Virus genome (UHGV): UHGV-0008389
From: a virus
Strand: one strand, 5' to 3'
Length of the DNA stretch: 43,755 nt
How positions within the stretch are numbered: the first letter of the stretch is position 1; the number at the start of each line of letters is the position of its first letter. The notes under the pieces are model-generated. The model did no database searches, was not told where the DNA came from, and was given only the letters and a program-made list of their open reading frames with translations. A program made the translations under genes and the position numbers. This document shows, in pieces, positions 1-43,755 of this stretch.

Positions 1-90
1 TCACTCTGCCAGATGGCGCAATGCCATCTGGTATCACTTAAAGGTATTAAAAACAACTTTTTGTCTTTTTACCTTCCCGTTTCGCTCAAG
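1..90. other. Bacterial chromosomal flank (B' side of attB-lambda) with a hairpin at about 8-30
   Basis: Reverse complement reads CTTGAGCGAAACGGGAAGGTAAAAAGACAA directly 3' of the core, matching the attB-lambda B' arm as recalled; inverted repeat CCAGATGGC...GCCATCTGG. Confidence 0.6.
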
Positions 91-105
91 TTAGTATAAA
101 AAAGC
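91..105. other. attR: attR core (15-bp lambda common core O at a P-O-B' junction)
   Basis: Sequence TTAGTATAAAAAAGC is the reverse complement of the lambda core GCTTTTTTATACTAA, with P-arm sequence on one side and B'-type sequence on the other. Confidence 0.8.
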
Positions 106-245
106 TGAACGTGAAACATTAAAAACCATTAATATCAATGTGTTGCAATATCTTTAGTCTAAAAAATAGACTGCATAATGCTACAAAACACAACATATCC
201 AGTCACTATGAATCAACTACTTAGATAGCATTAGTGACCTGTAAC
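106..245. promoter_or_regulatory. Lambda attP P arm (Int arm-type, IHF and Xis binding region)
   Basis: Reverse complement of 181-250 reads GCTCTGTTACAGGTCACTAATGCTATCTAAGTAGTTGATTCATAGTGACTGGATATGTTGTGTTTT, near-identical to the lambda P arm as recalled. Confidence 0.7.
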
Positions 246-251
246 AGAGCA

Positions 252-292
252 TTAGCGCAAGGTGATTTTTTGTCTTCTTGCGCTAATTTTTT
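252..292 (+). terminator. sib: sib/tI-like hairpin with T-tract (int retroregulation element)
   Basis: Stem TTAGCGCAAG / CTTGCGCTAA followed by TTTTTTG; matches the lambda sequence next to the P arm as recalled and is oriented in the int-transcript direction. Confidence 0.6.
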
Positions 293-622
293 GTCAACGC
301 ACTGGGTTAGTTGAATTTACAACCATGCTCAGTATCTCGATAAACGCAGAGAAATGATGCAGTGGTGGGCGGATTGGCTTGATGAAAAAGTGGCATAGCG
401 CCACCTACATCCCTGGGAAATCATCAAACTAACCTGCACGCGCATCGTTGATGATGCACCCATCCCATTTTTTTGATAGGATTAACACGAGAACAGAAAG
501 AATTATATCTAATTGTTTTTAAAGCGGAAATTTTCATACCATCTTTTCCATTACCGTTTTTATATAAATGTAATGAAGTATAGCTTTAAATGATTTAACA
601 TCAGGATATTATATAATCCCTA

Positions 623-1822
623 ATGGTCGTGAGCGTTTTTATGTTTGACTTGACGTTTATTATCTTTATTTTATCTTCCATCCCTGTATTTTTTGTTTTT
701 TGGATTGCCGGAAGGTTTAAGAATGAATTAGTTGCAGACTCTTCTTTTGGGTTGCGAGGTGATGACAATTTATCTTGCCTCAGGGGGTTGGCGGCTGTCA
801 TGGTCGCCCTTCACCATTCAGTATATATGTTCAATTATCTTTATCATGATAAATGGAGTATATTTTTGAATGATGGATTTACGGCGAAGTCAAGCAACAA
901 TAGTTTATTGGCTATTGCATATTTTGGCTCCATTCCAGTCATGATATTCTTTATGATTACAGGGTTTCTCTTCTTTAGAAAAATAATAAACAAACCAATA
1001 AACAATGCTGCAATATTTTTGTCGGCGCGAGTTAAGAGACTAATTCCAATGTATGCATTCATGGTGCTTTGCGTTGTTTGTGTTTCTGAATTAATTCGAC
1101 CCAACGATAGCATTGGGATTCACAACATTATTGTTGAAGTTGGCCGATATTTTACGTTTGGTATAATTGACCCTAATGGCCTTACACCTTCTATTCATGG
1201 ATCTTTAATCGTTGGCGGGGTTATCTGGACTCTTGCATATGAGTGGGGTTTTTATATAATTTTACCATATATCTCTATGTTCGTAAAATCAATAAGAGAT
1301 GCATGTTTTTCGGTAATAATTATGCTTTTCTCGGTATTAATTGCTTACCGCCAAGGGCTTATCAGTGAAATGTTTGCCACTCTTCTCTTTTGCTTTATTG
1401 GTGGCTTTGTTGCAGCGCTAGCTTCTGGTTACCTAAAGAACAACGCTATCAAACAAGCCAATAGCGTAATGATGACAATTGTGTACCTTTTATCGCTTAT
1501 TGCTGTTGCATACTGGCAGGACTTTAACATTTACAATGTTTACATAGTGATTCCGCTATTTTTGTTTTTTTTAAGTGCGTGTACTGGCTCCAAAGCTTTT
1601 CAAATTATAAACACCAAGTTCTTCAAGGTGGCGGGTTCTGTAAGTTACAGCATTTATTTGATGCATGGCTTAAGCATGGTAATGACCTTTAATTTCATTT
1701 CAAGCTCATTAAACTATACTGAGTTTGCAGCAATATCTTTATCAATTTGTGCAATGATAAGTTGCTTAACTTACTTATACATTGAAAAACCCGCAATGAA
1801 AAAACAGTTTAAAAACAATTAG
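623..1822 (+). CDS. Integral-membrane acyltransferase (acyltransferase-3 family, OafA/Oac-like O-antigen acetylase); lysogenic-conversion moron
   Basis: 399 aa, multiple hydrophobic segments, N-terminal LRGLAAVMVALHHS motif typical of acyltransferase-3; strongly AT-rich; lies between attR and the tail-fibre genes on the opposite strand. Start may be the second ATG at 641. Confidence 0.75.
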   Translation: MVVSVFMFDLTFIIFILSSIPVFFVFWIAGRFKNELVADSSFGLRGDDNLSCLRGLAAVMVALHHSVYMFNYLYHDKWSIFLNDGFTAKSSNNSLLAIAYFGSIPVMIFFMITGFLFFRKIINKPINNAAIFLSARVKRLIPMYAFMVLCVVCVSELIRPNDSIGIHNIIVEVGRYFTFGIIDPNGLTPSIHGSLIVGGVIWTLAYEWGFYIILPYISMFVKSIRDACFSVIIMLFSVLIAYRQGLISEMFATLLFCFIGGFVAALASGYLKNNAIKQANSVMMTIVYLLSLIAVAYWQDFNIYNVYIVIPLFLFFLSACTGSKAFQIINTKFFKVAGSVSYSIYLMHGLSMVMTFNFISSSLNYTEFAAISLSICAMISCLTYLYIEKPAMKKQFKNN

Positions 1823-1831
1823 TTAAAATAT

Positions 1832-1861
1832 TGGTCTCTCAGCAAATGCTGAGTGACCAAT
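1832..1861. terminator. Hairpin between convergent acyltransferase and tail-fibre-assembly genes
   Basis: Inverted repeat TTGGTCTCTCAGC aaat GCTGAGTGACCAA with one mismatch. Confidence 0.45.
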
Positions 1862-1865
1862 GAAG

Positions 1866-2297
1866 TTAAGCTGGCTTAATAGGCCATTCTATATCGGGAG
1901 CCTTGGTAACATTAATAGCTTCCAATTCATCAAGATAATCCAGCCATGCACCATACTGATATTTTTCATCATTACGGAGCCGACCCATAGCCGCTTTTCC
2001 AGGCCATTGCTTGCTGTTCATGTTAGAGTTGGCCTGTTCAATAAGAATCTGCCTCTTGCGTTCTGCTGCTGCTACCTGCTCATCATGAGTTAGTGCTGGT
2101 AGTTCCCCCCATTCCGGATAACCATCTTTTCCAGCGATGCGGACCTTCCCAGTTGGCGGTTCCTTTGTATATTCTGTAAATATATCTTCGTCACATTCAA
2201 CACCATCAGTAGGCCAGCAATTTCCAGAAATATAATCTTCTTTCATTGATGTTGGATAGAAAGCGTTATTTATTGCACTGTACACATATTTTTTCAT
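1866..2297 (-). CDS. tfa: Tail fibre assembly protein (Tfa)
   Basis: 143 aa; C-terminus APDIEWPIKPA resembles the conserved Tfa C-terminus (lambda Tfa ...APDIEWPAVPV as recalled); immediately downstream of the tail-fibre gene. Confidence 0.8.
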   Translation of the reverse strand: MKKYVYSAINNAFYPTSMKEDYISGNCWPTDGVECDEDIFTEYTKEPPTGKVRIAGKDGYPEWGELPALTHDEQVAAAERKRQILIEQANSNMNSKQWPGKAAMGRLRNDEKYQYGAWLDYLDELEAINVTKAPDIEWPIKPA

Positions 2298-2298
2298 T

Positions 2299-3054
2299 TT
2301 ATTTACCTATAGCTATCCATCGACAATAAGTTGTATTGCTACCTGATGGCTGGGAACCCATTAAGCTAAAACCAAGACCGGTACTAACGGGTGTAGCAGC
2401 AAAAGAAGGAATTGAATTTACTGAAGATTCCGTATTATCATACGACACAACAATTTGCACGGTTGAGTAGTTGGTAAATGCAATGGGGAAATTTATAAAA
2501 GTGGGAGATCCAATCGCTCCTGCCACTGAAATACCACGTTGAAAGATAGTTCCATCAGGGTAACGACACCAGCCATTTCCACTTGTAAAGCTAGACATGT
2601 CAGGAATTTGATTGGTGCCGGTCCCTACATTTCTTTTAGCCGCTTCTCCTAAACCAAGATATGAAAAAGCATCTTTCCACCCGGCACCATTGCTGTTTGG
2701 ATCAGATAGATTTCCTTCTGTTGTGTTAATGAATATTCTTTCCCCATCGTTCGAGATGAGCATCGCCCCTGACGGATATCCAGAAATCTCCGAAGCAAAT
2801 TCAGAATCAAAAGTATTCAGCGCCCCGCTGCTCGACCATCTACCCAGAGCAGAAAGTTCGTATAAAATTTGGTTCATATCCTGGCCTTTTGGCGGCAAAC
2901 CGCCAGCAGATTTCAGGATCATTGTTATTGGAGGAAACCCCAGTTCATACGATGCTGAGTTATCTCCTGCAGGAGTGGTTGGCAATATTACCCCTCTCTG
3001 TCCATTAACTCCAAATGGCTTAGGTTGTTTTTTAGGTGAGTCAGAACGATTCAT
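2299..3054 (-). CDS. Tail fibre protein
   Basis: 251 aa, Gly/Ser/Thr-rich; position between the baseplate gene and tfa. Confidence 0.65.
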   Translation of the reverse strand: MNRSDSPKKQPKPFGVNGQRGVILPTTPAGDNSASYELGFPPITMILKSAGGLPPKGQDMNQILYELSALGRWSSSGALNTFDSEFASEISGYPSGAMLISNDGERIFINTTEGNLSDPNSNGAGWKDAFSYLGLGEAAKRNVGTGTNQIPDMSSFTSGNGWCRYPDGTIFQRGISVAGAIGSPTFINFPIAFTNYSTVQIVVSYDNTESSVNSIPSFAATPVSTGLGFSLMGSQPSGSNTTYCRWIAIGK

Positions 3055-3056
3055 GC

Positions 3057-3695
3057 TTAATTCCTATAAAATGTGCCATCATTAAACGGATAGGCATCAG
3101 ATGCAAAACCAAAATAATGGCTAATGATTTTACGTATATTTACCAGAACACCACTCGGAACGGGCATCACCTCATAATTCGTGAGAATAGATTCTTCGTA
3201 TGGCGCAAGCTCAAATTCAAACGTTATTCCTATTGTCATATCTCGATAATTTACGCAATATGCTCTCCCTCTTTGATAAAAAAGTATTTTTAGAAATTTA
3301 TTTATATCTGTAATGGTGGCTATGCTTATGTTGGCAAATGCCTTGCAAAAAATCAATGTTCTGTAAGCGTCATCCCCGAGCCTGACACTTGTTGTTTCCT
3401 GCACTCCACCATAAAAAGGAGAATCATTAAATGGTGAAGGATAATCAGTGCTTCCATCGTCAGCCTCACTAAATCCAAATGAGTCACTGTCAATTGGAGC
3501 GACGATGTATCTGCTTATACCTACTATTTTCCCCCACATATCAAGGCCAAAAGATTCACACGTTGTCAAATCCCATACCTTTTTGATGAATTCATCTGTG
3601 AAGTCATCTAGGCTTACCGCCTGATTAAAAGTGTCAATGACAGATAATAGTTTTTTGCTTGCCGAGTATTGGGTAAGAATTGTGTCTTCCCACAT
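3057..3695 (-). CDS. Baseplate/tail protein (Mu gp48 / YmfQ-like, tentative DUF2313)
   Basis: 212 aa; synteny with the J-like baseplate gene upstream and tail fibre downstream. Confidence 0.55.
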   Translation of the reverse strand: MWEDTILTQYSASKKLLSVIDTFNQAVSLDDFTDEFIKKVWDLTTCESFGLDMWGKIVGISRYIVAPIDSDSFGFSEADDGSTDYPSPFNDSPFYGGVQETTSVRLGDDAYRTLIFCKAFANISIATITDINKFLKILFYQRGRAYCVNYRDMTIGITFEFELAPYEESILTNYEVMPVPSGVLVNIRKIISHYFGFASDAYPFNDGTFYRN

Positions 3696-3706
3696 GCTGC
3701 TCCCCC

Positions 3707-4936
3707 CTACGATAATGTAACAGTGATATCTGATTCCTGAATGGTTGGAACCTGGTCTATGCCCATAGTCACAGCGGGTCCGTATAGTGAACCGTCTATG
3801 GAAATTTCAAGAGACAAAATTCCAACTGTATCAGGAGATATTGAAATAACAGGGGCATAGTATTTACCAGCATTTATCGTAGAACCAATTCGTGCCTTTC
3901 CAATACCCTCATACCCTCCATTGAACACGGTGACAACCATTTCCTTTACTTGTTTAGTAATATCACTTGGGGGATTTAGTGAAGAATCGATATTTACCTT
4001 AAAGTAAACCCGCGTAGGTGATGCCTTTTGCCATTGCATTACGTAAGATGGATATGGCGGCATGTAATTAACGTTATCGTAAACAGTGAACGTTGTATCA
4101 CCATTCATATTGGCGCCGGGGTTATAAGTATTGAATATTGACTCAGCAACATCAGTATCAGCCCCGCCATAAACACAAATATAAACAGAATGCGCAAGAA
4201 TCGGGAAATTCGTTGTTCCTTTATTTACTGTTTCTGCAGTTCTGTTTGACCATACGTAAGCATCAAGCACACCATCTGTCGCAAGTAACGCAGCTAATGT
4301 AGACGCATCCTGATTTCTGCTGTTTCTGGCAACTGATTGTCTCCGGCGAGTTTCAAAGGCGATCCGTGATTCAACATCAACACCAACGACCCCAGGGCTG
4401 ATATTATTTACAGCATCCCACCCGGAAACGGCTCGATAAATCTGATTCAGGGAGCCCGCTGCACACGGAATTGGTCCGGTTGTTGTGTTGACAAACTGCA
4501 CATCAACAGAGCCTGATGAGGGTATTACGGCATTGTCAATTGACTGATATATATACCCGCTCGTATCCACAGCGGTACTCCCTGCTGGTATTGTTGTTCC
4601 AACCTGACCAATGCATGTTGCCGTAACAACTGTCCCCTGAGCAGCGATCCGTTCCATAAAGTAAATCCGGCCAATCCCGTCCTGGAATCTGCCAGTTGAA
4701 AAGTCAGGGTTAATTTGATTAAACAAACAAAGAAGCTTGTCGTATTCCTGAGCGATAATTTCAGTATCAGACTGTGCGATCTGCCCTTGCGGTGAACTCA
4801 GTGACTGACTTGCACCACCACCAAGAGCCGTTGACATGTCTGTAAGTCTTCCCGCCAGCACATCCGCTATGTCGGGAACTGAAAGACCGTTTTCAGTGAT
4901 GGTTACATCAGGAACAGCCGTATTTAATATCGTCAT
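3707..4936 (-). CDS. Baseplate J-like protein (Mu gp47-like)
   Basis: 409 aa; size and position in a Mu-like baseplate cluster. Confidence 0.6.
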   Translation of the reverse strand: MTILNTAVPDVTITENGLSVPDIADVLAGRLTDMSTALGGGASQSLSSPQGQIAQSDTEIIAQEYDKLLCLFNQINPDFSTGRFQDGIGRIYFMERIAAQGTVVTATCIGQVGTTIPAGSTAVDTSGYIYQSIDNAVIPSSGSVDVQFVNTTTGPIPCAAGSLNQIYRAVSGWDAVNNISPGVVGVDVESRIAFETRRRQSVARNSRNQDASTLAALLATDGVLDAYVWSNRTAETVNKGTTNFPILAHSVYICVYGGADTDVAESIFNTYNPGANMNGDTTFTVYDNVNYMPPYPSYVMQWQKASPTRVYFKVNIDSSLNPPSDITKQVKEMVVTVFNGGYEGIGKARIGSTINAGKYYAPVISISPDTVGILSLEISIDGSLYGPAVTMGIDQVPTIQESDITVTLS

Positions 4937-5292
4937 AAGGTGGCCTGTGCAATATTACCATTGATATCTGTAACGCGGATTGTGCCGCGAGTTGTGCGTG
5001 TATTCTTGTCAAAGAAAACTGATGCCAGAGCATCCTCAACGACAGGTAATTTGAGTGCTTCAGCCTGCATTTTCTGAGCAATAAAACCAGGAGATGGTCG
5101 CCTGCCAAGAACTTCTGCCTTCCATGGAATCCCAAGCGTATTATCGTAATAACACTCTCCAGAAAACACCAGGCACGCACTGGCGACATCCTGAGCAACA
5201 GAATATGATTCTTCTGCGATCGCCAGATTGCCATTTCCGTCAAGCGTCAAGTCCCACGTAGAAGTGTCCAGTTGCATAGTTCTGTATGTCAT
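4933..5292 (-). CDS. Baseplate protein (Mu gp46 / GP46-like)
   Basis: 119 aa; translationally coupled between the V-like and J-like genes. Confidence 0.5.
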   Translation of the reverse strand: MTYRTMQLDTSTWDLTLDGNGNLAIAEESYSVAQDVASACLVFSGECYYDNTLGIPWKAEVLGRRPSPGFIAQKMQAEALKLPVVEDALASVFFDKNTRTTRGTIRVTDINGNIAQATL

Positions 5293-5981
5293 GTCGGTTT
5301 ATCCGTTGCATTGGAATTTATTGTTGACCCACCACTTTGTACTCCTGAAACAGAATGTTTGTGATTGTTATAGTTGTCCCTTAAATTTTTAACAGTAGAT
5401 GACTGTGAACTTGCGTTATCCTGAATATCGCCGCTAACTTTAAGTAAAGGTGTATTCATGTTGACTCCACCAGGAGCATCAATATTTAACGATGAACATT
5501 TAATATTTAGTGGATTAGGCGTGGTTATATTTATTGCACCGTCAGCGAATTCAATGAATTGAGTAGGTGAAATGTTTAATACCCCACCAAGATAAATCGC
5601 ATCCGATTTACTGTGTCGTCTTTTGCTTCCAGGTACTGATTCTTTACGATTTTTTCTTACCAGTGATGTGTCTTTGTCGCATACCGCAATCAGACCAATA
5701 TCACCCGCCACAGGGTCCATAATTACAGCACTGTTGCCTCTCTGCAACCGCCATACAGGAATATCATATAAAACCGAGTTGGAAATCATTTTTCCTGTGC
5801 GGTCTGTTCTGGTCAGCAAAGGAAGAGCATCAACAACTAAATCTGGTGCCTCACCCCTGACTTCCTGAACTTTTGCTAACTCAATGAAGAAATATCCAGA
5901 CATCAGCATCTCAAAAATATATTCCTGAGATTGAGCCTCACTCACCTGAGCAGGTGTTGGGGTAAATAGTTGCTTATCCAT
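5289..5981 (-). CDS. Baseplate assembly protein V-like (spike)
   Basis: Longest ORF is 5289-6074; the internal Met (MDKQLF...) gives a start abutting the upstream gene. Position and size fit a gpV-like spike. Confidence 0.55.
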   Translation of the reverse strand: MDKQLFTPTPAQVSEAQSQEYIFEMLMSGYFFIELAKVQEVRGEAPDLVVDALPLLTRTDRTGKMISNSVLYDIPVWRLQRGNSAVIMDPVAGDIGLIAVCDKDTSLVRKNRKESVPGSKRRHSKSDAIYLGGVLNISPTQFIEFADGAINITTPNPLNIKCSSLNIDAPGGVNMNTPLLKVSGDIQDNASSQSSTVKNLRDNYNNHKHSVSGVQSGGSTINSNATDKPT

Positions 5982-6963
5982 TATTCTGTTGTGCCTCTGC
6001 TCTTTGTTCTGCTGTTCTGGCGGCAATACATATTGAGTGCCATGAACCATTTGGCATCCATGATGATAATTCATGCTGAACGGAGGTTAACTTATACCTT
6101 CCGCTTGCATGTGGTAGTTCTGTTTTGATATCCACATATCTTCCAATGCAAAGGAGAGATGAATATTGCGTCTGAAACATCAGTCCCCCATTTGAAAATA
6201 CAGGATATCCAACAAGTCCGTATTCTCTGGATATAAACGGAATCACATCGTCTCTGTTTTTTTCTGAAGGCCAGAACTCTACTTTTGCAGGTGGCGTAGC
6301 TGACATCGCCAGTCCATAATCTGAACAGATTCTATAAAGCTGCTCAAAAACACTTCCTTCAAAATGCGGACTTCCTGATGTTGTCATCCCTTTTACATTA
6401 TTAAACACAGCTTCATAACCTGCACTTTCACAAATGGATGAGATGACATCTTCAACACTTTGCGCCCCCTGTGCTGTAAACGGGCTTGCTGGCATGTTCT
6501 GTAAATCAACATTAGAAGAGGCTGTTATCATCAGACTGCTTTCAGGAGCAGAATTCATGTTTGCTATTGATGAAAGCATCGTGCCAGAAAAAACAAGAGA
6601 GTCATCAGCAAATACTTCAACATTTAACTTCTGTCCGTCTCCAACAATACCATCAGCCTTCCCTGATATATCAGCAAGCCTTTCAATTCCTAACCCGTAA
6701 AGGGATATATCAGCCTGAGCGCCTCCCCGACCTGTAACAAAGTTCAGTGATACTGTTGACTTAACATTTCTTATGGAGATTTTATTGTTTCCATTTTTAT
6801 CAAATGCTGATGATTCATTCGTGAAGTCAAACCGAAGACTGTGATTTTTATACAAGCTCGTTTTCCTCGATGTAATACAGCAAGTAACGGCTACCCAAGC
6901 CTTCCCATTGCGGGTCCGATTCCCCATCATTATCAATGAAAATAAGGTCTCCCTTAAATCCAA
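5974..6963 (-). CDS. Baseplate hub / tail protein (Mu gp44-like); 5' end uncertain
   Basis: 329-aa ORF in a Mu-like tail cluster; the annotated start overlaps the upstream ORF by about 115 nt, so the true start is probably downstream (possible TTG near 6855). Confidence 0.45.
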   Translation of the reverse strand: MDLRETLFSLIMMGNRTRNGKAWVAVTCCITSRKTSLYKNHSLRFDFTNESSAFDKNGNNKISIRNVKSTVSLNFVTGRGGAQADISLYGLGIERLADISGKADGIVGDGQKLNVEVFADDSLVFSGTMLSSIANMNSAPESSLMITASSNVDLQNMPASPFTAQGAQSVEDVISSICESAGYEAVFNNVKGMTTSGSPHFEGSVFEQLYRICSDYGLAMSATPPAKVEFWPSEKNRDDVIPFISREYGLVGYPVFSNGGLMFQTQYSSLLCIGRYVDIKTELPHASGRYKLTSVQHELSSWMPNGSWHSICIAARTAEQRAEAQQNNG

Positions 6964-7150
6964 GGTAGGAATATCTTACCATCTTATTCCCATACAGACA
7001 TGGAACGCCCTGCATAATTGGGACTTCATTAACAGTTAAATCCATGTACATAAAACTCTGTCGCTGAACAAGTTTTATATTACATTGCTGACCAGCCAGA
7101 CTTACCGAAATGGACTGAGATTTGCTGGGAAGAACAGATACTGTAATCAT
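6848..7150 (-). CDS. Hypothetical tail protein
   Basis: 100-aa ORF within the tail operon, coupled to the upstream gene. Confidence 0.35.
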   Translation of the reverse strand: MITVSVLPSKSQSISVSLAGQQCNIKLVQRQSFMYMDLTVNEVPIMQGVPCLYGNKMVRYSYLGFKGDLIFIDNDGESDPQWEGLGSRYLLYYIEENELV

Positions 7151-7962
7151 GTACTCGCCTTAACTATATTTTTTGCAATATCTGCCGCTTTTTTTGTTGC
7201 GCTGTTTGTGACTTCGAGTATTGGTTTGGATACCGTATCAAGAGCGCTCTGGAATTCAGTCTTGATTGTGTCGGAGATTTTTCCAGTGATTTCGCCAACA
7301 GATGACTTCAGTGATGACCATGATTTACTTAGCTCATCGACAGTAGATTCCCTGGCTCCGCCATTGGTTATTTGCGGATCAACTCCTACATCTCCCTGTG
7401 ACTTATTGTTATCCGTTGGCTTCTGTTCTGACTGAGATCCAGAGAGGATAACCTCCATTTGCTGAATGACCTCCTGAAAATCAAGATAAACCGTCAGAAG
7501 AGTCACCCCTTTTTGAGAGTTAACTTCGTAATAGTGGTCAACAAGGTCGAAACTCTCCAGAGTTTCCTTTGGCGTTTCAATATCGTATGTTTTTGCTGAT
7601 GACAACATCGTTTTGATTGTGTTCAGCGTGCTGTTCTGGCTTGTGAATGTGAGATCGAAAATATTCGGGATGTTGCCGGAAAAACCAGTAAGACCATTTA
7701 CGATGATTGCGCATCTTATTCTGGCGGGTTCTTTAACTTTGTTGATGGACTGGTATTTCCCTTTCTCCACCGGAGCGTTTGTTATTTGCGCCCTTCCACT
7801 TGGCTGTACGGATGCCATACCACTGAACTCAAGAGCAACCTCGCCAGTTTCCCTGTCACGAATCACATACTGGGGATGCAGAACGCTGTCGATGATCGAA
7901 AGCGGAGAGCCACCACCGATAGCATTGAATATGTCTGCTGTGTTTAAATCGATTATGCTCAT
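7147..7962 (-). CDS. Hypothetical tail/baseplate protein
   Basis: 271 aa; first gene after the minus-strand terminator at 7975-7999, resuming the tail operon. Confidence 0.4.
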   Translation of the reverse strand: MSIIDLNTADIFNAIGGGSPLSIIDSVLHPQYVIRDRETGEVALEFSGMASVQPSGRAQITNAPVEKGKYQSINKVKEPARIRCAIIVNGLTGFSGNIPNIFDLTFTSQNSTLNTIKTMLSSAKTYDIETPKETLESFDLVDHYYEVNSQKGVTLLTVYLDFQEVIQQMEVILSGSQSEQKPTDNNKSQGDVGVDPQITNGGARESTVDELSKSWSSLKSSVGEITGKISDTIKTEFQSALDTVSKPILEVTNSATKKAADIAKNIVKAST

Positions 7963-7974
7963 CTACTCTCCATT

Positions 7975-7999
7975 AAACAAAAACCCAGCCGAAGCTGGG
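7975..7999 (-). terminator. Intrinsic terminator closing the inserted immI-like module
   Basis: On the minus strand CCCAGC ttcg GCTGGG followed by TTTTTGTTT. Confidence 0.6.
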
Positions 8000-8012
8000 T
8001 TTAGTGAATTGG

Positions 8013-8231
8013 CTAGTTATCAAAAAGTCCGTACGTTTCTTCTTCAGGAGTAAGGGGAAGAATCTCAATTCTATCTATAGATACCTTTTCAATGTACCCA
8101 TGAGGTCTGCTTAAAATTAAAGCTCTCTCATGCCACAGAACTCCAAGAATGTGATACCTTCCAGCATAGCCTTTTACCCTGGCTCTTCCTTTGATTCTTG
8201 GCGGCATAATGCCATATTTTTTCTTTGCCAT
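8013..8231 (-). CDS. Hypothetical small basic protein
   Basis: 72-aa ORF coupled to the upstream gene (ATG overlaps its stop). Confidence 0.4.
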   Translation of the reverse strand: MAKKKYGIMPPRIKGRARVKGYAGRYHILGVLWHERALILSRPHGYIEKVSIDRIEILPLTPEEETYGLFDN

Positions 8232-9007
8232 TATGCAACATTACTCCCATGAATCAGGTGTTGTAGTGCTTTAACACCTTCCGCATTGTAGCGGAATGCT
8301 TCCACCTGTTTGCTGGAATGTGCAGATTTATCCAGGAAGAACTTCCCGTACTGCTCAGTTTTGAGGTTGTTTGCGTTAGCAATGCGACCAATCTTGTTGG
8401 CCGTTACTCCAAGCTGCTCTGCAACCTCCCCTGCTGAGTAGTAATGCTCTTCTATTGCTGGAAGAGGTATTGCATTAAAACCAACGATCGGGTTGATTAT
8501 GTTTGCTGCCGCAGTCTGCTTTGCTTCCGGCGCAAGATTTGGCATCAAATCGAACAGATTGATAACAGCTTCAACCGTCATTTTCAATGTTCGCGCCTGG
8601 CGATACTCAACAAGTCCACTCGACGATTTACCGCTTTTAATGTGCGCTTCCTGCATACTTTCAAGTTTGTCTACAAGTGTTCGGCGAACTGCTTTAGATT
8701 CGCGAGCAGCAACACGAAGCGCCTGCTTGATAGTCATGGAGATAACATCAATGTCAGCCCCGTTTTTCCGACCTACACTTTTTGTGTAGGTCTCGCCCTC
8801 CAATTCATCCTCAATTTTCTCGATGAATTTGTTGTTACGTACTGATGGCTCTCCACATAACTTGCGAGCTTCATTAACCATCATCAGAAGACTTTGACTG
8901 TCAATGGTTTTATCCGTGACAACGGATCCGATGTTTGCTACATTCTTAAAAGTCATTAGGCATTCCTTATGTGGTAGTAAGGGTGTGACATAGGCCGCCA
9001 GCAGCAC
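8231..9007 (-). CDS. Putative antirepressor-like regulatory protein (KilA-C-like C-terminal region, tentative)
   Basis: 258-aa ORF; C-terminal ...AGEVAEQLGVTANKIGRIANANNLKTEQYGKFF resembles KilA-C/ANT-type domains; real start may be the internal Met at about 8956. Confidence 0.4.
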   Translation of the reverse strand: MLLAAYVTPLLPHKECLMTFKNVANIGSVVTDKTIDSQSLLMMVNEARKLCGEPSVRNNKFIEKIEDELEGETYTKSVGRKNGADIDVISMTIKQALRVAARESKAVRRTLVDKLESMQEAHIKSGKSSSGLVEYRQARTLKMTVEAVINLFDLMPNLAPEAKQTAAANIINPIVGFNAIPLPAIEEHYYSAGEVAEQLGVTANKIGRIANANNLKTEQYGKFFLDKSAHSSKQVEAFRYNAEGVKALQHLIHGSNVA

Positions 9008-9021
9008 ACTGGCGGTTTTTT
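8990..9021 (+). terminator. Plus-strand hairpin with T8 between ant and the next gene
   Basis: CCGCCAG cagcaca CTGGCGG followed by TTTTTTTT on the plus strand. Confidence 0.4.
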
Positions 9022-9040
9022 TTCACCGCCAGATGCGTCA

Positions 9041-9955
9041 TTAATACAGATGAACAGAAGGCGGCAATTCTTTATTCTTAAGCCTTATCCATGCGGAAAG
9101 ATTCGTTGGTCCGTCTGGCTCATTAATATCAACATCTCGTGTGTGGTTTATTAAAACGTCTCTCGCCATTCCGATAACATGCGAGAACTCATGACCATAG
9201 TCGTAGCATCTGCCGGAATAGTTCGATTGAATTTGTTTTAATGCCGGATACAGTTCGCGGAATAATGCCTGTGAACGGTTAGCATAATCCCATAGCCATA
9301 CAAGGCTGTTTGCTTCTTTTGCAGAAAGCTCGTTGGTTTTCTTCTCTTGTTTGCCAATGAACTCACCTTCAAGCGGAACGCGAGCAGCAAGTGACAGTGC
9401 TTCGGCAAACTGCTCCTCACTGATTTCTTTGTACGAACATCCAAAATGGGATTTCAGTGACGACCACATGGTGATCATCGCCTTAGCCTGTTTTTCTTTT
9501 GGCAGAGACTGACCGCAACTCATGACGAGTTGTTTAATGGCTTCCTGCTGTTCAGTGGTGATTTTACCCGGCAACGCCTTTTTAGCTTTCGGTGTATTTC
9601 CGTAAGACCCCGTTTTACGAATGGATGGCAAAACTTCAGCTGTCACCCATTTGCGGAATTTGTGCGGGACTGAACCTTTATTGACGGCATCACGGCAGCG
9701 CAGAACCAATGTATACATACCTGATTCGCTCACAATGCTTAAATTCTGCTCACCACCAAGGGTGTAACTTAAAGTTACTCCCTTCTCATCGTTATCAAGT
9801 GCAGTAAGCGCCTTGCGTGAGTTAGTCAGAGTTAAAGCATCACAAACATCTTTTGCTACAAACCACGGCTCACCGCACTTGTTGATGACGCGGATTTCAC
9901 TGTCGCCGAATTTGAAGATGGTGAAATCGTTTTGTGCCTTTGCTATACTTTTCAT
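9041..9955 (-). CDS. ant: Antirepressor Ant (Bro-N domain)
   Basis: 304 aa; N-terminal [30 protein letters not shown] matches the Bro-N motif of P22-type antirepressors; follows an arc-like gene. Confidence 0.8.
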
Positions 9956-10026
9956 GTCAATATTTCCCGATCAGATTTGTTGATGTAGAAGCCTCGCCAG
10001 TTCCCGCTGTCGGGGCTTCGTTATTT

Positions 10027-10188
10027 TTAGAGAGCATTCCGCATTTTCTCCCGGTACTTCAACCACCAAGCAAGTCCCTGAACCAACACTGAGTTTTCTG
10101 ACATCCCCTCTTCCTTAGCGATGCGTTTCACCTCCTCCTTAAAACGGTACGGATACCGAAGAGTTGTCTTCACTTCATTCTTTTCCAT
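10027..10188 (-). CDS. arc: Arc-like ribbon-helix-helix repressor (53 aa)
   Basis: Unlisted small ORF MEKNEVKTTLRYPYRFKEEVKRIAKEEGMSENSVLVQGLAWWLKYREKMRNAL; AAGGAG RBS upstream; same length as P22 Arc with a matching NGRS-NSE-type RHH motif; lies immediately upstream of ant. Confidence 0.6.
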   Translation of the reverse strand: MEKNEVKTTLRYPYRFKEEVKRIAKEEGMSENSVLVQGLAWWLKYREKMRNAL

Positions 10189-10205
10189 TGATCACTCCTT
10201 TTTAC

Positions 10206-10270
10206 GTAATGGCATTATGCCTTGAAAGCAATATGCCATCATTGAATATAAATAGCAATATGCCATCATT
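10206..10270. promoter_or_regulatory. Divergent promoter/operator region of the immI-like module
   Basis: Palindrome GGCATTATGCC (10210-10220) and two direct copies of GCAATATGCCATCATTG (10227-10243, 10254-10270) between divergent arc-like and mnt-like genes. Confidence 0.5.
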
Positions 10271-10290
10271 GTTTTTTTTGAGGTGATGTT

Positions 10291-10611
10291 ATGGCTGAAA
10301 AGCAGGTTAAAGATTACGAAAAGTTTGTTGTGCGTTTCCCTGACGGGATGAGGGACGCGATTGCGGAGAGAGCCAAACGAAACGGGCGCTCTATGAACTC
10401 AGAGATTGTGCAGATACTGGAAGATGCCTTGAATGCAGAAAATACTCTTGGGGAAATAGCAGACAAAATCAACAGCGTCTCGGTTCCGCTAAATGTTGAT
10501 GCGCTAGTTCAACTTCAAGCCCAGGTTATCGCCATGCAAAAAGAAATACAGGAAAAGTTCAGAGAGCAGAACGAAAAGTTGAGAGAACTGCTAAACAAAA
10601 AACCCACCTGA
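10291..10611 (+). CDS. mnt: Mnt-like ribbon-helix-helix repressor
   Basis: 106 aa; FPDGMRDAIAERAKRNGRSMNSEIVQILEDAL matches the P22 Mnt/Arc RHH region (NGRSMNSE...QI); divergent from arc/ant. Confidence 0.7.
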   Translation: MAEKQVKDYEKFVVRFPDGMRDAIAERAKRNGRSMNSEIVQILEDALNAENTLGEIADKINSVSVPLNVDALVQLQAQVIAMQKEIQEKFREQNEKLRELLNKKPT

Positions 10612-10630
10612 CGGTGGGTTTTCATTTTTA
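10600..10630. terminator. Bidirectional intrinsic terminator between mnt-like gene and tape measure gene
   Basis: CCCACC tgac GGTGGG flanked by A-run upstream and T-run downstream. Confidence 0.65.
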
Positions 10631-10679
10631 CCGTCCGACTTCAGTCAACAGGCACAAACAGAGAAAACGTTACAGGTGA

Positions 10680-12494
10680 CTAAGGCATTGCACTGGAAAA
10701 TGCCGCGTTTGTTGACGCCCGGCTAACTTGCTGATTGACACTTCTGGTAAGAGCATCAACTGTTGTCGGGTTACTGTTAACAACTACCGTGCCAATAGTT
10801 GTACTGCTGCTACGGCTGTTGTCAATTTTTGATGTTGTCTGGCTTGGTGTTGAAGCGATGCGTTGCTGCTGCTGATAGTAAGCCAGCGTCTCGTTTTCTT
10901 TTGCATTAAGAGCGGCGCGAATCTTTGGTACATATTCTCGCGTTTCTTTCGGCAGGGTGTTCCAGTATTTGGATGATGGTGAATCAAACCCGGTACTGGA
11001 TATGTATTTTAACTTTTTGTCTACATTGCCCATCCCCCAGTTGTAAGCCATCAGCGCATGGTTAACATTGCCTTTATAGTGCTTTAGCAAATCCCTCATG
11101 AACCTTTCAGCAGCAGCGCGAGATTTCACTTCATCAAGACGCTCATCAATCCCATCCCCGACCTTTAACCCGTACGCTATGGCAGTATCCTTCATGAACT
11201 GATACGGACCAACGGCACCTTTCGGGCTGTAAAGTTTTTTGCCACCGCTCGATTCCACCTCACGAATGGCATCAAGAAGAGAATCCATGCTTACTGGCTT
11301 TACTCCGTCAGGGAGAGGGATATCTGGCTGAATGTTATTGCCATAAATCTCATCACCCCTACGCCCAAAATCGGTATCAAACCCCATGCTGCGCATGGTA
11401 TCTCCAAGTTCACGCTTAGAGTAATCAAACGATCCTTTAGCTGCCCCCTCAATGTTTTCCCTGTCATTGTAGAGATACAAACCATATGCTATTAACCCTG
11501 CTAACCATGGAGGAAGGGCGCCGCCTGTAAGTTTGCTTCCTACATATGCTGCTGCCAATAGCTTCAGAGCCTCTTCCGCACCACCAACTGCCTTTGTGAA
11601 TTGCTGCGTCATATTCCCGGCGTCATTGAAAAAGCCAATGATGTCGCCATGATGTTTCTCAATCCAGGAACCAAAAGCCTTCATCCCGTCAATAACGTCT
11701 GGAGCGAATGCCATGGCTAAATTTTGCTTTAATCGGGAAAACTCTGAATCAAGTTGCCCAAGAGTGGCAGCAACCTTCTCCTGCTCTTTTACCTGCTGTG
11801 CTGTAATACGGGATTTCTTTGTTTCTGAATCGACAAGCTGCTTAAGTTCCCCTGATTTTATTTTAGCGGCATCTGTCGGATCGAACCCTGCGGCAGCCAT
11901 CACCTGCATCAGGTTTTCTTGAGAATGAGTCTTGCCATAGCGAGAAAACTCAGCAAGAGCCTTGTTTGGGTCGCCGAGCTTATTGATATCTATTCCGGTA
12001 CGAGCTCCAAGAATCAGCAAATTTTGTGCAGCGCCAGTAAGCCCTCCCATAACAGTCGGATCGGCAATATTTGCCAAAGCCATTCTGGCATTCCCAGAAG
12101 ATGAAATGAACGAGTCACCGTTAAGACCAGCCTGGCGAAATCCCCGCTGAACACCAAACATCTTATTAACATCAGAGTCGAAAAACTTGGCCTGTTGGCT
12201 GGCCCTCACAATTTCGTTGGCAGTAGATGTAAAAAGTTGCTTAATTCCATACAACCCGGCGCCAATTCCCAAAAATCCAGCGGCTGCTGTTGTCACGTTG
12301 CGGAAAGCTGAAACAGCGGTTTTACCGAACCTCTCCGTTTCCTGCCGCTGTTTTTCAAGTTCCTTTAGCCTTTCCTTCTCAGCCCTGGAAAGATCTTTGT
12401 TTAATTTACTAACTTCATCTTTTACTTTCCGTTTTCCATTCAGGAATTCATCGGCCTTAATTGTGACCTTGTAGGCCAACTCATTGATAATCAT
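10680..12494 (-). CDS. Tail tape measure protein with C-terminal lytic transglycosylase (SLT) domain
   Basis: 604 aa, long helical N-terminal part; C-terminal motifs EVESSGG ... GAVGPYQFM ... AYNWG typical of SLT domains. Confidence 0.8.
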   Translation of the reverse strand: MIINELAYKVTIKADEFLNGKRKVKDEVSKLNKDLSRAEKERLKELEKQRQETERFGKTAVSAFRNVTTAAAGFLGIGAGLYGIKQLFTSTANEIVRASQQAKFFDSDVNKMFGVQRGFRQAGLNGDSFISSSGNARMALANIADPTVMGGLTGAAQNLLILGARTGIDINKLGDPNKALAEFSRYGKTHSQENLMQVMAAAGFDPTDAAKIKSGELKQLVDSETKKSRITAQQVKEQEKVAATLGQLDSEFSRLKQNLAMAFAPDVIDGMKAFGSWIEKHHGDIIGFFNDAGNMTQQFTKAVGGAEEALKLLAAAYVGSKLTGGALPPWLAGLIAYGLYLYNDRENIEGAAKGSFDYSKRELGDTMRSMGFDTDFGRRGDEIYGNNIQPDIPLPDGVKPVSMDSLLDAIREVESSGGKKLYSPKGAVGPYQFMKDTAIAYGLKVGDGIDERLDEVKSRAAAERFMRDLLKHYKGNVNHALMAYNWGMGNVDKKLKYISSTGFDSPSSKYWNTLPKETREYVPKIRAALNAKENETLAYYQQQQRIASTPSQTTSKIDNSRSSSTTIGTVVVNSNPTTVDALTRSVNQQVSRASTNAAFSSAMP

Positions 12495-12709
12495 CGCTGC
12501 TCCTGATGTTTATTCCAGACCCGATTGTTAAATGATTCCACCGAGATAATTTCCAGAAGGTTATACATATCACGAACAGATAACCGTTCCTGCAAATCGG
12601 TATAAGTGGCTTTTCCTGAACAGATAATGGCGTTCATTGATGGTGTGACGTTTACGGGGCGAACGAGTTTTGCCGGAAGAGTCTCCTCCTCCATGAACGG
12701 GTACTTCAC
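12491..12709 (-). CDS. Hypothetical protein (possible tail assembly chaperone)
   Basis: 72-aa ORF immediately upstream of the tape measure gene. Confidence 0.35.
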   Translation of the reverse strand: MKYPFMEEETLPAKLVRPVNVTPSMNAIICSGKATYTDLQERLSVRDMYNLLEIISVESFNNRVWNKHQEQR

Positions 12710-13113
12710 TCTCCGGCGATCGTTAAAAAATCAAAATTGACTTTAAATACCTTATCCATTACCTGACGAATGGTTGATACCTCTTCAAAGTCGACAGGCT
12801 TCACGGTTCGCACCTGTCTGCTGCCTTCGTGTGTAATCACAATTTGCACAGTTGACATCAGGCGATCACGAAGTTTTCTGGCGACTTCCGGCGATGCAGC
12901 AGAAATAACATTCAGACCAAGGGTGGCAAGGCCAGCGCACCCCATGGCAATAACATCAGCAGGAATACCAGAGAATCCCGATTCCCCCATGGAGCGGAAT
13001 AAATCCTGTGCCAGTTCGTCGGCATCCCATGCCGACATCTCTGTGATAATGAACTCCTTCCCATTGTCGCGATTATCGTCTTCCACGATAAAGGGGATTT
13101 CTTTACGTGCCAT
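12706..13113 (-). CDS. Hypothetical protein (possible tail assembly chaperone)
   Basis: 135 aa, acidic; between the tube and tape measure genes. Confidence 0.4.
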   Translation of the reverse strand: MARKEIPFIVEDDNRDNGKEFIITEMSAWDADELAQDLFRSMGESGFSGIPADVIAMGCAGLATLGLNVISAASPEVARKLRDRLMSTVQIVITHEGSRQVRTVKPVDFEEVSTIRQVMDKVFKVNFDFLTIAGE

Positions 13114-13547
13114 CAGATAGTGCTCCGTGTTACAGACTCAAAGTGAAATACTGCCGGGCGTGGTTGCAGTACGCGCCGACCCGGAGGAGTTGGTGTCCAT
13201 GTATAAAGAACCCCGTTCACAAAATTCCACTTCGCGCCGAGAGCCGGAACTGTAAGCACCGCATTACACTGAAACGCTGAAATTGCAGTTCTCTCTGCTG
13301 CATACCAGTCATCAATCAGCGAGCCAGCATTAGATGTGGGCATCAGGTTGATGGTGAACTCTGTCGGGTTAAAGATAAAACCAGCATGGTATTTACCGTC
13401 CGCTGATATCATGTCTTCTTTGTTCTGTAGTGCGCCAGTTTCAAACATGTTATCAGCTGCGTAGTCGTCAACATCAAAACCGCCAGGGTAGTAAGCGGGT
13501 ACGACGATTCGCAGCTTACTGTTTGCCGAGGTAATATCGATAGGCAT
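13113..13547 (-). CDS. Tail tube protein (tentative)
   Basis: 144 aa; immediately downstream of the sheath-like gene. Confidence 0.5.
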   Translation of the reverse strand: MPIDITSANSKLRIVVPAYYPGGFDVDDYAADNMFETGALQNKEDMISADGKYHAGFIFNPTEFTINLMPTSNAGSLIDDWYAAERTAISAFQCNAVLTVPALGAKWNFVNGVLYTWTPTPPGRRVLQPRPAVFHFESVTRSTI

Positions 13548-13558
13548 GATTTATTCCC

Positions 13559-15049
13559 TTATAAAATCGCGGTTGAGGACATTGTGATGGACTGAATAAG
13601 TTGCCCATCGACATAATAAAAAATGACACCTTTCAGGTCGCGCTCAATGCGTGCAGAGCCTGACTGTGTCGGGATGTACAGGAACCAGCCCTGTGAATAC
13701 AGCGTCGATGAGATATCTTTTCCAACTGTGTTATTCACAATTCTGGTTTGCGCATTATCAAGTTTCACGCCACGCTGAATAGCCCCGAAATTGAGAGCCT
13801 GTTCAGCAACATCAATAACAGCAGCAGAAACTGCGCCGTATCCTGTCTCATTGAACGGGTAAGACTGGTTATTGGTGAACAGGTTGGCAAAAGCACTAAC
13901 CAGATTGGCATTAATCCATACCTGATTAATAAAACTGTCCAGCCATACAAACTTGCCAGTAATGGCACCATCAGATGCGTACTGCGCCATTGTTTTGTTC
14001 AGGCTGTATGAGCCGTAGAAGTTGTAACCGTTTGACTTCAGTGCCTGAGCAGTCGCCAGATCGCTGACGTTGGGTGCTAACCCTGAAAATCCACGGAACT
14101 TGAACGAGATACGCCCATTGGTGCGTGCAAAATCCACGGATGCAGCATATGCCAGTGCTGTAACGCTATACAGGTATGTTCCGTACACCGGAAAAATGTT
14201 CTCGTAGCCATTTGCCACAACCACTTTCTGCACAAAGCAATTGGCATTATTGGCTACCGTTCCTGCTGAAGTGGTGTCGTGAACAACATATCCAAATCGG
14301 TTTTTACTGCTGCTTGCCCATGCGCACAATTCTGTTTTCTGGTCATCGGTCAGTTCGACCAGCGAGTTAAACAGGATCCAGTTCTGGTTGACGTTGATGA
14401 TGTTGTTCATCGTGTCTGTCAGCGTTACCGCATCAGAACCCAGTGATACAATCGCTGCGGAATCCTGCGTCAGTAATAACCCGGCAGCCAGAGCGCCAGC
14501 AGAGGCATAAGACACTTCACTCTCTGCGCCAGTAGTGGCAGAGCGAATGATGAATCGGTTAGCGATTGGCAACCATTCAACCACCACCTTGCTTGCACCA
14601 ATTCCAACCTGCAACTTGGAAGCAATGTCACTAAAACTTGTGGCTGTGGACAAATCAATTGATGTGCTAGTAGTCGACTCACCGTCAATGGAAAGGGTGA
14701 TTGTTCCTGCTGGAATTGCTTTCAGTGTTGCCAGGGAAACACCTTTCAGGTTGCCGGACAGAAGATACCCAGCCACTGGTGAAGTAACAATACGATACAT
14801 CAGCAGTTCACCAGGAATAACGGATGAGTTTTCGTATCCGTTAAAATACTGTTGTGCGGCGAGGAATTCTTTCGATTCACTCCCCATCAAAGCTGATACA
14901 TCAGATGAGGAGTAATAAGATTGTACCGCGCCAACCGGGATAAGCTCGTTATCGGTCAACATCAGGCCGTTAGCATCAACCGCAGAACCGGCAGGCGTAA
15001 CGACATTGGGCGTGATATTAAAATCTACAGATAAAGGGATTGTGCTCAT
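13559..15049 (-). CDS. Tail sheath protein (tentative)
   Basis: 496 aa, similar in length to Mu gpL; position upstream of tube and tape measure genes. Confidence 0.55.
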   Translation of the reverse strand: MSTIPLSVDFNITPNVVTPAGSAVDANGLMLTDNELIPVGAVQSYYSSSDVSALMGSESKEFLAAQQYFNGYENSSVIPGELLMYRIVTSPVAGYLLSGNLKGVSLATLKAIPAGTITLSIDGESTTSTSIDLSTATSFSDIASKLQVGIGASKVVVEWLPIANRFIIRSATTGAESEVSYASAGALAAGLLLTQDSAAIVSLGSDAVTLTDTMNNIINVNQNWILFNSLVELTDDQKTELCAWASSSKNRFGYVVHDTTSAGTVANNANCFVQKVVVANGYENIFPVYGTYLYSVTALAYAASVDFARTNGRISFKFRGFSGLAPNVSDLATAQALKSNGYNFYGSYSLNKTMAQYASDGAITGKFVWLDSFINQVWINANLVSAFANLFTNNQSYPFNETGYGAVSAAVIDVAEQALNFGAIQRGVKLDNAQTRIVNNTVGKDISSTLYSQGWFLYIPTQSGSARIERDLKGVIFYYVDGQLIQSITMSSTAIL

Positions 15050-15594
15050 GGGCGGTTATCCACCTGTTCAGTTGAAATTTCTGCTTTGTCGAAATAGTCC
15101 TGCTGGAACGACACTGTGATGTGTGCTTGCAGGGAAAGAGTTAACGTGTAACGCTCCTGCCACTGACTCTCGGCGTTGATCATCGGCGCCTGAATGGCAG
15201 GAGATGAGTAAAGCGGCGCAAGCCGTGCATCAATAGCCTTGATGATGTCGTAGCCATATCCACTGGTGAATGTTGTTTCCAGTGCAATAGCTCTATCTCC
15301 TGCCCCCTGACCATAGATATCTACCTGAATATCAGCCTGGCGAACTTCCGTATATCCCATGGTGCTTGTGTCCGGAGAGCCGGTATCTTGCTTAAGCTCT
15401 CTCGTCGTGGATAGTCTGGTGAATCGCAAAGGGGTCAGGATACAGAACTGATCTTTGGGCATTGGTACACGGTTAGCCTGAGCCTGCAGGCATTTACCAG
15501 CGATAGGTTCTATGTAGCCAGCAAGTACATCGATAATATTATCGACAGTGAAATCATTCATGGGCTTACCTGCAATACAGCAATCAGCCGGCAC
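15046..15594 (-). CDS. Hypothetical virion protein
   Basis: 182-aa ORF in the late operon between head and tail modules. Confidence 0.4.
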   Translation of the reverse strand: MPADCCIAGKPMNDFTVDNIIDVLAGYIEPIAGKCLQAQANRVPMPKDQFCILTPLRFTRLSTTRELKQDTGSPDTSTMGYTEVRQADIQVDIYGQGAGDRAIALETTFTSGYGYDIIKAIDARLAPLYSSPAIQAPMINAESQWQERYTLTLSLQAHITVSFQQDYFDKAEISTEQVDNRP

Positions 15595-15935
15595 CAGTCA
15601 GGCCACAACTCTATTGGCTCAACAACAAGCCATTGTTCCCCGTTAATCACGAAGATATCTCCGCCCTGCTCCAGTTCTCGCTGCACACTGAAGTAATTAC
15701 CATTGACGTAAATCACTTTTGCCAGCCCCTGAATATTCAATCCATCGACGTGTTGCATGTCGCCGCGACTGATTGGCTGTAGTTGAATGGTAACGTTCTG
15801 GTCAGGGAGATAAGACGGAATCGGCTTGCGACCGGGGCCGATAGTTTCACCTGCATACTTTTTCAGGATTGCCGGGATGTTGGGGTTAATGCTTGTGATC
15901 GCGTTATTGGCTATCTGTCGAAGATTCAATTTCAC
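15558..15935 (-). CDS. Hypothetical virion protein
   Basis: 125-aa ORF in the late operon. Confidence 0.4.
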   Translation of the reverse strand: MKLNLRQIANNAITSINPNIPAILKKYAGETIGPGRKPIPSYLPDQNVTIQLQPISRGDMQHVDGLNIQGLAKVIYVNGNYFSVQRELEQGGDIFVINGEQWLVVEPIELWPDWCRLIAVLQVSP

Positions 15936-16470
15936 CTACCTCATAATCAACAGCCCTTAACATGTCCCCGGTCCATATGAGAGGCTTGTTGTTGCTCATA
16001 TCAACATCAACCTTTTTCACCGGACCGAAATAGCCCGGACCACCAAAAACATCTTCTCTGGCCTTCACTACATCCCACTTAGTCATTTCCGCCCTGTTAT
16101 TAGGGAATCTACTTCTTAGAAGTACTGTTACCGGGCTTAATGGCGGCTCTTGAATAGTTCGAATGGATTCCTGGATGTCTGCTTTTATGATCTCGCCGAT
16201 AAGATTCAGAACAGTATCCGTATCTCCGTCATGCGATTTCATGAGCTTTTCGACCTTTTCTGACCACTCTTCAGATTTAGAAGCTATAGCATTCCTGAAG
16301 AATGGCCTTGGCGGACTTCCACTTGCCGGGTTACCAAATTCGTTAGATGCTGCAACCATTGGCATAGAAGTACCATCTGGATAGGTGGCATCTTCAAGAA
16401 ACCCGACCTTCAATTGCTTTGAGGACAACTCACTACCAACTGAATCAAGGAACTCCATCACCTTATCCAT
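15904..16470 (-). CDS. Virion morphogenesis / head-tail joining protein (tentative)
   Basis: 188-aa ORF, position after the capsid genes. Confidence 0.4.
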   Translation of the reverse strand: MDKVMEFLDSVGSELSSKQLKVGFLEDATYPDGTSMPMVAASNEFGNPASGSPPRPFFRNAIASKSEEWSEKVEKLMKSHDGDTDTVLNLIGEIIKADIQESIRTIQEPPLSPVTVLLRSRFPNNRAEMTKWDVVKAREDVFGGPGYFGPVKKVDVDMSNNKPLIWTGDMLRAVDYEVGEIESSTDSQ

Positions 16471-16901
16471 CAGTACCTCCGGTAATACCCATACGGGTAA
16501 TTTGATGGAGAATGCCCGCTTATATACTGGAAGGTGCGAAACGGCGCCGTAGCATTCCAGTAATCAGCCCCGTACTTTGTTTGCATGTACCATGCTGAAT
16601 TTGCTGTTCCCCCTGGCATATCGGCATGAACGCTAACCGAACCCTCTGAAGCACTGTCGATTCTTCCAACCAATCCGGATGGAGACTGCCCATTCGCTCC
16701 TGAATACAAACAGGCGATATGGGCAACCAGCATATTCAGCAGCATTGAGCGTACAGCCAAATCCGACACGCGACTTGAGTCTGTGTTATCGAGATAAATG
16801 GTTGCTTGCGTGAAATACTGCTGAAGAAGTGCGTCGTCGACAGATGAGAATTCAGGATAGCGTAGCTTAAATGCGGAGGGGTCAAATATTACGACGCCCA
16901 T
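16470..16901 (-). CDS. Head-tail connector-like protein (tentative)
   Basis: 143-aa ORF coupled to neighbouring genes. Confidence 0.4.
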
Positions 16902-16913
16902 TTGCTGCTCCCG

Positions 16914-17261
16914 CTATTTTTCGTCAGCCTTTTTTACGCCCGGAGCCGGATTTTCCGGGTCAAGGCCTTCGAGGCCAGTTTTTGATTCTTTCAGATCTTT
17001 ACCCTGCGCATTCAGACTGAGAATATCTTTCTGAATGAAGATTGCATTATTCTGAATATACGCGGCATCCTTATAGGTCTCGATGAACTTATCCATGAAG
17101 TCTTTCTCGACCATGGTAACTCCGAAAGCCCCCTCAGGAATTGCACCATCAAGACCACGGAGGGCGGTTGTTGCCGCCCCGTTCAGGATTACTGTTTTGC
17201 CATCCAGAGTTACCTGAAGGCCATTTGGCAATTTGCAGCCAACGCTTACCATTTCTGCCAT
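16914..17261 (-). CDS. Hypothetical head-associated protein
   Basis: 115-aa ORF directly downstream of the major capsid gene. Confidence 0.4.
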   Translation of the reverse strand: MAEMVSVGCKLPNGLQVTLDGKTVILNGAATTALRGLDGAIPEGAFGVTMVEKDFMDKFIETYKDAAYIQNNAIFIQKDILSLNAQGKDLKESKTGLEGLDPENPAPGVKKADEK

Positions 17262-17264
17262 GAA

Positions 17265-18305
17265 TTAAACTCCCAACATGCTTGCAAATGCCAGCGGCTG
17301 GCGAATGATTGCGCCCCAGGTGCCACCGGTTTTCTTTTGTTTGTACGCGGACAGGTCAACAACAACCGGATGCGCACGCATTTTTTCGGTAAATGCGCAG
17401 TAGCCGGTGTCCTGACCATCCAAATCGTCGGCGATCAACTGAACCAGTTCGCCGGATTCGGTTTTGTACTCGACAGCAGTAACAACGCGCAGGTTCGGGA
17501 AGTTTTTCTTCAGCTGATCAGACACGTTGACGTTGTACATGTTGGTCTTGGTCAGATTTGCTTCTGACTCTGGACTCATCGCCAGCGTCATCTTGCTGTC
17601 CCGCTCAACGTACCCCTTGGTCTGCTTCACTAACTGCATGTAAAGCGCCTGGATATCGTCATACACCGCCTGACCGTCTTTAGTTGCCCAGGTAGTTCCG
17701 CTGCCGGTACCCGTTGCGCCAGGAGTGATTGATGCCGGAAGGTTAGGGTCATTCAGAATGCCGTAGTTCTTCAGGCCAGCAACGCCGAAGAAGTAGGACT
17801 TGTTCTGGAACTTATTCAGGGTCAGCGCAGAAGCCGTATTCAGTTGTTGAGCCCATGCAATGCGGCCTTCACCGTAACGGTCAAGTTCCAGCTCACCCCA
17901 CTGAGTAATGGTCTGGTACAGATAGGACTCACGAGCAACCCAGTTGACGTTAGCGTTTACCTGCCCATTATTGTTGTAGTCACCATAACTGGAAACCTGA
18001 CCTGTTGATTCCACAACCGGGAATTGTGCGGTCATGGTGGTCCAGTCTCCCTTCTTCGTTTCCCCCAGAATTTCCACCGCTTTCATCGGAGTGACAAGGA
18101 TACGAATCAGTTCCGGGTCAACGTAATTAGTGAAGTACCATGGAATGCCTGAGTTACTGGTTGTTACCAGTGAAGGCTGAGAGTCCATTGCATAGGAATA
18201 GCTATTAGCAACAGCATCCGTCAGATAGGCTTTGGCTTCCGGAAGGATTACACCGTAATCTCGCTCAGCCATAGCTTTATGTTGTAAAAATTCTGCGTTA
18301 TTCAT
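17265..18305 (-). CDS. Major capsid protein
   Basis: 346 aa; follows scaffold/protease and decoration-like genes in canonical head-module order. Confidence 0.7.
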
Positions 18306-18308
18306 GTA

Positions 18309-18788
18309 TTAGCTCCAGGTGCCCATCTGAATCAACTCGCCAGCCTCGCCAGCACTGCCAACGACAAATTTTGTTTCAACGTAATCCGAAATTGACGCCC
18401 CGGCATCGCCAGCGGTAATAGTTCCATCTGACAGTTTGGCGAAAATCTTCTGCCCTACGGTTGCTGCACCGGCAGTTTTCACCCAGTAGTCACCAGCAGT
18501 CATCAATGTCATCTGAACTCCAGGCTGAATAGTCATAGATGATTCACCAAGCCATGTGGTGACAGACGCCTGCCCTTCCCGATGAACGAAACCGGCAGGA
18601 GCACCGGTTCCAGTGTTATTGGCAACACCATTGCTTACCCATGCAAAGCGACCAACAACAACCCCATTTGCACCGGCAACAAGAGCGCCCTCCCCAGCAA
18701 GAAGACTTGCTTTAGGGTTAGCCGAAGCGAAATCGCCTTCAACTCCCGGCGCCTGTTGCTGATTAATTACACTTTGAAAGCCACTCAT
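18309..18788 (-). CDS. Head decoration/structural protein (tentative DUF2190-like)
   Basis: 159 aa, Gly/Ala-rich; between scaffold/protease and major capsid genes. Confidence 0.5.
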   Translation of the reverse strand: MSGFQSVINQQQAPGVEGDFASANPKASLLAGEGALVAGANGVVVGRFAWVSNGVANNTGTGAPAGFVHREGQASVTTWLGESSMTIQPGVQMTLMTAGDYWVKTAGAATVGQKIFAKLSDGTITAGDAGASISDYVETKFVVGSAGEAGELIQMGTWS

Positions 18789-18791
18789 TTC

Positions 18792-20018
18792 TTAGCTCCG
18801 TTTCAGTTTAGTTGCGCCAGGAAATGCCTTGGCGAAAGAATTGGTTGCGGCAGCATCCATACCCAGACCATGAGATGGTTTTCGAACTACCGCTTTCTGG
18901 CTGATAGCAAATTCAACCATCGATTTAAGTGCTGAAGGATGAACGCCTTTATGTTCGGCACCGATTGAATCAAGAGCAAAGCGATAAATAGACTCTGCGG
19001 AATCCATAGCGACCAGACTCACATCACCAACCAAAGCACGAACACATTCTCGAGCCTCATTGGCTTGACGGATACGCCCCATCACATTCTCTTCAGCTTT
19101 TCGAATCAATGCGGCATCCATAGCTGCTTTATTCTCATCATCGTCTTCATCCTCGGCAGTCTTTTTATCCTTGCCGTCATCATTTTCGTCTTCCGCTTCT
19201 TTGCGGTCACGATCGCGATCCTTTCGCTCACGTTCTTCACGCTCTTTTAGTTCATCCTCTTCACGTTTCAGACGCTCTGCTTCTGACTCATTATCTCTCT
19301 CAGCCTGAGTGGCTTCGTCTTCAACAACCTTTTGCACTTTCTTTTCCACTTCTTCTGGCTTCTCATCACTGGCCAGCATCGGCGTGATAACTGCCATCAA
19401 CTTTTTAGTAAGTTCTGACATTGATTTCATTCCTGTTGGTATTGAATCCCCGACAACAACGTCGGATCCGGCTCTTCCCTCTGTTACGAGAGCAACGTGG
19501 TTCCCGACGATATCGCGCATTACACCATCGTATGGCTGGCCTTCATGCACGCCGGGGGTCATGTCAGCTACATATCTGTAGGCCGACGAAAGTTCTTTCT
19601 TCTCGTTTGTCTCGATTCCAGCGATAGAATCCGCATCCCATACGACAAGCGAGTTCTTGAGATAAGTCCCGTCAAACTCAGCATCAGTACCAGTAGAACC
19701 AACCACAGCCATCTTCTGAGGGTCTGAAGCAGTAACCGGGATGTGTTCGTTAAGGAGCGGGATGTTGTTGAATGTAGATGCTGCTTTGGCTAACTCTTTC
19801 GGGTCACGAAGCAGGTAGTAAACTTTGTCAGGCTGTAAACCTAGCGATCTGTAATTAGGGATTTCACGTCCATAATAAGGGCAAACGTTAGCCTTACTGA
19901 TTGGCGTCACTTCTATATGCAAACGCCCATCCTTATCAAAGGAGCGCACCGTTGCCTTATCGAATGCCAATCCGTGATATCCCCATTGCCAGCCGCCTTT
20001 AACTTTGCGTAATGGCAT
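18792..20018 (-). CDS. Putative prohead scaffold/protease protein (tentative DUF2213-like)
   Basis: 408 aa with a central highly charged low-complexity segment ([54 protein letters not shown]); position between the F-like and capsid genes. Confidence 0.5.
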
Positions 20019-20039
20019 GCTTTTACCTTTCGGCAGGCA

Positions 20040-20062
20040 ATAAAAAAGCCGCAGTAGCGGCC
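20040..20062 (-). terminator. Weak intrinsic terminator inside the head module
   Basis: On the minus strand GCCGC tact GCGGC followed by TTTTTTTA, between the F-like and scaffold genes. Confidence 0.4.
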
Positions 20063-20152
20063 ATTATTTCCCCTTGGGCATAGCTATTTTCAGTAGTGCA
20101 ATCATTAAGCAACCAAAAATCAACACTAAGCCCAGAGACCATAAAACCTCAA

Positions 20153-20971
20153 TCATTTTCTATCTATCCCAGGGATAACAGGAGACCACGTACAACGGCA
20201 GTTGATTGCCTCTCCCGGCAGCACCCATTCACCATCGAGATACAGCCCTTTATCGAGGTCGAACTCTTTACCGTCAGCTTTCACATGGGATGGCCTTGGC
20301 TGCTTCCCGGCGTGTGAGTGACGCCAGATTCCTTTGGTGATTCCTAACTTCTTCTGCCGTTCAGACTGAATTACCGCTGTAGCTTTGTTGTTCTGATCGC
20401 GTGCAATCGTCTCAGCGCGTCTGCGTGTAATGCCATATCGCTTAACCAGTTCATCAGTGAGATAGCCAAGGTCACGACCACGGCTGACAGACTGCATGAC
20501 TATCGTCTCAACCTGTGTGTGATAGTGTTCAGGTATGGATTTAATCAGGTTGACGTTCTCGTTAACGACAGCCTGCATCACGTTCTTAAGCTCGTCATTC
20601 ATTGTGAACTTAACGGTAAATCCGCCAGCCTTTAACGCTGAGTGTAACGAAACGTCGGTGTTGCGCAGTGTCTTATCAACGAAGCGATCAGCCAGTTTCT
20701 TAGCCAGTTCATTGAATTTATGCTCCCACTGCTTGCCTAGTCTGGACAATCTGCGCTTTAACTCATTCGCGGGGCTGGAATCCATCGCCATGTTGTTTTT
20801 GTATGCGCCCTCAAGCCAGTATCGGTATGACTTATCCATCTCCCTAACCAGCTTGAGAAGCTCAGAGCGATACCACTCATGAACTCCGGCGTTAGCTCTG
20901 ACTGGACGAAGGGTTTTCCTGGTCTTCAAATCCTTCTTCGATGGACTCGTTTTCGTACTCTTCTTCGTCAT
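20153..20971 (-). CDS. Head morphogenesis protein (Mu F-like / SPP1 gp7 family)
   Basis: 272 aa; C-terminal ...[15 protein letters not shown] motif characteristic of Mu F-like minor head proteins; downstream of portal. Annotated start overlaps the portal 3' end by 80 nt, so the true start is uncertain. Confidence 0.7.
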
Positions 20972-22427
20972 ATTCAGATTCCATCATGTGGTATGGACTG
21001 GCCTTATCCGACTGGCGCATACTTCTTATTGCATCAAGGTCAAACACGCCAGCTTCGGCATAGTTCTTATCAGCCTCAGACTGATGTTTCATGATCTCGG
21101 CTTTCTCTGCTTCTGTAAGCTCGTACAGCGGCAGGAATTCAAAATCAATGTCAGGGTCAATCTCGCCAAATTCATTCAACTGGATAACATCCAGCACTGT
21201 TTTCAGCGGCACCCTGAACAGATTCTCCTGCATGGCGTGTATTGAGTCATAGAAGACGCGGATTTCGCCATCAGATGAAGCGTTTAGCCCGTTAGGAGTG
21301 ATGCCAAGGAGCTTAACCAGAGGAATGCTTGATACCGATGCCATTTGTTCCTGTGCCTGCGCCTGAAGAGCATCGACTCCGGACAGACTTGTCACAAACT
21401 GGAAGAATTCTTCCCCATCCTTATCAATAAGGAACATTCCGCGATTGTCGCGAACCTTATTGAAGAGCTCGGCACGCATAAACAGGTTTGGGTCTGCAAT
21501 TCCAGACAAGGCATTCTGCATGTTCGTCTTCAGCCCATAGACCACAAACGAATGAACCAGATCGCTAACGCTGTCACGTGTTCTCAGCCAGTTTTGCACA
21601 TAGGGCTCTGCCATCTGACTCAGCGACAAGCCGCCGAAGTTGTACGCCGCTTTGAGAATGTCTGGCACCTGGCGAGAAATCATTGTCAACATGCGACTGG
21701 CGTGAACCGTGCGCCCCATGACATACCATTCAGATGGATTGAAGAAGTCAGGGCTTAGAGGATTGTCAGCGTTATACACGCCCGGGTAAGTCCACATGGC
21801 TTCGATAACGCGGAAACCATTCAGGCTTCCTTTGGTAATCTTGCGCGGACTGATATAGAGCTTCTTATCCAGTTCGTCGGGAACCAGCCAGGCTGAGTTA
21901 CCGCTTGGCGTCTTCACGTCGATATAAATCTGTCCGCGCCCGAAGTAACCGTCATGTTCCGCCGCCTCGCGAAACTTCTCTCGCACTCTGAAACGCTTTA
22001 ATGCGTCGTCAAGCTGGCGAATCTTATCGGCCTTGTCGTCACCATCGTCTTTACCAACATGTTTCAGCTCAATCCATTTTCGCGTCATCTCTTCTGCTAT
22101 CGTGCCAGTAATCTTGCGATACTCCGGCAACTGAGCAAGTTGAGACAGATATGGGTAGCCAGGAAACCCACCGTAGCCATATGCGGTGATGTTTGCTGAA
22201 TTAAGGTAACTGTACGGTGTGGAGTCCATCGCCAGAGCTGACTCCCCAATATGTTCCGGAATAACGCCAGGCGGGGGTACGTATCGCTCAATTCTACGCA
22301 ATGCCTCGCCTTCATTTTTAATTCGCTCCTGCTCGTTAATAATCGCAAGAACATTCGCCAGAGACATTGGCTGTTTCGCCTCTTCTTTCTGAGGCTCAGA
22401 TTTTTTCTTTCTCAAAAAATTAAACAC
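20892..22427 (-). CDS. Portal protein
   Basis: 511 aa, acidic C-terminus; immediately downstream of the large terminase. Confidence 0.7.
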
Positions 22428-23953
22428 TATGCGAGCCTCAAAAGGTCTTCAGATATACGTAACGGACCATTGCCATTTTTCATCTCATCGATGGCATCCA
22501 TCATCGGATCAAGCTGGTCGTCGTGCGTATTGAAATCAGGATTAATAGCTTCCATTTCAACGAGGAAGTCGTTGATGAATGGTGCGTTGCTGGGGAGCTT
22601 GATGTAGCCGGACTCGATATAACCCTGTACGTCCATCAGTCGCGTGTACTTATCCTTATCACGCTGAATTGCTTTGATGGGGCATATCGCTTTTTTTCGG
22701 ATGTTCTGTATCAGGCCTGTGCCAGATGACTTATCCTCTATCGCCATGTGGCGAAGCGGCCCATTCTTCAGAGTTTTGCACTTTTCCCAGAATGCAACAG
22801 CACGGCGTTGTAATTCATCGGCCTCCCATTTACCGCGAATCATATCGATCAGATAGATGTACCCGTCAGTACCAAGCCCCCAGTGCTCGAATACTGAGAA
22901 GTCGTTGACCTCTTTTGTTTTCTGTGCGGTGTCTCCATAGACGGCACGCCATTGCATGGGAGGGAGTACCGAATATTCACCAAACCATTCAGACTTAATA
23001 AGCCCACCGCCTTTGGCGGTTGGTCGTTGCTGATAAAGGGCATTCCATACAAGAGAACCGCGCTGTTTGCACTTCTCTACGAACTCTCTCGGCATGCGCT
23101 CAGGAAACAGAATTTCACCGGGATTGCGCAGTCGATACACATTACCGTTGAGTTCATGAATCTCTTCCTTTTCAGCCTCCATTGGGAAGCTAACTACGCG
23201 CCAGCGTTCCCCGCCCTCTTCAGCCAGTTTTAATAACTGTCCGGCGAGATCGTTTTGATGCCAGCGTGTCAGGATGATGACGATGCCGTTTATCTTCGGG
23301 TCAACACGAGTGAAGAATGTCGTGTCATACCAGTCCATCACCGCTTCCTGGTAAGTTGGAGACGATGCGGTTTTGTAATCTTTCGCGGGGTCATCAATAA
23401 CCCCAATATTCATACCCTGCCCGGTGATGCCCCCGTTAACACCAGCAGAACGATATGAGCCGCCGTGTAGTTCGCCTTTGGCATCCACTGGTTCCCATAG
23501 CTCGGTTTTGTTGATGCCTCCCGCCAAACTGCGTCCTGAAGGTATTTTCACGTCAGGGAAAACATCAGCGTACTTGTCAGAGGTGATAATGCGTTTAACG
23601 TCACGGCTCATTCGGTCTGACAGGTCAGAAGAATATGAGCACGAGATAATGTTCCATGATGGATGCTGTCCTAACACATACGCTGGGAAACGGCGAGAGC
23701 ACAACTCACTCTTTCCTGAGCGCGGAGGGGCAAACACCATTAGCCTGGGCATGTTTCCGGCTTTAACTTCATCCAGAAAGTGATCCAGCTCAGCACAAAG
23801 CAGCTCGTTAAACCAACCTGTTTCGTATTGCGGATTAGTGTACAAAGTGAAATCGAGAAGGTTTTTCCTTGCTGAGCGGATAGCCAGCTCTTTGTGCAAC
23901 TCATAAATCTGAGCGTTTCGATTCAAGCTGATTGGAGCGCCTGCCATTACCAA
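22427..23953 (-). CDS. terL: Terminase large subunit
   Basis: 508 aa; Walker A-like [10 protein letters not shown] and ATPase/nuclease-type layout; follows the small subunit. Confidence 0.85.
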
Positions 23954-24488
23954 GCTCCTTCAGTTTCTCTTCAAGTAACTCTTCTGACATATCAGCATAA
24001 CGAACAGGCCCACCATCAGCGCCAGTTATTTCTGTAGATGTTTGCTCTTTAAACGCCTGAACAGAAACATGCTTACCAAGAAGTTCGAGGTTTTTGACCT
24101 TATCAGGCCATTTGATTTTCTTCAGAAGTGCGGCACTATCTGCGGATACCATCTCCACGACATCCATTCCTGATAGCGTTGTGCGCCATACCTTAGGCCA
24201 GTCTTTAATGGGTTTTAGCTCACCGTTTTGCAGGAGAATGTCGAGCACATCCATCTGGTCGATTTCAAGAAGGCGATTAAGTACGTATTCTGCATTTATT
24301 CCAACAGAGTCATTGCGTTGTGCTTTCAATTCGGAGATTCTGAATTGTATGTCAGGTTTTGACATGTTTTCGGACGCAGTACGGTTGGCTGTTTTTGCGC
24401 TGTACCCCGCCCGAATAGCCGCTTGCGTGGCGTTTAAATCGATGAGGTACTCGCGACAGAACATTTCTTGTTTGTCAGTGAGCGCCAT
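23901..24488 (-). CDS. terS: Terminase small subunit
   Basis: 195 aa; N-terminal MALTDKQEMFCREYLIDLNATQAAIRAGYS resembles phage terminase small-subunit DNA-binding regions; overlaps the terL start. Confidence 0.75.
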   Translation of the reverse strand: MALTDKQEMFCREYLIDLNATQAAIRAGYSAKTANRTASENMSKPDIQFRISELKAQRNDSVGINAEYVLNRLLEIDQMDVLDILLQNGELKPIKDWPKVWRTTLSGMDVVEMVSADSAALLKKIKWPDKVKNLELLGKHVSVQAFKEQTSTEITGADGGPVRYADMSEELLEEKLKELGNGRRSNQLESKRSDL

Positions 24489-24515
24489 ATTTTCCCCTGC
24501 TGATAAGGTAAATAA

Positions 24516-25040
24516 ATGAATCCTGAAATTTTTGAATCAAAGTTCATAATGAACGAAGCAACTTGGCAACGAATTGAAAGGTTAGTAAATACTGAAGATG
24601 ATATTGGTTTGGTTTTAAGAGTACATCTGATTACAGAAGCAATGATTGAGGCATTTTGTTGCGCCGCTGTAGGTAACCAAAATCTATTTGATGGATTTGG
24701 TGAAAACTTAACCATGACCTATGCCGCAAAAATTCAGCTAGCTGCCAACCTCGGCCTAAATGAACACTCCGTCGCAGAACTTAAACGCCTAAATAGAATA
24801 AGAAATGTTCGCTCTCATCAAATAGACAACCCGGAAATAACTGACGCAGAAATTGAATCATTACGAACATTTATTAGCCGAGGTGGTCAGGAAGATCTCA
24901 TTAACTCAGCAAGATTCGGCATAAAAGTTGGAGACATTGAGCTGAATCTTAACCGTCCAGATGCCAATAATCGTGAAAAATTCATAGCTATTCTTGGCAG
25001 CATCATCCTAAGGCTCACTAAACAAGTTGCAGGACAATAG
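24516..25040 (+). CDS. Hypothetical protein with RNxxxH (HEPN-like) motif; moron transcribed opposite to the late operon
   Basis: 174 aa, AT-rich relative to neighbours; AAGG RBS 7 nt upstream; motif LKRLNRIRNVRSHQ contains R-N-x-x-x-H; hairpin after the stop (25041-25070). Confidence 0.6.
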   Translation: MNPEIFESKFIMNEATWQRIERLVNTEDDIGLVLRVHLITEAMIEAFCCAAVGNQNLFDGFGENLTMTYAAKIQLAANLGLNEHSVAELKRLNRIRNVRSHQIDNPEITDAEIESLRTFISRGGQEDLINSARFGIKVGDIELNLNRPDANNREKFIAILGSIILRLTKQVAGQ

Positions 25041-25647
25041 AGCTCATTGACTGAGCTAATTGATTGTTTTAGCGCATAAACCTATACCACAAAATAGCCA
25101 CTTATCACGCTTCATCATTCAATTCTGGCGTGAACTGTATGCGCCTCACATTGTCGGGAGAGAAATACAGTCACTCTCCCGTCTCGATCACAAGCGGCAC
25201 AAAGCCGTTAACCAACTCATGCTGAAATCGTGACGTCTTGCTCGTAACGGTTTCGCCTGTTTGGGTGGTTAACGTGATTTGGTAGATGTTGGACATTGAG
25301 AATCTCTTTATCCGCTTGTGGGGATATCAGTTAAGTTATCCCGTGTAGGGTATAAGCCATTGTCGAGACCACTCATTGAATGGTCTCTGCAATAACCGAT
25401 GTCTTTCCATCAGTCCGCCACCACAAAGAATCTTTTTTGCCATAAGGCTGGAGGTTCATCTTTCAGTGGCTGCCAGTGTTATTTCCCCACTTACTGGCTT
25501 GGGTTGTTTCGTGGTACTGCCGTAACTGGTGGTGCACAGATTTAGTTAAATCTGTTCTCGCCTGAACTATCTTTTACATACCCGGATTGTGGGGATGTAA
25601 ATCACGGTTTCATTATCAAGCCCACCCGTAGATGGGCTTTGGAATGG

Positions 25648-26202
25648 TCACTTTGGCAGTCCGGGGATCGATATTTGCGACTGCTGCTCAAGCCTTTCGA
25701 TTCTTGCTATGAGTTGCGGTTTTTTGATCCTGCCCCAGCGGTTCAGCAAGCGTCCTGACATACTGGCAACATCCTTTTCCTTCATGAACTCCAGCATTAA
25801 CTCGTTGTGCTCTCTTTGGTATGAGTGAGCCATCTCCATCAGCCTGTCACGCATCCAATTAAATGCTTTGATAAACGCCTCTTTGATGGCGGCAGCTTTT
25901 TTGCCGGTAAACGACATGATGATGTACATCGCACCGTCTTTGGAAATTTCATATTCAACATACTGATTACCCTTGTGTTCATAGGTAACCCGCGAAAAGT
26001 TGCTGGTTAGAAATTCATCCGAACAGTCTAGCTTTTCGATTTTCTGAATGATGTGGTGATGCTGCTTGTCGAAGTAAGCTGCTACCTTGCGGGAGGTTGT
26101 GATCACGCGATCACCAGAAACAACCACCATGTCCCGGAAATCGAGATTAGCCAATTGATGATTCATAGCGTCTTTACCTTTTAGAAAGTGAGCCTGTCTC
26201 AC
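25648..26202 (-). CDS. rha: Phage regulatory protein, Rha family
   Basis: 184 aa; VVVSGDRVITTSRKVAAYFDKQHHHIIQKIEKL and FTGKKAAAIKEAFIKAFNWM match Rha-family conserved regions. Confidence 0.75.
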   Translation of the reverse strand: MRQAHFLKGKDAMNHQLANLDFRDMVVVSGDRVITTSRKVAAYFDKQHHHIIQKIEKLDCSDEFLTSNFSRVTYEHKGNQYVEYEISKDGAMYIIMSFTGKKAAAIKEAFIKAFNWMRDRLMEMAHSYQREHNELMLEFMKEKDVASMSGRLLNRWGRIKKPQLIARIERLEQQSQISIPGLPK

Positions 26203-26313
26203 AGAAAAGCCGCCCGAGAGAGGTCGCCACCTATAACGGCATTTCTCAGGCTCGCTTACTGAAAGGCTCTCGTTAATATGCGCGTGAGATGCGCTGTGAA
26301 ATTCAGATATAAA

Positions 26314-26345
26314 AAAGCCCCGCGAATGCGAGGCTAAATCCTGGT
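26314..26345 (-). terminator. Hairpin with U-tract downstream of the lysis cassette
   Basis: Plus strand TATAAAAAAGCCCCGCGAATGCGAGGC; on the minus strand an imperfect GC-rich stem followed by TTTTTTATA. Confidence 0.4.
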
Positions 26346-26509
26346 GTTTGTGATGAACTGGCTCTTATCTCAACGCAGCCCCTTACTGCGCGCCAGATGC
26401 TCAATATCAAGCATCAGCAATGAGATGTTTAATCTGGATTTACTCCAGAAGTGATCACCACCCTGTCTACAGAGCCAGATGTGAAGGATGATGAGTAAAA
26501 TTATCGCTA

Positions 26510-26947
26510 TCATCGAAGGCATTGCGTCCTGATGTATTCCTGCAGGTAGTTAACCTGCGCGGTTATCTTGTCGATTCCACTTCGGAGACGGTAATAATTG
26601 AGTTCAGCATCTGCTGTAAGTCTTGGGCTTTCTCCATCGCCCATGCTGCTGGCTCCGGTCGTTGACTTTGCACAGGTGGCGGCGACTTGCAGGCGCTTAC
26701 GCCCAGCAGAAACATCAGCACGGAGACTTTCGATAGTCGCGTTAGCATCAGCAAGCTCCTTTGTGTATCTGGCATCAAGTTCTGCTACATCACGTTGACG
26801 CTTCTGCATATCAGCGATGATGGATGTGGCTTTATCGCGCTGCTCTTTGTAGGTCATGGCGTTATCACGGTAATGATTAACAGCCCATGACAGGCAGACG
26901 ATGATGCAGATAACCAGAGCGGAGATAATCGCGGTTACTCTGCTCAT
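26510..26947 (-). CDS. Rz: Spanin inner-membrane subunit Rz (i-spanin)
   Basis: 145 aa; [30 protein letters not shown]... near-identical to lambda Rz as recalled. Confidence 0.9.
26563..26748 (-). CDS. Rz1: Spanin outer-membrane lipoprotein subunit Rz1 (o-spanin), embedded in Rz in the +1 frame
   Basis: Embedded ORF with lipoprotein signal ...[10 protein letters not shown] and proline-rich [16 protein letters not shown], as in lambda Rz1; start taken at the internal Met (MLTRLSK...). Confidence 0.8.
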
Positions 26948-27420
26948 ACCTCAATCTCTCTGACCGTTCCGCCTGCTTCTTTGAATTTTGCAATCAGGCT
27001 GTCAGCCTTATGCTCGAACTGACCATAACCAGCACCCGGCAGTGAAGCCCAGATATTGCTGCAACGGTCGATTGCCTGACGAATATCACCGCGATCAATC
27101 ATCGGTAAAGCGCCACGCTCCTTAATCTGCTGCAGCGCAACAGCGTCCTGGCTTTTGGGAGAGAAGTCTTTCAGGCCAAGCTGCTTACGGTAAGCATCCC
27201 ACCAACGGGAAAGAAGCTGGTAACGTCCGGCTGCTGTTGATTTGAGTTTGGGGTTTAGCGTGACAAGTTTGCGAGGGTGATCGGAGTAATCAGTGAATAG
27301 CTCTCCGCCAACAATGACGTCATAACCATGATTTCTGGTTTTCTGACGTCCGTTATCAGTTCCCTCTGACCACGCCAGCATATCGAGGAACGCCTTACGT
27401 TGATTATTGATTTCCACCAT
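26944..27420 (-). CDS. R: Endolysin R (lytic transglycosylase)
   Basis: 158 aa; [51 protein letters not shown]... essentially identical to lambda R as recalled. Confidence 0.95.
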
Positions 27421-27727
27421 CTTCTACTCCGGCTTTTTTAGCAGCGAAGCGTTTGATAAGCGAACCAATCGAGTCAGTACCGATGTAGCCGATGAACACG
27501 CTCGTTATATAAGCGAGATTGCTACTTAGTCCGGCGAAGTCGAGAAGGTCACGAATGAACCAGGCGATAATGGCGCACATCGTTGCGTCGATTACTGTTT
27601 TTGTAAACGCACCGCCATTATATCTGCCGCGAAGGTACGCCATTGCAAACGCAAGGATTGCCCCGATGCCTTGTTCCTTTGCCGTAAGAATGGCGGCTAA
27701 CAGGTCATGTTTTTCTGGCATCTTCAT
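27404..27727 (-). CDS. S: Holin S (dual-start S107/S105)
   Basis: 107 aa beginning [14 protein letters not shown]..., near-identical to lambda S, including the Met-Lys-Met dual-start motif. Confidence 0.95.
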
Positions 27728-27745
27728 GTCTTACCCCCAGAAGGG
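27728..27745 (-). promoter_or_regulatory. sdi-type stem-loop at the S translation initiation region
   Basis: CCCC cagaa GGGG hairpin immediately upstream of the S start, as in the lambda S leader. Confidence 0.5.
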
Positions 27746-27890
27746 GATCTGTTCAAATTAGGAATTATGGATATGGTCGCTTGAACAAATCCGGGTTACG
27801 GTTGATTTGTAACGGGTTTGTTCGTGACCGCATTCATGAGCAAATCAGGCGTGGATTGCGCCAACAATACATGCCGCTCATATCACGAAG

Positions 27891-27920
27891 CCCAGCCATT
27901 GATGCTGGGTTTTCTTTTTT
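27891..27920 (+). terminator. Plus-strand (antisense to late transcription) intrinsic terminator-like hairpin in the Q-S gap
   Basis: CCCAGC cattgat GCTGGG followed by TTTTCTTTTTT on the plus strand. Confidence 0.4.
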
Positions 27921-28612
27921 AAAGCGCACTAGACAACCGTATCCACAGAGTGTCAGCAATGAGTTGGTTAGGTCTGGTTCTTGGTGGAAGTACGCTTTAA
28001 AAAATGGGCTGAGGGTTGTAGCCCAAAATACTGAGGGAATGGTAAGGATGAACAACGGTTTTGCCCTGGGTGGATTTGGCTGTGGTGGCCGGCGCTGATC
28101 TCCGGCTTGTATACAGGCACCTTGTTCTTCCGAAGCTCTCCTGCGCGCATCAGCCTGCGCATTCACCACACCGGAAAGAGCACTCAGTTGTACCGGCCAG
28201 TTGTGCCACTAAGAAATGCTTTCGCAGACCGTTAAGCTCTTTGCCAGTTCTTTAATGCTCTTACCTGTTGTGTGCCCATTATTAATCACACCGGGCCAGT
28301 GCGCCAGATTCGTTGATGAGGAACTGGAATACCTCACTGGTGTTTAGCGGTTAAGCTACGGCCAGATACATTTCTTCGTTTGCATTTATCTTTGTGATCA
28401 GTTTCTAAAAAACCGCAAAGTCGCTTACGAAAACCATCGGAAAGAACACATCTGTCTGCCGGGTCTCTGAATGATCTTCCAATCCAGCCCTATCAGTGCG
28501 TCGATATGCTCTTACCTGATAGCCTTCAATCTGGCTCAGGACTCTCGCGTATGAGTGTCAACGTGTCGTGCAGCACGCATTAACTCGAAAGTCCTGACCG
28601 GATTGCAGAAAT

Positions 28613-28645
28613 GAAAAAACCCCGAGCTATTAACTCAGGGCTTTA
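28613..28645 (-). terminator. tR'-like terminator shortly downstream of pR'
   Basis: On the minus strand CCCTGAG ttaatag CTCGGGG (one G-U pair) followed by TTTTTT, about 30-60 nt downstream of the predicted pR' start. Confidence 0.55.
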
Positions 28646-28671
28646 TTTAACGAGTGTATTTATCCATCGTT

Positions 28672-28712
28672 GAGTCAAATTTACCCAACTTTATTCAAAA
28701 AGTCAATATTAT
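28672..28712 (-). promoter_or_regulatory. Late promoter pR' with qut site
   Basis: Minus strand reads TTGACTTTTTGAATAAAGTTGGGTAAATTTGACTCAACGATGG, matching lambda pR' (TTGACT -35, TAAATT -10) as recalled; directly downstream of Q. Confidence 0.7.
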
Positions 28713-28748
28713 GCCGTTAATATGTTGCCATCCGTGGCAATCATGCTG

Positions 28749-29372
28749 CTAACGTGTGACCGCATTCAAAATGTTGTCTGCGATTGACTCTTCCTTGTGG
28801 CATTGCACCACCAGAGCGTCATACAGCGGCTTAACAGTGCGTGACCAGGTGGGTTGAGTAAGGTTTGGGATTAGCATCGTTACAGCGCGATATGCGGCGC
28901 TTGCTGGCATCCTTGAATAGCCGACACCTTTGCATCTTCCGCACTCTTTCTCAACAACTCTCCCCCACTGCTCTGTTTTTGCTATATCAACCGCGCGGCC
29001 TGTACCGTGGCAATCTCTGCATCTTGCCCCCGGCGTCGCGGCACTACGGCAATAATCCGCATAAGCGAATGTTGCGAGCACTTGCAGTACCTTTGCCTTA
29101 GTATTTCCTTCGAGCTTTGCCACACCACGGTATTTCCCCGATACCTTGTGTGCATATTGCATCAGATAGTTGATAGCCTTTTGTTTGTCGTTCTGGCTGA
29201 GTTCATGCTTACCGCAGAATGCAGCCATTCCGAATCCGGCTTGTGATTGCGCCATCCCCATAGCAGCCATCACATCAGTACCGGAAAGAGAGTCAGAAGC
29301 CGTGGCCCGTGGTGAGTCGCTCATCATCGGGCTTTTTGGCGAATGAAATTTAGCTACGCTTTCGAGTCTCAT
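28749..29372 (-). CDS. Q: Late antiterminator Q
   Basis: 207 aa; MRLESVAKFHSPKSPMMSDSPRATASDSLSGTDVMAAMGMAQSQ... near-identical to lambda Q as recalled. Confidence 0.95.
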   Translation of the reverse strand: MRLESVAKFHSPKSPMMSDSPRATASDSLSGTDVMAAMGMAQSQAGFGMAAFCGKHELSQNDKQKAINYLMQYAHKVSGKYRGVAKLEGNTKAKVLQVLATFAYADYCRSAATPGARCRDCHGTGRAVDIAKTEQWGRVVEKECGRCKGVGYSRMPASAAYRAVTMLIPNLTQPTWSRTVKPLYDALVVQCHKEESIADNILNAVTR

Positions 29373-29557
29373 CGTCTTCCCCTCTTGCCCTGTTTGACCA
29401 TCAGGACGCCGTTAACTATTACGTGACGCTCGCCTTTGCTGTCTCGGTTGTACTTGAGCACTGTTCCTCTTGCGCAGGAAAGCATCCTCGCCACTTCGGT
29501 CTGATTTCCTCGTGTCTGGATAAGCAGTTCTGGTATCGTTTGAATTGTGGCGTTCAT
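29369..29557 (-). CDS. ninH: NinH-like protein
   Basis: 62 aa; TIPELLIQTRGNQTEVARMLSCARGTVLKY... resembles lambda NinH; sits immediately upstream of Q. Confidence 0.75.
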   Translation of the reverse strand: MNATIQTIPELLIQTRGNQTEVARMLSCARGTVLKYNRDSKGERHVIVNGVLMVKQGKRGRR

Positions 29558-29916
29558 ACGCTCTCCAGTTCGGTGATTTTTATTCCAAGCCGTCCGCCTG
29601 GTACTTTCACACCACGAATTACGCGAATGTCATCGAATTGCTCGTCGTCTTCCGCAAATCCGGCGTGGATAAGGGAGTCGAGTAAACCTTTCAGGATATT
29701 GTCGAGGTCTCGGCGGCGGGAGTCTGGAACGTCTGCGATGACTTTGATGCGGAGTCGTGATTTGGTGAAAATGTCTAACTTAAGTTGGCGGATGATTTGC
29801 TGAACGTCTTTTCGGTATTTCTGGCCTTTATCGCTGATGTAGTATTGGCTTCCCCGTCTTCGCCAGTAGGTGTTCACCGACGGCGGGTATGGAAGCACAA
29901 ACTGATATTCGTTCAT
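29554..29916 (-). CDS. rusA: Holliday junction resolvase RusA
   Basis: 120 aa; LPYPPSVNTYWRRRG ... ADVPDSRRRDLDNILKGLLDSL ... GGRLGIKITELE match RusA conserved regions. Confidence 0.85.
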   Translation of the reverse strand: MNEYQFVLPYPPSVNTYWRRRGSQYYISDKGQKYRKDVQQIIRQLKLDIFTKSRLRIKVIADVPDSRRRDLDNILKGLLDSLIHAGFAEDDEQFDDIRVIRGVKVPGGRLGIKITELESV

Positions 29917-30203
29917 GACTTAATCTTCCCCTCCTTCAGCAGTATCGCCTGCGTCCTGATCACGCCTTCGAGGTGGTAAAGTCTGGCGTCTTTGTTGTCG
30001 AGATTATGGGTGCGTCGGTCGATTTCATCGTGACACGCGCTACAAGCCCATGCGCCGATCAGGTCGTCAGGCTTCATTCCAGTTCCGCAAATTCCAGCCA
30101 TCCGGTAATGTGCCAGAACTGTAGTTTCAGGATTACCATTGCATACGCCGTAAATACGTACCTGGCATTCTCTGTTGCGCGCTTCTTTGCGTAGATTGGC
30201 CAT
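29913..30203 (-). CDS. Cys-rich nin-region protein (tentative DUF1364-like)
   Basis: 96 aa with conserved-looking Cys/His pattern (C-x-V-x-x-C ... C-x-x-C-H). Confidence 0.45.
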   Translation of the reverse strand: MANLRKEARNRECQVRIYGVCNGNPETTVLAHYRMAGICGTGMKPDDLIGAWACSACHDEIDRRTHNLDNKDARLYHLEGVIRTQAILLKEGKIKS

Positions 30204-30925
30204 TAAGCAGCCTCCCCTGTTACTTTCAGCATTCCGTTATCGAGCAGCTTTCTGGTCAGCCACTGTTGGCCACGCCCGGTGATTTTTGTGGTGAACGATA
30301 TCTGTATTCCGTGATTTGTGTTGACCGCTGTTTCTTTCACTGTGAAATAGCCGCGATCCATATATTCCTGCATTGGCACATTGCGCCGGGAACCTGAAGC
30401 AATAAGTATTTTGTGATCGCGCATCCACGCAAACAGTTTGTTTGGACCAATACCGACAACCTTTGCAAAGTTTCCAATCAAAATTCCGCTGGCCTCGCCA
30501 ACGCGATCGGCAAACTCAACTTTAGGTGCGGCAATTGCGAGCTGGTTTTCCAGTTGCATTTTCTGCTCAGCAAGATCAGCAGCAAGGCGCAACGCTTCTG
30601 GTAGCGTTTTGGGGATATTAACCGCAGCTTCTTCAAGCTCTCGCCAGCGGTCAACAAGGCGAGCGGTGAATTCCGGAGACAACTGGGCAACAACGACAAT
30701 ACTGTCTCGCTTACCTTGTTCGCCTTCGAAGACGTAATGCTCGTACTGAACATTGAACCCTAAGTTATTGATTCTTTCGGAAACCTCAATTTGAGGAAGC
30801 CGGATAACACCATTTTTAGCCAGCGTTTCGATGGTACGTTTCACATTGTCATGACGCTTACCAACCAACTCAGCGATTTCAATGCTTGTCATTTTGATGG
30901 CATTGCCATTTATTAACTCATTCAT
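30203..30925 (-). CDS. Antirepressor-like protein (Rha/AntA-like N-terminal domain plus KilA-C-like C-terminal domain)
   Basis: 240 aa; N-terminal MTSIEIAELVGKRHDNVKRTIETL; C-terminal VGEASGILIGNFAKVVGIGPNKLFAWMRDHKIL resembles KilA-C. Confidence 0.65.
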   Translation of the reverse strand: MNELINGNAIKMTSIEIAELVGKRHDNVKRTIETLAKNGVIRLPQIEVSERINNLGFNVQYEHYVFEGEQGKRDSIVVVAQLSPEFTARLVDRWRELEEAAVNIPKTLPEALRLAADLAEQKMQLENQLAIAAPKVEFADRVGEASGILIGNFAKVVGIGPNKLFAWMRDHKILIASGSRRNVPMQEYMDRGYFTVKETAVNTNHGIQISFTTKITGRGQQWLTRKLLDNGMLKVTGEAA

Positions 30926-31130
30926 CGTCTTCTTCCTCGTACATTGAGCTATTCGGATCGCTCATCAGTTCTGCACAGCAGTGCTCACACACGTGAACTT
31001 CCAGCACATGCAGCTTCTGACCGCAATTAGCGCACGTTAAAGCCCGCTCGACGCTTTCTTGTTCGTAACTTCGATTTTGGTCAATCACCTTGTTTTCCTC
31101 GCACGATGTCTTAGCCACCGGATATCCCAC
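30918..31130 (-). CDS. ninF: NinF-like protein
   Basis: C-terminal [47 protein letters not shown] matches lambda NinF as recalled; true start may be an internal GTG. Confidence 0.7.
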
Positions 31131-31267
31131 AGGTGAGCCGTGTAGTTGAAGGTTTTTACGTCAGATTCTTTTGGGATTGGCTTGCGTTTATTTCTGGAGC
31201 GTTTCGTTGGAAGGTATTTGCAGTTTTCGCAGATGATGTCGGTGAAACTTCGTCGCTGTCGCCTCAT
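31085..31267 (-). CDS. ninE: NinE-like protein
   Basis: Internal-Met product [60 protein letters not shown] matches lambda NinE as recalled. Confidence 0.8.
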
Positions 31268-31794
31268 GCCGCCCTCCTGACGCCCTGCCCGATCGCCATC
31301 AATGCCGCTTTGGATACGGTAGTAAACATCCGTCGAGGACTGATGAACGGTCGCCAAATCAGCAGCATGGATCCTTTGCTGTTTCCCTTCTTCTCCAGCC
31401 CTGTCGATGGTTCGATAAAATTAATCCGTCCATCAGTGATAATGCGAACTTCGTCAACACTCTCCAGAGCCTTGCTGAACCATCCGACAGACATATCCTC
31501 TGGCACAAGCATAACTACCGTCTGTCGCTGTTGTATGCACTGCTCAGCGGCTTTTTCCACCCACGGCCTGATATTGCTGTACGGTGGGTTATTCCAGATT
31601 GCACCGTGGCTTATCCACTCAGAATTTAGCGCGTCGTCGGCCTCAGTTAACCAGTGAGCGCACAGAGCATTTTTGTCGCTCGCTGCCGAATCCAGCCAGA
31701 ATCCAAACTCAATATCCAGTGCATCAAAAAGCCAAAGCGGCGTTTGCCAGCAGTCTCTAACTTCTTTTGGTGTTTCTGATTTATGTTTAATCAT
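31264..31794 (-). CDS. Phage Dam-like DNA N6-adenine methyltransferase (orphan)
   Basis: 176 aa; NPPY motif ([10 protein letters not shown]) typical of N6-adenine methyltransferases; no cognate restriction gene of classical type adjacent. Confidence 0.8.
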
Positions 31795-32318
31795 TCAACC
31801 CTCGCATATTGTCCGTGATATTTGTTGATAGCCTCACTGGCAACCAAACCAGCAAGCTCAAGATCTTCATAGAACCCAAAATGCAACCGGCCAAAATCTG
31901 TGCGCACTTGAACGGCCCATTTATTTTTTTGCTTGTTCCATAAAACATTTTTTATTCCAGAACGGCTATTGCACTTAGTTTTCTGATTTCGGCTGTTTGC
32001 TATCCGGCTTGCCTCCCTAAGATTTTTTGGGGAATTGTCCAGCCTGTTTCCGTTAATATGGTCAATATTTTTCAATGGCATTCTTTTGTTGTGCAGCGCA
32101 AAAACAACTACGTGAACAAACATCTGAATGCCTGCAAAACACACCTGTCTATACCCAGATCCATTTATCGATGTTTTAATTTCATCTCCGGCCCGGTGGC
32201 TGTGGTTGGGGTGTTTTAGCGAGTCCTTTTTGTATCTGACTGTATCTCCGTCTAAATACAGATAATCCTCAATAAGCCGATACCTATCTGACGCTGGCGT
32301 ATTTGATTTGATAGTCAT
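31791..32318 (-). CDS. HNH homing endonuclease with AP2-like DNA-binding domain
   Basis: HNH motif IDHINGNRLDNSPKNLREASRIANSRNQ and C-terminal AP2-like WNKQKNKWAVQVRTDFGRLHFGFYEDLELAGL; AT-rich; start taken at the internal Met (MTIKSNT...) abutting the ninB stop. Confidence 0.75.
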   Translation of the reverse strand: MTIKSNTPASDRYRLIEDYLYLDGDTVRYKKDSLKHPNHSHRAGDEIKTSINGSGYRQVCFAGIQMFVHVVVFALHNKRMPLKNIDHINGNRLDNSPKNLREASRIANSRNQKTKCNSRSGIKNVLWNKQKNKWAVQVRTDFGRLHFGFYEDLELAGLVASEAINKYHGQYARVE

Positions 32319-32755
32319 GCAGCCCGATCTCCCCATCGCGCTTTCCATTCGAGAGCTAGTCGCGCTTCGTCTGACCACTTAACGCCACGCTCTGTACCGA
32401 ATGCCTGTATAAGCTCTAATAGCTCCGCAAATTCGCTTACACGCATCCTGCTGGTTGACTGGCCTATTACCACAAAGCCATTCCCGGCAAGGTTAGGAAC
32501 AACGTCCTGCTGCTTTAAGGCTGCGGTAAACACACACTTCCAGCTTTCTGCATCCAGCCAGCGACCATGCCATTCAACCTGACGCGAAACGTCACCAAGG
32601 CAAGCCCAAAGCTTCCGATTTTGGTCTAAGCTGCGGTTGCGTTCCTGAATGGTTACTACGATTGGTTTGGTTGGGTCTGGAAGAATTTGCTGTACTGCGT
32701 GAATAGCGTTTTGCTGATGTGCCGGAGATCGAATTTCAAAGGTTAGTTTTTTCAT
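32315..32755 (-). CDS. ninB: Recombination protein NinB
   Basis: MKKLTFEIRSPAHQQNAIHAVQQILPDPTKPIVVTIQERNRSLDQNRKLWACLGDVSRQVEWHGRW... near-identical to lambda NinB as recalled. Confidence 0.9.
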   Translation of the reverse strand: MKKLTFEIRSPAHQQNAIHAVQQILPDPTKPIVVTIQERNRSLDQNRKLWACLGDVSRQVEWHGRWLDAESWKCVFTAALKQQDVVPNLAGNGFVVIGQSTSRMRVSEFAELLELIQAFGTERGVKWSDEARLALEWKARWGDRAA

Positions 32756-32828
32756 GACTTCCCTCTCCCCCAAATAAAAAGGCCTGCGATTACCAGCAGG
32801 CCTGTTATTAGCTCAGTGATGTAGATGG

Positions 32829-33119
32829 TCATTGCCTTACCTCCATAAGCGCCCTATTAATAAACGCCGTCATTGGATTTGCACATCCCCACCCCGTACC
32901 ATCTGGATTTCTTTTAATTGGCTCCTTCTTCACTTTGCGTTTTGCATAAATAACCGTCTTCCACTTACGCTCAACAACACTCAAATACCCTTGTTTCACC
33001 ATATGCCTTGCTGCTTGAGCGATTCTGTTATTTGGTATTCCGGTAATCAGAGCTAATTCATGTGGGGAGAATTGTTCATGAGTTTTCAGATATTCCAGGA
33101 TGATTTCTTTTCCAGTCAC
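32829..33119 (-). CDS. ren: Ren-like protein
   Basis: 96 aa beginning MTGKE, same length and position (downstream of the replication genes) as lambda Ren; moderate similarity only. Confidence 0.55.
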   Translation of the reverse strand: MTGKEIILEYLKTHEQFSPHELALITGIPNNRIAQAARHMVKQGYLSVVERKWKTVIYAKRKVKKEPIKRNPDGTGWGCANPMTAFINRALMEVRQ

Positions 33120-34027
33120 GATCTGCTCCTGTAACTATCCCATGTAAACGCAAGGGTGCATCCGCCGCCATCATTCATCCTGTCAATAACACGCTCACCA
33201 ATGAATGCAGACAGTTCATCTTTGCTCTGGTTGCTAATCAGGATTGTTGGCTTCATGTATTCATATCTGGTGTTGATAATTTCGAACATGATTAGCTTTT
33301 CAGCATCACTGCCGAACTGCACGCCAACCTCATCGATTATTAACAAGTCAGGATGCGTAAATTGCCTAATGACTTCTTCTTCAGTTCTGGTTGCGGCCTT
33401 AGACCATGTTGATTTGTACTCTCTGGCAATTTTCAACGCAGTGGTAAATATCACAGAGCTTTGATGCTCGATAATGGCGTGCCTAGCGATAGCCAGTGCA
33501 AGGTGGTTCTTTCCAGTTCCAGGCTTACCACACATGACCAGTCCGCCACCTTTTTGAAGGCGTTCAGGCCACTTACTGGCATATGCCTGGCATACCTTAA
33601 GAACTCGCTTTGCATCATCGTTAACAGGCTCATAATTCTGAAGAGTGCAATTTTTGAACCTCTCTGGAATATTGAGAGAATTCAACAAATATTCAATTTT
33701 TGATTGTCTTGCTCTTTGTTCTGCCTGCTCACGTTCAATCTCTTTCTTACGAATTTTCTCCTCAAGGCACTGTGGGCACTCAGATTTACTTGAAGTAATT
33801 CTTTTTCCTGAGATGGTCAGATATTTCTCATAGGAAGTATATTTACCGTGTTTCTCGCACTCTTCCACTGTGCTGGTAACTGACATTCCATCTGATGCTG
33901 ATCCAATTTTGCTAAACTCAAGTTTCTGTTTCAGATCAGAAATGTCATTGATTTTTGAGTCTACAAGTTGCCTTTGCAGTGCCAGATTGTAACCATTTGT
34001 CGTATTCATATTCACTCCTGCGCCCAT
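33116..34027 (-). CDS. DnaC-like helicase loader (replication protein)
   Basis: 303 aa; Walker A GKPGTGKNHLALA and IstB/DnaC-like layout; immediately downstream of O. Confidence 0.8.
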   Translation of the reverse strand: MGAGVNMNTTNGYNLALQRQLVDSKINDISDLKQKLEFSKIGSASDGMSVTSTVEECEKHGKYTSYEKYLTISGKRITSSKSECPQCLEEKIRKKEIEREQAEQRARQSKIEYLLNSLNIPERFKNCTLQNYEPVNDDAKRVLKVCQAYASKWPERLQKGGGLVMCGKPGTGKNHLALAIARHAIIEHQSSVIFTTALKIAREYKSTWSKAATRTEEEVIRQFTHPDLLIIDEVGVQFGSDAEKLIMFEIINTRYEYMKPTILISNQSKDELSAFIGERVIDRMNDGGGCTLAFTWDSYRSRS

Positions 34028-34857
34028 GAAGGCATTTCAGTTTTCCCGTAATCTTTGGCGGCAAAGTTTTCCTGCATAGCTCGCTGCTGCGGCCTCGGTT
34101 GAGATTTCCCCTTTGGAGTCTTGGGTTCAAAAATCCCCTGCCAACCACTGGCGATGCTCTGGTTTATAATTTCTTCAGGTGTATATCCCTTCTCCAGACT
34201 TCTGCTTAGAACGTTGATAGCCTGAGTGACACTTTGCTTAGACTTGATCGACTTACCTATCTCCTTGCGATAGGTAACCCACGACAACCATGTTTCTGCT
34301 GATAACCAATCAGGCAACTCTGTTTCTAGCGGGTCGAACTTCTGAGAAACTTTTTTGGGGGATATAGGGGGTTTATTAATATTTTCTTTTTTCTTTAAAG
34401 AATTTCTTTTGTGTGTCTCTAACTTCGAGACATTGAGTGTCTCTAATTTGGAGACATTTTTTGTCTCTAACTTCGAGACAAAGTTACTAACTTGGAGACA
34501 CTTGCTGAATTGCCACGCAGATACCTCACTGTTTACACCGATTTTATTTCCATCCATAAACAGGCAATTCATTGAAATCAGTTCTTTTTTAGCCTTGTTA
34601 ACATTCTGCCTTGACAGTCCTGTTAACTGAGCAATTTGCTCATCGGCTATTCGATCTGTTTTCTTATTGAAGCCATATGTTTTCCGGACGTAGGCCAGCA
34701 TAACTTTCAACTGGCGAGCGGTTAAATCGGCACTTGCGATAGCTTCCAGCAGCTCGTTAGCGAATCTGGTGTAACCATCATCGATATCAGCCACTCTTAG
34801 CTCCTGTTCGGCAAAGTTACCTCTGCCGAAGTTGAGTATTTTTGCTGTATTTGTCAT
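34012..34857 (-). CDS. O: Replication initiator O
   Basis: 281 aa; N-terminal MTNTAKILNFGRGNFAEQELRVADIDDGY... matches lambda O as recalled; iterons lie inside the gene. Confidence 0.85.
   Translation of the reverse strand: MTNTAKILNFGRGNFAEQELRVADIDDGYTRFANELLEAIASADLTARQLKVMLAYVRKTYGFNKKTDRIADEQIAQLTGLSRQNVNKAKKELISMNCLFMDGNKIGVNSEVSAWQFSKCLQVSNFVSKLETKNVSKLETLNVSKLETHKRNSLKKKENINKPPISPKKVSQKFDPLETELPDWLSAETWLSWVTYRKEIGKSIKSKQSVTQAINVLSRSLEKGYTPEEIINQSIASGWQGIFEPKTPKGKSQPRPQQRAMQENFAAKDYGKTEMPSWAQE
34414..34500. repeat. ori: Replication origin iterons (four roughly 19-bp inverted-repeat units) with flanking AT-rich region at about 34345-34413
   Basis: TGTCTCTAACTTCGAGACA (34414-34432), TGTCTCTAATTTGGAGACA (34438-34456), TGTCTCTAACTTCGAGACA (34462-34480) and a partial fourth copy ending 34500; located within O as in ori-lambda. 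Confidence 0.75.
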
Positions 34858-34891
34858 AATGACTCCTGTGGATTGTTCCAGTCTTTCTACA

Positions 34892-35170
34892 TCAGGCCTC
34901 GAAGAATTCGCCGTTCTTCGGGGCTTTTTCTTTTGTCAGCATTCTTGCTACTTTCTTAGCCAGTTCCGCCAACTCCTCGTCTTCAACACCCCATTCAAGA
35001 ACAGCCAGAAGCATTCCCATTTTTGGGATGAAGCTATCTTTCCATCGAGAAATTTGCGATTCATTAATCCCTAACGCGTCGGCAACCTTTCGCTGACCAC
35101 GTACAGCAATTCGATTCAGGATGTTGCTTGTAATTGCATTCGCTTTCTTGCGAGTACTTGTAAGTTCCAT
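34892..35170 (-). CDS. cII: Transcriptional activator cII
   Basis: Internal-Met product ...GINESQISRWKDSFIPKMGMLLAVLEWGVEDEE... matches lambda CII conserved region; located between cro and O. Confidence 0.8.
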   Translation of the reverse strand: MELTSTRKKANAITSNILNRIAVRGQRKVADALGINESQISRWKDSFIPKMGMLLAVLEWGVEDEELAELAKKVARMLTKEKAPKNGEFFEA

Positions 35171-35279
35171 ATGCAAGTATTTCCTTAACAAATAAGAAGT
35201 TATGCGCATCAACTTATGCGCGTTGTATTCCCGCATTTCGGCGGGAATGAGGACCATGACTGTTAAAGAGCGGTGTTAC

Positions 35280-35489
<210 letters not shown>

Positions 35490-35506
35490 TTAGTACATGC
35501 AATCAT

Positions 35507-35570
35507 TATCACCGCTAGAGGTAAAATAGTCAACACGCACGGTGTTAGATATTTATCCCTTGCGGTGATA
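35507..35570. promoter_or_regulatory. OR: Right operator OR1-OR2-OR3 with divergent promoters PR (to cro) and PRM (to cI)
   Basis: TATCACCGCTAGAGGTA (35507-35523, OR1), CAACACGCACGGTGTTA (35531-35547, OR2), TATCCCTTGCGGTGATA (35554-35570, OR3); lambda-type 17-bp operators. Confidence 0.9.
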
Positions 35571-35577
35571 GATTTAA

Positions 35578-36294
<717 letters not shown>

Positions 36295-36409
36295 TTCCAA
36301 TTGTGATTTATGAAAAGTCAATTGCGCCAGATTAGCGATGATGACAAACCACTATGTCTTATCCTCAACATGAATACATTCATCGTAACCACAACAGGGA
36401 GTTTAACGA

Positions 36410-37414
36410 ATGAATACTATTGAAAATAATGATGTTTATGTGTATATAGGCGATATTCATCGTGATGGTTATCTTGATCTAACCAATAAAATCAAGAAGC
36501 GTAAGTCACAAAATGAATTAAAAAAGAATGTTATCTTCTGTGTTGCTACTTATGGCGGTGATCCTAATGCTGGTTATCGTATAGGTAGGGCTCTCCAGCA
36601 CTATTATGAAACGGTAACACTTTTAGTTGTTGGGCCGTGCAAAAGTGCTGGTACACTAATAGCCATAGCTGCGAATAAACTTGTTATCGGTGACATGGGT
36701 GAGCTCGGGCCATTAGATATCCAACTGAAAAAAAACGATGAAATAGGTGAGATGAGTTCTGGTTTAGCCATTATGACAGCTCTCGATGCACTGAAGGAGC
36801 GCTCTATTTCAGCGTTTAACTCATACCTTGTTCAGATAAAATACGAAAACCAGATAAGCACTAAAATATCTGCTGACATCGCAACCAGACTTACAGAGGC
36901 ATTGATAGCCCCCATGGCTGCTCAGATAGATCCAATAAAACTTGGTGAGCATCAGCGTGCGATGAGCATTGCTATCACTTATGGTCAACGGTTAGCAGAC
37001 AAGCCAAGTAGTCTAAAAGAAGGGGCGTTAAGCAAACTCATCGCTTCGTATCCTTCACATGGATTTGTTATCGACAGAAAAGAAGCCAAGGAACTTTTCA
37101 AGTGTGTTGAATGTCCTAAAGGTATAACAGAAATACTCGATAATTTTTTCTGTGATAAGATTCATAGTGGTGAAATCCCAACGTTTGGAAAACCAAGGGT
37201 GATGGATTTCCCTCTTACTACACAAGATAAAGAGGACAATACTAATGCCGAAGAATCTGCAACCGGAGATGGAAATTCTCAACAAAATGTTGGAAAGCCA
37301 GATCCAAGAAAGTCGCAATCTGGCAAGAAAAGCGGAACAGCACCTGAACGAGATCAAAAAAGAACTGGAGCCGTATCAATTCAACCACCAGATGAACAGC
37401 AACCTAATGCGTGA
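36410..37414 (+). CDS. ClpP/SppA-fold serine protease-like protein occupying the rexA/rexB slot downstream of cI
   Basis: 334 aa, AT-rich; GGAG-type RBS; VIFCVATYGGDPNAGYRIGRAL and VVGPCKSAGTLIAIAA fit the ClpP/S49 pattern (GG..AG..I; G-x-[AC]-x-S-x-G around a candidate nucleophilic Ser); about 70-aa hydrophilic C-terminal tail; same strand and operon position as rexAB in lambda; terminator at 37445-37470. Confidence 0.65.
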   Translation: MNTIENNDVYVYIGDIHRDGYLDLTNKIKKRKSQNELKKNVIFCVATYGGDPNAGYRIGRALQHYYETVTLLVVGPCKSAGTLIAIAANKLVIGDMGELGPLDIQLKKNDEIGEMSSGLAIMTALDALKERSISAFNSYLVQIKYENQISTKISADIATRLTEALIAPMAAQIDPIKLGEHQRAMSIAITYGQRLADKPSSLKEGALSKLIASYPSHGFVIDRKEAKELFKCVECPKGITEILDNFFCDKIHSGEIPTFGKPRVMDFPLTTQDKEDNTNAEESATGDGNSQQNVGKPDPRKSQSGKKSGTAPERDQKRTGAVSIQPPDEQQPNA

Positions 37415-37430
37415 TCTCTTTGCTCTGTAA
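37245..37430 (+). CDS. Possible overlapping small ORF (61 aa, predicted helical) in alternate frame at the 3' end of the protease gene
   Basis: ATG at 37245 preceded by AGAGGA about 9 nt upstream; product MPKNLQPEMEILNKMLESQIQESRNLARKAEQHLNEIKKELEPY... looks helical, while the in-frame protease tail is low-complexity; stop 14 nt before the terminator. Confidence 0.25.
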   Translation: MPKNLQPEMEILNKMLESQIQESRNLARKAEQHLNEIKKELEPYQFNHQMNSNLMRDLFAL

Positions 37431-37444
37431 TTAATTCCTCACAT

Positions 37445-37470
37445 CCCGGCCTCAGCGCCGGGTTTTCTTT
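37445..37470 (+). terminator. Intrinsic terminator ending the cI-protease (immunity) transcript (tIMM-equivalent)
   Basis: CCCGGC ctcagc GCCGGG followed by TTTTCTTT. Confidence 0.7.
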
Positions 37471-37626
37471 GCCTCACGATCGCCCCACCTAAAAACACAT
37501 AACCAATTGTATTTATTTGAAAATTAATAGATACAACTCACTAAACATCACAATTCAGATCTCCCGATCACCTTCCCAATCCACACACCCCTGCAAAAAA
37601 TAAATCTATATAAAAAACATACAGAT

Positions 37627-37696
37627 AACCATCTGCGGTGATGAATTATCTCTGGCGGTGTTGACACGCATACCACTAGCGGTGATACTAAACACA
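37627..37696 (+). promoter_or_regulatory. OL: Left operator OL3-OL2-OL1 and promoter PL
   Basis: AACCATCTGCGGTGATG (OL3), TATCTCTGGCGGTGTTG (OL2), TTGACA -35, TACCACTAGCGGTGATA (OL1), GATACT -10; near-identical to lambda OL/PL as recalled. Confidence 0.9.
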
Positions 37697-37734
37697 TCAG
37701 CAGGACGCTGGAAGCCAAACGGAACAGATTGGCA

Positions 37735-37775
37735 GGCTCTTTAACATTGATGGGATTGTCCCGCCGAAATGCGGG
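37735..37775 (+). promoter_or_regulatory. nutL: nutL-like site (boxA plus boxB hairpin)
   Basis: boxA-like GCTCTTTAACA (37736-37746) followed by hairpin CCCGC cgaaat GCGGG (37760-37775) downstream of PL. Confidence 0.55.
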
Positions 37776-37947
37776 AACCAAAGAGTAGTTGGCTTTGGGG
37801 TGTGGTGAAGGGTTCATGGACGGGAATATGTCGCACGTAAAGCGGCGAGGCCTGCGGGACTATTGCCGAATTGAAGTCGGACGAAGCGGGTCGAAATGGG
37901 TCTCCCACCTACCACACCACCAAAGCTAATCATCTGAGGAACAGAAA

Positions 37948-38067
37948 ATGTTAGACATCATGACCAACCCAATTCTCGGTGGTTTAGTTACCACATTCGC
38001 CATCTGCTTCGGTTTCACTATCTGGTCTGAAGTAGATGACTGGATGTGGGAACGCAAAAACAAATAA
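37948..38067 (+). CDS. Small hydrophobic ORF (39 aa, single predicted TM) between nutL and N
   Basis: ATG at 37948 preceded by GAGGA; product MLDIMTNPILGGLVTTFAICFGFTIWSEVDDWMWERKNK; below the 60-aa cutoff of the supplied ORF track. Confidence 0.35.
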   Translation: MLDIMTNPILGGLVTTFAICFGFTIWSEVDDWMWERKNK

Positions 38068-38107
38068 TCATCGACACACAAGGATGTGTACCTTCCCGGA
38101 GGTCAAC

Positions 38108-38407
38108 ATGACAGTAGTCATTACATATCTTGCTGACGATAACGCCAGAAATCGCCGCAGAGCACGCAGACAGGCTCAACGTGAACAGGCAATGCAAGAG
38201 CAGCGACTGGCGCGAAAAATTGCGCTAAAGCTCTCTGGTTGCGTCAGAGCAGATAAAGCAGCATCACTCGGAAGCCTTCGCTGCAAGAAGGCAGAAGAAG
38301 TCGAGAGTAAACAGAATCGTATTTACTACCGCAAGCCACGCAGTGAAATGGGTGTGACTTGTGTTGGTCGCCAGAAAATGAAATTAGGCAGCAAACCACT
38401 TATTTGA
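38108..38407 (+). CDS. N: N-like antitermination protein
   Basis: Arg-rich motif DDNARNRRRARRQAQREQAM and C-terminus YRKPRSEMGVTCVGRQKMKLGSKPLI resembling the lambda N C-terminus; GGAGG RBS before the ATG at 38108; first PL-operon gene after nutL. Confidence 0.75.
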   Translation: MTVVITYLADDNARNRRRARRQAQREQAMQEQRLARKIALKLSGCVRADKAASLGSLRCKKAEEVESKQNRIYYRKPRSEMGVTCVGRQKMKLGSKPLI

Positions 38408-38467
38408 GGTGAGATATGGAAGCTAAGGCCGAATAGTCTGCCTTTATTTTTGGCATAAACAACAGAG

Positions 38468-38734
38468 GTGAATATGACCGTAGAAAGAATGAAAAGGCCG
38501 TGGAGTGTTATTGGCACTGGATTCAACGATGATGGTGTTTATGTCACGTTTGACGATACAACCATACATCGTGGTGATTTGAGATTGATGGAGGCAGCTC
38601 CTGATTTGCTTGAAGCTCTGCAAGCGATGCTAAACAAGGCATACAAGCAAAGCTGGAATGACCATTATCCTGATGAAGTATCGAAAGCACTGTCAGCAAT
38701 TAGCAAAGCTATTGGTGAAGATTATTACGATTGA
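38468..38734 (+). CDS. Hypothetical early protein
   Basis: 88-aa ORF with GAGGTGA RBS; in the PL operon between N and cIII. Confidence 0.5.
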   Translation: MNMTVERMKRPWSVIGTGFNDDGVYVTFDDTTIHRGDLRLMEAAPDLLEALQAMLNKAYKQSWNDHYPDEVSKALSAISKAIGEDYYD

Positions 38735-39009
38735 GGTTAATGATGAAGTTCAAATTGAACGATGAAGTTAAATGGTCAAGCTCATCAAACGGTGTAACGA
38801 AGGTAAAAATCGGGTTTATCGTCGAGGTGATTCCTCCTGGTGTCAACGTAAAAAAATTCGAACTAGGCCGTCTGCTAGATGCACCTGGCCTTCCGAGGAA
38901 AGAAGAGAGCTATATAGTTTGTGTAGGTCCAAGACCCGGATCTCGTGCCAAGCCAAAATATTACTGGCCGCGAGTTAATAACCTGCGTCGCTTACACGAT
39001 GACAAATAG
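38731..39009 (+). CDS. Hypothetical early protein
   Basis: 92-aa ORF coupled to the upstream gene. Confidence 0.45.
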   Translation: MRLMMKFKLNDEVKWSSSSNGVTKVKIGFIVEVIPPGVNVKKFELGRLLDAPGLPRKEESYIVCVGPRPGSRAKPKYYWPRVNNLRRLHDDK

Positions 39010-39135
39010 AAAGTGAGTATCCTTGTTTTACTTTTTCGCGGCAAACCACTTATTTGAGGTGATATATGGAAGAAGAATTTGAAGAGTTCGAAGAGCATCC
39101 TCAGGATGTGATGGAACAATACCAGGACTATCCGT

Positions 39136-39336
39136 ATGACTACGACTATTGATAAAAATCAATGGTGTGGACAATTCAAGCGATGCAATGGATGCAAGCT
39201 GCAATCGGAATGCATGGTTAAGCCTGAAGAAATGTTTCCTGTAATGGAAGATGGGAAATATGTCGATAAATGGGCAATACGAACGACGGCAATGATTGCC
39301 AGAGAACTTGGTAAACAGAATAACAAGGCTGCCTGA
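39136..39336 (+). CDS. Hypothetical small Cys-rich protein (possible zinc-binding)
   Basis: 66 aa with CGQFKRCNGCKLQSEC (four Cys). Confidence 0.45.
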   Translation: MTTTIDKNQWCGQFKRCNGCKLQSECMVKPEEMFPVMEDGKYVDKWAIRTTAMIARELGKQNNKAA

Positions 39337-39363
39337 TGGTGGCCTTTATTTTTAAGGTGCTAT

Positions 39364-39606
39364 ATGAAAATTAAAACTATGGGCGCAAGCCCATTAAGCG
39401 GTCGTATTTTTCAAGGAACATTAAACACTGAAAAAGGGATGTGGGTAGGAAAGAAAGAAGATGTCACCGAACAAGCGATTAAGGCAGTAACTGAACACCT
39501 GATGATAAAAGACCGGAAATATGCATACGAAACGAATGATGGCAAATGGGTGATAATAATGCATCAACTGGTTGATGAATTACCAGAAGAGTTTATTGCT
39601 GATTAA
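39364..39606 (+). CDS. Hypothetical early protein
   Basis: 80-aa ORF in the PL operon. Confidence 0.45.
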   Translation: MKIKTMGASPLSGRIFQGTLNTEKGMWVGKKEDVTEQAIKAVTEHLMIKDRKYAYETNDGKWVIIMHQLVDELPEEFIAD

Positions 39607-39637
39607 AATTATTTTTGCATAAACAACAGAGGTGAAT

Positions 39638-39772
39638 ATGAACGCAGTTGAATTTACAAAATGGATGGCAGAGCAAGATATCACAGGAGCCGACGAAAAG
39701 GCTGTGTACTACATGGCTATGCTATGGATTCACAAAGCAAAAGAGATTGCAAATGCTCTTGGAGGTGAGTGA
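39638..39772 (+). CDS. Hypothetical small protein (44 aa)
   Basis: ATG at 39638 preceded by the same GAGGTGAATATG linker as the gene at 38468; stop overlaps the next start (TGATG). Confidence 0.35.
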   Translation: MNAVEFTKWMAEQDITGADEKAVYYMAMLWIHKAKEIANALGGE

Positions 39773-39957
39773 TGTGCGAGTTTTATGAAGCAGATATCAA
39801 ACGCCCAGAAATGGCAAGTGATGCGACATTACGTGATTACTTCGCAGCAAAGTTCATGCAGGGAGTTTGTGCAAATCCAGACAGGCTTTATGACAACGAA
39901 GCACTTGCTAAAGAAGCTTATGCGATGGCAGACGCAATGCTCAAAGCTCGCGAATAA
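39769..39957 (+). CDS. Hypothetical early protein
   Basis: 62-aa ORF coupled to the upstream small ORF. Confidence 0.4.
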   Translation: MMCEFYEADIKRPEMASDATLRDYFAAKFMQGVCANPDRLYDNEALAKEAYAMADAMLKARE

Positions 39958-40091
39958 GCACTGTGTATTCATTCTAACGAGTGAATACACGGAGCAATGT
40001 CGCTCGTAACTAAACAGGAGCCGACTTGTTCTGATTATTGGAAATCTTCTTTGCCCTCTAATGTGAGGGCAATTTTTTTGATGGAGGAATT

Positions 40092-40508
40092 ATGGAAATT
40101 ACAGATATTCTGGTTAATCCAGATAATTACGACCAATTCAATATCTCTACTCAATCAGTTGATTTGGGTTGTGCAACTGTCAGCGCATGGCTACTTAATG
40201 GTGAACAGTTGGATAAATGCCTTGATGCACATATGACGGTTAACAGCTTCCTTGCAGAAAAAACACACTGGCAAGATGCTGGAGGGGAATATGCTGGATG
40301 GCTTGAAAGCATGGGATTTGAATATCAATCTGATGAAGGTTGGTGGAGCCTTATAGCTGTAACGCCTGAGACAATAGAATGCTTCGTTAAATACTCAAAC
40401 GACGATGACTATAAACACCAGGTAGATTCTGCGATAGAAAGATATAAAAGAAAATCATTCAGCCACGAAATATCATCAGTTCTTGATTTCATAGAAGTCT
40501 TCAAATAA
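40092..40508 (+). CDS. Hypothetical acidic protein
   Basis: 138 aa, net acidic, Trp-rich (WQDAGGEYAGWLESMGFEYQSDEGWW); early-left region. Confidence 0.5.
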   Translation: MEITDILVNPDNYDQFNISTQSVDLGCATVSAWLLNGEQLDKCLDAHMTVNSFLAEKTHWQDAGGEYAGWLESMGFEYQSDEGWWSLIAVTPETIECFVKYSNDDDYKHQVDSAIERYKRKSFSHEISSVLDFIEVFK

Positions 40509-40589
40509 GCCGCCTGAGCGCGGCTTTACCGCATACCAATAACGCTTCACTCGAGGCGTTTTTCGTTATGTATAAATAAGGAGCACACC

Positions 40590-40730
40590 ATGCAATATGC
40601 CATTGCAGGGTGGCCTGTTGCTGGCTGCCCTTCCGAATCTTTACTTGAACGAATCACCCGTAAATTACGTGACGGATGGAAACGCCTTATCGACATACTT
40701 AATCAGCCAGGAGTCCCAAAAAATGGATAA
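40590..40730 (+). CDS. cIII: cIII (C-terminally shortened relative to lambda)
   Basis: MQYAIAGWPVAGCPSESLLERITRKLRDGWKRLIDILNQPGVPKNG matches lambda CIII as recalled, but ends 8 residues early; GGAG RBS. Confidence 0.85.
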   Translation: MQYAIAGWPVAGCPSESLLERITRKLRDGWKRLIDILNQPGVPKNG

Positions 40731-40836
40731 AACACTTATGGCTATCCAGACTAAATTCACTATCGCCGCTTTTATTGGCGATGAAAAGATGTTTCGTGAG
40801 GCCGTCGAAGCCTACAGAAAATGGAGGTCAAAATGA
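40723..40836 (+). CDS. kil: Kil-like protein (truncated)
   Basis: MDKTLMAIQTKFTIAAFIGDEKMFREAVEAYRKW matches the lambda Kil N-terminal region as recalled; ends after 37 aa at a junction with non-lambda sequence. Confidence 0.65.
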   Translation: MDKTLMAIQTKFTIAAFIGDEKMFREAVEAYRKWRSK

Positions 40837-41021
40837 TTCCGGTAGAACTGGCGAAAACTCCAGAGTTAAGTCGATTAAAAAGAGAATATCACATTGCTGA
40901 GGCTCGTTACTGGCGTAAAGCGGGAGATAAATCAAAGAAACAACTTTGCTTATGGCAGGCACAAAGAGAGCGCATGAATGAGCGTGAGTTTCTTTCCTCC
41001 CCATCCGAATTACCATTCTGA
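40833..41021 (+). CDS. Hypothetical protein
   Basis: ATG at 40833 with GGAGG RBS; 62 aa; coupled to the Sak4-like gene. Confidence 0.4.
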   Translation: MIPVELAKTPELSRLKREYHIAEARYWRKAGDKSKKQLCLWQAQRERMNEREFLSSPSELPF

Positions 41022-41029
41022 GGCAAATT

Positions 41030-41710
41030 ATGGGAACTGCGACATTAATACTCGGTGAATCTGGCACCGGAAAATCAACCAGCATGAGAAATATCAATCC
41101 AGAGGAAGCAATACTTATAAAACCAATAGGCAAGCCGCTTCCATTTAAATCAAAAGACTGGCTGGCATGGGATGCCAGAGCAAAAAAAGGAACCGTAGTT
41201 ACCACTGACAAATGGGACGTAATAGTTGCCGTAATTAAGCGTGCTCACGAATACGGGAAAAGAATCGTTATTGTTGATGACTTCCAGTATGTGATGAGCA
41301 ATGAGTTTATGCGCCGCTCAGAAGAAAAATCGTTTGATAAATTCACTGAGATAGGCCGCCACGCATGGGAGGTGATTAAGGCTGCACAGGATGCACCTGA
41401 TGACCTGAGAGTCTATTTTCTTGCGCACACCGAAGAAACCCCTATGGGGCGTGTGAAAATGAAGACTATCGGCAAAATGCTGGACGAGAAAATCACTGTC
41501 GAAGGCATGTTTACTATAGTTCTTCGCACCCTTACCCGCGATGACCAGTTCTTTTTCACCACGAAAAACAACGGTGCAGACACTGTTAAATCCCCAATGG
41601 GAATGTTTGATTCTAATGAGATTGATAACGATCTCTCTTTCGTCGATGCCACTGTTTGTGATTACTACGGCATCAATAATGTTCATCAAATTAAGGAAAA
41701 CGCCGCATGA
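41030..41710 (+). CDS. Sak4-like RecA-core ATPase (AAA_24 family) of a recombination module
   Basis: 226 aa; Walker A LGESGTGKST; Walker B-like IVIVDDFQ; followed by an SSB-like gene. Confidence 0.75.
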   Translation: MGTATLILGESGTGKSTSMRNINPEEAILIKPIGKPLPFKSKDWLAWDARAKKGTVVTTDKWDVIVAVIKRAHEYGKRIVIVDDFQYVMSNEFMRRSEEKSFDKFTEIGRHAWEVIKAAQDAPDDLRVYFLAHTEETPMGRVKMKTIGKMLDEKITVEGMFTIVLRTLTRDDQFFFTTKNNGADTVKSPMGMFDSNEIDNDLSFVDATVCDYYGINNVHQIKENAA

Positions 41711-42294
41711 GCAACGTGATTTTTACTTATAACGAAGAAGCAGCACTGACCGCAGGGCAAGGTGGTTTTATTAACGAAACTGGTGCTCATATCATTACCA
41801 TTACTGAAGCAGAACTAAAGCAATCAGAAAAAGGAGCCAAATTTATTGAGTTTTCTGGCGAATCTGACGACGGACGTAAAATCCAATATCTTAGCGTCTG
41901 TGTTCAGAAAAATGACGGAACGGAAAACAAATTTGGCGCAAATGTCGTTCACGCCATGATGGGGTGTGCCGGGATTGGACAATTAACGCAACATATGGTT
42001 TCCGCCAGTAAATTTGTTGCTCCTGAGTTTCATGGAAAGAAAATCGGGTTAGTGCTCCAGAAAGTATTAACCACAAACAAAAAGACTGGCGCAGACAGCT
42101 ACCAGATGGAAATACGCATCCCGTTTATTGCACAAACAGGTCAAACCCTTAAAGAAAAGGCGGAAGGCAAGCAACCAGAAACTATCGCCAACATGGTTGC
42201 CAGCCTCAAAGATAAAGACAATCGCTCTAAAAACGTAAGCCAGAATCATGCAGATGATTATGGTTACAGCCAGAACGATTACCCTCCTTTCTGA
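41707..42294 (+). CDS. DUF669-like ssDNA-binding protein with SSB-type acidic C-terminal tail
   Basis: 195 aa; C-terminal DDYGYSQNDYPPF resembles the SSB tail (D-D-D-I-P-F type); coupled to the Sak4-like gene. Confidence 0.55.
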   Translation: MSNVIFTYNEEAALTAGQGGFINETGAHIITITEAELKQSEKGAKFIEFSGESDDGRKIQYLSVCVQKNDGTENKFGANVVHAMMGCAGIGQLTQHMVSASKFVAPEFHGKKIGLVLQKVLTTNKKTGADSYQMEIRIPFIAQTGQTLKEKAEGKQPETIANMVASLKDKDNRSKNVSQNHADDYGYSQNDYPPF

Positions 42295-42317
42295 TTATTG
42301 AAAATAAGGCTCCCATT

Positions 42318-42614
42318 ATGCCAGCGCCTCTGTATGGTGCGGATGACCCGCGCAATTGCTCCGGTAGCTCCAAGGCGGAGGTGCTGGAAAATATCAAAAA
42401 CAATTTCGACGCGTTTCTTGCTCTGACACCAGAAACAAAAGCAGAACGGATGTACCGACGCGATATACAACTCGCGCTAAAACAGGAGAAGGACCGAACA
42501 AACGAAACAGCAATGAGACCGTTGCGAAAAGCGACAATAGACAAATTCCCTGAATATATCGACCCGCGCCTGCGTAATTACCGATCACGCTATGGCGCTA
42601 TCAGTAATGACTGA
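42318..42614 (+). CDS. Hypothetical protein
   Basis: 98-aa ORF in the early-left operon. Confidence 0.45.
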
Positions 42615-42789
42615 GGAATTTACCATGAGAGGACTTGCATACAATCCCGGCATTCTTCCGGCAGAAATGATTATTCGCCAACGCGTAAAGCCAATGCCAT
42701 CGAGAGAGGAATTGCTTAAAAGAAATAGTTTCGGTTCTGTTAATGACAACAAATATCTGAATGCGATGTTGCGGAGTGGGAAGAAATGA
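42592..42789 (+). CDS. Hypothetical protein
   Basis: 65-aa ORF; start uncertain. Confidence 0.3.
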
Positions 42790-43442
42790 AACAAATGTCA
42801 CTAATTGAGATGGATGGATTTCTGAAAGGTAAATGCATCCCAAGTGATTTAAAGGTTAACGAAACAAACGCTGAATATCTTGTCCGTAAGTTCGGTGAAC
42901 TTGAATCAAAACTAGAAACGGCGTTGCGGGAGTGTCGTTCTGCTGGAATCACGATTGATAACCTTGAGGCCAAGTGCGCGGCGCTGGCAGCGGAGAGTGC
43001 TTGGCTGAAGTCTGAAGCTCCACTTGGTGCCATCGAGAATGGCAGAGCGTTTGCAGACCGTTTAGAGAATTACCAGTTCGAGTGTGAAGGCGGAAACCTA
43101 AACATGTGTAGTGATTGGCAGGAGTTTCGCTGTTGCTTCGAGTATTTATCTGAATGGACAATGCATAGCCAGACAGAGCACCCAGCCACCGATGCTTTCC
43201 TGGCTGAAGTGAAGACTGAAGCACGCAAGGAGGGCGCTTACTTTGTGGCGAACAGAATGCTGGCTGCCTGGGAAGCTGGTTTTATTGATGATACTGCGAA
43301 GAACGCCGCTGATATTGCCCGGATGATTCTTACCTCTACTGAGTTTATGGCTAATGCGCCGGAAGGCGATTTTGACCGCTCATTCTCTGATGGCGTTCTC
43401 GAAGATATCGCCGCCCAGCTTCGCAAAGGAGGCAACCAGTGA
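42786..43442 (+). CDS. Hypothetical protein
   Basis: 218-aa ORF coupled to neighbours in the early-left operon. Confidence 0.5.
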
Positions 43443-43755
43443 GCAAGATTGACTATCAGGTACTGCGTGCCAAGGCAGAAAAAGCAACGTGTGGTGTGTG
43501 GTCGCTCGAATATGGAGAGGGCCGATTTGATGGTGATGATGCGCTAATTCATCGTGAAGTTGCTGGATATATTCCCATTTGCAGAATTGAAGGAGCGCAT
43601 CCTGAAAGCCGTTTCTATGAAGATTTCCAAATGGAACAGCAGGCCAATGCTGAATTCATCGCCGCAGCCAATCCAGCTACCGTGCTGGCACTACTGGATG
43701 AACGGGAAAGGAACCAGCAATACATCAAATCCCGCGACCAGGAGAACGAGGATAT
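43439..43755 (+). CDS. Hypothetical protein, 3'-truncated by the window end (possibly Ead/Ea22-like)
   Basis: Open frame from a GTG at 43439 to the window end ([28 protein letters not shown]...). Confidence 0.35.
   Translation, partial: MSKIDYQVLRAKAEKATCGVWSLEYGEGRFDGDDALIHREVAGYIPICRIEGAHPESRFYEDFQMEQQANAEFIAAANPATVLALLDERERNQQYIKSRDQENED

Follow-up and report, generated by a model that had tools for sequence, protein, structure and literature searches.

The DNA analysed here (the window, 43,755 nucleotides in all) opens on a short stretch that had been read, from its letters, as a lambda-type attR joined to a phage with immunity, Q and lysis genes of lambda and with head, tail and recombination genes of other origin. 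The locus raises two questions, namely whether its first bases are indeed the right end of a prophage inserted at attB-lambda, and what kind of phage has been placed behind that end. We aligned the window start to lambda attP and to E. coli K-12 attB, and the core and the arms matched. The junction is made up of the following elements:

1-90, minus strand: B' arm, the E. coli chromosome to the right of attB-lambda (ybhB side), identical to K-12 (NC_000913) at 90/90 positions
91-105, minus strand: common core (O), 15 bp, GCTTTTTTATACTAA, including the 7-bp overlap TTTATAC, identical to lambda 27724-27738 at 15/15 positions
106-246, minus strand: P arm, from alignments to lambda and to phage Huey and from a motif search
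244-294, plus strand: sib/tI hairpin followed by a T-run, from folding, the inner stems (251-262 and 277-287) being those of lambda

The host-side base after the core is B'-type (CTTGAGCG) and not that of lambda P' (GTTGGCAT), while the bases before the core are P-type (CGTTCA) and not B-type (GAAGCCT). The junction is therefore P-O-B', that is, an attR, lying at the window start as originally predicted, and the exact match of both the B' flank and the core bears out the further claim that the prophage occupies attB-lambda. The core is present in a single copy in the window, even when two mismatches are allowed. The junction is read in reverse, the plus strand running from B' through the core and the P arm to sib, and relative to the usual prophage map the whole window is reverse-complemented. 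Its sequence begins one base past the ybhB stop codon, and the ybhB terminator hairpin (positions 7-33, -19.4 kcal/mol by folding) lies within the B' arm. Compared with phage records, the window start matched lambdoid attP regions with E-values of 1e-94 to 1e-174, which excludes a chance match. As a single piece, window 1-600 occurs in none of 5,426 complete E. coli genomes and in none of 50,697 phage records; this exact right end is therefore known from one contig. We conclude that window 1-294 is very probably the attR (P-O-B') of a mosaic lambdoid prophage with a lambda-type Int, inserted at the canonical attB between ybhC and ybhB.

Over positions 87-296 the window aligns to lambda 27742-27534 with 86.7% identity (blastn), and the protein-binding sites expected of a P arm can be placed along it as follows:

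106-115, minus strand: core-type site C region, core-binding site 24/25 compared with the annotation of the lambda record
133-145, minus strand: IHF site H2, TATCAATGTGTTG, fitting the WATCAANNNNTTR consensus, with flanks changed relative to lambda
163-177, minus strand: Xis site X2/Fis, X2 matching lambda at 13/15 positions
185-197, minus strand: Xis site X1, identical to lambda
200-209, minus strand: Int arm site P2, 19/20 compared with the site annotated in the lambda record
211-223, minus strand: IHF site H1, AATCAACTACTTA, identical to lambda
231-241, minus strand: Int arm site P1, 18/20 compared with the site annotated in the lambda record

H1, H2, X1 and X2 are predicted sites, whose definitions we take to be those of the lambda literature. 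The P1 and P2 decamers, CAGGTCACTAA and CAGTCACTAT, are both intact. The core-proximal part of the arm (106-165) has diverged from lambda and is 97% identical to Huey, which is also the best match among phage records to this form of the arm (97% over 87-456), followed by ev099 (95%) and by PhiR70_1, mEp332 and 434 (~90%). The P arm is best described as a natural variant of the lambda-type P arm. Since Huey, an isolated phage, pairs the variant with an Int that is identical to lambda Int at 353 of 356 residues, the variant presumably works there with canonical lambda Int.

The sib/tI-like hairpin, which was also said to have been retained, is present with its stems as in lambda, just distal to P1 and on the strand of the int transcript. 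Its loop has one T more than that of lambda, and its folding energy is -24.2 kcal/mol versus -24.3 for lambda (z = -4.9; 0 of 200 shuffled sequences folded as well). A simple terminator scan passed over the element because of its interior mismatches, and it was folding that detected the hairpin. The whole window, scanned against Rfam, gave no match to sib, the sole match being a cIII thermoregulator, and no tRNA genes were found in the window.

By analogy with lambda, excision would involve Int bound to the arm-type site(s) of the P arm and to the core, Xis on X1/X2, Fis on F and a bend introduced by IHF at H2. The attR complex would synapse with attL, and strand exchange inside the overlap would yield attP and attB. 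In the prophage, sib/tI would lie at the end opposite int, and because of that distance int-xis transcripts induced from pL would be expected to escape RNase III retroregulation. In the circularised state, sib would again lie downstream of int on the same strand, where it would destabilise the N-antiterminated int mRNA and restrain Int synthesis, and would serve as the terminator tI for pI transcripts. That RNase III would cleave the read-through int mRNA is suggested by the identity with lambda sib. As long as the element is integrated, the plus-strand hairpin and T-run would also face any read-through from ybhB.

An attR presupposes an opposite end, and this end lies outside the window. The window and contig CANUOM010000001.1 (GCA_948196265.1) are coextensive; the sequence breaks off within an ead/Ea22-like ORF, short of int, xis and attL. 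A contig that stops within this ORF, with no int, xis or attL, could come from a defective or cryptic remnant in which the attR is real and int, xis, attL or other essential parts have been lost, making excision impossible. We regard such a remnant as unlikely, in view of the content of the window and of a second contig. The genes from terminase to fibre and those for lysis, Q, replication, immunity and recombination are all full-length ORFs with strong family matches, and a contig break in the Ea22-like repeat region would be a common assembly artefact. The second contig, L013 (6,662 bp), is an independent metagenome contig from another assembly and is identical to window 40800-43755 at 2,956/2,956 positions. 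It continues through the Ea22-like and DUF551 genes to an intact Int of 356 aa that matches lambda Int at 352/356 residues. Beyond Int come a lambda P' arm, the core and, on the ybhC side, the B arm of K-12, which together make up the expected attL. L013 thus appears to be the continuation of the prophage although, coming from a different assembly, it need not derive from the same genome, and by way of this overlap we estimate the prophage at ~46.8 kb from core to core.

The same attL contig, which shows the integrated state, bears on the idea that the window is DNA from a phage particle, produced by aberrant excision as a specialised transducing genome of the bio type that carries attR and little host DNA. 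The lambda-derived bio-transducing phage DN1, for which an attR is annotated, does match window 1-296, and the host DNA in the contig amounts to only 90 bases. A bio-type genome would, however, carry ybhB-bioA DNA and lack left-end genes, and no such host DNA is present; moreover, the host flank ends exactly at the ybhB boundary, as it would after computational provirus trimming. We therefore hold a transducing genome to be extremely unlikely and read the window as an integrated prophage.

Beyond sib, the DNA is unrelated to the lambda b region. Two features occupy the interval up to the tail genes:

296-456: conserved lambdoid 'b-region end' sequence, common to Huey, 434 and ev099
623-1822, plus strand: Acyltransferase_3 accessory gene (moron), the last gene before attR (PF01757, 1.4e-22)

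Similarity to the lambda att region of the Huey type stops at position 456, and similarity to a prophage at the dacD site starts at 415. The 36-bp block at 421-456 is common to both sides and marks a mosaic joint. To the right of it, the acyltransferase gene, the fibre assembly gene and the fibre tip are 99.2% identical in nucleotide sequence to the end of the dacD-site prophage of E. coli EH01-18-04-A. The acyltransferase gene has a GC content of 36%, and its product, 25% identical in amino acid sequence to OacB of Sf101, is a candidate O-antigen or surface acetylase.

This joint is the only place at which one could argue for an assembly chimera, in which the end of a lambda-att prophage (1 to ~456) has been joined in silico to an unrelated prophage at the shared block. 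The contig comes from an assembly of unstated method, window 1-600 is contiguous in no complete genome, and the switch from sequence like that of Huey and lambda att on the left to the 99.2% identity with the dacD-site prophage on the right falls exactly at 421-456. On the other hand, lambdoid recombination normally leaves short common blocks where modules meet, and a repeat of 36 bp is probably shorter than the usual final k-mers of assemblers. The independent attL makes a chimera unlikely, since L013, identical to the window over the whole overlap, carries lambda Int and attL at attB-lambda and predicts exactly such an attR. Taken together, we consider a chimera highly improbable, and 421-456 has the appearance of a typical lambdoid recombination joint within one prophage.

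What lies behind the attachment site was then compared with lambda. By blastn, 5,682 of the 43,755 bases align to lambda, in agreement with the view of the genome as strongly mosaic. The features of the lysis, late-control, replication, immunity and early regions are the following:

26510-27727, minus strand: lysis cassette, S and R lambda-like, Rz divergent
26510-26947, minus strand: Rz, 58.6% identical to lambda
26944-27420, minus strand: R, 156/158 aa identical to lambda
27404-27727, minus strand: S, 105/107 aa identical to lambda
28749-29372, minus strand: Q antiterminator of lambda type, adjoining pR'/qut, 205/207 aa identical to lambda Q
29554-34857, minus strand: nin and replication genes, with Pfam matches to RusA, YbcO-like, Roi/KilAC antirepressor, Dam methylase, HNH endonuclease and NinB
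33116-34027, minus strand: DnaC/IstB-like loader in place of P (Pfam)
34012-34857, minus strand: O-like initiator, its match to lambda O limited to the N-terminus (58%)
34892-36294, mixed strands: immunity region, from sequence comparison to lambda
34892-35257, minus strand: cII-like gene, 53% identical to lambda cII
35280-35480, minus strand: cro, 65/66 aa identical to lambda Cro
35507-35523: OR1, one G to A change relative to lambda
35531-35547: OR2, identical to lambda
35554-35570: OR3, identical to lambda
35581-36294, plus strand: cI, 233/237 aa identical to lambda
36410-37414, plus strand: SDH-type Clp-fold serine-protease-like gene, 334 aa (phrog_21683; weak Pfam and NCBIfam hits below cutoff)
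37647-43755, plus strand: pL operon, including ral, cIII, kil and a 218-aa ORF
37647-37687: OL2/OL1, lambda-like, OL1 with one G to A change
38036-38407, plus strand: N-like gene, non-lambda, with weak similarity to lambda N (51% over the last 37 residues)
40577-40635, plus strand: cIII thermoregulator (Rfam)
41030-41710, plus strand: Sak4-like ATPase (Pfam)
41707-42294, plus strand: SSB (domain search)
42318-42614, plus strand: Abc2 (domain search)
43439-43755, plus strand: ead/Ea22-like ORF, cut by the contig end

As can be seen from this list, the description of immunity, Q and lysis as lambda-identical holds in part: cI, Cro, Q, S and R are near-identical to their lambda counterparts without being identical, and Rz and cII are divergent. 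The Q/pR' segment is close to lambda in nucleotides as well (window 28649-29382 versus lambda 44609-43875, 96.6%), as are the ral and cIII-kil segments (97-98%), and NinB is 98.7% identical to lambda in amino acid sequence. By sequence comparison, cI, Cro and the OR and OL operators are of lambda specificity, as is the case for the imm-lambda group. The changes in OR1 and OL1 are the same, one G to A each, both at position 8, and this pair, together with a T3A substitution in the N-terminal arm of cI, might reflect a natural immunity specificity that has shifted slightly. By analogy, the non-lambda late operon should be driven by the lambda-type Q and pR', in keeping with which Q lies upstream of the genes for lysis and virion on the same strand.

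The recombination module had been expected to be non-lambda and is so: exo-bet-gam is replaced by genes for a Sak4-like ATPase, SSB and Abc2 that are of HK620 type. The closest nucleotide matches to this half of the element come from the early regions of HK620, N7 and HK97 (94-96% over 36-42% of window 22001-43755), which have in common with it the nin genes, Roi, RusA, the Sak4-like ATPase, SSB and Abc2. HK620 itself differs in having an IntS-type integrase, a 434/L-like cI and a P22-like podovirus particle. From these similarities, att/(int), cI-cro-OR/OL, Q-pR', S-R, NinB and cIII-kil can be assigned to lambda, and the N, replication, nin and Sak4-SSB-Abc2 genes to cassettes of HK620/HK97 type.

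One gene of the immunity region falls under neither heading. In lambda, rexA-rexB lie between cI and the terminator tIMM; here tIMM (37445-37471) is identical to lambda, and the rex slot in front of it is exactly replaced by the gene for the serine-protease-like protein of 334 aa. The gene was found in this slot in 10 of the 5,426 complete E. coli genomes, and searches of PADLOC, PDB sequences and NCBIfam gave nothing above threshold for it. We put forward, as a tentative and rather doubtful proposal, that it provides an exclusion or defence function co-expressed with the repressor, of a kind absent from PADLOC.

The genes between the acyltransferase gene and the lysis cassette encode the particle. 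They are arranged as follows:

1866-7962, minus strand: tail fibre assembly, gp53-like fibre, DUF2612, baseplate J, wedge, hub and plug genes (Pfam and PHROG), colinear with gp24-gp31 of Edwardsiella phage GF-2 at 43-73% amino acid identity
8231-10611, mixed strands: immI-like island within the tail cluster (P22_AR_C, Bro-N and Arc domains; phrog_1726)
8231-9007, minus strand: antirepressor gene 1 of the island
9041-9955, minus strand: antirepressor gene 2 of the island
10291-10611, plus strand: Arc-family repressor gene of the island
10680-15049, minus strand: lytic tail protein in the tape-measure position (SLT, lytic transglycosylase domain), chaperone, tube and sheath (phrog_2013, 1932, 1964 and 205)
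13559-15049, minus strand: DUF3383 tail sheath (PF11863, 4.4e-106)
15046-24488, minus strand: neck, cement-like minor head, protease/scaffold, head-morphogenesis, capsid, portal and terminase genes (PHROG)
17265-18305, minus strand: major capsid (PHROG)
20892-22427, minus strand: portal (Phage_portal_3)
22427-23953, minus strand: TerL (PHROG)
23901-24488, minus strand: TerS (PHROG)

The original prediction had called the head and tail Mu/SfV-like, and this did not hold, as neither the sheath nor the capsid has significant similarity to Mu, SfV or ST64B. For Mu, the sheath compared with L gave an E-value of 0.48 and the capsid compared with T one of 0.04. In tblastn against the whole SfV genome, matches were confined to the fibre tip and the protein for fibre assembly, and the sheath compared with that of ST64B gave an E-value of 0.63. 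Baseplate J provided the sole weak, family-level match to the Mu/SfV/ST64B set (7e-5). The relative that does emerge is phage GF-2 (NC_026611, Gofduovirus), and the contractile-tail virion module can be assigned to its type on the basis of gene order and protein similarity. Starting at the portal and ending at the tail fibre, the 22 structural genes are colinear with those of GF-2, as is the Arc/Ant island, at 30-82% amino acid identity. The island sits in the same place in both, between the gene in the tape-measure position and the baseplate genes, and the sheaths of the Edwardsiella phages GF-2 and Edno5 match that of the window at 73-75% amino acid identity. No phage record carries a near-identical virion module; at ~96% nucleotide identity and at least 80% coverage, it is found in 11 of the 5,426 complete E. 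coli genomes.

The prophage that occupies the attB-lambda site is thus a new combination of known modules and an instance of ordinary lambdoid mosaicism. Complete E. coli genomes and phage records lack only the combination as such and its exact right end. The element provides a clean example of a long-known principle, that the att/int, immunity, Q and lysis cassettes of lambda are portable to an unrelated particle module, and it indicates that attB-lambda is occupied in nature by contractile-tail phages. It also corrects the earlier reading, the particle genes being of GF-2 type and not those of Mu or SfV. Lambdoid mosaicism, GF-2 as a lambdoid myovirus and a phage with lambda Int and such a class of capsid and sheath were already in the public record, and the element opens no new question.

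Four of the known elements each share a part of this combination. Huey (PQ850609.1) is closest at the attachment site: its attP matches window 87-456 at 97% identity, a stretch that takes in both the variant form of the P arm near the core and the DNA past sib, and on the P' side it is practically lambda (two differences in the aligned stretch). Huey differs in that an annotated tail spike protein gene and a UmuD-like gene adjoin attP, the window diverging past 456. GF-2, like the window, carries a contractile-tail virion module within genes laid out as in lambdoid phages, and has been treated as a lambdoid myovirus (PMC12541379). Myovirus-type lambdoids are not mentioned by Kupczok et al. (2022). 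GF-2 has a host of another genus and no similarity to the window at the nucleotide level; TerS and TerL had no tblastn match in it, and its cI gave only a partial match (63%). By these levels of identity, the element is not a member of the GF-2 genus, Gofduovirus. The virion module itself is found at 96.5% nucleotide identity over 89% of window 400-24500 in the lambdoid prophage at the dacD site of E. coli KCJ3K291 (NZ_CP054407.1), which differs in its dacD-side attachment, in having another fibre tip and another Q, and in lacking the acyltransferase gene. Finally, 'Lambdavirus PDP110P1' (OZ035751.1) has an Int identical to lambda Int at 352/356 residues, and its attP is of lambda type, the P arm being 90% identical to that of the window. 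Its capsid is 70% identical to that of the window in amino acid sequence, whereas its DUF3383-class sheath is only 37% identical and its tail genes are larger. Since PDP110P1 combines lambda Int and attP with a capsid and sheath of this kind, a lambda attachment site linked to such a class of particle is already on record.

The sequence analyzed is the whole of contig CANUOM010000001.1 (GCA_948196265.1). Its first base lies one base past the ybhB stop codon, and this start suggests that a provirus-extraction tool trimmed the host DNA back to the edge of a gene. The other end, at position 43755, falls within an ead/Ea22-like ORF.

A 36-bp block (TCATCAAACTAACCTGCACGCGCATCGTTGATGATG) at positions 421–456 is common to Huey, an Escherichia phage representing those with lambda-type att sites, to a prophage at another E. 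coli attachment site (the dacD site) and to this contig. The partner of similarity changes exactly at this block. We favor reading the block as a recombination joint; a less likely alternative is that an assembly chimera was formed at this point. The final gene ahead of attR, the prophage's right-hand junction at the lambda attachment site, is listed here:

623–1822, plus strand: Acyl_transf_3 gene of low GC content (36%)

It is transcribed in the direction opposite to that of the tail genes. The terminal gene of a dacD-site prophage of E. coli EH01-18-04-A is 99.2% identical to it at the nucleotide level, and the Sf101 O-antigen acetylase OacB shows only 25% identity. The acyltransferase gene is a candidate for an accessory gene that modifies the serotype or receptor.

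Between the TerS and lysis genes and in the nin and early regions, the following features were found:

24516–25040, plus strand (the opposite strand): 174-aa ORF, phrog_5483
25648–26202, minus strand: Rha/ORF11CD3 regulator gene
31264–32378, minus strand: Dam-family N6-adenine methyltransferase and HNH_3 endonuclease, nin region
40577–40635, plus strand: lambda cIII thermoregulator (Rfam, 88.5 bits)

The first two lie together in the TerS-to-lysis-gene interval, and the methyltransferase–endonuclease pair is flanked by NinB and NinE/F-like sequence. The thermoregulator was the only match in an Rfam scan of the window; the 317-bp segment containing it is 96.8% identical to lambda cIII-kil.

In and around the immunity region lie:

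35507–35523: operator OR1
35581–36294: cI
36410–37414, plus strand: SDH-type Clp-fold serine-protease-like ORF, 334 aa, phrog_21683
37445–37471: tIMM, a conserved lambda-type terminator
37671–37687: operator OL1

Between cI and tIMM, the serine-protease-like ORF stands in place of rexA-rexB in a precise swap. Of 5,426 complete E. coli genomes, 10 have the cro-cI-protease order, and a homologue of the ORF is present in only two phage records; a PADLOC search with the ORF gave no match. As for the operators, OR1 and OL1 carry the same G-to-A change at position 8, in the non-consensus half-site, and OL3 has one change. Relative to their lambda counterparts, cI has the substitutions I55V, K71N, Q201H and, within its N-terminal arm, T3A; Cro has V55I. 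These changes may be harmless polymorphism or, alternatively, may reflect subtle co-variation between operators and repressor arm.

Within the tail gene cluster lies a P22 immI-like island (8231–10611), in which an Arc-family repressor gene is transcribed divergently from a pair of antirepressor genes. The island separates the baseplate genes from the gene at the tape-measure position:

10680–12494, minus strand: tape-measure-position protein, 604 aa, with a C-terminal lytic transglycosylase (SLT)-type domain

Since an island is found in the same place in Edwardsiella phage GF-2, whose contractile-tail virion module is colinear with this one, and in the dacD-site prophage of E. coli KCJ3K291, the immI-like island travels with the virion module. 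The tape-measure-position protein and its GF-2 counterpart are only 32% identical; no other tail gene in the module is as divergent.

What the first reader, a model, noticed from the sequence alone, without database searches (positions are those of the whole stretch)
623..1822. AT-rich membrane acyltransferase moron next to attR: likely serotype-converting O-antigen acetylase
A 399-aa acyltransferase-3 family membrane protein is encoded on the strand opposite to the tail genes, directly inside the att junction (b-region equivalent), with markedly lower GC than the neighbouring structural genes. Such genes in temperate phages modify the O-antigen, which is often the phage's own receptor.
Basis: partly seen in the sequence, partly recalled or inferred. 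Interest (0 to 1): 0.5.

Follow-up and report, generated by a model that had tools for sequence, protein, structure and literature searches.

The report
Prophage membrane O-acyltransferase gene beside attR
A lambda-site prophage of E. coli carries, between its attachment site and its tail-fibre genes, an intact membrane acyltransferase related to the Shigella phage enzyme OacB that acetylates the O-antigen; it is an uncharacterised member of a well-known class of lysogenic-conversion genes, not a new kind of system.

Summary
ORF 623-1822 (+) encodes a 399-aa protein (393 aa from ATG 641). It passes Pfam Acyl_transf_3 (80.7 bits, cut-off 31), has no SGNH domain, and models as 11 helices (pLDDT 90). 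The lambda att core lies at 91-105 and ybhB/bioA flank base 1, so the junction is attR. The gene converges on the tail-fibre chaperone.

It belongs to the OacB subfamily. The family profile scores Sf101 OacB at 330 bits, WecH at 42 bits and OpgC not at all. Six of seven OacB-critical residues are kept. In two O16 E. coli genomes the same cassette (99%) sits in an Sf101-type prophage at sbcB, in the slot where Sf101 carries oacB.

The exchanged block (415-2658) is acyltransferase, chaperone and the fibre's C-terminal tip. Four of nine 31-36%-identical relatives also sit beside tail-fibre genes.

Caveats:
- The GC dip is real overall (35.6%, z -3) but absent at third codon positions.
- No promoter is demonstrated.
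- The acceptor sugar is inferred only; nearest characterised relative is 25% identical.

Verdict: new member of a known kind, modest interest.

The parts
1..90 (.). Host chromosome flank: the bio-side (B') arm of lambda attB, immediately downstream of ybhB.
   Evidence: Found in 5421 of 5426 complete E. coli genomes. In L011, ybhB ends one base before the position equivalent to window base 1, with bioA beyond it.
91..105 (-). Lambda att core (O), GCTTTTTTATACTAA. Together with the P arm it forms attR (POB').
   Evidence: Single exact match in the window, expected 0.01 by chance. Matching regions of HK97 and 434 are annotated as attachment-site core.
106..406 (.). Lambda/434/HK97-type attP P arm and adjacent b-region DNA.
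   Evidence: 90-97% identity to phages 434, HK97, HK106, Huey and ev099 over window bases 87-456.
244..294 (+). Terminator-type hairpin followed by a T-run, at the position annotated as the sib retroregulation site in HK97. It points from the att core inward, so it should block read-through from ybhB into the acyltransferase gene.
   Evidence: dG -24.2 kcal/mol, z -4.2, 0 of 200 shuffles fold as well. The insulating function is inferred.
315..398 (+). 26-codon ORF relic (IYNHAQYLDKRREMMQWWADWLDEKVA*) without an N-terminus. It may be the 3' end of an integrase-like gene.
   Evidence: Translation. PGAP annotates the equivalent stretch as a CDS missing its N-terminus. ev099 calls the region 'mobile element protein'. 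The integrase identity rests on my recollection and was not confirmed; there is no match to Sf101-type Int.
415..622 (+). AT-rich (about 30-35% GC) upstream region that travels with the gene. It holds candidate sigma-70 hexamers: TTTAAA-16-TATTAT at 585-612, and a perfect TATAAT at 612-617.
   Evidence: The 99% homology block with four other loci starts at 415. Promoter scan found 11 sites against 8.6 expected, so the promoter is a candidate only.
623..1822 (+). Acyltransferase-3 (AT3-only) membrane protein gene: 399 aa from ATG 623, probably 393 aa from ATG 641. Motifs: R54-X10-H65, FFMITGFLF 109-117, R136-x-x-R139, WTLAYEW 202-208, SYSIYLMH 341-348.
1565..1572 (+). T8 run inside the ORF (codon ~315). 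Loss of one T creates an immediate TAA stop.
   Evidence: Database member P0125 (316 aa, from a 375-kb contig) ends exactly there.
1797..1802 (+). A-run of six (eight in other copies) that sets the last residues of the protein: KKQFKNN* here, KKNSLKTIS* elsewhere.
1829..1861 (.). Strong stem-loop between the two convergent stop codons (1822 and 1866). It is a terminator candidate for both transcripts; only the - strand version is followed by a U-rich tract.
   Evidence: dG -23.2 on + and -19.4 on - kcal/mol, z -4.85 and -4.61, 0 of 200 shuffles fold as well.
1866..2297 (-). Tail fibre assembly chaperone (Caudo_TAP), part of the exchanged cassette.
   Evidence: Pfam E 7.4e-29 and PHROG 188 E 2.5e-50. 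100% identical protein in L001.
2299..3054 (-). Short tail fibre (251 aa) with a gp53-like C-terminal domain. Only its C-terminal ~120 codons (2299-2658) belong to the exchanged cassette.
   Evidence: Pfam Gp53-like_C E 2.3e-09 and PHROG 1396 E 2.2e-61. The homology block ends at 2658. The C-terminal 125 aa are 92% identical to the L001 fibre and the N-terminal part is unrelated.

Best explanation
The gene encodes a stand-alone (AT3-only) inner-membrane O-acyltransferase of the OacB subfamily, carried as accessory cargo by a lambdoid prophage integrated at lambda attB.

Proposed mechanism, following the AT3 model:
1. Acetyl-CoA enters a pore from the cytoplasm and is held by the conserved arginines R54, R136 and R139.
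2. The thioester is presented to the intramembrane H65.
3. The acyl group is passed to a sugar hydroxyl of a surface polysaccharide on the periplasmic face. The most likely acceptor is the O-antigen repeat unit.

Expressed from the prophage, this would change the lysogen's O-antigen epitope (serotype conversion). It would also reduce adsorption of phages that need the unmodified glycan, possibly including the carrier phage itself, since the gene moves together with that phage's fibre tip and chaperone.

Shown here: family and subfamily membership, motifs, fold and topology, position, mobility as a cassette, and linkage to receptor-binding genes.
Inferred: acetyl as the acyl group, O-antigen as the acceptor, expression in the lysogen, and the exclusion phenotype.
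For: Family membership:
- Pfam AT3 at 80.7 bits, cut-off 31; PHROG 'O-acetyltransferase' 3.3e-44.
- 52-sequence alignment with invariant R54, H65, F109, F110, F117, R136, R139, W202, E207, Y342, S343, Y345 and E388. These include the R/K-X10-H and RXXR motifs named as essential in the AT3 literature (PMC9558356; PMC9833829).
- AlphaFold model pLDDT 90.1, pTM 0.90, 11 long helices. K+R is 10 against 4 on alternate loops, giving N-out/C-in, the topology predicted for OacB (PMC8952252).

Subfamily:
- BLASTP to OacB E 1e-23 over 357 residues. OacB-critical R47, H58, W71, F98, R116 and R119 align with R54, H65, W78, F117, R136 and R139.
- hhalign probability 100, E 1e-63.
- The family HMM scores OacB at 330 bits and WecH at 42 bits; OpgC is not reported at E<=10.

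Position:
- The order attR, acyltransferase, convergent fibre genes matches int/attP, oacB, convergent tailspike in Sf101.
- The 99%-identical cassette also lies about 100 bp from the Sf101-type att core, in prophages at sbcB/dacD whose Int is 99% identical to Sf101 Int.

Accessory status:
- Present in only 2 of 5426 complete E. coli genomes.
- Other prophages at the same att site carry other cargo in this slot.
- Retained in decayed prophage remnants that lost all structural genes.

Linkage to receptor-binding genes:
- The exchanged block 415-2658 is acyltransferase, chaperone and fibre tip.
- Four of nine relatives at 31-36% identity lie next to fibre, chaperone or tailspike-type genes in different prophage types.
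- The P2-like locus has homologues of all three cassette genes: 31%, 38% and 46% identity.

Transcription unit: terminator-type hairpins on both sides.
Against: - The nearest characterised enzyme (OacB) is only 25% identical, and AT3 acceptor specificity cannot be read from sequence.
- The seventh OacB-critical residue, S146, aligns with G165.
- No promoter is demonstrated. Promoter-like sites are no more frequent than in shuffled sequence.
- The low GC is not seen at third codon positions.
- The carrier phage has a short chaperone-dependent fibre and no tailspike gene was identified next to it. From general knowledge, such fibres often bind LPS core or outer-membrane proteins, so 'modifies its own receptor' is not established.
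- Several subfamily members lie outside recognisable prophage contexts, next to fliE, between mig-14 and cpxP, or beside an IS.
- A T7 frameshift allele exists, so the gene is dispensable in at least some hosts.
- The O-type of the window's own host is unknown.
Confidence: 0.6

Rival explanations
1. It is an active AT3 acyltransferase, but the acceptor is another envelope glycan: a capsular K-antigen, LPS core, colanic acid, enterobacterial common antigen or periplasmic glucans. The conversion phenotype would then be capsule or core modification, not O-serotype change.
For: AT3-only proteins act on many acceptors, including ECA (WecH), OPG (OpgC), PNAG (IcaC) and Nod factors (PMC9558356). In Klebsiella, 5-30% of prophages per K-locus encode predicted acetyltransferases, and two were among the strongest GWAS predictors of capsule (K-locus) type (PMC13123978). 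The linked fibre is a short gp53-like fibre and not an O-antigen-cleaving tailspike. The Neisseriaceae and Franconibacter relatives live in hosts with different surface glycans.
Against: The family profile scores the O-antigen enzyme OacB at 330 bits over its full length, WecH at only 42 bits, and does not report OpgC. The cassette sits in the slot that holds oacB in Sf101-type phages. There is no NCBIfam equivalog hit to any named enzyme.
Confidence: 0.25
2. It is silent or decaying cargo. The ORF is intact, but it is not expressed or not functional in this host and merely hitch-hikes with the fibre-tip and chaperone cassette.
For: No promoter signal above chance. Two homopolymer tracts vary among copies, and one variant truncates the protein at 316 aa. 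Only 2 of 5426 complete genomes carry it.
Against: All 18 invariant family residues and 6 of 7 OacB-critical residues are intact. The model is confident over the whole length. The gene is kept, intact, in prophage remnants that lost every structural gene, which fits host-level retention. Copies in different prophages are 99% identical with an open frame.
Confidence: 0.08
3. It transfers an acyl group other than acetyl (for example succinyl, as proposed for OpgC and IcaC), or it needs a separate periplasmic SGNH-type partner encoded elsewhere in the host.
For: The AT3 family includes succinyl transferases, and WecH can hand its acetyl group to a soluble SGNH protein (PMC9558356). How AT3-only proteins complete the transfer is unresolved.
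Against: The closest characterised relatives (OacB, and Oac by family) are acetyltransferases that act without a phage-encoded partner. No other gene lies between att and the fibre chaperone.
Confidence: 0.07

Closest known systems
OacB (O-acyltransferase B) of Shigella flexneri phage Sf101
   Same: Both are AT3-only proteins of about 390 aa with a predicted 11 TM helices, N-out and C-in. They align over the full length (E 1e-23; family HMM 330 bits). Six of seven critical residues are shared. The gene order is the same: attP, acyltransferase, convergent receptor-binding gene. The window's cassette is found in prophages with a 99%-identical Sf101-type integrase at sbcB.
   Different: Identity is only 25.5%. 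The S146 equivalent is glycine. The carrier here has a contractile-type tail with baseplate J, DUF2612 and a short fibre plus chaperone, not a P22/Sf6-like podovirus tailspike. The integration site here is lambda attB. The acceptor sugar is unknown.
Oac (OacA) of Shigella phage Sf6
   Same: An AT3-only seroconverting enzyme with RXXR arginines essential for function. Acetylation of the O-antigen blocks superinfection by the carrier phage (PMC9558356).
   Different: It did not appear in a tblastn of the phage collection at E<=1e-5, so it is more distant than OacB. From memory it is shorter (about 333 aa) and lacks the N-terminal extra helix; this was not tested here.
The accessory-gene slot between tail-fibre assembly gene G and sheath gene FI of P2-like phages (Z/fun in P2)
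   Same: The 31%-identical relative P0011 sits in a P2-like prophage between the sheath gene and the chaperone, convergent with the chaperone as in the window. That this slot holds the lysogenic-conversion gene Z/fun in P2 is from my own knowledge.
   Different: P2 Z/fun is not an acyltransferase. The window's phage is lambdoid, and here the slot is also the prophage end.
OafA / OafB (GtrC family II) of Salmonella and prophage BTP1
   Same: An AT3 domain with the R/K-X10-H and RXXR motifs. OafB is prophage-borne and acetylates O-antigen rhamnose (PMC9558356, PMC9833829).
   Different: These are AT3-SGNH fusions of about 640 aa. The window protein has no SGNH domain. The window has no cluster of GATC sites upstream, of the kind I recall for phase-variable gtr operons.
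WecH and OpgC, the chromosomal AT3-only enzymes of E. coli
   Same: Same Pfam family and stand-alone architecture.
   Different: Far more distant. BLASTP gives E 0.005 over 77 residues for WecH and E 0.46 for OpgC. The family HMM gives 42 bits for WecH and no reported hit for OpgC.

Membership tests
Acyltransferase-3 (Pfam PF01757, AT3) | Profile score above the curated gathering threshold over most of the domain | tested here: met
   80.7 bits against a cut-off of 31, E 1.4e-22, profile positions 3-319 of 326.
Acyltransferase-3 (Pfam PF01757, AT3) | R/K-X10-H motif in the first core helix | tested here: met
   R54 and H65 are invariant in 52 sequences. The motif is defined in PMC9558356.
Acyltransferase-3 (Pfam PF01757, AT3) | RXXR motif at the cytoplasmic start of TM3 | tested here: met
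   R136-V-K-R139, both arginines invariant, at the start of helix 129-158.
Acyltransferase-3 (Pfam PF01757, AT3) | Polytopic 10-helix membrane core | tested here: met
   AlphaFold model pLDDT 90.1 with 11 long helices, one N-terminal extra plus ten. No solved structure matched (best Foldseek E 0.033, none at E<=0.001), so the fold could not be checked against an experimental AT3 structure.
Acyltransferase-3 (Pfam PF01757, AT3) | Acyl-CoA-dependent transfer of an acyl group to an extracytoplasmic acceptor | not testable with these tools
   Needs biochemistry.
Phage AT3-only O-antigen O-acetyltransferases (Oac/OacB type, seroconversion) | Stand-alone AT3 domain without a fused SGNH domain | tested here: met
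   Single Pfam domain in 399 aa. The model is all-helical to the C-terminus.
Phage AT3-only O-antigen O-acetyltransferases (Oac/OacB type, seroconversion) | Residues shown by mutagenesis to be critical in OacB (R47, H58, W71, F98, R116, R119, S146) | tested here: inconclusive
   Six of seven are conserved (R54, H65, W78, F117, R136, R139). S146 aligns with G165 in a poorly aligned loop (PMC8952252).
Phage AT3-only O-antigen O-acetyltransferases (Oac/OacB type, seroconversion) | Encoded by a temperate phage between attP and the receptor-binding gene | tested here: met
   att core 91-105, ORF 623-1822, convergent chaperone and fibre genes 1866-3054. Same order in Sf101.
Phage AT3-only O-antigen O-acetyltransferases (Oac/OacB type, seroconversion) | Adds O-acetyl to an O-antigen sugar and changes serotype | not testable with these tools
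   Needs LPS NMR or MS and serology on lysogen, cured strain and mutant.
Phage AT3-only O-antigen O-acetyltransferases (Oac/OacB type, seroconversion) | Protects the lysogen from superinfection by phages that use the unmodified glycan | not testable with these tools
   Needs adsorption and plating assays.
Moron (autonomous accessory transcription unit in a phage genome) | Present or absent between otherwise conserved flanks in related phages | tested here: met
   Only 2 of 5426 complete E. coli genomes carry it. Other prophages at lambda attB have S24/HumD or DUF4145 cargo after the same P arm. The cassette sits next to two different att types.
Moron (autonomous accessory transcription unit in a phage genome) | Own terminator | tested here: inconclusive
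   There is a strong hairpin at 1829-1861, z about -4.7 on both strands. On the + strand it lacks a clear U-tract. Function was not tested.
Moron (autonomous accessory transcription unit in a phage genome) | Own promoter | tested here: inconclusive
   Candidate hexamers at 585-617, but the scan found 11 sites against 8.6 expected in shuffles.
Moron (autonomous accessory transcription unit in a phage genome) | Nucleotide composition different from the neighbours | tested here: inconclusive
   Overall GC is 35.6% (z -2.95). GC3 of 0.372 is no lower than the adjacent tail genes at 0.32-0.36.
AT3-SGNH two-domain acetyltransferases (OafA, OafB, OatA) | C-terminal periplasmic SGNH domain | tested here: not met
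   No second domain.
WecH / OpgC orthologues | Full-length close similarity to the E. coli K-12 proteins | tested here: not met
   WecH E 0.005 over 77 aa; OpgC E 0.46.
Dam/OxyR phase-variable O-antigen modification operons (gtr type) | Paired GATC sites in the regulatory region upstream (as I recall the gtr switch) | tested here: not met
   Only one GATC in window 1-2400, at 1200 inside the ORF.

The most novel reading that the evidence does not exclude
The unit of exchange is not the acyltransferase alone. It is a three-gene host-range and exclusion cassette made of the fibre's C-terminal (presumably receptor-binding) tip, its chaperone and the acyltransferase. It moves intact between prophages with unrelated baseplates and different integrases (lambda attB type and Sf101/sbcB type). 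The same trio recurs at 31-46% identity in a P2-like prophage. On this reading, the enzyme masks the very receptor that the co-transferred fibre tip recognises, so recognition and self-exclusion are inherited together.
Probability: 0.3. Interest if true: 0.5.

Novelty: new member of a known kind. Interest (0 to 1): 0.3.

Why it matters
Prophage-borne O-acetylation changes serotype, antibody recognition and phage susceptibility. That matters for O-antigen vaccines, serotyping and phage therapy.

This enzyme is uncharacterised. Its nearest non-identical relatives are about 35% identical, and the nearest studied enzyme is 25% identical. It occurs in human clinical or carriage E. coli, including two O16 isolates. 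It could therefore explain non-stoichiometric O-acetylation or unexpected phage resistance in those strains.

The tight linkage to the fibre tip and chaperone gives a concrete, testable case of a receptor-recognition module and a receptor-modifying enzyme being inherited together. It does not open a new category of biology.

Tried and rejected
- PDB sequence search and Foldseek against the PDB gave no meaningful hit. There is no solved structure to anchor the fold. The AFDB50 library was unavailable. BFVD gave one hit, a 637-aa viral protein with no name in the tables at hand.
- An IMG/VR scan with the protein found nothing. The exact window protein is not on record in the contig index. P0121 could not be looked up.
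- NCBIfam gave no equivalog and PADLOC gave no defence-system hit.
- The promoter scan was not above chance, so I do not claim a promoter.
- A Dam/OxyR-type phase switch was rejected: there are no GATC sites upstream.
- I tested whether the relic at 315-398 matches the Sf101-type integrase. It does not, so its integrase identity remains a recollection.
- GC as evidence of foreign origin was rejected after the GC3 comparison.
- The two complete genomes that carry the gene are both O16 with identical cluster proteins. They look clonal, so they are one data point and do not establish an O-type association.
- A megablast of the structural region against deposited phages found only scattered accessory-gene matches. 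The phage could not be assigned to a named species.
Full report
**1. Observation**

- It matches Pfam Acyl_transf_3 (PF01757) at 80.7 bits against a gathering score of 31, over residues 49-380.
- It matches PHROG 3333 'O-acetyltransferase' at 3.3e-44.
- No NCBIfam equivalog names it.
- The four genes downstream are all on the - strand: tail-fibre assembly chaperone 1866-2297, gp53-like tail fibre 2299-3054, DUF2612 wedge protein 3057-3695, and baseplate J 3707-4936.

A second in-frame ATG at 641 (393 aa) is the likelier start. RefSeq uses it for near-identical copies, and it gives an N-terminal length matching the 35%-identical homologues.

**2. The att junction**

The lambda core GCTTTTTTATACTAA occurs once in the window, at 91-105 on the - strand, with 0.01 expected by chance. 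Bases 87 to about 456 match the attP region of phages 434, HK97, HK106 and Huey at 90-97%. This includes stretches annotated as attachment core and sib site.

Bases 1-90 are E. coli chromosome, present in 5421 of 5426 complete genomes. In strain QA-1986 630, ybhB ends one base before the position equivalent to window base 1, with bioA beyond it.

The window holds no tRNA and no second att core. It ends inside the early region, before int and attL.

Pfam scans of the rest give a lambdoid prophage in reversed prophage order: tail, head, terminase, lysis, Q, replication (O and a DnaC-like protein), cI, then early genes. A lambda cIII thermoregulator RNA lies at 40577-40635.

**3. Composition**

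The ORF is 35.6% GC. That is the lowest of 46 genes in the window (mean 45.9%, sd 3.5, z -2.95) and in the lowest 0.5% of 1200-bp windows.

Its third-position GC (0.372) is not below that of the adjacent fibre and baseplate genes (0.32-0.36). Much of the dip therefore reflects a protein that is 53% hydrophobic residues. The whole distal tail region is AT-rich at synonymous sites. 'AT-rich' is true, but as evidence of foreign origin it is weak.

**4. What the protein is**

A search of 5.8 billion proteins found one 99% cluster (91 members; every member that carries a name is from E. coli). Nothing else is closer than 35-36% identity.

A 52-sequence alignment has 18 invariant columns, including R54, H65, F109, F110, F117, R136, R139, W202, E207, Y342, S343, Y345 and E388. 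These cover the two motifs that the AT3 literature names as essential and as probable acyl-CoA contacts:
- R/K-X10-H in the first core helix;
- RXXR at the cytoplasmic start of TM3 (PMC9558356; PMC9833829).

AlphaFold with this alignment gives pLDDT 90.1 and pTM 0.90, with eleven long helices. Lysine plus arginine counts are 10 against 4 on alternate loops. This puts the N-terminus outside and the C-terminus inside, the topology predicted for OacB (PMC8952252).

There is no SGNH domain. No solved structure matches by sequence or by Foldseek.

**5. Subfamily and rival acceptors**

In the deposited-phage collection the best hit is OacB of Shigella phage Sf101: 25.5% identity and 87% coverage, with a pairwise E of 1e-23.

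Six of the seven residues shown by mutagenesis to be critical in OacB align with identical residues here:

| OacB residue | Window protein |
|---|---|
| R47 | R54 |
| H58 | H65 |
| W71 | W78 |
| F98 | F117 |
| R116 | R136 |
| R119 | R139 |
| S146 | G165 (not conserved) |

A profile of the 52 homologues gives these scores (hhalign probability 100 for OacB):

| Protein | Known acceptor | HMM score |
|---|---|---|
| OacB (Sf101) | O-antigen | 330 bits, full length |
| WecH (E. coli K-12) | ECA | 42 bits |
| OpgC (E. coli K-12) | periplasmic glucans | not reported at E<=10 |

The protein therefore lies on the OacB branch of the family. That ranks O-antigen above ECA or periplasmic glucans as the acceptor. 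It does not prove the acceptor.

**6. Position and mobility**

Only two complete E. coli genomes of 5426 carry the gene. In both it lies next to dacD and not at lambda attB. Both are O16 with identical O-antigen cluster proteins, so they probably represent one acquisition.

Their prophage integrase, next to sbcB, is 99% identical to Sf101 Int. Sf101 integrates at sbcB with core CGTAATCGTGAAA (PMC4159516). The reverse complement of that core lies about 100 bp before the cassette in L001.

In Sf101 the gene order is int/attP, small ORF, oacB, convergent tailspike. The window's acyltransferase therefore occupies, in Sf101-type prophages, the slot that holds the experimentally proven O-antigen acetylase in Sf101. 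In the window, the same cassette is joined instead to a lambda-type attP arm.

Other prophages at lambda attB carry different cargo after the same arm: an S24/HumD-type protein, or DUF4145 plus an invertase. This is the behaviour of an exchangeable accessory slot.

**7. Linkage to the receptor-binding module**

blastn of the window against four loci that carry the 99% copy shows that the shared block is 415-2658 only. It comprises:
- the AT-rich upstream region;
- the acyltransferase;
- the chaperone, which is 100% identical as protein;
- the C-terminal ~120 codons of the fibre.

The fibre N-terminus and the baseplate genes show no nucleotide similarity.

In two draft genomes the prophage has lost every structural gene. 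It keeps the acyltransferase, the chaperone and a fused fibre fragment.

I sampled nine relatives at 31-36% identity:

| Relative | Context |
|---|---|
| P0004 | Prophage with a Mu-like baseplate, near the fibre |
| P0005 | Prophage, beside an 826-aa tail fibre/spike protein |
| P0007 | Neisseriaceae prophage remnant, beside a chaperone |
| P0011 | P2-like prophage, between the sheath gene and the chaperone |
| P0032 | Near a weak GtrA-family hit |
| P0003, P0015, P0020 | Non-phage or uninformative contexts |

(P0002 was not looked up; the nine counts the eight above plus the Franconibacter cluster members seen.)

The P2-like locus has homologues of all three cassette genes: acyltransferase 31%, chaperone 38%, fibre tip 46%. 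This fits an old association between this acyltransferase lineage and fibre-tip/chaperone modules. It does not prove one, because chaperone and fibre-tip families are widespread.

**8. Transcription signals**

- A terminator-type hairpin with a T-run at 244-294 (+) lies where HK97 annotates sib (dG -24.2, z -4.2). It points from the att core inward. It should stop read-through from ybhB, which faces the prophage.
- A second strong hairpin at 1829-1861 separates the convergent stop codons (z -4.85 and -4.61).
- Candidate -35/-10 hexamers lie at 585-617. Promoter-like sites are no more frequent than in shuffled sequence, so expression in the lysogen is inferred, not shown.
- There is no cluster of GATC sites upstream, so I find no sign of a Dam/OxyR switch of the gtr type.

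**9. Mechanism proposed**

By homology with the AT3 model:
1. Acetyl-CoA enters from the cytoplasm and is bound by R54, R136 and R139.
2. H65 lies within the membrane next to the thioester.
3. The acyl group is delivered to a sugar hydroxyl on the periplasmic side, probably on the O-antigen unit.

The predicted consequences are a changed O-epitope and reduced adsorption of phages that need the unmodified glycan. Whether that includes the carrier phage is open. Its fibre is a short gp53-like fibre with a chaperone, and no tailspike gene was identified beside it.

I put 0.6 on O-antigen O-acetylation with lysogenic conversion, 0.25 on another envelope glycan, and less than 0.1 each on silent cargo and on a different acyl group or a required partner.

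**10. Novelty**

Prophage-encoded AT3 acetyltransferases next to att sites and receptor-binding genes are textbook lysogenic-conversion genes: Sf6 Oac, Sf101 OacB and BTP1 OafB. They are common in Klebsiella prophages too.

This is a new, uncharacterised member of that kind. The one moderately interesting feature is that the fibre tip, the chaperone and the acyltransferase are exchanged as a unit between prophages with different integrases and baseplates.

Noticed in passing
window 1565-1572: T8 run inside the acyltransferase ORF. Loss of one T gives an immediate TAA stop. Database member P0125 (316 aa, from a 375-kb contig) ends exactly there, and would lose the last two helices and the SYSIYLxH motif. 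This could be a slippage hotspot or an assembly error.
   Followed up: partly
window 1797-1802: A-run length polymorphism: A6 here, A8 in the RefSeq copies. It rewrites only the last residues (KKQFKNN* against KKNSLKTIS*). Both alleles are frequent in the 99% cluster.
   Followed up: yes
window 315-398 (+): 26-codon ORF relic, IYNHAQYLDKRREMMQWWADWLDEKVA*, resembling from memory the C-terminal end of an integrase. PGAP calls the equivalent stretch a CDS missing its N-terminus. 56 bp of it (338-393) are 89% identical to DNA just upstream of oacB in Sf101 (L008 3673-3728).
   Followed up: partly
window 8231-9955 (-): An accessory island inside the tail-gene block. It holds a Bro-N/P22 antirepressor-C protein (9041-9955) and a 258-aa ORF with no Pfam hit. 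The DNA is 91.6% identical to antirepressor regions of Stx-converting phages, and an adjacent stretch is 97% identical to a KilA region of phage JEP4. The surrounding structural genes have no close match in deposited phages.
   Followed up: no
window 36410-37414 (+): 334-aa ORF immediately downstream of the cI-like repressor (35581-36294), in what I recall as the rexAB-equivalent slot. It has very low GC3 (0.299). There are only sub-threshold ClpP/SDH-type serine-protease hits and no PADLOC hit. It is a candidate prophage-expressed exclusion or defence gene.
   Followed up: partly
window 40577-40635 (+): Lambda cIII thermoregulator RNA element (Rfam RF01804, 88.5 bits). It sits about 70 nt downstream of a low-GC 138-aa ORF (40092-40508, GC 0.384).
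   Followed up: no
L006 6898-9255 and L007 1875-4232: In two draft E. coli genomes the sbcB/dacD prophage is a remnant. A DNA_circ_N plus gp53-like-C fusion ORF abuts Metallophos/NinH/NinG genes. All head and tail genes are deleted, but the acyltransferase and chaperone are intact.
   Followed up: partly
window 1860-25000: The structural module has no close nucleotide relative among 50,697 deposited phage genomes. It includes DUF3383 sheath-like, Phage_portal_3, T4-type terminase, baseplate J and DUF2612 genes. The best long match is 69.8% identity to a Vibrio phage over 3 kb.
   Followed up: no
L012 6001-7188: In a P2-like prophage, a 31%-identical acyltransferase sits between the sheath gene and the tail-fibre chaperone. 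From my own knowledge, this is the slot that holds the conversion gene Z/fun in P2.
   Followed up: partly

Follow-up and report, generated by a model that had tools for sequence, protein, structure and literature searches.

A probable P22 immI-type antirepressor cassette between the tape-measure and baseplate genes of a myovirus prophage

Genes and features of the locus

The window analyzed here, a stretch of 43,755 nucleotides of viral DNA (UHGV virus genome UHGV-0008389), harbors a five-gene cassette at 7981-10622, flanked by an SLT-type tape-measure gene and a Dit-like baseplate gene, which is where the original prediction, made from the sequence alone, had placed it. An ORF check of the window recovers all five predicted ORFs, each in its predicted position and on its predicted strand. 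The features of the cassette and its flanks are as follows.

7147-7962, minus strand: 271-aa protein of the distal tail/baseplate, Dit-like (Pfam Dit_like E 1.2e-4; its 22.6 bits miss the cut-off of 24.2)
7981-8002, minus strand: intrinsic terminator ending the arc-ant-241-72 operon (terminator scan; 9-bp stem, then TTGTTT)
8013-8231, minus strand: 72-aa protein, basic then acidic (PHROG 4977, unknown function, E 2.4e-50)
8231-8956, minus strand: second antirepressor-class protein, 241 aa (PHROG 1726, P1 Ant1-like N-domain, fold matches)
8916-9026, plus strand: candidate countertranscript, here called "sar2" (promoter and terminator scans, conservation, covariation)
9041-9955, minus strand: antirepressor Ant, 304 aa (Pfam Bro-N E 5.7e-20 and P22_AR_C E 1.3e-29; PHROG 245 E 1.6e-109)
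9921-10023, plus strand: predicted sar homologue (full-length match to Rfam RF00262 sar, 28.5 bits, E 0.0065, below the gathering score of 43 for that family)
10027-10188, minus strand: 53-aa Arc-like ribbon-helix-helix protein, encoded at the head of the antirepressor operon (PHROG 582 "Arc-like repressor" E 1.6e-10)
10189-10290, no strand assigned: divergent control region (repeat finder and pattern search)
10291-10611, plus strand: Mnt-like repressor, 106 aa (Pfam Arc E 1.6e-19; PHROG 1287 E 2.8e-50)
10599-10622, no strand assigned: hairpin terminator of mnt (terminator scan and direct sequence reading)
10680-12494, minus strand: 604-aa tail protein resembling a tape measure and ending in an SLT lytic transglycosylase domain (Pfam SLT E 2.4e-20; PHROG 2013 "lytic tail protein" E 7.6e-191)

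The Dit-like gene is followed by genes encoding a Pam3 gp18-like plug (Pam3_gp18 E 1.7e-24) and a baseplate hub (PHROG 196). The orientation is that of P22, with arc and ant co-directional with the late operon and mnt opposed to it. The bounding terminators, predicted at 10600-10630 and 7975-7999, are found by the scan at 10599-10622 and, on the minus strand, at 8002-7981. The former has an A-run upstream and a T-run downstream and hence looks bidirectional; it may also stop un-antiterminated minus-strand transcription leaving the tape-measure gene.

The plus-strand gene, predicted to encode an Mnt-like ribbon-helix-helix protein, does so as judged by its Pfam Arc match and by alignment with the P22 Mnt N-terminus (47% identity over 43 aa, E 2e-11); the N-terminal ribbon-helix-helix domain is followed by a C-terminal helical coiled-coil-like tail. 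The divergent operators of the original prediction correspond to a control region rich in repeats and palindromes, which are candidate operators on sequence grounds. An exact 18-nt direct repeat, AGCAATATGCCATCATTG, is present at 10227-10244 and 10254-10271, each copy of which holds the imperfect palindrome ATnGCA..TGCnAT, and an 11-bp perfect palindrome, GGCATTATGCC, is found at 10211-10221. A putative minus-strand promoter for the antirepressor operon, Pant, can be weakly assigned to a -35 element TTGCTA (10258-10253) and a -10 element CATATT (10235-10230), which agree with consensus at 8 of 12 positions and were missed by the promoter scan; this would place GGCATTATGCC at about +2 to +13. 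The mnt promoter, Pmnt, has no convincing placement in the control region. An exact GCAATATGCCAT at 40592, at first sight a third operator copy, is the opening of a cIII coding sequence of lambda type and is treated here as a coincidence.

The 53-aa Arc-like gene, likewise predicted, is made likely by PHROG 582 and by BLASTP against P22 Arc, also 53 aa long (38% identity over 29 aa, E 3e-5), with a Pfam Arc score of 17.5 bits that falls under the 20.4 cut-off; an identical homologue is labeled "hypothetical protein" in RefSeq. Ant, correctly anticipated as a Bro-N antirepressor, carries Bro-N at the N terminus and P22_AR_C at the C terminus, shares 80% identity with P22 Ant over its C-terminal 131 aa and is 92% identical over its full length to Stx/PhiR12-type Ant. 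Its N-domain is Bro-N rather than P22_AR_N, so the repressors it acts on are not necessarily those targeted by P22 Ant.

Over the start of ant lies a predicted RNA of ≈67 nt (9957-10023), antisense to the ant start and ribosome-binding site, with a promoter, GTGAAA-17-TATACT, within the 5' end of ant (9921-9949) and a terminator hairpin at 9988-10019. Alignment with the annotated P22 sar reveals that TTGCTATACT is identical, as is the -10 element, and that changes in the stems are compensatory; the two RNAs share a common two-hairpin fold (z -5.3), and the sar-like hairpin is also kept in the Edwardsiella phages GF-2 and Edno5. Judged by its sequence, this element is a true sar homologue antisense to the arc-ant junction. 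Direct alignment thus finds similarity to P22 Mnt, Arc and Ant alike, and the P22 immI-like reading emerges stronger than first proposed, as a sar homologue is also present.

The insertion slot and its relatives

To place the cassette in context, we compared the tape-measure/Dit-like junction with that of related phages. The slot is empty in the distant Klebsiella relatives RCIP0114 and ST899-OXA48phi17.1, in which the tape-measure gene abuts the Dit-like gene. The same slot in 11 E. coli relatives holds ≈10 different cargoes, with a direct junction in none of the 11; a direct tape-measure/Dit-like junction was found in 0 of 20 genomes examined. Vibrio phage IKEMa6-1 has a different small moron in the slot, and the Gofduovirus phages GF-2 and Edno5 have mnt/arc/ant. 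A Panacea-domain pair occupies the slot in some relatives, and some E. coli relatives carry a LexA-family (HTH and S24) repressor beside Ant. FDAARGOS_1288 has a truncated 241-aa gene at this position, and other relatives a frameshifted P63C gene or fragments of tail-fibre and ant genes. Siphovirus prophages hold Fic/Phd-type pairs in the equivalent slot beside the tape-measure gene. The cassette is therefore an insert, not a structural component, because the slot is empty in the Klebsiella phages and holds other cargo in the E. coli relatives; the empty slots speak against a structural module present in all related tail clusters, one of the outcomes that the original prediction had named as refuting it.

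The module had also been described as self-contained, which does not hold in evolutionary terms. A copy of the cassette with 91% nucleotide identity separates tail genes L and K in Stx phage 2851, and JEP4, a P22-like phage, has a 97% identical block made up of the 241-aa and 72-aa genes plus the hairpin ahead of them. The cassette is thus a mosaic of an mnt/arc/ant block of Stx-phage type and a separately travelling block of the two trailing genes.

We conclude, with a probability of roughly 0.8, that the region is an "ant moron," i.e., a mobile P22 immI-type secondary-immunity cassette that occupies a hypervariable site within the late (tail) operon of a myovirus prophage with lambda immunity. 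The slot is highly fluid, with truncated, frameshifted and fragmentary genes in relatives, and some P22-like morons contain degraded ant genes (Villafane et al., PMC2629481), all of which would fit recombinational debris. That the present cassette is such a decaying passenger of a hotspot, no longer expressed or used by the prophage, is nevertheless very improbable: its five ORFs are intact and have ribosome-binding sites or translational coupling, the sequence is undamaged in each antisense element, in the operators and in each terminator, and near-identical intact copies are present in cultured phages.

The 241-aa and 72-aa genes and a candidate countertranscript

The two genes that trail ant had been left without an assigned function, and this stands for one of them. 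The 72-aa minus-strand ORF is present as predicted at 8013-8231 and overlaps the stop codon of the 241-aa gene (TAATG), an arrangement of translational coupling. Eight homologues were found; its sole family is PHROG 4977, of unknown function, and it has no match in Pfam and NCBIfam (permissive thresholds), PADLOC or PDB. Its predicted model is poor (pLDDT 56) and gives no significant fold match.

The larger gene was described as encoding a 258-aa KilA-C-like protein. The ORF exists (8231-9007, minus strand), but translation almost certainly begins at the ATG at 8956 and yields 241 aa, since homologues are 241 to 247 aa long, RefSeq entries 241 to 242 aa, and this ATG has an AGGAA 6 nt ahead of it; the GTG at 9007 that begins the 258-aa version sits within a hairpin. 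KilA-C likeness is borne out by fold only: Pfam ANT (PF03374) gives no match, and the best Pfam match at an E limit of 10 is HTH_31 (E 0.13). The protein consists of a P1 Ant1-like N-domain, a helical linker and a MerR/Xis-like winged-helix C-domain. Residues 14-105 are 73% identical to residues 112-206 of P1 Ant1 (E 2e-43), and outside these segments the two proteins are unrelated. PHROG 1726, which the protein matches, is labeled anti-repressor, and homologues usually lie directly behind an ant gene in the tail operons of siphoviruses, podoviruses and myoviruses. By these similarities the protein probably belongs to an antirepressor-class family; its winged-helix domain could instead mean that it is a regulator that binds DNA and not repressors. 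NCBIfam at permissive thresholds returns nothing, and a PDB sequence search nothing meaningful. Homologues carry two labels. "KilA," from the JEP4 record, was rejected, as comparison with P1 KilA gives a BLASTP E of 1.1. "Roi," given to Stx-phage homologues that are ≈60% identical to the 241-aa protein, was not confirmed: the best tblastn E is 1.5 in HK022 nt 30000-38500, which spans the P-Q interval and sequence past it, in a record where roi is without annotation.

An alternative for this gene pair is a host-killing or defence module (abortive-infection or toxin-antitoxin-like), or a transcription-factor module, riding behind ant. Such a role would fit the Panacea-domain pair in the slot of relatives and the Fic/Phd-type pairs of siphoviruses, the DNA-binding type of winged helix in the C-domain, the "KilA" name in JEP4, and the translational coupling of the two genes, which is frequent in toxin-antitoxin pairs; PMC5944126 describes growth inhibition by the KilA-type domain of phage Phi11 Gp07. 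We consider it unlikely. PADLOC gives no meaningful match, its matches to the five proteins being weak coiled-coil or HTH ones with E values of 1e-3 or worse. The sequence does not resemble that of P1 KilA, the N-domain resembles a segment of a characterized antirepressor, P1 Ant1, and PHROG 1726 has an anti-repressor label; furthermore, the 241-aa gene stays behind ant even in loci that lack the 72-aa gene or have another gene in its stead.

The start of the 241-aa gene coincides with the candidate countertranscript "sar2." Its promoter, GTGACA-17-TGcTACATT (8916-8944), lies within codons 3-14 of the gene, and its terminator at 8992-9018 is followed by T8. The predicted RNA of ≈72 nt has its 5' end near 8952 and is antisense to the start codon and ribosome-binding site. 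The promoter motifs are kept in 22 diverse loci; the terminator has nine pairs, five of which have double compensatory changes, with 97% of cells paired, and this pairing is matched by 0 of 500 shuffles. A covariance model finds 29 loci, all at the same place and on the same strand, in many Enterobacterales genera. No Rfam family matches the region, and "sar2" is not a duplicate of sar, since its covariance model gives no match at the sar region.

We lean toward the view that the 241-aa family has its own cis-encoded countertranscript of ≈60 to 80 nt, absent from Rfam, and that the cassette is a tandem of a P22-type and a P1-type antirepressor, each gated by an antisense RNA. A tentative alternative is that the hairpin and T-run at 8992-9026 form an insulating terminator or a structure of the sense mRNA, the promoter-like motifs reflecting coding constraint, with no second antisense RNA. 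GTGACA does overlie the invariant Val13-Thr14 codons, the -10 element lies within coding sequence, and the motifs are absent from the Stx-phage homologue, which has a different N terminus. Against this alternative, the spacing from -35 to -10 is 17 nt in 22 of 22 loci, the extended -10 TGnTAnAnT is kept despite changed residues (N/T, V/L, A/S/T), and synonymous sites inside GTGACA are invariant, whereas neighboring synonymous sites vary. In addition, the T-run is invariably on the antisense strand, Pectobacterium has a non-homologous terminator in the same place and orientation, and the layout mirrors that of sar 1 kb away. If our view of "sar2" is right, the tandem pair could neutralize two repressor classes from one Mnt-controlled promoter, and "sar2" would be a new, widespread antisense RNA family of Enterobacterales phages, always found with a second antirepressor in tail-operon "ant morons." The cassette is otherwise a known type of module, and this conserved candidate RNA gating a second, P1-type antirepressor is possibly its sole new element.

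Proposed mechanism and comparison with known systems

The analysis shows directly which genes are present and what they resemble, the homology of sar, that the second antisense element is conserved and covaries, and that the cassette is an insert in a variable slot; beyond this, we infer a mechanism by analogy with P22. In the lysogen, a tetrameric ribbon-helix-helix Mnt-like repressor, made from its own promoter, would bind the repeat and palindrome operators and keep Pant shut, with terminators at both ends insulating the cassette. On entry of a cassette-bearing genome into an Mnt-free cell, Pant would fire briefly before Arc shuts it again, and cis-encoded sar RNA would pair with the ant ribosome-binding site and limit translation. 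Ant would then use its P22_AR_C-containing body for non-covalent binding to repressors of cI type and lift repression, allowing growth on, or induction of, lysogens with lambda-type or other lambdoid immunities. The terminator scan finds no sense-strand terminator after ant, and so the transcript should run on into the 241-aa and coupled 72-aa genes; this second, P1 Ant-type gene would be throttled by its own ≈72-nt countertranscript over the ribosome-binding site and start codon. Late transcription, antiterminated by Q in the lytic cycle, would pass through the cassette on its way to the baseplate genes, in the sense direction for arc-ant and in the antisense direction for mnt.

The prophage encodes a 237-aa cI of lambda/HK542 type, which makes the predicted imm-lambda context plausible, and the proposed cross-talk of Ant with cI-type repression would operate in that context. 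As this cI carries an S24-type cleavable C-domain, SOS induction does not require Ant, which may serve in superinfection alone. Antirepressor cassettes decide whether prophage immunity is overridden and therefore shape superinfection, cross-induction and the spread of phage-borne genes. The P22-type switch, including the sar RNA, is found in the tail operons of four tail architectures, always by or near tape-measure or tail-tip genes, and is therefore a portable unit and no peculiarity of P22. Accessory and defence genes could be sought at the tape-measure/baseplate junction in this lineage of myoviruses.

Both immI logic and the "ant moron" concept have been described for P22-like phages (PMC2629481, PMC11016777). 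The cassette shares with P22 immI a divergent Mnt-type repressor, a probable Arc-type first gene, sar over the ant start, a P22_AR_C Ant, and a late-operon position with arc-ant co-oriented and mnt opposed. It differs in its carrier (a lambda-immunity myovirus rather than a podovirus), in the Bro-N domain of Ant in place of P22_AR_N, in an unrelated and longer C-terminal tail of the Mnt-like protein, in the sequence and layout of the operators, and in that ant lacks a sense-strand terminator and is followed by two more genes and the second antisense element. According to PMC3064807, citing Susskind & Botstein 1975, P22 Ant also acts on lambda cI. The "ant moron" of P22-like phages (Villafane, Casjens et al. 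2008, PMC2629481), with ten types among sixteen genomes, is, like the one described here with ≈10 types in 11 relatives, a variable, non-morphogenetic, independently regulated late-operon insert, often with ant, whose turnover far outpaces that of the structural genes on either side; there, however, it lies between gene 16 and tailspike, and here between tape-measure and Dit-like genes of a contractile-tail phage.

GF-2 and Edno5 have the same tail gene order, with annotated Mnt/Arc/Ant in the identical slot and a sar-like hairpin, but lack the 241-aa and 72-aa genes and have other small ORFs beside mnt; their Dit-like protein is only ≈66% identical to that of the window. Stx phages 2851, YYZ-2008 and 1717 share ≈91% nucleotide identity over ant, arc and mnt, also in the tail operon, but these are siphoviruses, with the cassette between lambda-like L and K and no 241/72 genes after it. 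In JEP4, an Escherichia phage (Lederbergvirus), the genes for the "KilA" 241-aa and a 73-aa protein, with the hairpin and promoter, form the 97% identical block behind an antirepressor-type gene; that block, however, lies at the classical P22 immI position and is accompanied by a C2-like HTH repressor, a 57-aa first gene and a Rha-type upstream antirepressor.

In P1, antirepressor output is limited by antisense RNA. The P1 immI system (c4 RNA, icd, ant1/ant2) thus resembles the cassette in placing an antirepressor under an antisense RNA, predicted in the window, and in the Ant1 segment shared with the 241-aa N-domain. It differs in that the window has no Rfam match to C4 RNA at E up to 5 and no evident icd-like gene among the ORFs of the region, that the predicted RNA is cis-encoded like sar whereas that of P1 is processed and trans-acting, and that the C-terminal half of the 241-aa protein is unrelated to Ant1. 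Finally, the Gifsy antirepressors are under host LexA control (Lemire et al. 2011, PMC3121763), whereas the predicted regulators here are Mnt/Arc ribbon-helix-helix proteins.

Organization of the cassette and its likeness to P22 immI

The cassette (7981–10622) lies in the slot between the tape-measure gene and the Dit-like baseplate gene of the prophage tail operon, and all of the genes named in the original prediction are found in the sequence:

10680–12494, minus strand: tape-measure-like protein with an SLT domain (604 aa), upstream flank in the late-operon direction
10291–10611, plus strand: Mnt-like gene
Between the Mnt-like and Arc-like genes: control region, 102 bp
10027–10188, minus strand: Arc-like gene
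9041–9955, minus strand: Ant gene
ATG start at 8956, minus strand: 258-aa ORF, to be read as 241 aa
Minus strand: 72-aa ORF
7147–7962, minus strand: Dit-like protein, after the cassette and followed by a Pam3 gp18-like plug and the baseplate hub

A terminator scan places terminators at both ends, as anticipated (10599–10622 and, on the minus strand, 8002–7981); judged by sequence, the first should be bidirectional, its hairpin sitting between an A-run and a T-run. Lambda/HK542-type cI immunity and a contractile tail (DUF3383 sheath) occur together in this prophage (window 35581–36294; locus L001, Escherichia coli FDAARGOS_1288, 1–5400), and in this close relative gtrA/gtrB-like genes for O-antigen modification lie beside the end with the tail fibres, next to the bioA–ybhB region (L001 1–5400).

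Every part of the cassette was compared against the annotated immI region of P22. Mnt is 47% identical over the 43-aa RHH domain (E 2e-11), with unrelated C-terminal tails; Arc, which is 53 aa in both, is 38% identical over 29 aa (E 3e-5); and the final 131 aa of Ant are 80% identical to P22 Ant, with unrelated N-terminal halves (Bro-N in the window, P22_AR_N in P22). Gene order is also as in P22, and so is orientation within the late operon, arc–ant being co-directional with late transcription and mnt opposed. The assignment to a P22 immI-type module is sound.

Judged by its sequence, the cassette also harbors a homologue of sar, the P22 countertranscript over the ant start, which was missing from the original prediction. 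The Rfam sar model aligns end to end at 9957–10023 (plus strand); its 28.5 bits fall short of the gathering score, 43 (E 0.0065, computed for a 2.85-kb search). Direct alignment with annotated P22 sar reveals an identical extended −10 element (TTGCTATACT), the complement of the ant start codon at equal distance, and compensatory differences in the terminator stem; compensatory variation in the hairpin is also found in Edwardsiella phages GF-2 and Edno5. The window and P22 RNAs share a common fold, a 5' hairpin followed by the terminator (z about −5.3).

The control region contains two exact 18-nt direct repeats, 27 bp apart (at 10227 and 10254), each with an internal imperfect palindrome, and a perfect 11-bp palindrome, GGCATTATGCC (10211–10221), which has the GGCAT/ATGCC half-site in common with the repeats. 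We predict a weak minus-strand arc–ant promoter here, Pant (−35 TTGCTA and −10 CATATT with a TG extension), which matches the consensus at 8 of 12 positions and was unreported by the promoter scan. With Pant so placed, the repeats would cover the −35 and −10 elements and the palindrome would fall at the transcription start, a predicted placement that resembles the O-arc and O-mnt layout of P22. The operator 12-mer GCAATATGCCAT occurs a third time without mismatch (window 40590–40603), where it overlaps the opening codons (MQYAI) of a cIII gene of lambda type; this copy was judged a coincidence rather than a further operator.

The downstream genes and a candidate second antisense RNA

The 258-aa gene, originally given no function, is a real ORF whose start was almost certainly misplaced: the ATG at 8956 gives 241 aa, a reading favored by homologues of 241–247 aa, by RefSeq annotations of 241–242 aa in relatives, and by an AGGAA 6 nt upstream of this ATG, the upstream GTG lying inside a hairpin. 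No sequence match was found in Pfam, NCBIfam or the PDB; the protein matches PHROG 1726 ("anti-repressor"; E 4.8e-100), and its residues 14–105 are 73% identical to residues 112–206 of phage P1 Ant1 (E 2e-43), similarities from which we reassign it as a putative member of the P1 Ant-like antirepressor class. In an AlphaFold2 model (pLDDT 70), a beta-alpha-alpha-beta-beta-alpha N-domain is joined through a helical linker to a C-terminal winged helix. Compared with viral models by Foldseek, it is best matched by proteins named "antirepressor KilAC," "KilA" and "Rha," down to E 1e-8. Of two labels carried by this family, we reject "KilA," from the record of P22-like phage JEP4, because P1 KilA is unrelated, and find no confirmation for "Roi," applied to Stx-phage homologues ~60% identical to the 241-aa protein (PMC3430580), as nothing related lies between P and Q of HK022. 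A 241-aa-type gene is found 72–85 nt behind a Bro-N, P22_AR or ANT-type gene in 18 of 19 places (Enterobacter/Klebsiella, Morganella and Serratia), the exception being the one place examined in Pectobacterium, where the Bro-N gene is on the opposite strand; these modules harbor a divergent Arc-type or HTH+S24 repressor and are located within a tail operon.

Overlap between the 72-aa gene and the 241-aa stop codon (TAATG) points to translational coupling. Only eight homologues are detectable, and their alignment (A2) reveals a conserved core of residues about 20–72 preceded by ~20 unrelated residues, a divergence that apparently stems from frameshifting within the run of A that follows the ATG directly (window 8170–8231); the true start, or the weight to be given to the basic N-terminus, is thus uncertain. 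The structural model of the 72-aa protein was poor and gave no fold match.

The interval separating ant from the 241-aa gene contains a strong terminator in the antisense direction (plus strand, 8992–9018, followed by T8), and no sense-strand terminator was found after ant. A promoter scan reports a candidate plus-strand promoter within the first codons of the 241-aa gene (GTGACA-17-TACATT, the −10 extended by TG), and promoter and terminator together predict an RNA of ~72 nt over the start codon and RBS of the 241-aa gene, the same architecture as that of sar; we denote this candidate second countertranscript sar2 (window 8916–9026, plus strand). We compared the corresponding region from 22 loci in more than a dozen genera. 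All 22 retain the GTGACA, the 17-nt spacer and the extended −10 (TGnTAnAnT) despite changing encoded residues, the start-codon complement 8 nt past the −10 followed by an anti-Shine-Dalgarno stretch, and a hairpin with T-run on the antisense strand. RNAalifold analysis of 19 distinct sequences yields nine pairs, five with double compensatory changes and 97% of cells paired; neither 500 column shuffles nor the slid registers produced anything near this pairing. Pectobacterium has an unrelated hairpin and T-run at the equivalent terminator position. With a covariance model built from these sequences, 29 loci score E 2e-4 or better, each antisense at the gene start; 11 of them are diverse and outside the model-building set. 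P22, P1, the Stx F451 homologue and E. coli slots without a 241-aa-type gene give no match to the model, and no Rfam family matches sar2. Nor is there a match in the closest full-architecture relative, E. coli FDAARGOS_1288, where the 241-aa gene is N-terminally truncated and annotated as a pseudogene (L001 12336–12926). Because the promoter motifs overlap coding sequence, we consider sar2 a likely, not proven, conserved antisense RNA, and one apparently undescribed so far.

A hypervariable slot and a portable cassette

That the cassette is an insert, as originally proposed, is borne out by an empty slot in distant Klebsiella phages, where the tape-measure and Dit-like genes are 4 bp apart, and by differing cargo in relatives. 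Of 5426 complete E. coli genomes, just 20 have the tail module, and in none of the 20 are the two genes directly adjacent. Eleven E. coli relatives inspected harbor ~10 different cargoes: the five genes of the window (in one copy with a truncated 241-aa gene); mnt/arc/ant alone; an HTH repressor, 57-aa, P22AR_C, 242-aa and 73-aa series; a LexA-family repressor, 57-aa protein and AntA-type Ant, with or without the 241/73 pair; Arc/Arc/Ant variants; a Panacea-domain pair alone; P63C genes; and gene fragments. Among cultured relatives, Edwardsiella phages GF-2 and Edno5 have annotated Mnt/Arc/Ant at exactly the same slot, and Vibrio phage IKEMa6-1 has a 130-aa lipoprotein-like ORF on the opposite strand (L013 4555–4947; lipoprotein-type signal MKLIVIAAIAAMVSGC), which may be a superinfection-exclusion moron.

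The window cassette is itself mosaic at the sequence level. The ant–arc–mnt portion is ~91% identical to a copy in Stx phage 2851, sited between tail genes L and K, and part of JEP4 matches, at 97% identity, the stretch that spans the antisense-directed terminator, the 241-aa gene and the 72-aa gene, with this similarity ending exactly at the T-run. The comparisons show the slot to be hypervariable, and the cassette portable across tail types.

The Panacea pair, a 147-aa Panacea-domain protein followed by a 139-aa hypothetical protein, is conserved in several E. coli relatives, alone or next to an antirepressor module (L005 9343–10210; L006 6207–7074; L087 8311–9178; L088 6207–7074; L090 7840–8707), and looks like a toxin–antitoxin or defence-type moron. 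Klebsiella phage ST899-OXA48phi17.1, a distant relative whose own slot is empty, harbors a Rha-family gene flanked by tail-tube and chaperone genes, with an Arc/Arc/Ant module farther down, in the baseplate region (L012 1751–2308 and 9281–10768); antirepressor cassettes have therefore entered various points of one tail operon. Many Enterobacterales siphovirus prophages have an equivalent antirepressor insert between DUF6246 and TMP_3 tape-measure genes (L014–L028, ~2500–5700 each), often with extra Fic, Phd/YefM+Fic, T5orf172 or P63C genes.

Proposed working and relation to known elements

Adopting the P22 immI model as summarised in PMC2629481 and PMC11016777, we infer every functional step of the cassette as follows. 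In the lysogen, Mnt would hold Pant off; upon entry into a Mnt-free cell, Pant would fire, Arc would then turn it off, and sar would limit ant translation, while Ant would bind cI-type repressors and lift repression. The resident repressor is a 237-aa lambda/HK542-type cI, a plausible target given that P22 Ant is reported, in the part of PMC3064807 that cites Susskind & Botstein 1975, to be active on lambda cI as well. As ant is followed by no sense-strand terminator, the Pant transcript is predicted to extend into the P1-type antirepressor and 72-aa genes, with sar2 as a possible brake. Q-dependent late transcription would have to traverse the cassette to reach the baseplate genes, so that its terminators could also tune late-gene dosage, as suggested for P22 (PMC2629481).

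Our analysis adds the presence of sar, the reassignment of the 241-aa gene, the hypervariability of the slot, the mosaicism and portability of the cassette, and the candidate sar2. The limited surprise of the cassette itself follows from its being an immI-type "ant moron," that is, a variable antirepressor insert in the late operon, a known kind of element annotated already in related phages.

Follow-up and report, generated by a model that had tools for sequence, protein, structure and literature searches.

The window analysed here, a stretch of 43,755 nucleotides from the virus genome UHGV-0008389, carries an AT-rich accessory gene whose 174-residue product has a HEPN fold and is a distant homolog of HepS, a protein of the Gifsy-1 prophage of Salmonella Typhimurium 14028 (STM14_3211; PDB 9oij and 9oik; Sargen et al., Nature 2026, PMC13043305). 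The gene is best read, with a probability that we put at roughly 60%, as a lysogen-expressed, trigger-activated solo HEPN RNase that would abort superinfection and whose trigger would differ from that of HepS. The sequence-only reading had named it a candidate abortive-infection or toxin gene; the first of these gains support from the closest characterised relative, HepS, which is a solo HEPN abortive-infection nuclease (PMC13043305).

HepS was published (January 2026) as a single-protein, RNA-cutting anti-phage defence, "HEPN Solo" abortive infection, which acts in lysogens and is expressed constitutively from Gifsy-1 without a partner gene or inhibitor (PMC13043305). The protein alone is non-toxic, overexpression included, and forms a tetramer with composite active sites in which the R100/H105 sites are closed (PMC13043305). 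The trigger is a peptide of the siphovirus J tail-tip protein (CSF), upon which the active sites open and the enzyme cleaves tRNA-Thr(GGT), along with a small number of further tRNAs (tRNA-Thr/Ile/Ser), in the anticodon loop, while Gifsy-1 escapes self-killing through a non-triggering variant of J (PMC13043305). The authors also count 393 stand-alone HepS homologues, from Bacillaceae to Enterobacteriaceae, defined as stand-alone proteins of <250 aa without an extra domain (PMC13043305). The solo prophage HEPN abortive-infection protein is thus already published as a kind, with a broad family of homologs. The window protein, with 174 aa, one domain in its model and no Pfam domain, falls within those bounds of size and architecture, and like members of the HepS family it is encoded by a prophage with no co-occurring partner or inhibitor. 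The gene and the elements read directly from it are as follows.

24516..25040, + strand: solo HEPN gene, distant HepS homolog; 174 aa, ATG start, stop codon included.
24505..24509, + strand: Shine-Dalgarno sequence AAGGT, 6-7 nt before the ATG, read from the sequence.
24801..24818, + strand: codons of the Rx4H HEPN motif, R96-N97-V98-R99-S100-H101, recognised by conservation across homologs.

The ORF is a real coding gene under purifying selection. A 174-aa frame with its own ribosome-binding site, as proposed earlier, lies at 24516..25040 on the + strand with AAGG(T) 6-7 nt upstream, and the compared upstream regions of homologous loci have a Shine-Dalgarno sequence equal to or better than that of the window at unchanged spacing. 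Close homologs (39-88% identity) are of equal length with unbroken frames. Against homologs that are 58-75% identical, dN is 0.17-0.37 and dS is saturated. Among full-length copies of the gene on viral contigs, 32 of 33 are intact and keep the motif; the sole decayed copy (L017) carries a stop codon in place of R96 together with H101Y, and so has lost both catalytic residues. A functionless or non-expressed ORF, annotated by mistake, would fit the failure to detect a promoter and the label "hypothetical protein" in all databases, but the intact copies, the dN and dS values, the conserved Shine-Dalgarno sequences and the confident folded model make it highly implausible. A second frame of 141 aa (24094..24519, + strand), whose stop overlaps the ATG of the HEPN gene, was judged spurious; it lies antisense to the terminase small subunit gene terS, and the overlap is lost in locus L019.

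The AlphaFold2 model, computed from an alignment of 14 sequences (pLDDT 89.9, pTM 0.86), is a helical single domain with a small β-hairpin at residues 135-144, and shows the all-α, up-down helical bundle of HEPN proteins. Its top Foldseek match is apo HepS (E 7e-4, TM 0.54-0.57). Among structural relatives the MtlR/YggD proteins rank next. Others include the HEPN domains of sacsin (score 9.7) and AF0298 (9.4) and HepT-type toxins (8.1-8.3), with weaker similarity to Csm6 (7.3), AbiA (6.9), LsoA (6.2) and RnlA (5.6); a Foldseek search of the BFVD viral structures gave no match at E<=0.001.

Sequence comparison leads to the same relative. An exhaustive profile search collected 367 cluster representatives at E<=1e-3, and a profile of 78 diverse members (A2), run against the PDB sequences, finds HepS with E=1e-14 over HepS residues 25-144. 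BLASTP aligns window residues 69-128 with HepS 73-131 at 32% identity (60 aa around the active-site helix, E=3e-5), hhalign gives a probability of 77%, and a fragment of HepS used as query in a local search matches most family representatives. Identity between the two proteins overall is about 20%, and a single-sequence phmmer search of the PDB returned only noise, HepS being reached through the family profile. Predicted fold and profile match together confirm the earlier guess of a HEPN protein. In the family check that had been proposed with it, a search of Pfam HEPN families, no Pfam family exceeds its threshold, the only hit being DUF6548, which scores 14.7 bits where 27.3 are required (E=0.029). 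Scans of the window protein against NCBIfam gave nothing significant, and those against PADLOC-DB v2 gave 0 families, that library being dated 2023 and predating the description of HepS. The protein matches PHROG 5483, which is annotated as of unknown function, and the source names are all "hypothetical protein."

The HEPN motif lies in the segment LKRLNRIRNVRSHQ, residues 89-102 of the window protein. R96 and H101 form the R-N-x-x-x-H motif that had been recognised from the DNA and have the Rx4H spacing of HEPN nucleases, with a polar residue (N97) after the arginine, as in the HEPN Rx4-6H pattern. R96, N97, R99, S100 and H101 are invariant in the close-homolog alignment (A1); R96, N97 and H101 are conserved in at least 90% of the 78 sequences of the diverse set, and are invariant again in the joint alignment that includes HepS (A3), where they correspond to R100, N101 and H105. 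The expectation that arginine and histidine would be conserved thus held, completely in close homologs and nearly so in distant ones. This conservation bears on the idea of a non-nucleolytic HEPN-fold regulator of the MtlR/YggD kind, binding a host protein or RNA and reprogramming the physiology of the lysogen or carrier cell as Pid does. MtlR/YggD proteins are indeed the next-best structural relatives after HepS. However, the (nearly) invariant R96, N97 and H101 in a family with about 20% identity are hard to explain without catalysis, and sequence profiles reach HepS, not MtlR, which leaves a regulator of this type rather improbable.

The gene is an AT-rich, replaceable accessory insert, or moron. 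It lies between the packaging genes and the Rha and lysis genes, in the following arrangement.

22427..23953, - strand: terL, packaging neighbour.
23901..24488, - strand: terS (Terminase_2; Pfam PF03592, E=1.8e-39), its 5' end antisense and directly upstream of the HEPN gene.
24489..24515, no strand: divergent intergenic gap of 27 bp, from the terS start codon to the HEPN start codon.
24495..25320, no strand: replaceable segment, missing in the nearest HEPN-free prophage, that of E. coli SC406 (L004).
25171..25296, - strand: truncated small ORF of 41 aa, a shortened copy of a late-strand protein of 68-71 aa.
25648..26202, - strand: Rha-family gene (Pfam Phage_pRha and ORF11CD3), late-operon neighbour on the other side.
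26510..26947, - strand: Rz, lysis gene.
26944..27420, - strand: lysozyme, lysis gene.
27404..27727, - strand: holin, lysis gene.

As the sequence-only reading had stated, the gene runs opposite to the late operon, terS, terL, Rha, Rz, lysozyme and holin all being on the - strand. Its higher AT content was likewise borne out: the ORF has a GC content of 0.387 (GC3 0.297), against 0.456 for terS, 0.491 for terL, 0.458 for Rha and 0.453 for the whole window. An AT content this high is reached in only 4.9% of 525-bp windows, most of them in a different accessory gene, at the left end (1-1800).

The prophage of SC406 is the nearest among complete E. coli genomes and has terL, the lysis genes, Rha and the far end of terS in common with the window. 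In a BLAST comparison with it, homology ends near 24483 and restarts at 25321 (99%). The same slot holds an unrelated + strand ORF of 111 aa in a prophage with a related terS (21AR0133, L002), and is empty in another (STEC1587, L003). The HEPN gene occurs in 2 of 5426 complete E. coli genomes, a search with relaxed DNA sensitivity included. The proposed bor-like moron position is thereby upheld as that of a replaceable AT-rich insert, with P22 pid in the same slot; lambda bor we take to occupy the matching position and to be expressed in the lysogen.

The slot is a fixed one across the family. The gene lies antisense between lysis and packaging genes in all 41 of 41 IMG/VR loci, in L007, L009 and L011, and in phages phi80 and FSL SP-016, and is on the opposite strand to both neighbours in Enterobacter (L007), Citrobacter (L009) and Pantoea (L011-13). 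All loci compared have lysis and/or Rha genes on one flank and packaging genes on the other, while the modules themselves are mosaic, with at least three terminase types and at least four lysis types. The packaging side consists either of Terminase_2 genes, which fall into three or more sequence types, or of a lambda-type Nu1/GpA pair with a 111-aa gene ahead of it; the lysis side includes GH24, GH19, phi80-type or SP-016-type endolysins. Within a clade the HEPN gene keeps a constant distance from the gene upstream, either 24-30 bp or 77 bp. Among phage records homologs were found only in phi80 and in Salmonella phage FSL SP-016, and a HepS fragment searched against the phage records gave no match. 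The phi80 homolog, PHI80_63 (gp63; L006), is 30% identical and lies directly after rha and before cos; that of FSL SP-016 (L005) is 59% identical.

Since functional phages, phi80 and FSL SP-016, encode the gene, it might serve the phage itself as an RNase during lytic growth or establishment, in host shut-off, counter-defence or RNA processing. Against such a role the gene opposes the late operon in every locus, is dispensable and missing from the nearest relatives, and is AT-rich as other morons are; its homolog HepS, moreover, acts in lysogens. We regard a lytic-cycle function as quite unlikely.

The same comparisons bear on another reading, in which the gene supplies the toxin half of an addiction or toxin-antitoxin system. 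The HEPN RNase would then be active constitutively and be neutralised by an antitoxin that escaped recognition, whether a small protein, an RNA or the late transcript running antisense, and the system would serve to stabilise the prophage, not to sense phages. The small late-strand ORFs that flank the gene were compared across loci and are unrelated between clades, so that no partner ORF is conserved, in agreement with the earlier remark that no obvious partner ORF was present. Neither an MNT nucleotidyltransferase nor another antitoxin domain lies beside the gene in any context examined. The 41-aa ORF at 25171..25296, which is 76% identical to the protein of 21AR0133 and 56% identical to that of the Enterobacter locus, was considered as a specific partner and rejected, since 21AR0133 has the full-length form beside a different moron and without a HEPN gene. 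A search of Rfam over 23800-26300 found no real RNA family, and HepS is non-toxic when overexpressed and has no inhibitor (PMC13043305). An addiction toxin is, on this evidence, unlikely.

Signals for expression of the gene were sought on both of its sides, and two hairpins are present downstream.

25041..25057, + strand: weak hairpin AGCTCA-TTGAC-TGAGCT after the stop codon, 6-bp stem.
25359..25393, no strand: strong backbone hairpin, inverted repeat I1 (dG -24.2 kcal/mol, z -5.2 on the - strand).

The hairpin that had been noted after the stop codon is present at 25041-25057, but it is not beyond chance (dG -7.3 kcal/mol, z -0.8): 39 of 200 shuffled sequences fold at least as well, and a terminator scan returned 1 site against 1.7 expected. 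The feature had originally been drawn to 25070, which takes in the ORF and this hairpin; the ORF itself ends at 25040. The stronger hairpin lies within a stretch 99% identical to the HEPN-free prophage of SC406 and belongs to the phage backbone. A consensus scan upstream of the ORF found no sigma-70-like promoter, and a manual reading of the aligned upstream regions of homologs found no shared -35/-10 pair. Because the intergenic gap of 27 bp is too short, a promoter, if there is one, would lie within the antisense 5' end of terS, where the sequence-only reading had proposed to map it.

Part of this terS 5' end, at 24407-24494, recurs with about 90% identity in P22 and BTP1, where the matching stretch of roughly 88 bp immediately precedes pid. 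The pid gene of P22 is an antisense moron with a weak, eroded promoter, a transcription start site 174 bp upstream and a long 5'UTR, and its mRNA is stabilised by a terminator (PMC8835761). Since its mapped promoter (TSS at -174) lies outside the segment in common with the window, pid serves as a precedent, not as evidence. No tRNA genes were found in the window, and hence there is no phage-borne replacement tRNA.

From fold, motif, gene order and the example of HepS, a mechanism can be proposed for a trigger-activated solo HEPN RNase. The gene would be transcribed in the lysogen, as a moron, from its own weak promoter inside the antisense terS 5' end, and the protein would build up as a catalytically closed oligomer. 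Because the closed oligomer is proposed to be harmless alone, no antitoxin would be needed. A protein of a superinfecting phage would bind the oligomer and open composite Rx4H sites across the dimer interface; the opened enzyme would then cleave RNA, with certain tRNAs cut in the anticodon loop if HepS is a guide, so that translation would halt and the infection abort. Lysogen expression, oligomeric state, nuclease activity, tRNA target, trigger and defence phenotype are all predicted features of this scheme. Self-protection could come from the gene order, as the carrier's own Q-antiterminated late transcription would run head-on through the gene and shut it off on induction; judging from the gene order, such silencing by late transcription is plausible.

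A further suggestion, which we make tentatively, is that the clade including phi80 gp63 derives from a HepS-type nuclease whose sensor was swapped or lost, that it responds to a trigger other than J, and that its antisense nesting is a self-immunity device. In the carrier prophage, a DUF3383 (sheath-like) protein, a Baseplate_J protein and a gp53-like tail fibre point to a tail module of contractile type and not to a lambda-J tail tip. If this suggestion were true, one cassette could be carried by phages whose virion, terminase and lysis modules are unrelated, and its carriers would be spared evolving a non-triggering structural protein, unlike Gifsy-1.

Relative to the HepS literature, as far as the available portion of the report covers it (PMC13043305), the absence of the trigger-binding tail, the constant antisense position, the carriage by phi80 and the differing virion types of the carrier phages appear undescribed. 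If the preferred reading is confirmed, HepS-type single-protein, trigger-activated HEPN defence would gain a second, well-separated clade, carried by prophages of E. coli, Enterobacter, Citrobacter, Salmonella and Pantoea and by phi80. Confirmation would also give a function to PHROG 5483 and to "hypothetical" proteins such as WP_001067622.1 and phi80 PHI80_63, and the fixed antisense placement would make it possible to test whether a prophage defence is silenced by the prophage's own transcription.

Several known systems resemble the window gene in part. The Pfam HEPN families Abi_2 (AbiD/AbiF), RiboL-PSP, Apea and Cthe_2314 do not match the window protein; among the 78 distant family members, 16 show sub-threshold matches to HEPN_RiboL-PSP and 6 to Abi_2, well below the family thresholds. 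HepT-MNT systems (PDB 5yep, 7ae2, 8xdj) are two-gene modules with an MNT antitoxin, whereas none adjoins the window gene, and the similarity of the window protein to them is much weaker than to HepS. The MtlR/YggD proteins, the mannitol operon repressor family (PDB 3brj, 3c8g, 6kcr), are alike in having a HEPN fold, with no sequence match in Pfam or the PDB. To our knowledge, they are non-catalytic regulators that lack the Rx4-6H motif; by contrast, the window protein retains the catalytic motif. P22/BTP1 pid and, presumably, lambda bor share the slot itself, downstream of lysis genes or rha, upstream of packaging genes and antisense to the late operon, but the proteins they encode have no relation to the window protein, Bor being a lipoprotein and Pid an ORFan that regulates dgo, and the analogy is purely positional.

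Staphylococcus aureus prophages carry Tha/Ith (Rostol et al., 2024, PMC11087260), a tail-activated system that is likewise a prophage HEPN RNase defence, tied to the phage life cycle through an antisense "noncontiguous operon" (PMC11087260). It differs in that Tha has a dedicated inhibitor, Ith, and is located in the cI operon (PMC11087260), whereas the window gene has no Ith-like partner. The authors of HepS regard Tha/Ith as an entirely different system (PMC13043305).

The comparison with HepS itself shows a shared core and divergent ends. Residues D28, E41, K72, A76 and G80 of the window protein correspond to D35, E48, K76, A80 and G84 of HepS, as in the motif region do N93, R96, N97 and H101 to N97, R100, N101 and H105, all nine positions being invariant in the joint alignment, and I107 of HepS, part of the activation switch, aligns with the invariant I103. 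At the tetramer interface F66, K78 and L83 of HepS align with L57, Q74 and L79, one of the three being identical. Of the substrate contacts, N101 is retained (N97), while K71, the modelled anticodon contact, has no conserved counterpart. In genomic position, HepS is found in the nin region, as is a relative closer to it (P0182), both reading in the same direction as the early operon, whereas the window clade is antisense between lysis and packaging genes.

HepS is also the longer protein, with 210 aa against 174. N- and C-terminal segments of HepS together build a composite β-sheet that binds the trigger (S13, D15, S202, T203; PMC13043305). The window protein differs at both of these ends: its N-terminus (MNPEIFESKF...) is not alignable with the S13/D15/Y20 region and is predicted to be helical, and it stops after the last helix (...TKQVAGQ), where HepS continues into a C-terminal tail of about 16 residues with S202 and T203. 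The trigger-binding termini of HepS therefore have no equivalent in the window protein. A short hydrophobic C-terminal tail is present in other clades (P0009, phi80 gp63, P0058, P0071 and P0062, and the Citrobacter/Salmonella clade). On these alignments, the activation mechanism of HepS may not carry over to the window protein. Given the different binding termini and the lack of conservation at K71, the window protein would be expected to have another trigger than HepS and perhaps another RNA target. If the reading of the window gene as a solo HEPN defence is confirmed, the differing sensor termini of the two clades would provide a natural comparison for how trigger specificity is encoded.

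The 5' end of terS, read in antisense, is about 90% identical to the stretch directly upstream of pid, the antisense moron that occupies the equivalent slot in P22/BTP1; the start codon of terS is destroyed there. This one segment of about 88 bp is immediately followed by at least three different morons, all antisense and unrelated to one another: the HEPN gene, pid and a 111-aa ORF of an E. coli 21AR0133 prophage.

The segment and one of its cargo genes
Window 24407-24494: antisense 5' end of terS
L057 (BTP1) 636-722: counterpart upstream of pid
L002 (E. coli 21AR0133) 4216-4551, (+): 111-aa ORF, WP_023330228.1, unrelated to the HEPN gene

In P22, a second species of pid mRNA is reportedly specified by the part of the 5' UTR that matches the segment. 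The 111-aa ORF has exactly the slot and orientation of the HEPN gene, 27 bp from terS, and finds no match in Pfam; it may be a further cargo gene of this hotspot.

Two small ORFs flank the HEPN gene.

Window 24094-24519, (+): 141-aa ORF, antisense to terS
Window 25171-25296, (-): 41-aa ORF, truncated version of a 68-71-aa late-strand protein

The TGA of the first shares bases with the HEPN gene's ATG, in the sequence ATGA. Its composition looks like that of an artefact of antisense reading, and the comparison locus L019 does not keep the overlap, so this ORF is probably spurious. The late-strand protein represented by the second is intact in L002 and in the Enterobacter locus L007.

Downstream, a strong hairpin directly follows the HEPN stop codon in other clades (L005, at 4556-4588; L009, L011, L025, L043, L044 and phi80), with dG values of -19 to -27, z scores of -4 to -6 and similar loops (..ACTCAnTGAAT..). 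The window carries a similar element about 320 bp downstream, within backbone shared with a HEPN-free prophage.

Window 25359-25393: hairpin with dG -24.2 and z -5.2 on the late strand, where it folds more stably

The element could terminate transcription, stabilise an mRNA or belong to the late operon.

Only one of 33 HEPN copies is decayed (L017, IMGVR_UViG_2648501357_000002, also P0012; 5001-5525). It is 89% identical, yet the R96 codon has become TGA and H101 is replaced by Y, so that both catalytic residues are gone. In this single case, the loss fits a lineage in which activity was selected against.

A HepS-clade gene lies in the nin region of an Enterobacter hormaechei prophage (L056), whose lysis cassette is immediately followed by a DUF4145 protein. 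Some members of the HEPN gene's family also match DUF4145 weakly.

L056 9909-10592, (+): DUF4145 protein

Two other candidate accessory genes lie elsewhere in the window, one of them next to the cI-like repressor.

Window 623-1822, (+): 399-aa Acyl_transf_3 protein
Window 35581-36294: cI-like repressor (HTH_3 and Peptidase_S24)
Window 36410-37414, (+): 334-aa ORF, weakly similar to ClpP/SDH-type serine proteases

With a GC of 0.32-0.38, the stretch that holds the acyltransferase gene is the most AT-rich of the window; it lies where the tail-fibre region ends, and the gene probably serves lysogenic conversion by modifying the O-antigen. The 334-aa ORF sits immediately downstream of, and on the same strand as, the cI-like repressor. 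In lambda, rexAB occupies this position, so the ORF may likewise have an accessory or defence role and be expressed in lysogens.

Follow-up and report, generated by a model that had tools for sequence, protein, structure and literature searches.

Stem-loops of the REP/BIME type, such as those between malE and malF in E. coli or in the puf operon of Rhodobacter, stabilise the upstream mRNA segments of polycistronic operons. Other hairpins in phage polycistronic mRNAs are processed by RNase III, as at the R sites of the T7 early region and at the sib and N-leader sites of lambda. The locus described here, a gap in the late operon of a lambdoid prophage, has features in common with both. As in REP/BIME-type systems, stable stem-loops are found in an untranslated operon gap, on the transcript strand and close to the upstream stop codon, and there are at least two copies of the hairpin, maintained through compensatory changes. 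The hairpins nevertheless have no sequence similarity to E. coli REP, from which a two-tier stem and an invariant CA/GA internal loop set them apart, and they are confined to one lambdoid locus instead of being scattered genome-wide, the stabilising role being in their case a predicted one only. The resemblance to RNase III sites (a hairpin of about 16-20 bp with a small internal loop, situated between cistrons) is one of shape only.

Late operons of lambdoid phages also have sites where accessory genes come and go, as described for moron terminators and mosaic boundaries (Juhala et al. 2000, HK97/HK022, cited in PMC4104026). The present locus is such a site, and as at other lambdoid mosaic boundaries its variable genes are bordered by conserved sequence. 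The occupant of the same slot in P22 is the pid moron, which has a Rho-independent terminator that stabilises the pid transcript (PMC8835761). The hairpins reported below differ from moron terminators in that they have no U-tract, persist in the absence of an inserted gene and co-occur with a separate, canonical terminator; for these reasons they belong to a common framework and not to individual morons.

The DNA analysed (hereafter the window) is a stretch of 43,755 nucleotides, UHGV virus genome UHGV-0008389. It carries the late operon of a lambdoid prophage on its minus strand, with the following features around the interval of interest:

28749-29372: Q, of the minus-strand late operon
27727-26510, minus strand: holin, lysozyme and Rz
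26316-26335: canonical intrinsic terminator (terminator scan)
26202-25648, minus strand: rha, with its stop codon at 25648-25650
25647-25041: the interval studied, from rha to the accessory gene, 607 bp
24516-25040, plus strand: antisense accessory gene of 174 aa (525 bp)
24488-23901, minus strand: terS (Terminase_2)
23953-22427: terL (Terminase_6N/6C), followed by the portal gene

Given these gene positions, the late transcript must cross a gap of about 1.16 kb between rha and terS that has no long ORF on the late-transcript strand. The accessory gene in this gap had been labelled HEPN-like, an identity for which Pfam, PADLOC and NCBIfam give no support.

The original prediction described the interval as free of ORFs and dense in hairpins. 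No ORF of 60 aa or more does overlap 25041-25647 on either strand, the longest being one of 57 aa at 25060-25233 on the plus strand; this is partly an artefact of the 60-aa cut-off combined with a single stop codon, a TGA within a gene of 63 codons (see below). The inverted repeats and the direct repeat that had been named were all found where they had been placed:

25155-25162 and 25174-25181: inverted repeat CGGGAGAG/CTCTCCCG
25321-25342: inverted repeat GGGATA/TATCCC
25359-25393: inverted repeat GAGACCA.../...TGGTCTC
25536-25555: inverted repeat ACAGATTTA/TAAATCTGT
within 25611-25646: inverted repeat AAGCCCA/TGGGCTT
25316 and 25587: direct repeat TTGTGGGGAT

Folded as a whole, the minus strand of the 607 nt reaches -201 kcal/mol as against -154 +/- 7 in dinucleotide shuffles (z = -6.6), and the plus strand has a z of -6.1. 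Taken piece by piece, structure is in excess at 25605-25650 (z = -4.1), 25524-25604 (z = -3.05) and 25300-25400 (z = -5.4 on the minus strand, only -2.1 on the plus strand), and on the minus strand it does not rise above that of shuffles at 25400-25523 (z = -0.95), 25171-25300 (z = -0.17) or 25041-25170 (z = +0.10). The excess is thus limited to the modules called M1, M2 and M4 plus M5 below, and for the last two it is stronger on the minus strand. As the z values around it are close to zero, the GGGAGAG hairpin near 25160 lies outside any significantly structured stretch. The interval consists of separate local hairpins and of a conserved stretch for which no structure is supported, and is not a single large RNA.

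Three kinds of sequence make up the interval: a small gene in decay, the end of an accessory gene insertion, and an untranslated spacer that recurs widely. We would accordingly distinguish three putative layers: moron flank (25041-25104), a small gene that may be disabled by its TGA or else read through (25105-25296), and the framework proper (25320-25647). The left part is mundane and contains the following:

25041-25104, plus strand: sequence 3' of the antisense accessory gene, including a weak terminator-like hairpin (25041-25057)
25105-25296, minus strand: small gene of the phrog_6581 family, 63 codons (PHROG match and homologues)
25155-25181: inverted repeat GGGAGAG/CTCTCCC, inside the small gene and spanning its premature stop; on the minus strand the adjoining 130 nt are no more structured than their shuffles (z = -0.17)

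Terminator-like sites are no more numerous in the region than expected by chance, the hairpin at 25041-25057 being the sole one flagged there by the terminator scan. Homology to relatives with other genes in the accessory slot ends at 25126 or 25173, and the accessory gene with its flank is present in only two of 5426 complete E. coli genomes. The small gene (25296-25105) has a purine-rich AAAGAG 7 nt 5' of its ATG. Its residues 1-41 match phrog_6581 (E = 3e-13), an in-frame TGA stands at codon 42 (25171-25173) where homologues have TGG (W), and past this TGA the frame is open and conserved (...ETGE*LYFSPDNVRRIQFTPELNDEA*). Homologues of 64-72 aa are found in Erwinia phage Eho59 and in the Enterobacter phages CobraSix and BHUENT6. 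In E. coli HZ13 and 1223 the gene is either cut short or interrupted by several stops, a sign of its decay in E. coli prophages; the copy in the window could be a pseudogene or a gene that is read through.

The right part (25320-25647, about 330 bp) is a non-coding block, 92-99% identical in P22, HK620, Sf6, HK022, ES18-like and Stx2 phages. It was found in 192 phage records by megablast and in 211 by blastn, and the 607-bp region has matches, mostly via this block, in 2329 of the 5426 complete E. coli genomes (about 43%). The block is found in many lambdoid phages, infecting E. coli, Salmonella, Shigella and Klebsiella; when one genome per species was scanned with a 26-mer, only 8 loci came up, most of them E. 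coli contamination in MAGs. Its position is constant, 3' of the variable gene or genes that follow the lysis cassette or Rz and 5' of the head genes, and its DNA is unannotated in most of the phage records examined and missing from Rfam. A search for complementarity or repeats between the block and the rest of the window gave only two 12-mers and a weak covariance-model match near 33450-33580, which were judged to be due to chance.

We gathered 124 contexts of the block from IMG/VR and GenBank. Across these contexts breakpoints recur at 25650, 25600, 25530, 25400, 25370 and 25310, and therefore delimit five modules, numbered in transcript order:

25611..25646, minus strand: M1, extended hairpin of type A, CAUUC-CA-AAGCCCAUC-UACG-GGUGGGCUU-GA-UAAUG (57.2 bits with covariance model R1; fold -18.4 kcal/mol, z = -4.1)
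25573..25601, minus strand: M2a, hairpin UUUACAUCCCCAC...GGGUAUGUAAA (z = -3.05 for 25524-25604)
25536..25555, minus strand: M2b, hairpin ACAGAUUUAACUAAAUCUGU (inverted-repeat search)
25400..25523, minus strand: M3, conserved non-coding core of 124 nt
25358..25394, minus strand: M4, extended hairpin of type B, UAUUG-CA-GAGACCAUUC-AAU-GAGUGGUCUC-GA-CAAUG (55.2 bits with R1; z = -5.4 on the minus strand for the surrounding 25300-25400)
25321..25342, minus strand: M5, hairpin GGGAUA-ACUUAACUGA-UAUCCC, always contiguous with M4

Along the transcript one finds hairpin A (M1), which begins directly past the rha stop codon, the optional M2 hairpins, M3, hairpin B (M4), a single-stranded linker, M5 and the start of the next gene. 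M2a belongs to the optional module of 82-84 nt, instead of which many phages have a sequence of 24-25 nt, and M2b has two variants with an A to G change in a stem arm, each leading to a wobble pair on the minus strand. The 3' tail of M5 is UUUU in most phages and CACAAG in the window; M5 is also found in Stx2 phages, phage Ayreon and Enterobacter phage BHUENT6.

M1 and M4 are members of the same hairpin family, which comprises 38 distinct variants of three types (A, B and C). All are laid out as an outer stem of 5-8 bp, a CA/GA internal loop that is invariant throughout, an inner stem of 9-10 bp and a loop of 3-6 nt, with a 3' flank (GAYAAUG) that was itself the search anchor used to collect the instances. 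Paired cells make up 97.4% of the family alignment, compared with 88.2% for shuffles and 34-47% for slid controls, and the late-transcript strand has 70 G.U cells against 6 A.C cells, figures that are both somewhat inflated because instances were chosen partly for mostly paired stems. In 32 of the 38 variants the hairpin is more stable on the late strand, a bias that is not strict proof of a role as RNA since G.T pairs also stabilise hairpins of single-stranded DNA. Eight of the 15 pairs of the family change on both sides, covariation that is partly counted between paralogues because the three types may descend from old duplications; the selection of instances for pairing does not affect double changes between types. 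As far as sequence variation can reveal it, these comparisons show the A, B and C hairpins to be kept base-paired on the late-mRNA strand.

The covariance model built from this family (R1) recognises only two strong copies in the window, M1 and M4. In 547 kb of related phage DNA it recognises one or two copies per locus, located beside the M3 core where the latter is present and on the late-operon strand, with the exception of one weak match of 26 bits. One match, in Enterobacter phage CobraSix, comes immediately after Rha. DLP12 of E. coli K-12 has no copy of the element, which makes the K-12 transcript-end data sets unusable for it.

M3 occurs as 112 sequence variants across the 124 contexts, differing at few sites only. 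Some of the variants include a TAA, have lost the sole plausible ATG, or show changes in the length of an A-run or a 2-nt indel, and such stop, start-loss and frameshift variants rule out coding potential for M2-M3 and the right half. M3 folds no better than its shuffles on the minus strand (z = -0.95), and the helices that RNAalifold suggests for a single large fold are incompatible with the singleton changes. M3 comes immediately after the rha stop codon in P22 and E. coli 1223. At two polymorphic sites of M3 all four allele combinations are found, from which it follows that the block recombines internally. The identity of M3 (about 97%) is not above that of the flanking hairpins, and could reflect recent spread rather than constraint: spread by recombination is a sufficient explanation for it. 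In phages whose rha alleles are nearly identical, the diversity of the core is not below that of rha (and above it in a rough ungapped comparison), a result that has qualitative use only because the comparison with rha third codon positions is confounded by indels and recombination.

A neutral origin has to be considered in view of these observations. The block could be a mosaic leftover, made of relic moron terminators and decayed genes and spread by recombination, whose hairpins have no function and whose accessory-gene slots (see below) are harmless places for insertion. The visible decay of the adjoining small gene, the lack of structure or coding signal in M3, a diversity of the core not below that of rha within shared-allele groups, and the absence of any annotation in this interval from RNA-seq of phage BTP1 would all agree with such an origin, and a block identity of 92-99% is typical of shared lambdoid modules. 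Decaying relics would not, however, be expected to contain eight pairs with double compensatory changes. Single changes in the stems also almost always keep pairing on one strand (hence the preponderance of G.U over A.C), the CA/GA internal loop has not varied in any of the 38 variants, the hairpin is retained beside canonical terminators, and it is again found after Rha in a distant Enterobacter phage. On balance we regard a neutral leftover as unlikely, while placing it first among the alternatives; a processed or independent small RNA, a single-stranded DNA recombination signal and, as a distant last, a packaging site follow in order of decreasing confidence.

The intrinsic-terminator scan flags none of M1, M2, M4 and M5. 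The tails of the hairpins are without a U-tract (GAUAAUGA, GACAAUGG and CACAAGCG), which makes them poor intrinsic terminators, and UUUU is found only on M5 of the HK620 type, after a weak stem of 6 bp. A permissive Rfam scan of 24000-26500 (E <= 1) returned no relevant match, the only gathering-level match in the whole window being Lambda_thermo (40577-40635), and ARAGORN detected no tRNA or tmRNA genes in the window. No sigma-70-like promoter was detected by the promoter scan on either strand of the interval. In the RNA-seq of a lysogen of BTP1, which is P22-like, none of the nine annotated ncRNAs lies between rha (388358-388963) and pid (389225-389539). The locations of STnc6030 and of the remaining BTP1 ncRNAs, as well as those of AgvB/AsxR/EcOnc and the Pas sRNAs, are all elsewhere in the prophage, and the prophage sRNAs described in EHEC and EPEC are near PR', away from the block. 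The original proposal of a structured RNA is therefore only partly sustained: there is a hairpin family with compensatory variation and a bias towards the late-mRNA strand, but no large folded RNA, no match in Rfam and no ncRNA annotated in the equivalent interval of BTP1.

These data also bear on the possibility that the block consists of one or more small RNA genes, on either strand, which would be independent or processed from the rha 3' UTR, with M3 as the seed and hairpin B and M5 as the 3' module. Prophages of E. coli and Salmonella are rich in sRNAs (PMC4104026, PMC7067206), and the order seen here, in which a conserved stretch lacking supported structure precedes two hairpins and (in most phages) UUUU, is reminiscent of the layout of Hfq-dependent sRNAs. 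The block is probably not an independent sRNA, and we consider sRNA genes of either kind improbable here, as the interval has no sigma-70-like promoter on either strand, the window copy has no U-tract, and the block has no Rfam match although AgvB, AsxR, STnc100 and similar RNAs are represented there. The positions of the nine BTP1 lysogen ncRNAs, outside the rha-pid interval, and of the known prophage sRNA sites, near PR', argue in the same direction.

Accessory genes occupy three fixed slots, located 5' of hairpin A, between M3 and hairpin B or C, and 3' of M5. At least ten unrelated upstream genes end 0-14 nt ahead of hairpin A in phages, including several rha alleles, the kilA/hkbL pair and Rz itself. 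Five different small genes (24-118 aa, ST64T orf118 among them) are inserted exactly between M3 and a type C hairpin, and some of these inserts have their own canonical terminator besides the hairpin, which is therefore not simply the terminator of a moron. Past M5 are found hkbM in HK620, the phrog_6581 gene in the window and the antisense pid moron in P22. The block is adjacent to the P22 pid locus but distinct from it, the pid locus proper starting only past M5; the P22 delta-pid primer includes the M5 sequence of that phage (PMC8835761).

One locus has a hybrid hairpin, and a crossover must thus have taken place inside a hairpin element. It is the single crossover seen, and it falls within a stretch common to both hairpin types. 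Together with the M3 allele combinations, this shows a framework that, judging from the alleles, recombines internally, and its shared sequence would supply homology for phages to swap the contents of the slots. The hairpins could alternatively be signals for recombination of single-stranded DNA, comparable to integron attC sites or to IS200/REP, that direct the site-specific insertion and exchange of cassettes in the late operon. Unrelated genes are joined 0-14 nt from the hairpin base, each inserted gene has a hairpin copy of its own behind it, the crossover of the hybrid hairpin is inside the loop, and the G.T strand bias would also suit a folded single strand of DNA. We nevertheless find this very unlikely. 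Direct reading of the sequence reveals no attC-type R/L boxes (RYYYAAC/GTTRRRY), the annotations of the neighbourhoods examined include no integron integrase, HUH/RAYT or other dedicated recombinase, and the same pattern follows from homologous recombination in the framework combined with selection that keeps genes intact, the sole crossover having occurred in sequence common to both types.

The interval had also been put forward as a candidate packaging site. Like cos and pac sites, the block is 5' of terS and rich in repeats, and the region is indeed separated from terS/terL by an oppositely oriented moron, as had been noted: in the window, the 525-bp antisense gene and the small gene stand between the block and terS. 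Unlike cos and pac sites, the block is tied to no one type of terminase. Terminase_3, Terminase_6N/6C, lambda GpA, HK97-type TerL_ATPase/nuclease and an unassigned TerL of 540 aa are all found 3' of the core, at core-to-terL distances of 664-2176 nt across phages, and the distance to terS is likewise variable. The block is present in a cos phage, HK022 (about 790-1080 bp from the genome end), and in the headful phages P22, Sf6 and HK620. Its occurrence with at least five unrelated terminase architectures, in cos and headful phages and at variable distances implies that it is neither cos nor pac, and the phages compared show the framework to be, in all likelihood, independent of the packaging machinery. 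The pac site of P22 is inside gene 3, and that of phages with a Terminase_2-type terS, such as SPP1, is at the terS gene itself. The left part, which is specific to the window, is a decayed gene and moron flank, and the proposal of a packaging site was not upheld. The position 5' of terS and the many inverted repeats are arguments from position only, and we deem it extremely unlikely that 25041-25647 is a cos, pac or accessory packaging sequence for the phage's own terminase. The result removes a false packaging-site candidate.

The best reading of the block, in which we have moderate confidence, is that it carries cis-acting RNA stem-loops in the late mRNA that bound the slots for accessory genes, with a function that we infer from their arrangement. 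Such stem-loops fit the strand-specific pairing, the placement after stop codons, the absence of U-tracts and the hairpin-linker-hairpin-gene layout. The interval would be an untranslated spacer of the Q-dependent minus-strand late transcript, between the lysis and rha genes and terS, and its hairpins would most likely serve as 3'-end barriers to exonucleases or as processing signals. The transcript would be cut in the A/U-rich linker between hairpin B and M5, leaving hairpin B to close the upstream piece at its 3' end and M5 to open the downstream message at its 5' end. Decay or expression of the accessory and lysis part could then proceed independently of the head genes, and genes in the slots would be insulated by the hairpin elements flanking them. 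The right part of the interval is probably, then, an undescribed but conventional element, a conserved family of intercistronic RNA hairpins marking accessory-gene slots in lambdoid late operons.

A bolder proposal is that the framework is a dedicated cassette-docking system of lambdoid late operons, in which structured signals would mark three slots for installing and exchanging genes and would also process the late mRNA, each cassette thereby being expressed or degraded on its own. This seems doubtful to us, and we give it little weight; if it were true, the traffic of morons would be guided and not the product of random illegitimate recombination.

The block is found in textbook phages (P22, HK620, Sf6, HK022 and Stx2-converting phages) and the region is matched in some 43% of complete E. 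coli genomes. The covariance model provides an annotation marker for accessory-gene slots between lysis and packaging genes. If the hairpins of the late mRNA do process or stabilise it, they would explain how expression is tuned along the single 20-kb lambdoid late transcript, and how accessory genes, defence and virulence morons included, can enter the late operon without disturbing the expression of the head genes.

Direct evidence that a crossover took place inside a hairpin comes from a single IMG/VR locus that carries the conserved non-coding block found downstream of rha (M1-M5), in which the arms of two types of the hairpin family (outer stem, CA/GA internal loop, inner stem) have been joined, with two mismatches:

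L126, junction after an inserted 24-aa gene: hybrid hairpin, type C in its 5' arm and type B in its 3' arm

The upstream boundary of rha suggests that this gene is itself an inserted unit, because it is separated from Rz by an intrinsic terminator, the canonical form of which contrasts with the U-less hairpins downstream of rha:

26316-26335, minus strand: canonical intrinsic terminator, AGCCTCGCATTCGCGGGGCT then TTTTTATATC

Some copies of M5, the GGGAUA/UAUCCC hairpin of the block, have two predicted folds. In the HK620-type M5 (e.g. around 2990-3040 of the phage locus L003), GGGAUAA has two possible partners, UUAUACCC on its upstream side and UAUCCC, with UUUU after it, on its downstream side; the two pairings are nearly equal in predicted energy. 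On these predictions, a terminator/antiterminator-like alternative is possible; the window's own copy of M5 does not have the alternative GGGAUAA pairing.

Two further genes lie close to the block, and two covariance-model matches lie further away in the window:

25171-25173, minus strand: in-frame TGA at a conserved TGG (Trp) position of the phrog_6581-family small gene (25105-25296)
24516-25040, plus strand: accessory gene, sole match PHROG 5483 (no function annotated)
40577-40635, plus strand: Lambda_thermo (cIII thermoregulator), Rfam match of 88.5 bits
33449-33476, plus strand: miniature hairpin, weak covariance-model match (25.6 bits)

The frame of the small gene remains open and conserved past its TGA, which is followed by C. 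As UGA-C is a leaky stop context in E. coli, this codon may be read through. The accessory gene starts 27 bp from the opposite-strand start of terS, and 2 of the 5426 complete E. coli genomes searched carry it in this setting. Its product, labelled HEPN-like in the original prediction, contains an RNVRSH (Rx4H) motif; it finds no match in Pfam, PADLOC or NCBIfam.

Lambda_thermo is the sole Rfam family reaching gathering level within the window. The miniature hairpin shares its outer stem and its CA/GA loop with the hairpin family and lies less than 130 nt from two 12-mers (33539-33550 and 33569-33580) identical to parts of M3, the conserved core of the block. All three lie antisense inside a replication gene, and their resemblance to the block is probably due to chance.

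The same M3-M5 block is found in P22, followed by the antisense moron pid, and has a counterpart in the P22-like prophage BTP1:

P22 (L004), 1355-2189: long gap from rha (ORF201) to ORF80, 'ORF-free' in the original P22 annotation
BTP1, 388964-389224: counterpart of the block in this gap

A genetic system in which the M3-M5 block can be tested is therefore ready to hand in P22.

Follow-up and report, generated by a model that had tools for sequence, protein, structure and literature searches.

Why does a small HNH endonuclease gene lie between ninB and a Dam-type methyltransferase gene in a lambdoid nin region, and what ties the nuclease to its neighbour? The locus belongs to the 43,755-nt virus genome UHGV-0008389, the whole of which is referred to here as the window, and its genes are read from the minus strand in the order ninB, HNH, dam, ninE. 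ninB (32315-32755; Pfam NinB, E = 1.1e-54; phrog_72), coding for an Orf-family recombination mediator, is preceded by a terminator-like hairpin on the same strand (32780-32803) at the position of the annotated terminator of phage 434. It is followed by the ORF for the HNH-AP2 endonuclease, an HNH_3 protein of 175 aa (31791-32318), by dam, encoding a phage Dam-type N6-adenine methyltransferase of 176 aa (31264-31794; Pfam PF05869, TIGR01712), and by ninE (31085-31270; Pfam NinE, E = 5e-43), where the ordinary nin region resumes. rusA is found further downstream, and the HNH gene thus sits among recombination functions together with ninB.

The sequence and Pfam matches bore out the coordinates and gene content that the first-pass annotation had assigned to positions 31264-32318, as well as its statement that the HNH start abuts the ninB stop: the HNH ATG (32318-32316) and the ninB TGA (32317-32315) overlap as ATGA. 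The junction between HNH and dam has the same form, with the dam ATG (31794-31792) overlapping the HNH TGA (31793-31791). The 3' end of ninB contains GGAG, which is the ribosome-binding site of the native dam start in phages with an empty site, as annotated in phage 434. A scan of 30800-33200 for promoter-like sites found none, so transcription of HNH would depend on the early-right operon. The description of the gene as distinctly AT-rich was right relative to its immediate neighbours, with 41.7% GC compared to about 50% in ninB, dam, ninE, and ninF, but not relative to the window, where the mean is 45.3% and the HNH gene falls at the 18th percentile among 528-nt windows.

Comparison with related nin regions, which lack the gene, gave clear insertion signatures and supported the earlier view of HNH as an insertion, but not its placement between two genes. 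Alignment with phage 434 indicates that the insertion sits within the 5' end of dam itself, after codon 9. The first 26 nt of the HNH ORF, ATGACTATCAAATCAAATACGCCAGC (32293-32318, minus strand; MTIKSNTPA), exactly match the opening of the uninterrupted phage 434 dam, and this native stub now serves as the HNH N-terminus. The HNH-free dam genes of phage 434, the Erwinia phages Eho49 and phiEt88, and the Klebsiella phage VLCpiS13e all begin with MT[IDE][KR]SNT, and this shared leader type identifies the stub as belonging to dam and not to HNH. HNH thus forms an in-frame fusion with dam's start codon and leader stub and inherits from dam both the ribosome-binding site and the ATGA overlap with ninB. 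The cassette-specific DNA that follows, delimited by alignment with empty-site dam genes and by junctions in IMG/VR, comprises 537 nt (31756-32292, minus strand) and consists of HNH codons 10-175, the stop, the overlapping ATG, and a rewritten dam leader. It displaces 10 nt, ACACGACAAG (nt 27-36 of 434-type dam), for a net gain of 527 nt. The junctions listed come from 17 IMG/VR loci, and both were readable in 14 of these.

The rewritten leader, of the MIKHK type, spans 13 codons (31756-31794, minus strand), replaces the native MTIKSNTPAHDK in alignments with empty-site dam, and rejoins the 434-type gene at GACTGCTGG (DCW). A GAGG Shine-Dalgarno sequence within the HNH tail (31800-31803) precedes the restart ATG, and dam remains a complete ORF, supplied by this cassette GAGG, the TGA/ATG overlap, and the rewritten leader. 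Comparison of the protein with 434 Dam accordingly shows a chimera of cassette leader and 434-type body. No terminal repeats, inverted repeats, or target-site duplication were found around the insert. An insertion sequence or transposon was rejected as an identity for it, given the absence of terminal repeats and an HNH endonuclease as its sole ORF. Nor does it carry a self-splicing intron or intein: the HNH ORF ends in TGA, dam restarts at the overlapping ATG, and an Rfam scan of 30800-33200 for introns and ribozymes gave no match near the gathering score.

As the first-pass annotation proposed, the HNH protein contains an HNH_3-type nuclease core, located at residues 67-110 (31989-32120, minus strand) by Pfam HNH_3 (E = 4.6e-11) and the invariant columns. 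The core has a cysteine-free, HNN-type pattern, DH...DNS...NLRE...N, and an earlier report describes the same box pattern for HNN-AP2 endonucleases (PMC2248197). The AP2-like domain proposed alongside it gave no profile match, as Pfam AP2 failed to match either the window protein or its C-terminal 68 aa even at E<=10. Homologues and the predicted fold do point to a C-terminal AP2/ERF-type DNA-binding domain, a three-stranded sheet on a helix, at about residues 121-170 (31809-31958, minus strand), and the fold predicted for the whole protein matches I-HmuI plus an AP2 domain. Residues 1-10 of the model have a mean pLDDT of 67, with secondary structure starting no earlier than residue 9. A search of PDB chain sequences with the HNH protein returned a chance match only (E 0.94). 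The catalytic and metal-binding residues that are invariant in HNH proteins are intact in the window copy, and dN/dS is 0.09 in comparison with a homologue on contig L006. Judging from these residues, the low dN/dS, and the predicted fold, the protein looks functional. Its sole PADLOC match was a weak one to the 'homing endonuclease' model, with no match to the restriction-enzyme models. The gene is already annotated as 'HNH endonuclease' in RefSeq.

The identification of its neighbour as an NPPY methyltransferase also proved sound. PF05869 matches dam over its full length (E = 1.1e-65, 220.9 bits against a cut-off of 28.1), the NCBIfam equivalog TIGR01712 (phage_N6A_met) scores 262.2 bits against a cut-off of 97.05, and the catalytic motif IV, (D/N)PPY, is present as NPPY at residues 69-72 (nt 31579-31590). 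Characterised members of this family methylate GATC; a search of the literature on characterised phage Dam enzymes of the PF05869 family yielded nothing directly usable. PADLOC assigned Dam to its 'orphan methyltransferase' models, and profile and defence-system models detected no restriction-enzyme-like neighbour near HNH and dam, in line with the earlier remark that no classical restriction partner is encoded nearby.

We then considered how widely the insertion occurs. Flanks matching those of the window are present in 426 phage records, 425 of them at >=90% identity (about 97-98% among the matches listed), and none of the 426 covers HNH. The phage database contains no copy of the HNH gene, with a best protein identity of 38%, and no rewritten leader. 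In E. coli, 34 of 5426 complete genomes contain HNH, at 43 places in all, whereas the uninterrupted site, scored as the 53-nt dam 5' end, is present at 2015 places in 1502 of these genomes, with up to four empty copies per genome. About 98% of E. coli loci with this type of dam are thus without HNH, which is found at about 2%. The HNH gene is therefore a rare insertion, polymorphic for presence and absence at one fixed site, with base-exact junctions. The IMG/VR junctions place the cassette behind four different upstream contexts. Mean identity among copies is 99.2% for the cassette and HNH and 98.0% for the adjacent dam body, so that HNH is the less diverse of the two. HNH copies with nonsense or frameshift mutations are common and adjoin intact dam genes, and deletion scars, of at least three kinds, are common too and likewise leave dam intact. 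In the one two-copy genome examined, a 2.7-kb block is 99.7% identical between the two prophages, which fits homing and ordinary recombination alike. Lambdoid phages swap nin blocks by ordinary recombination, and where dam is already shared, this could carry the cassette from phage to phage.

HNH, or an HNH remnant or scar, stands ahead of the rewritten leader in 22 of 23 IMG/VR contigs, and among the 42 E. coli genomes with this leader, all junctions read except one retain HNH or part of it. In the two exceptions, the E. coli prophage TW10590 and the IMG/VR contig L063, the leader abuts ninB cleanly and no HNH remnant is left. With HNH or its scar at nearly all junctions, we have for the most part rejected the idea that the MIKHK leader is simply a natural dam allele beside which HNH happened to land. 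The two clean junctions leave room for a natural HNH-free allele with the rewritten leader.

Relatives of the HNH protein beside other dam genes provided a further view of the cassette; the two principal comparisons each involve one short contig. On L006, an HNH gene whose product is 78% identical to that of the window follows an unrelated gene (DUF1367) and lies directly 5' of a dam whose product is 48% identical to the window Dam. This HNH protein begins with MTDKS, the native dam leader of that clade, and the dam behind it opens with the same type of rewritten leader, MIKHKSQTPIESRD. Nucleotide identity between the window and L006 is 75% in HNH, rises to 81% across the leader and DCW (dam codons 1-16), and drops to 54% in the dam body. 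The rewritten leader thus diverges in step with HNH and not with the dam body, which indicates that the cassette moves as a single unit. An HNH tail, junction, and leader of the L006 type recur in four IMG/VR contigs. On L047, a 50%-identical HNH immediately precedes a 45%-identical dam, which it overlaps as TAATG, in a ribonucleotide-reductase/thioredoxin context. Beyond this point, a 46%-identical relative adjoins an endolysin-type gene, relatives at 35-38% identity in the phage database occupy other loci, and more distant HNH_3-AP2 members adjoin holin or endolysin genes or lie at other loci, with no methyltransferase annotated beside them. The physical association of this HNH clade with PF05869 dam genes is real, as it lies directly 5' of dam in three unrelated contexts.

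Based on the data presented above, we propose that the window carries the cassette of a free-standing HNH-AP2 homing endonuclease that makes its home at the 5' end of PF05869-family dam genes in phages, a reading drawn from sequence comparison to which we assign a probability of roughly 0.7. Comparison of nin regions thereby upholds the core of the first-pass interpretation, that of a free-standing homing-type nuclease. When the phage grows lytically or is induced, HNH would be transcribed along with the rest of the nin region, and the enzyme would nick or cut cassette-less dam alleles in or close to the segment that the cassette replaces (nt 27-36 of 434-type dam, ACACGACAAG), a candidate target placed solely by where the two alleles differ. 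T4 free-standing endonucleases often cut far from their own genes (PMC2988022), and the cut site therefore need not lie in the leader. Repair of the break by phage or host recombination, using a cassette-bearing copy, would then copy the cassette in. Such biased inheritance, with co-conversion of flanking DNA, has indirect support in the joint divergence of leader and HNH, in the presence of the cassette in four upstream contexts and three dam clades, and in the lower diversity of HNH than of the adjacent dam. Carriers would be immune because their leader has been rewritten and the native one physically split, and once the element had spread, the HNH gene would decay and be deleted, leaving scars. 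A more specific version, which we advance tentatively and would rate somewhat short of even odds, is a 'leader-swap', in which the element enters the first codons of its target, takes over the start codon and ribosome-binding site, and donates in return a rewritten leader with its own Shine-Dalgarno sequence and ATGA restart. The leader itself would be the immunity determinant, removing the recognition sequence, and the clade would specialise in parasitising dam genes of the PF05869 family in phages of unrelated types.

The strongest challenge to homing comes from the idea of a passive passenger, in which a single illegitimate recombination event brought HNH in and ordinary lambdoid mosaic exchange has reshuffled it ever since along with the neighbouring nin genes, with no homing today. 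Mosaicism is strong in lambdoid nin regions, as observed here and in an earlier account (PMC2629481), many HNH copies are already inactivated, and the 2.7-kb block of the two-copy genome can be explained without a nuclease. However, recombination through the flanks cannot give the same cassette and leader at a 48%-identical dam behind a non-homologous gene, as on L006, nor can it set a 50%-identical HNH immediately ahead of a 45%-identical dam behind thioredoxin, as on L047. Moreover, a dN/dS of 0.09 reflects long-term selection on the protein, the window copy keeps its catalytic residues, and HNH is less diverse than the dam around it. We therefore regard a purely passive origin as unlikely. 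It seems far less probable again that the chief beneficiary is the phage, for which the nuclease would destroy rival lambdoid phages or prophages (exclusion) or promote recombination in the nin region, with spread as a by-product. Free-standing endonucleases are known to cause marker exclusion in T-even phages (PMC2988022), targets of this type abound in E. coli, with up to four empty copies per genome, and the gene lies among recombination functions, but frequent pseudogenes and deletions and a frequency of only about 2% of loci argue against a sustained benefit. This explanation also invokes the same cleavage and repair as homing and differs from it in emphasis more than in kind.

A functional link between endonuclease and methyltransferase had been left open by the first-pass annotation. 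Such a pair, whether restriction-modification-like or a methylation-gated nuclease, would have the methyltransferase shield carrier DNA, hence the constant adjacency and translational coupling. Down to 50% identity, all copies of the HNH clade do immediately precede a PF05869 dam, whose start codon overlaps the HNH stop, and they do so in three unrelated contexts; the methyltransferase occurs without the nuclease but never the nuclease without the methyltransferase, the asymmetry expected of restriction-modification. On the other hand, HNH copies with stop codons, frameshifts, and deletions stand beside intact dam genes, about 98% of E. coli loci with this dam type are without HNH, and the distant HNH_3-AP2 members next to holin or endolysin genes or elsewhere have no methyltransferase annotated alongside. 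The PADLOC matches, to a homing endonuclease (weakly) and an orphan methyltransferase with the restriction-enzyme models unmatched, also speak against a pair, and a pair would leave the rewritten leader without a role. A Type II restriction-modification pair in particular was rejected, as decayed HNH genes and lone dam genes indicate that the nuclease is not maintained with its methyltransferase. E. coli possesses its own Dam, which methylates GATC in nearly all DNA in the cell; if the phage Dam methylates GATC as well, that DNA would already be protected. GATC at the junctions was also rejected as a methylation-gated target, as it is not conserved across the contexts compared. The link thus stands as a physical association, and a functional partnership appears quite improbable. 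Decayed HNH beside intact dam, lone dam at 2015 places, and the lack of a restriction-model match all fit dam as a homing site better.

Among known systems, a close parallel is found in MobA-MobE of T4-like phages, small HNH nucleases with a C-terminal DNA-binding region that are encoded without an intron or intein ('intronless homing') and spread with co-conversion of flanking DNA, according to two accounts, which also describe the mobE start overlapping the upstream nrdA stop as UAAUGA, read as translational coupling (PMC2988022; PMC2790892). The window element resembles them in pairing a small HNH nuclease with a C-terminal DNA-binding region, in its gene-boundary position, its start overlapping an upstream stop, its patchy presence among close relatives, and its lack of an intron or intein. 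Unlike them, its ORF uses the start codon and first 9 codons of the target gene, and it carries a replacement leader for that gene; its host is a temperate lambdoid prophage, its DNA-binding module is AP2-like, and its nuclease activity is predicted. I-HmuI of SPO1, a nicking enzyme (PDB 1u3e), is encoded in a group I intron and has NUMOD/helix-turn-helix modules, whereas the window protein is AP2-like with no ribozyme. The HNN/HNH-AP2 endonucleases of the Xanthomonas oryzae phages Xp10, OP1, and Xop411 have in common with it the two-domain layout and box pattern (DH, DNx, NLRE, xN), as well as gain followed by progressive degeneration, but their genes are scattered over lytic genomes, and the available part of the report mentions neither a link to a single target gene nor a substitute leader (PMC2248197).

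Three further cases concern nucleases joined to or placed within coding regions. Gene 31 of the P22-like/lambdoid Salmonella phage epsilon34 resembles the window ORF in that the N-terminal codons of a resident gene, eaE, run in frame into an HNH homing endonuclease. The passage on gene 31 does not say that the interrupted eaE is restored (PMC2629481), whereas dam in the window is kept whole by the donated leader and the stop/start overlap. In the ShiLan insertion, an HNH homing element without an intron or intein likewise leaves the frame of an actinophage DNA methylase usable, but it lies in the middle of the methylase and is read through as an extra loop with HNH out of frame, whereas in the window HNH comes first in the same frame and stops before dam restarts (PMC11855218). 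Finally, MobE in nrdA of the Aeromonas phage Aeh1 ('genes in pieces') is a free-standing HNH gene inside a coding region whose function survives, as in the window. There, nrdA is split into two polypeptides that reassemble, in contrast to the single full-length Dam of the window with about 13 N-terminal residues swapped (Friedrich et al. 2007, cited in PMC2988022).

The advance here is one of anatomy and mechanism and not the discovery of a new kind of system; the element itself is a tidy, fairly ordinary mobile phage nuclease. Free-standing homing endonucleases are thought to shape phage mosaicism, and most natural examples have no known target. From the anatomy of this locus a short candidate target can be named, namely the 10 nt lost from the dam leader together with the sequence around them, and putative susceptible and immune alleles are available as a matched set at the locus. 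It also illustrates a simple way for such an element to occupy a coding region without splicing, by borrowing the start of a gene and returning a rewritten one. The arrangement may be overlooked elsewhere, because gene callers show just two adjacent ORFs. It bears as well on the evolution of nin regions in E. coli and Shigella prophages, including Stx phages with the same dam, and an HNH-AP2 enzyme with a defined site could have some use as a nicking or cutting reagent.

On the minus strand of the window, ninB (32315-32755; NinB profile, E=1.1e-54) is followed by a 175-aa HNH ORF (31791-32318; HNH_3, E=4.6e-11, residues 67-110), a 176-aa dam ORF (31264-31794; Dam PF05869, E=1.1e-65), and ninE (NinE profile, E=5e-43), with ninF, an Ant/Rha antirepressor gene, ybcO, and rusA beyond. 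The ninB/HNH and HNH/dam junctions are each a four-base ATGA overlap. PHROGs placed the HNH ORF in phrog_99 ('HNH endonuclease', 6e-43) and the dam ORF, which encodes the NPPY motif at 31579-31590, in phrog_111 ('DNA methyltransferase'), while NCBIfam assigned the methyltransferase to TIGR01712, phage N-6-adenine-methyltransferase. The ORF layout and these searches confirm the coordinates and gene calls of the first-pass annotation. Its description of the HNH gene as distinctly AT-rich holds relative to the neighboring genes (41.7% GC, compared to ~50% for ninB, dam, ninE, and ninF), but not relative to the phage overall (mean 45.3%; 18th percentile among equal-sized windows).

Comparison with related nin regions confirmed the proposed insertion. 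The 1.9-kb stretch around HNH matched 426 phage records, with a best match at least 90% identical in 425 of them and 97-98% identity in the best-covered records, and in none of the 426 was the HNH part covered; the nearest phage-database relative by protein is 38% identical. Among complete E. coli genomes, the HNH gene was found in 43 places (34 of 5426 genomes), and in the matches listed a Dam gene comes next in 30/30 and NinB before in 28/30. The 53 nt at the dam 5' end are uninterrupted in 2015 places (1502 of the 5426 genomes), so that ~2% of loci are occupied. The element had been placed between ninB and the methyltransferase gene, which is correct as gene order, but alignment to the empty site of phage 434 puts the insertion point inside dam. 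The window and 434 are identical across ninB and the ATGA and for 22 nt more; the HNH ORF opens with the same 26 nt as 434 dam (ATGACTATCAAATCAAATACGCCAGC, MTIKSNTPA). The alignment resumes at GACTGCTGGCAAACG (DCWQT). Between these points, 10 nt of 434 (ACACGACAAG) are swapped for 537 nt (31756-32292) containing HNH codons 10-175, a TGA, an overlapping ATG, and a different 13-codon dam leader; the native 434 dam leader (MTIKSNTPAHDK) is displaced by this 13-codon one. The HNH-free dam genes of phage 434, Erwinia phages Eho49 and phiEt88, and Klebsiella phage VLCpiS13e all start MT[IDE][KR]SNT..., indicating that the N-terminal stub of HNH is the native leader of dam. As the HNH gene is fused to the native dam start, it would inherit the dam ribosome-binding site, annotated within ninB in phage 434, and the coupling to ninB. 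Dam restarts at the second ATGA, preceded by GAGG at 31800-31803 inside the last HNH codons. At cassette-bearing loci (L002 19474-20001; L003, L008-L014), RefSeq does not start the Dam CDS at the ATG of the ATGA overlap but at an ATT 3 nt past it, where CDS and HNH stop overlap by 1 nt, so the annotated Dam proteins are without the first Met of the rewritten leader.

The rewritten leader belongs with HNH rather than with dam. At L006, a 78% identical HNH (P0003) lies behind an unrelated gene (DUF1367) and shares an ATGA overlap with a dam whose product is 48% identical to the window Dam and begins MIKHKSQTPIESRDCW, the same rewritten leader type. This HNH starts MTDKS, matching the native leaders of the nearest HNH-free dam genes in Eho49 (MTDRSNTAP), where the gene upstream of dam is homologous to that of L006, and VLCpiS13e (MTDKSNTP); a second dam clade thus repeats the order of native stub, HNH, and substitute leader. 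Nucleotide identity between the window and L006 is 75% for HNH, 81% for dam codons 1-16 (the 13 leader codons and DCW), and 54% for the dam body, from which we assign the leader to HNH. Rewritten leaders were found on 23 IMG/VR contigs, with the HNH tail directly upstream in 19 (15 of window type, 4 of L006 type), HNH remnants in three, and a clean junction in one. They also occur in 42 E. coli genomes, which apparently include the 34 HNH carriers, judging by overlap on the listed rows; ten listed junctions without an adjacent HNH gene comprised seven with HNH fragments, two with decayed HNH (VREC0864, frameshifted; 503440, frameshifted, missing the first 42 nt, and with an IS100 element upstream), and one clean (TW10590). 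In TW10590 (L009 ~1490-1510) and L063, the MIKHK leader cleanly follows an ordinary ninB end (...GGCTGCATGATTAAGCAT), with no trace of HNH between them. Either HNH was lost precisely from one ATGA repeat to the other, or this is a natural allele that has the MIKHK leader without HNH. It is the one observation at odds with a rule that the leader always travels with HNH. The substitute leader is itself a diverged dam leader, with ~75% DNA identity (hand count) to the VLCpiS13e leader read from the upstream ATG.

The architecture of the protein is consistent with a homing enzyme. The claimed AP2-like domain gave no direct match to Pfam AP2 even at E<=10, and a sequence search of PDB chains found nothing, but the domain is upheld through homologues, 11/27 of which carry PF00847 in the region matching window residues ~121-170, and through a confident AlphaFold model built on the homologue alignment (pLDDT 89.7). 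Fold and homology therefore support a predicted HNH-AP2 architecture. All homologue-invariant nuclease columns are kept (H69, D86, H87, N95, N99, L100, R101, and N108), and the core boxes follow the cysteine-free HNN-AP2 pattern described for Xanthomonas phage endonucleases (PMC2248197). Residues 1-10, the borrowed N-terminus, are modeled with lower confidence (pLDDT 67) and lack secondary structure before residue 9; this dam-derived extension is probably harmless to the nuclease.

All 14 IMG/VR copies with both junctions readable have a native-leader stub and a rewritten leader after the cassette. Four different sequences precede the cassette: a ninB tail of the 434 type, another ninB allele, the ninB tail together with a NUMOD4-HNH gene (which puts two endonuclease genes in tandem), and an unrelated stretch that provides a GTG start. 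Over 15 occupied loci, mean identity is 99.2% for HNH and 98.0% for the adjacent dam body, and sequence further out is often unalignable. At L047, in a ribonucleotide-reductase region, a 50% identical HNH (P0007), AT-richer than its flanks (32% vs 41-42% GC), is flanked by a thioredoxin gene on one side and, through a TAATG stop-start overlap, by a PF05869 dam (45% identical to the window Dam) on the other. Together, the window, L006, and L047 contexts place HNH members of at least 50% identity immediately upstream of dam in three settings that are unrelated to one another. Judging from these sequences, exchange of homologous flanks cannot yield this pattern, and a nuclease recognizing the conserved dam start can. 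Passive carriage by mosaic recombination alone might still explain recent movement within E. coli prophages, but it is unlikely overall, explaining neither the presence of the element at three dam clades whose upstream genes are not homologous nor the strong purifying selection, for which the dN/dS of 0.09 against the L006 copy indicates long-term action on the HNH protein.

The endonuclease-methyltransferase link that the first-pass annotation left open stands as adjacency to dam in three settings, but probably not as a restriction-modification type of partnership. Strict adjacency, and the asymmetry that dam is found alone and HNH never, would suit such a pair; it is nevertheless very improbable, given that 98% of loci lack HNH, that similarity to restriction enzymes is absent, and that relatives occur away from methyltransferases (a 46% identical one adjoins a Glyco_hydro_108, endolysin-type gene, and phage-database relatives at 35-38% lie beside holin genes or elsewhere in T5-like phages). 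PADLOC returned no restriction-enzyme model for HNH, which matched weakly as 'homing endonuclease', and classed Dam as an 'orphan methyltransferase', bearing out the earlier view that there is no classical restriction partner. Decayed HNH copies also stand beside intact dam: stops at codon 24 (L048, a form found in many assemblies) and codon 5 (L050), frameshifts (L049, L051, and L005), and a frameshift with the first 42 nt missing (L014). Scars are of three types: deletion between CTATCAA repeats at both HNH ends, leaving a 14-codon mini-ORF (E2, PK12); retention of the last 27 nt of HNH (FDAARGOS_944); and a NinB ending ...VE*, the C-terminus of HNH itself (E308, L3Cip3, TB354, W444). Such frequent decay speaks against sustained benefit to the phage, and an exclusion role for the nuclease, mechanistically the same process as homing, is most unlikely. 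At the sequence level, the spread and decay series is the cycle of invasion, decay, and loss expected of a selfish endonuclease gene.

The HNH_3 profile, predicted AP2 fold, and polymorphic site bear out the homing endonuclease reading: the insertion is genuine, has well-defined ends, and encodes a homing-type HNH-AP2 endonuclease whose activity is predicted. No intron or ribozyme was detectable at the locus, no promoter-like site was found within 30800-33200, and neither terminal repeats nor a target duplication flank the insert. In a mechanism that would produce the observed anatomy, polymorphism, co-travelling leader, dam association, and decay series, HNH would be transcribed with the nin region, past a terminator-like hairpin at 32780-32803, and would use the initiation signals of dam for its translation; the enzyme would nick or cut dam alleles without the cassette, and phage or host recombination would then repair the break with a cassette-bearing copy as template. 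The left crossover would fall within the native leader stub, which would account both for the agreement of the stub with the resident dam clade and for its varying length (9 codons in the window, ~4-5 in L006), and the right crossover at the conserved DCW-coding motif. Carrier alleles would be immune, since their native leader is interrupted and the leader further downstream is rewritten. The placement of HNH in dam yields a directly testable prediction, that the target most likely lies at or close to nt 27-36 of dam; in T4, free-standing enzymes can cleave a long way from the genes that encode them (PMC2988022).

The element would work like the free-standing HNH endonucleases of T4 (Mob family), which home without introns, have start codons that overlap the stop of the preceding gene, and spread with co-conversion (PMC2988022). 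In its predicted fold, an I-HmuI-like nuclease is joined to the AP2 module of the Xanthomonas phage HNN-AP2 genes (PMC2248197). Partial precedents for living inside a gene are epsilon34 gene 31, where the eaE N-terminus is fused in frame to HNH (PMC2629481), the HNH hidden inside an actinophage methylase in ShiLan (PMC11855218), and MobE, which splits nrdA in phage Aeh1 (as cited in PMC2988022). None of these precedents combines all the traits of the window element, which uses the target's start codon, donates a rewritten leader, and leaves the target as one intact ORF by stop and restart. We found no description of such an arrangement, or of this nin-region gene, in the literature searched, whose coverage was incomplete. 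The gene already carries a generic RefSeq annotation, 'HNH endonuclease', and the kind of element is known; the novelty is modest and concerns how it sits in its target.

Other endonuclease genes were also observed in these nin regions. In E. coli UMNF18 (L007 1902-2504), a different 200-aa endonuclease (NUMOD4, HNH_3, and I-HmuI NUMOD-like) is inserted ~30 nt before the ninB stop, the last 30 nt of ninB forming its own C-terminus, and dam next to it keeps its native leader. On IMG/VR contig L017 (upstream of 3001), ninB and dam are separated by a tandem of this NUMOD4-HNH gene and the window-type HNH, suggesting that the ninB/dam junction is a repeated landing site. Two further HNH_3+AP2 genes occur in related prophages, one of 203-215 aa between the replication genes and ninB and one of 188 aa between ninF and ninG (L002 21014-21625; L045 1116-1727; L048 1241-1888; L007 3731-4297; L046 1102-1668), and the nin region appears to collect putative homing-type endonucleases at several gene boundaries. 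Two prophages of E. coli Br_190_kylling share a 2664-bp block at 99.7% identity (HNH at L045 2432-2959 and L046 2899-3426) that begins at an HNH-AP2 gene on the upstream side, takes in ninB, HNH, and dam, and ends in ninE; outside the block the sequence partly differs, and four of its eight mismatches are inside the HNH gene. Homing and ordinary recombination would each account for such a block in this genome, the one two-copy case examined.

The window overall is a lambdoid-regulated prophage with a sheathed-tail (myovirus-type) structural module and an O-acetyltransferase gene. The structural module (1-25000; large terminase, portal, protease, major head, tail sheath, and baseplate wedge) has almost no nucleotide matches among 50,697 phage records, the best being a Vibrio phage (13% covered, 70% identity), whereas the nin region is 97-98% identical to many lambdoid phages, indicating a strong mosaic. 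The Ant/Rha-type antirepressor gene (KilAC and pRha domains; 30203-30925, minus strand) lies between ninF and ybcO, where phage 434 has ninG, making this interval another variable nin-region slot. Near one window end, a 399-aa O-acetyltransferase/O-antigen acetylase homologue (623-1822, plus strand; phrog_3333, 3e-44) points to serotype conversion by a prophage of the Shigella/E. coli type.
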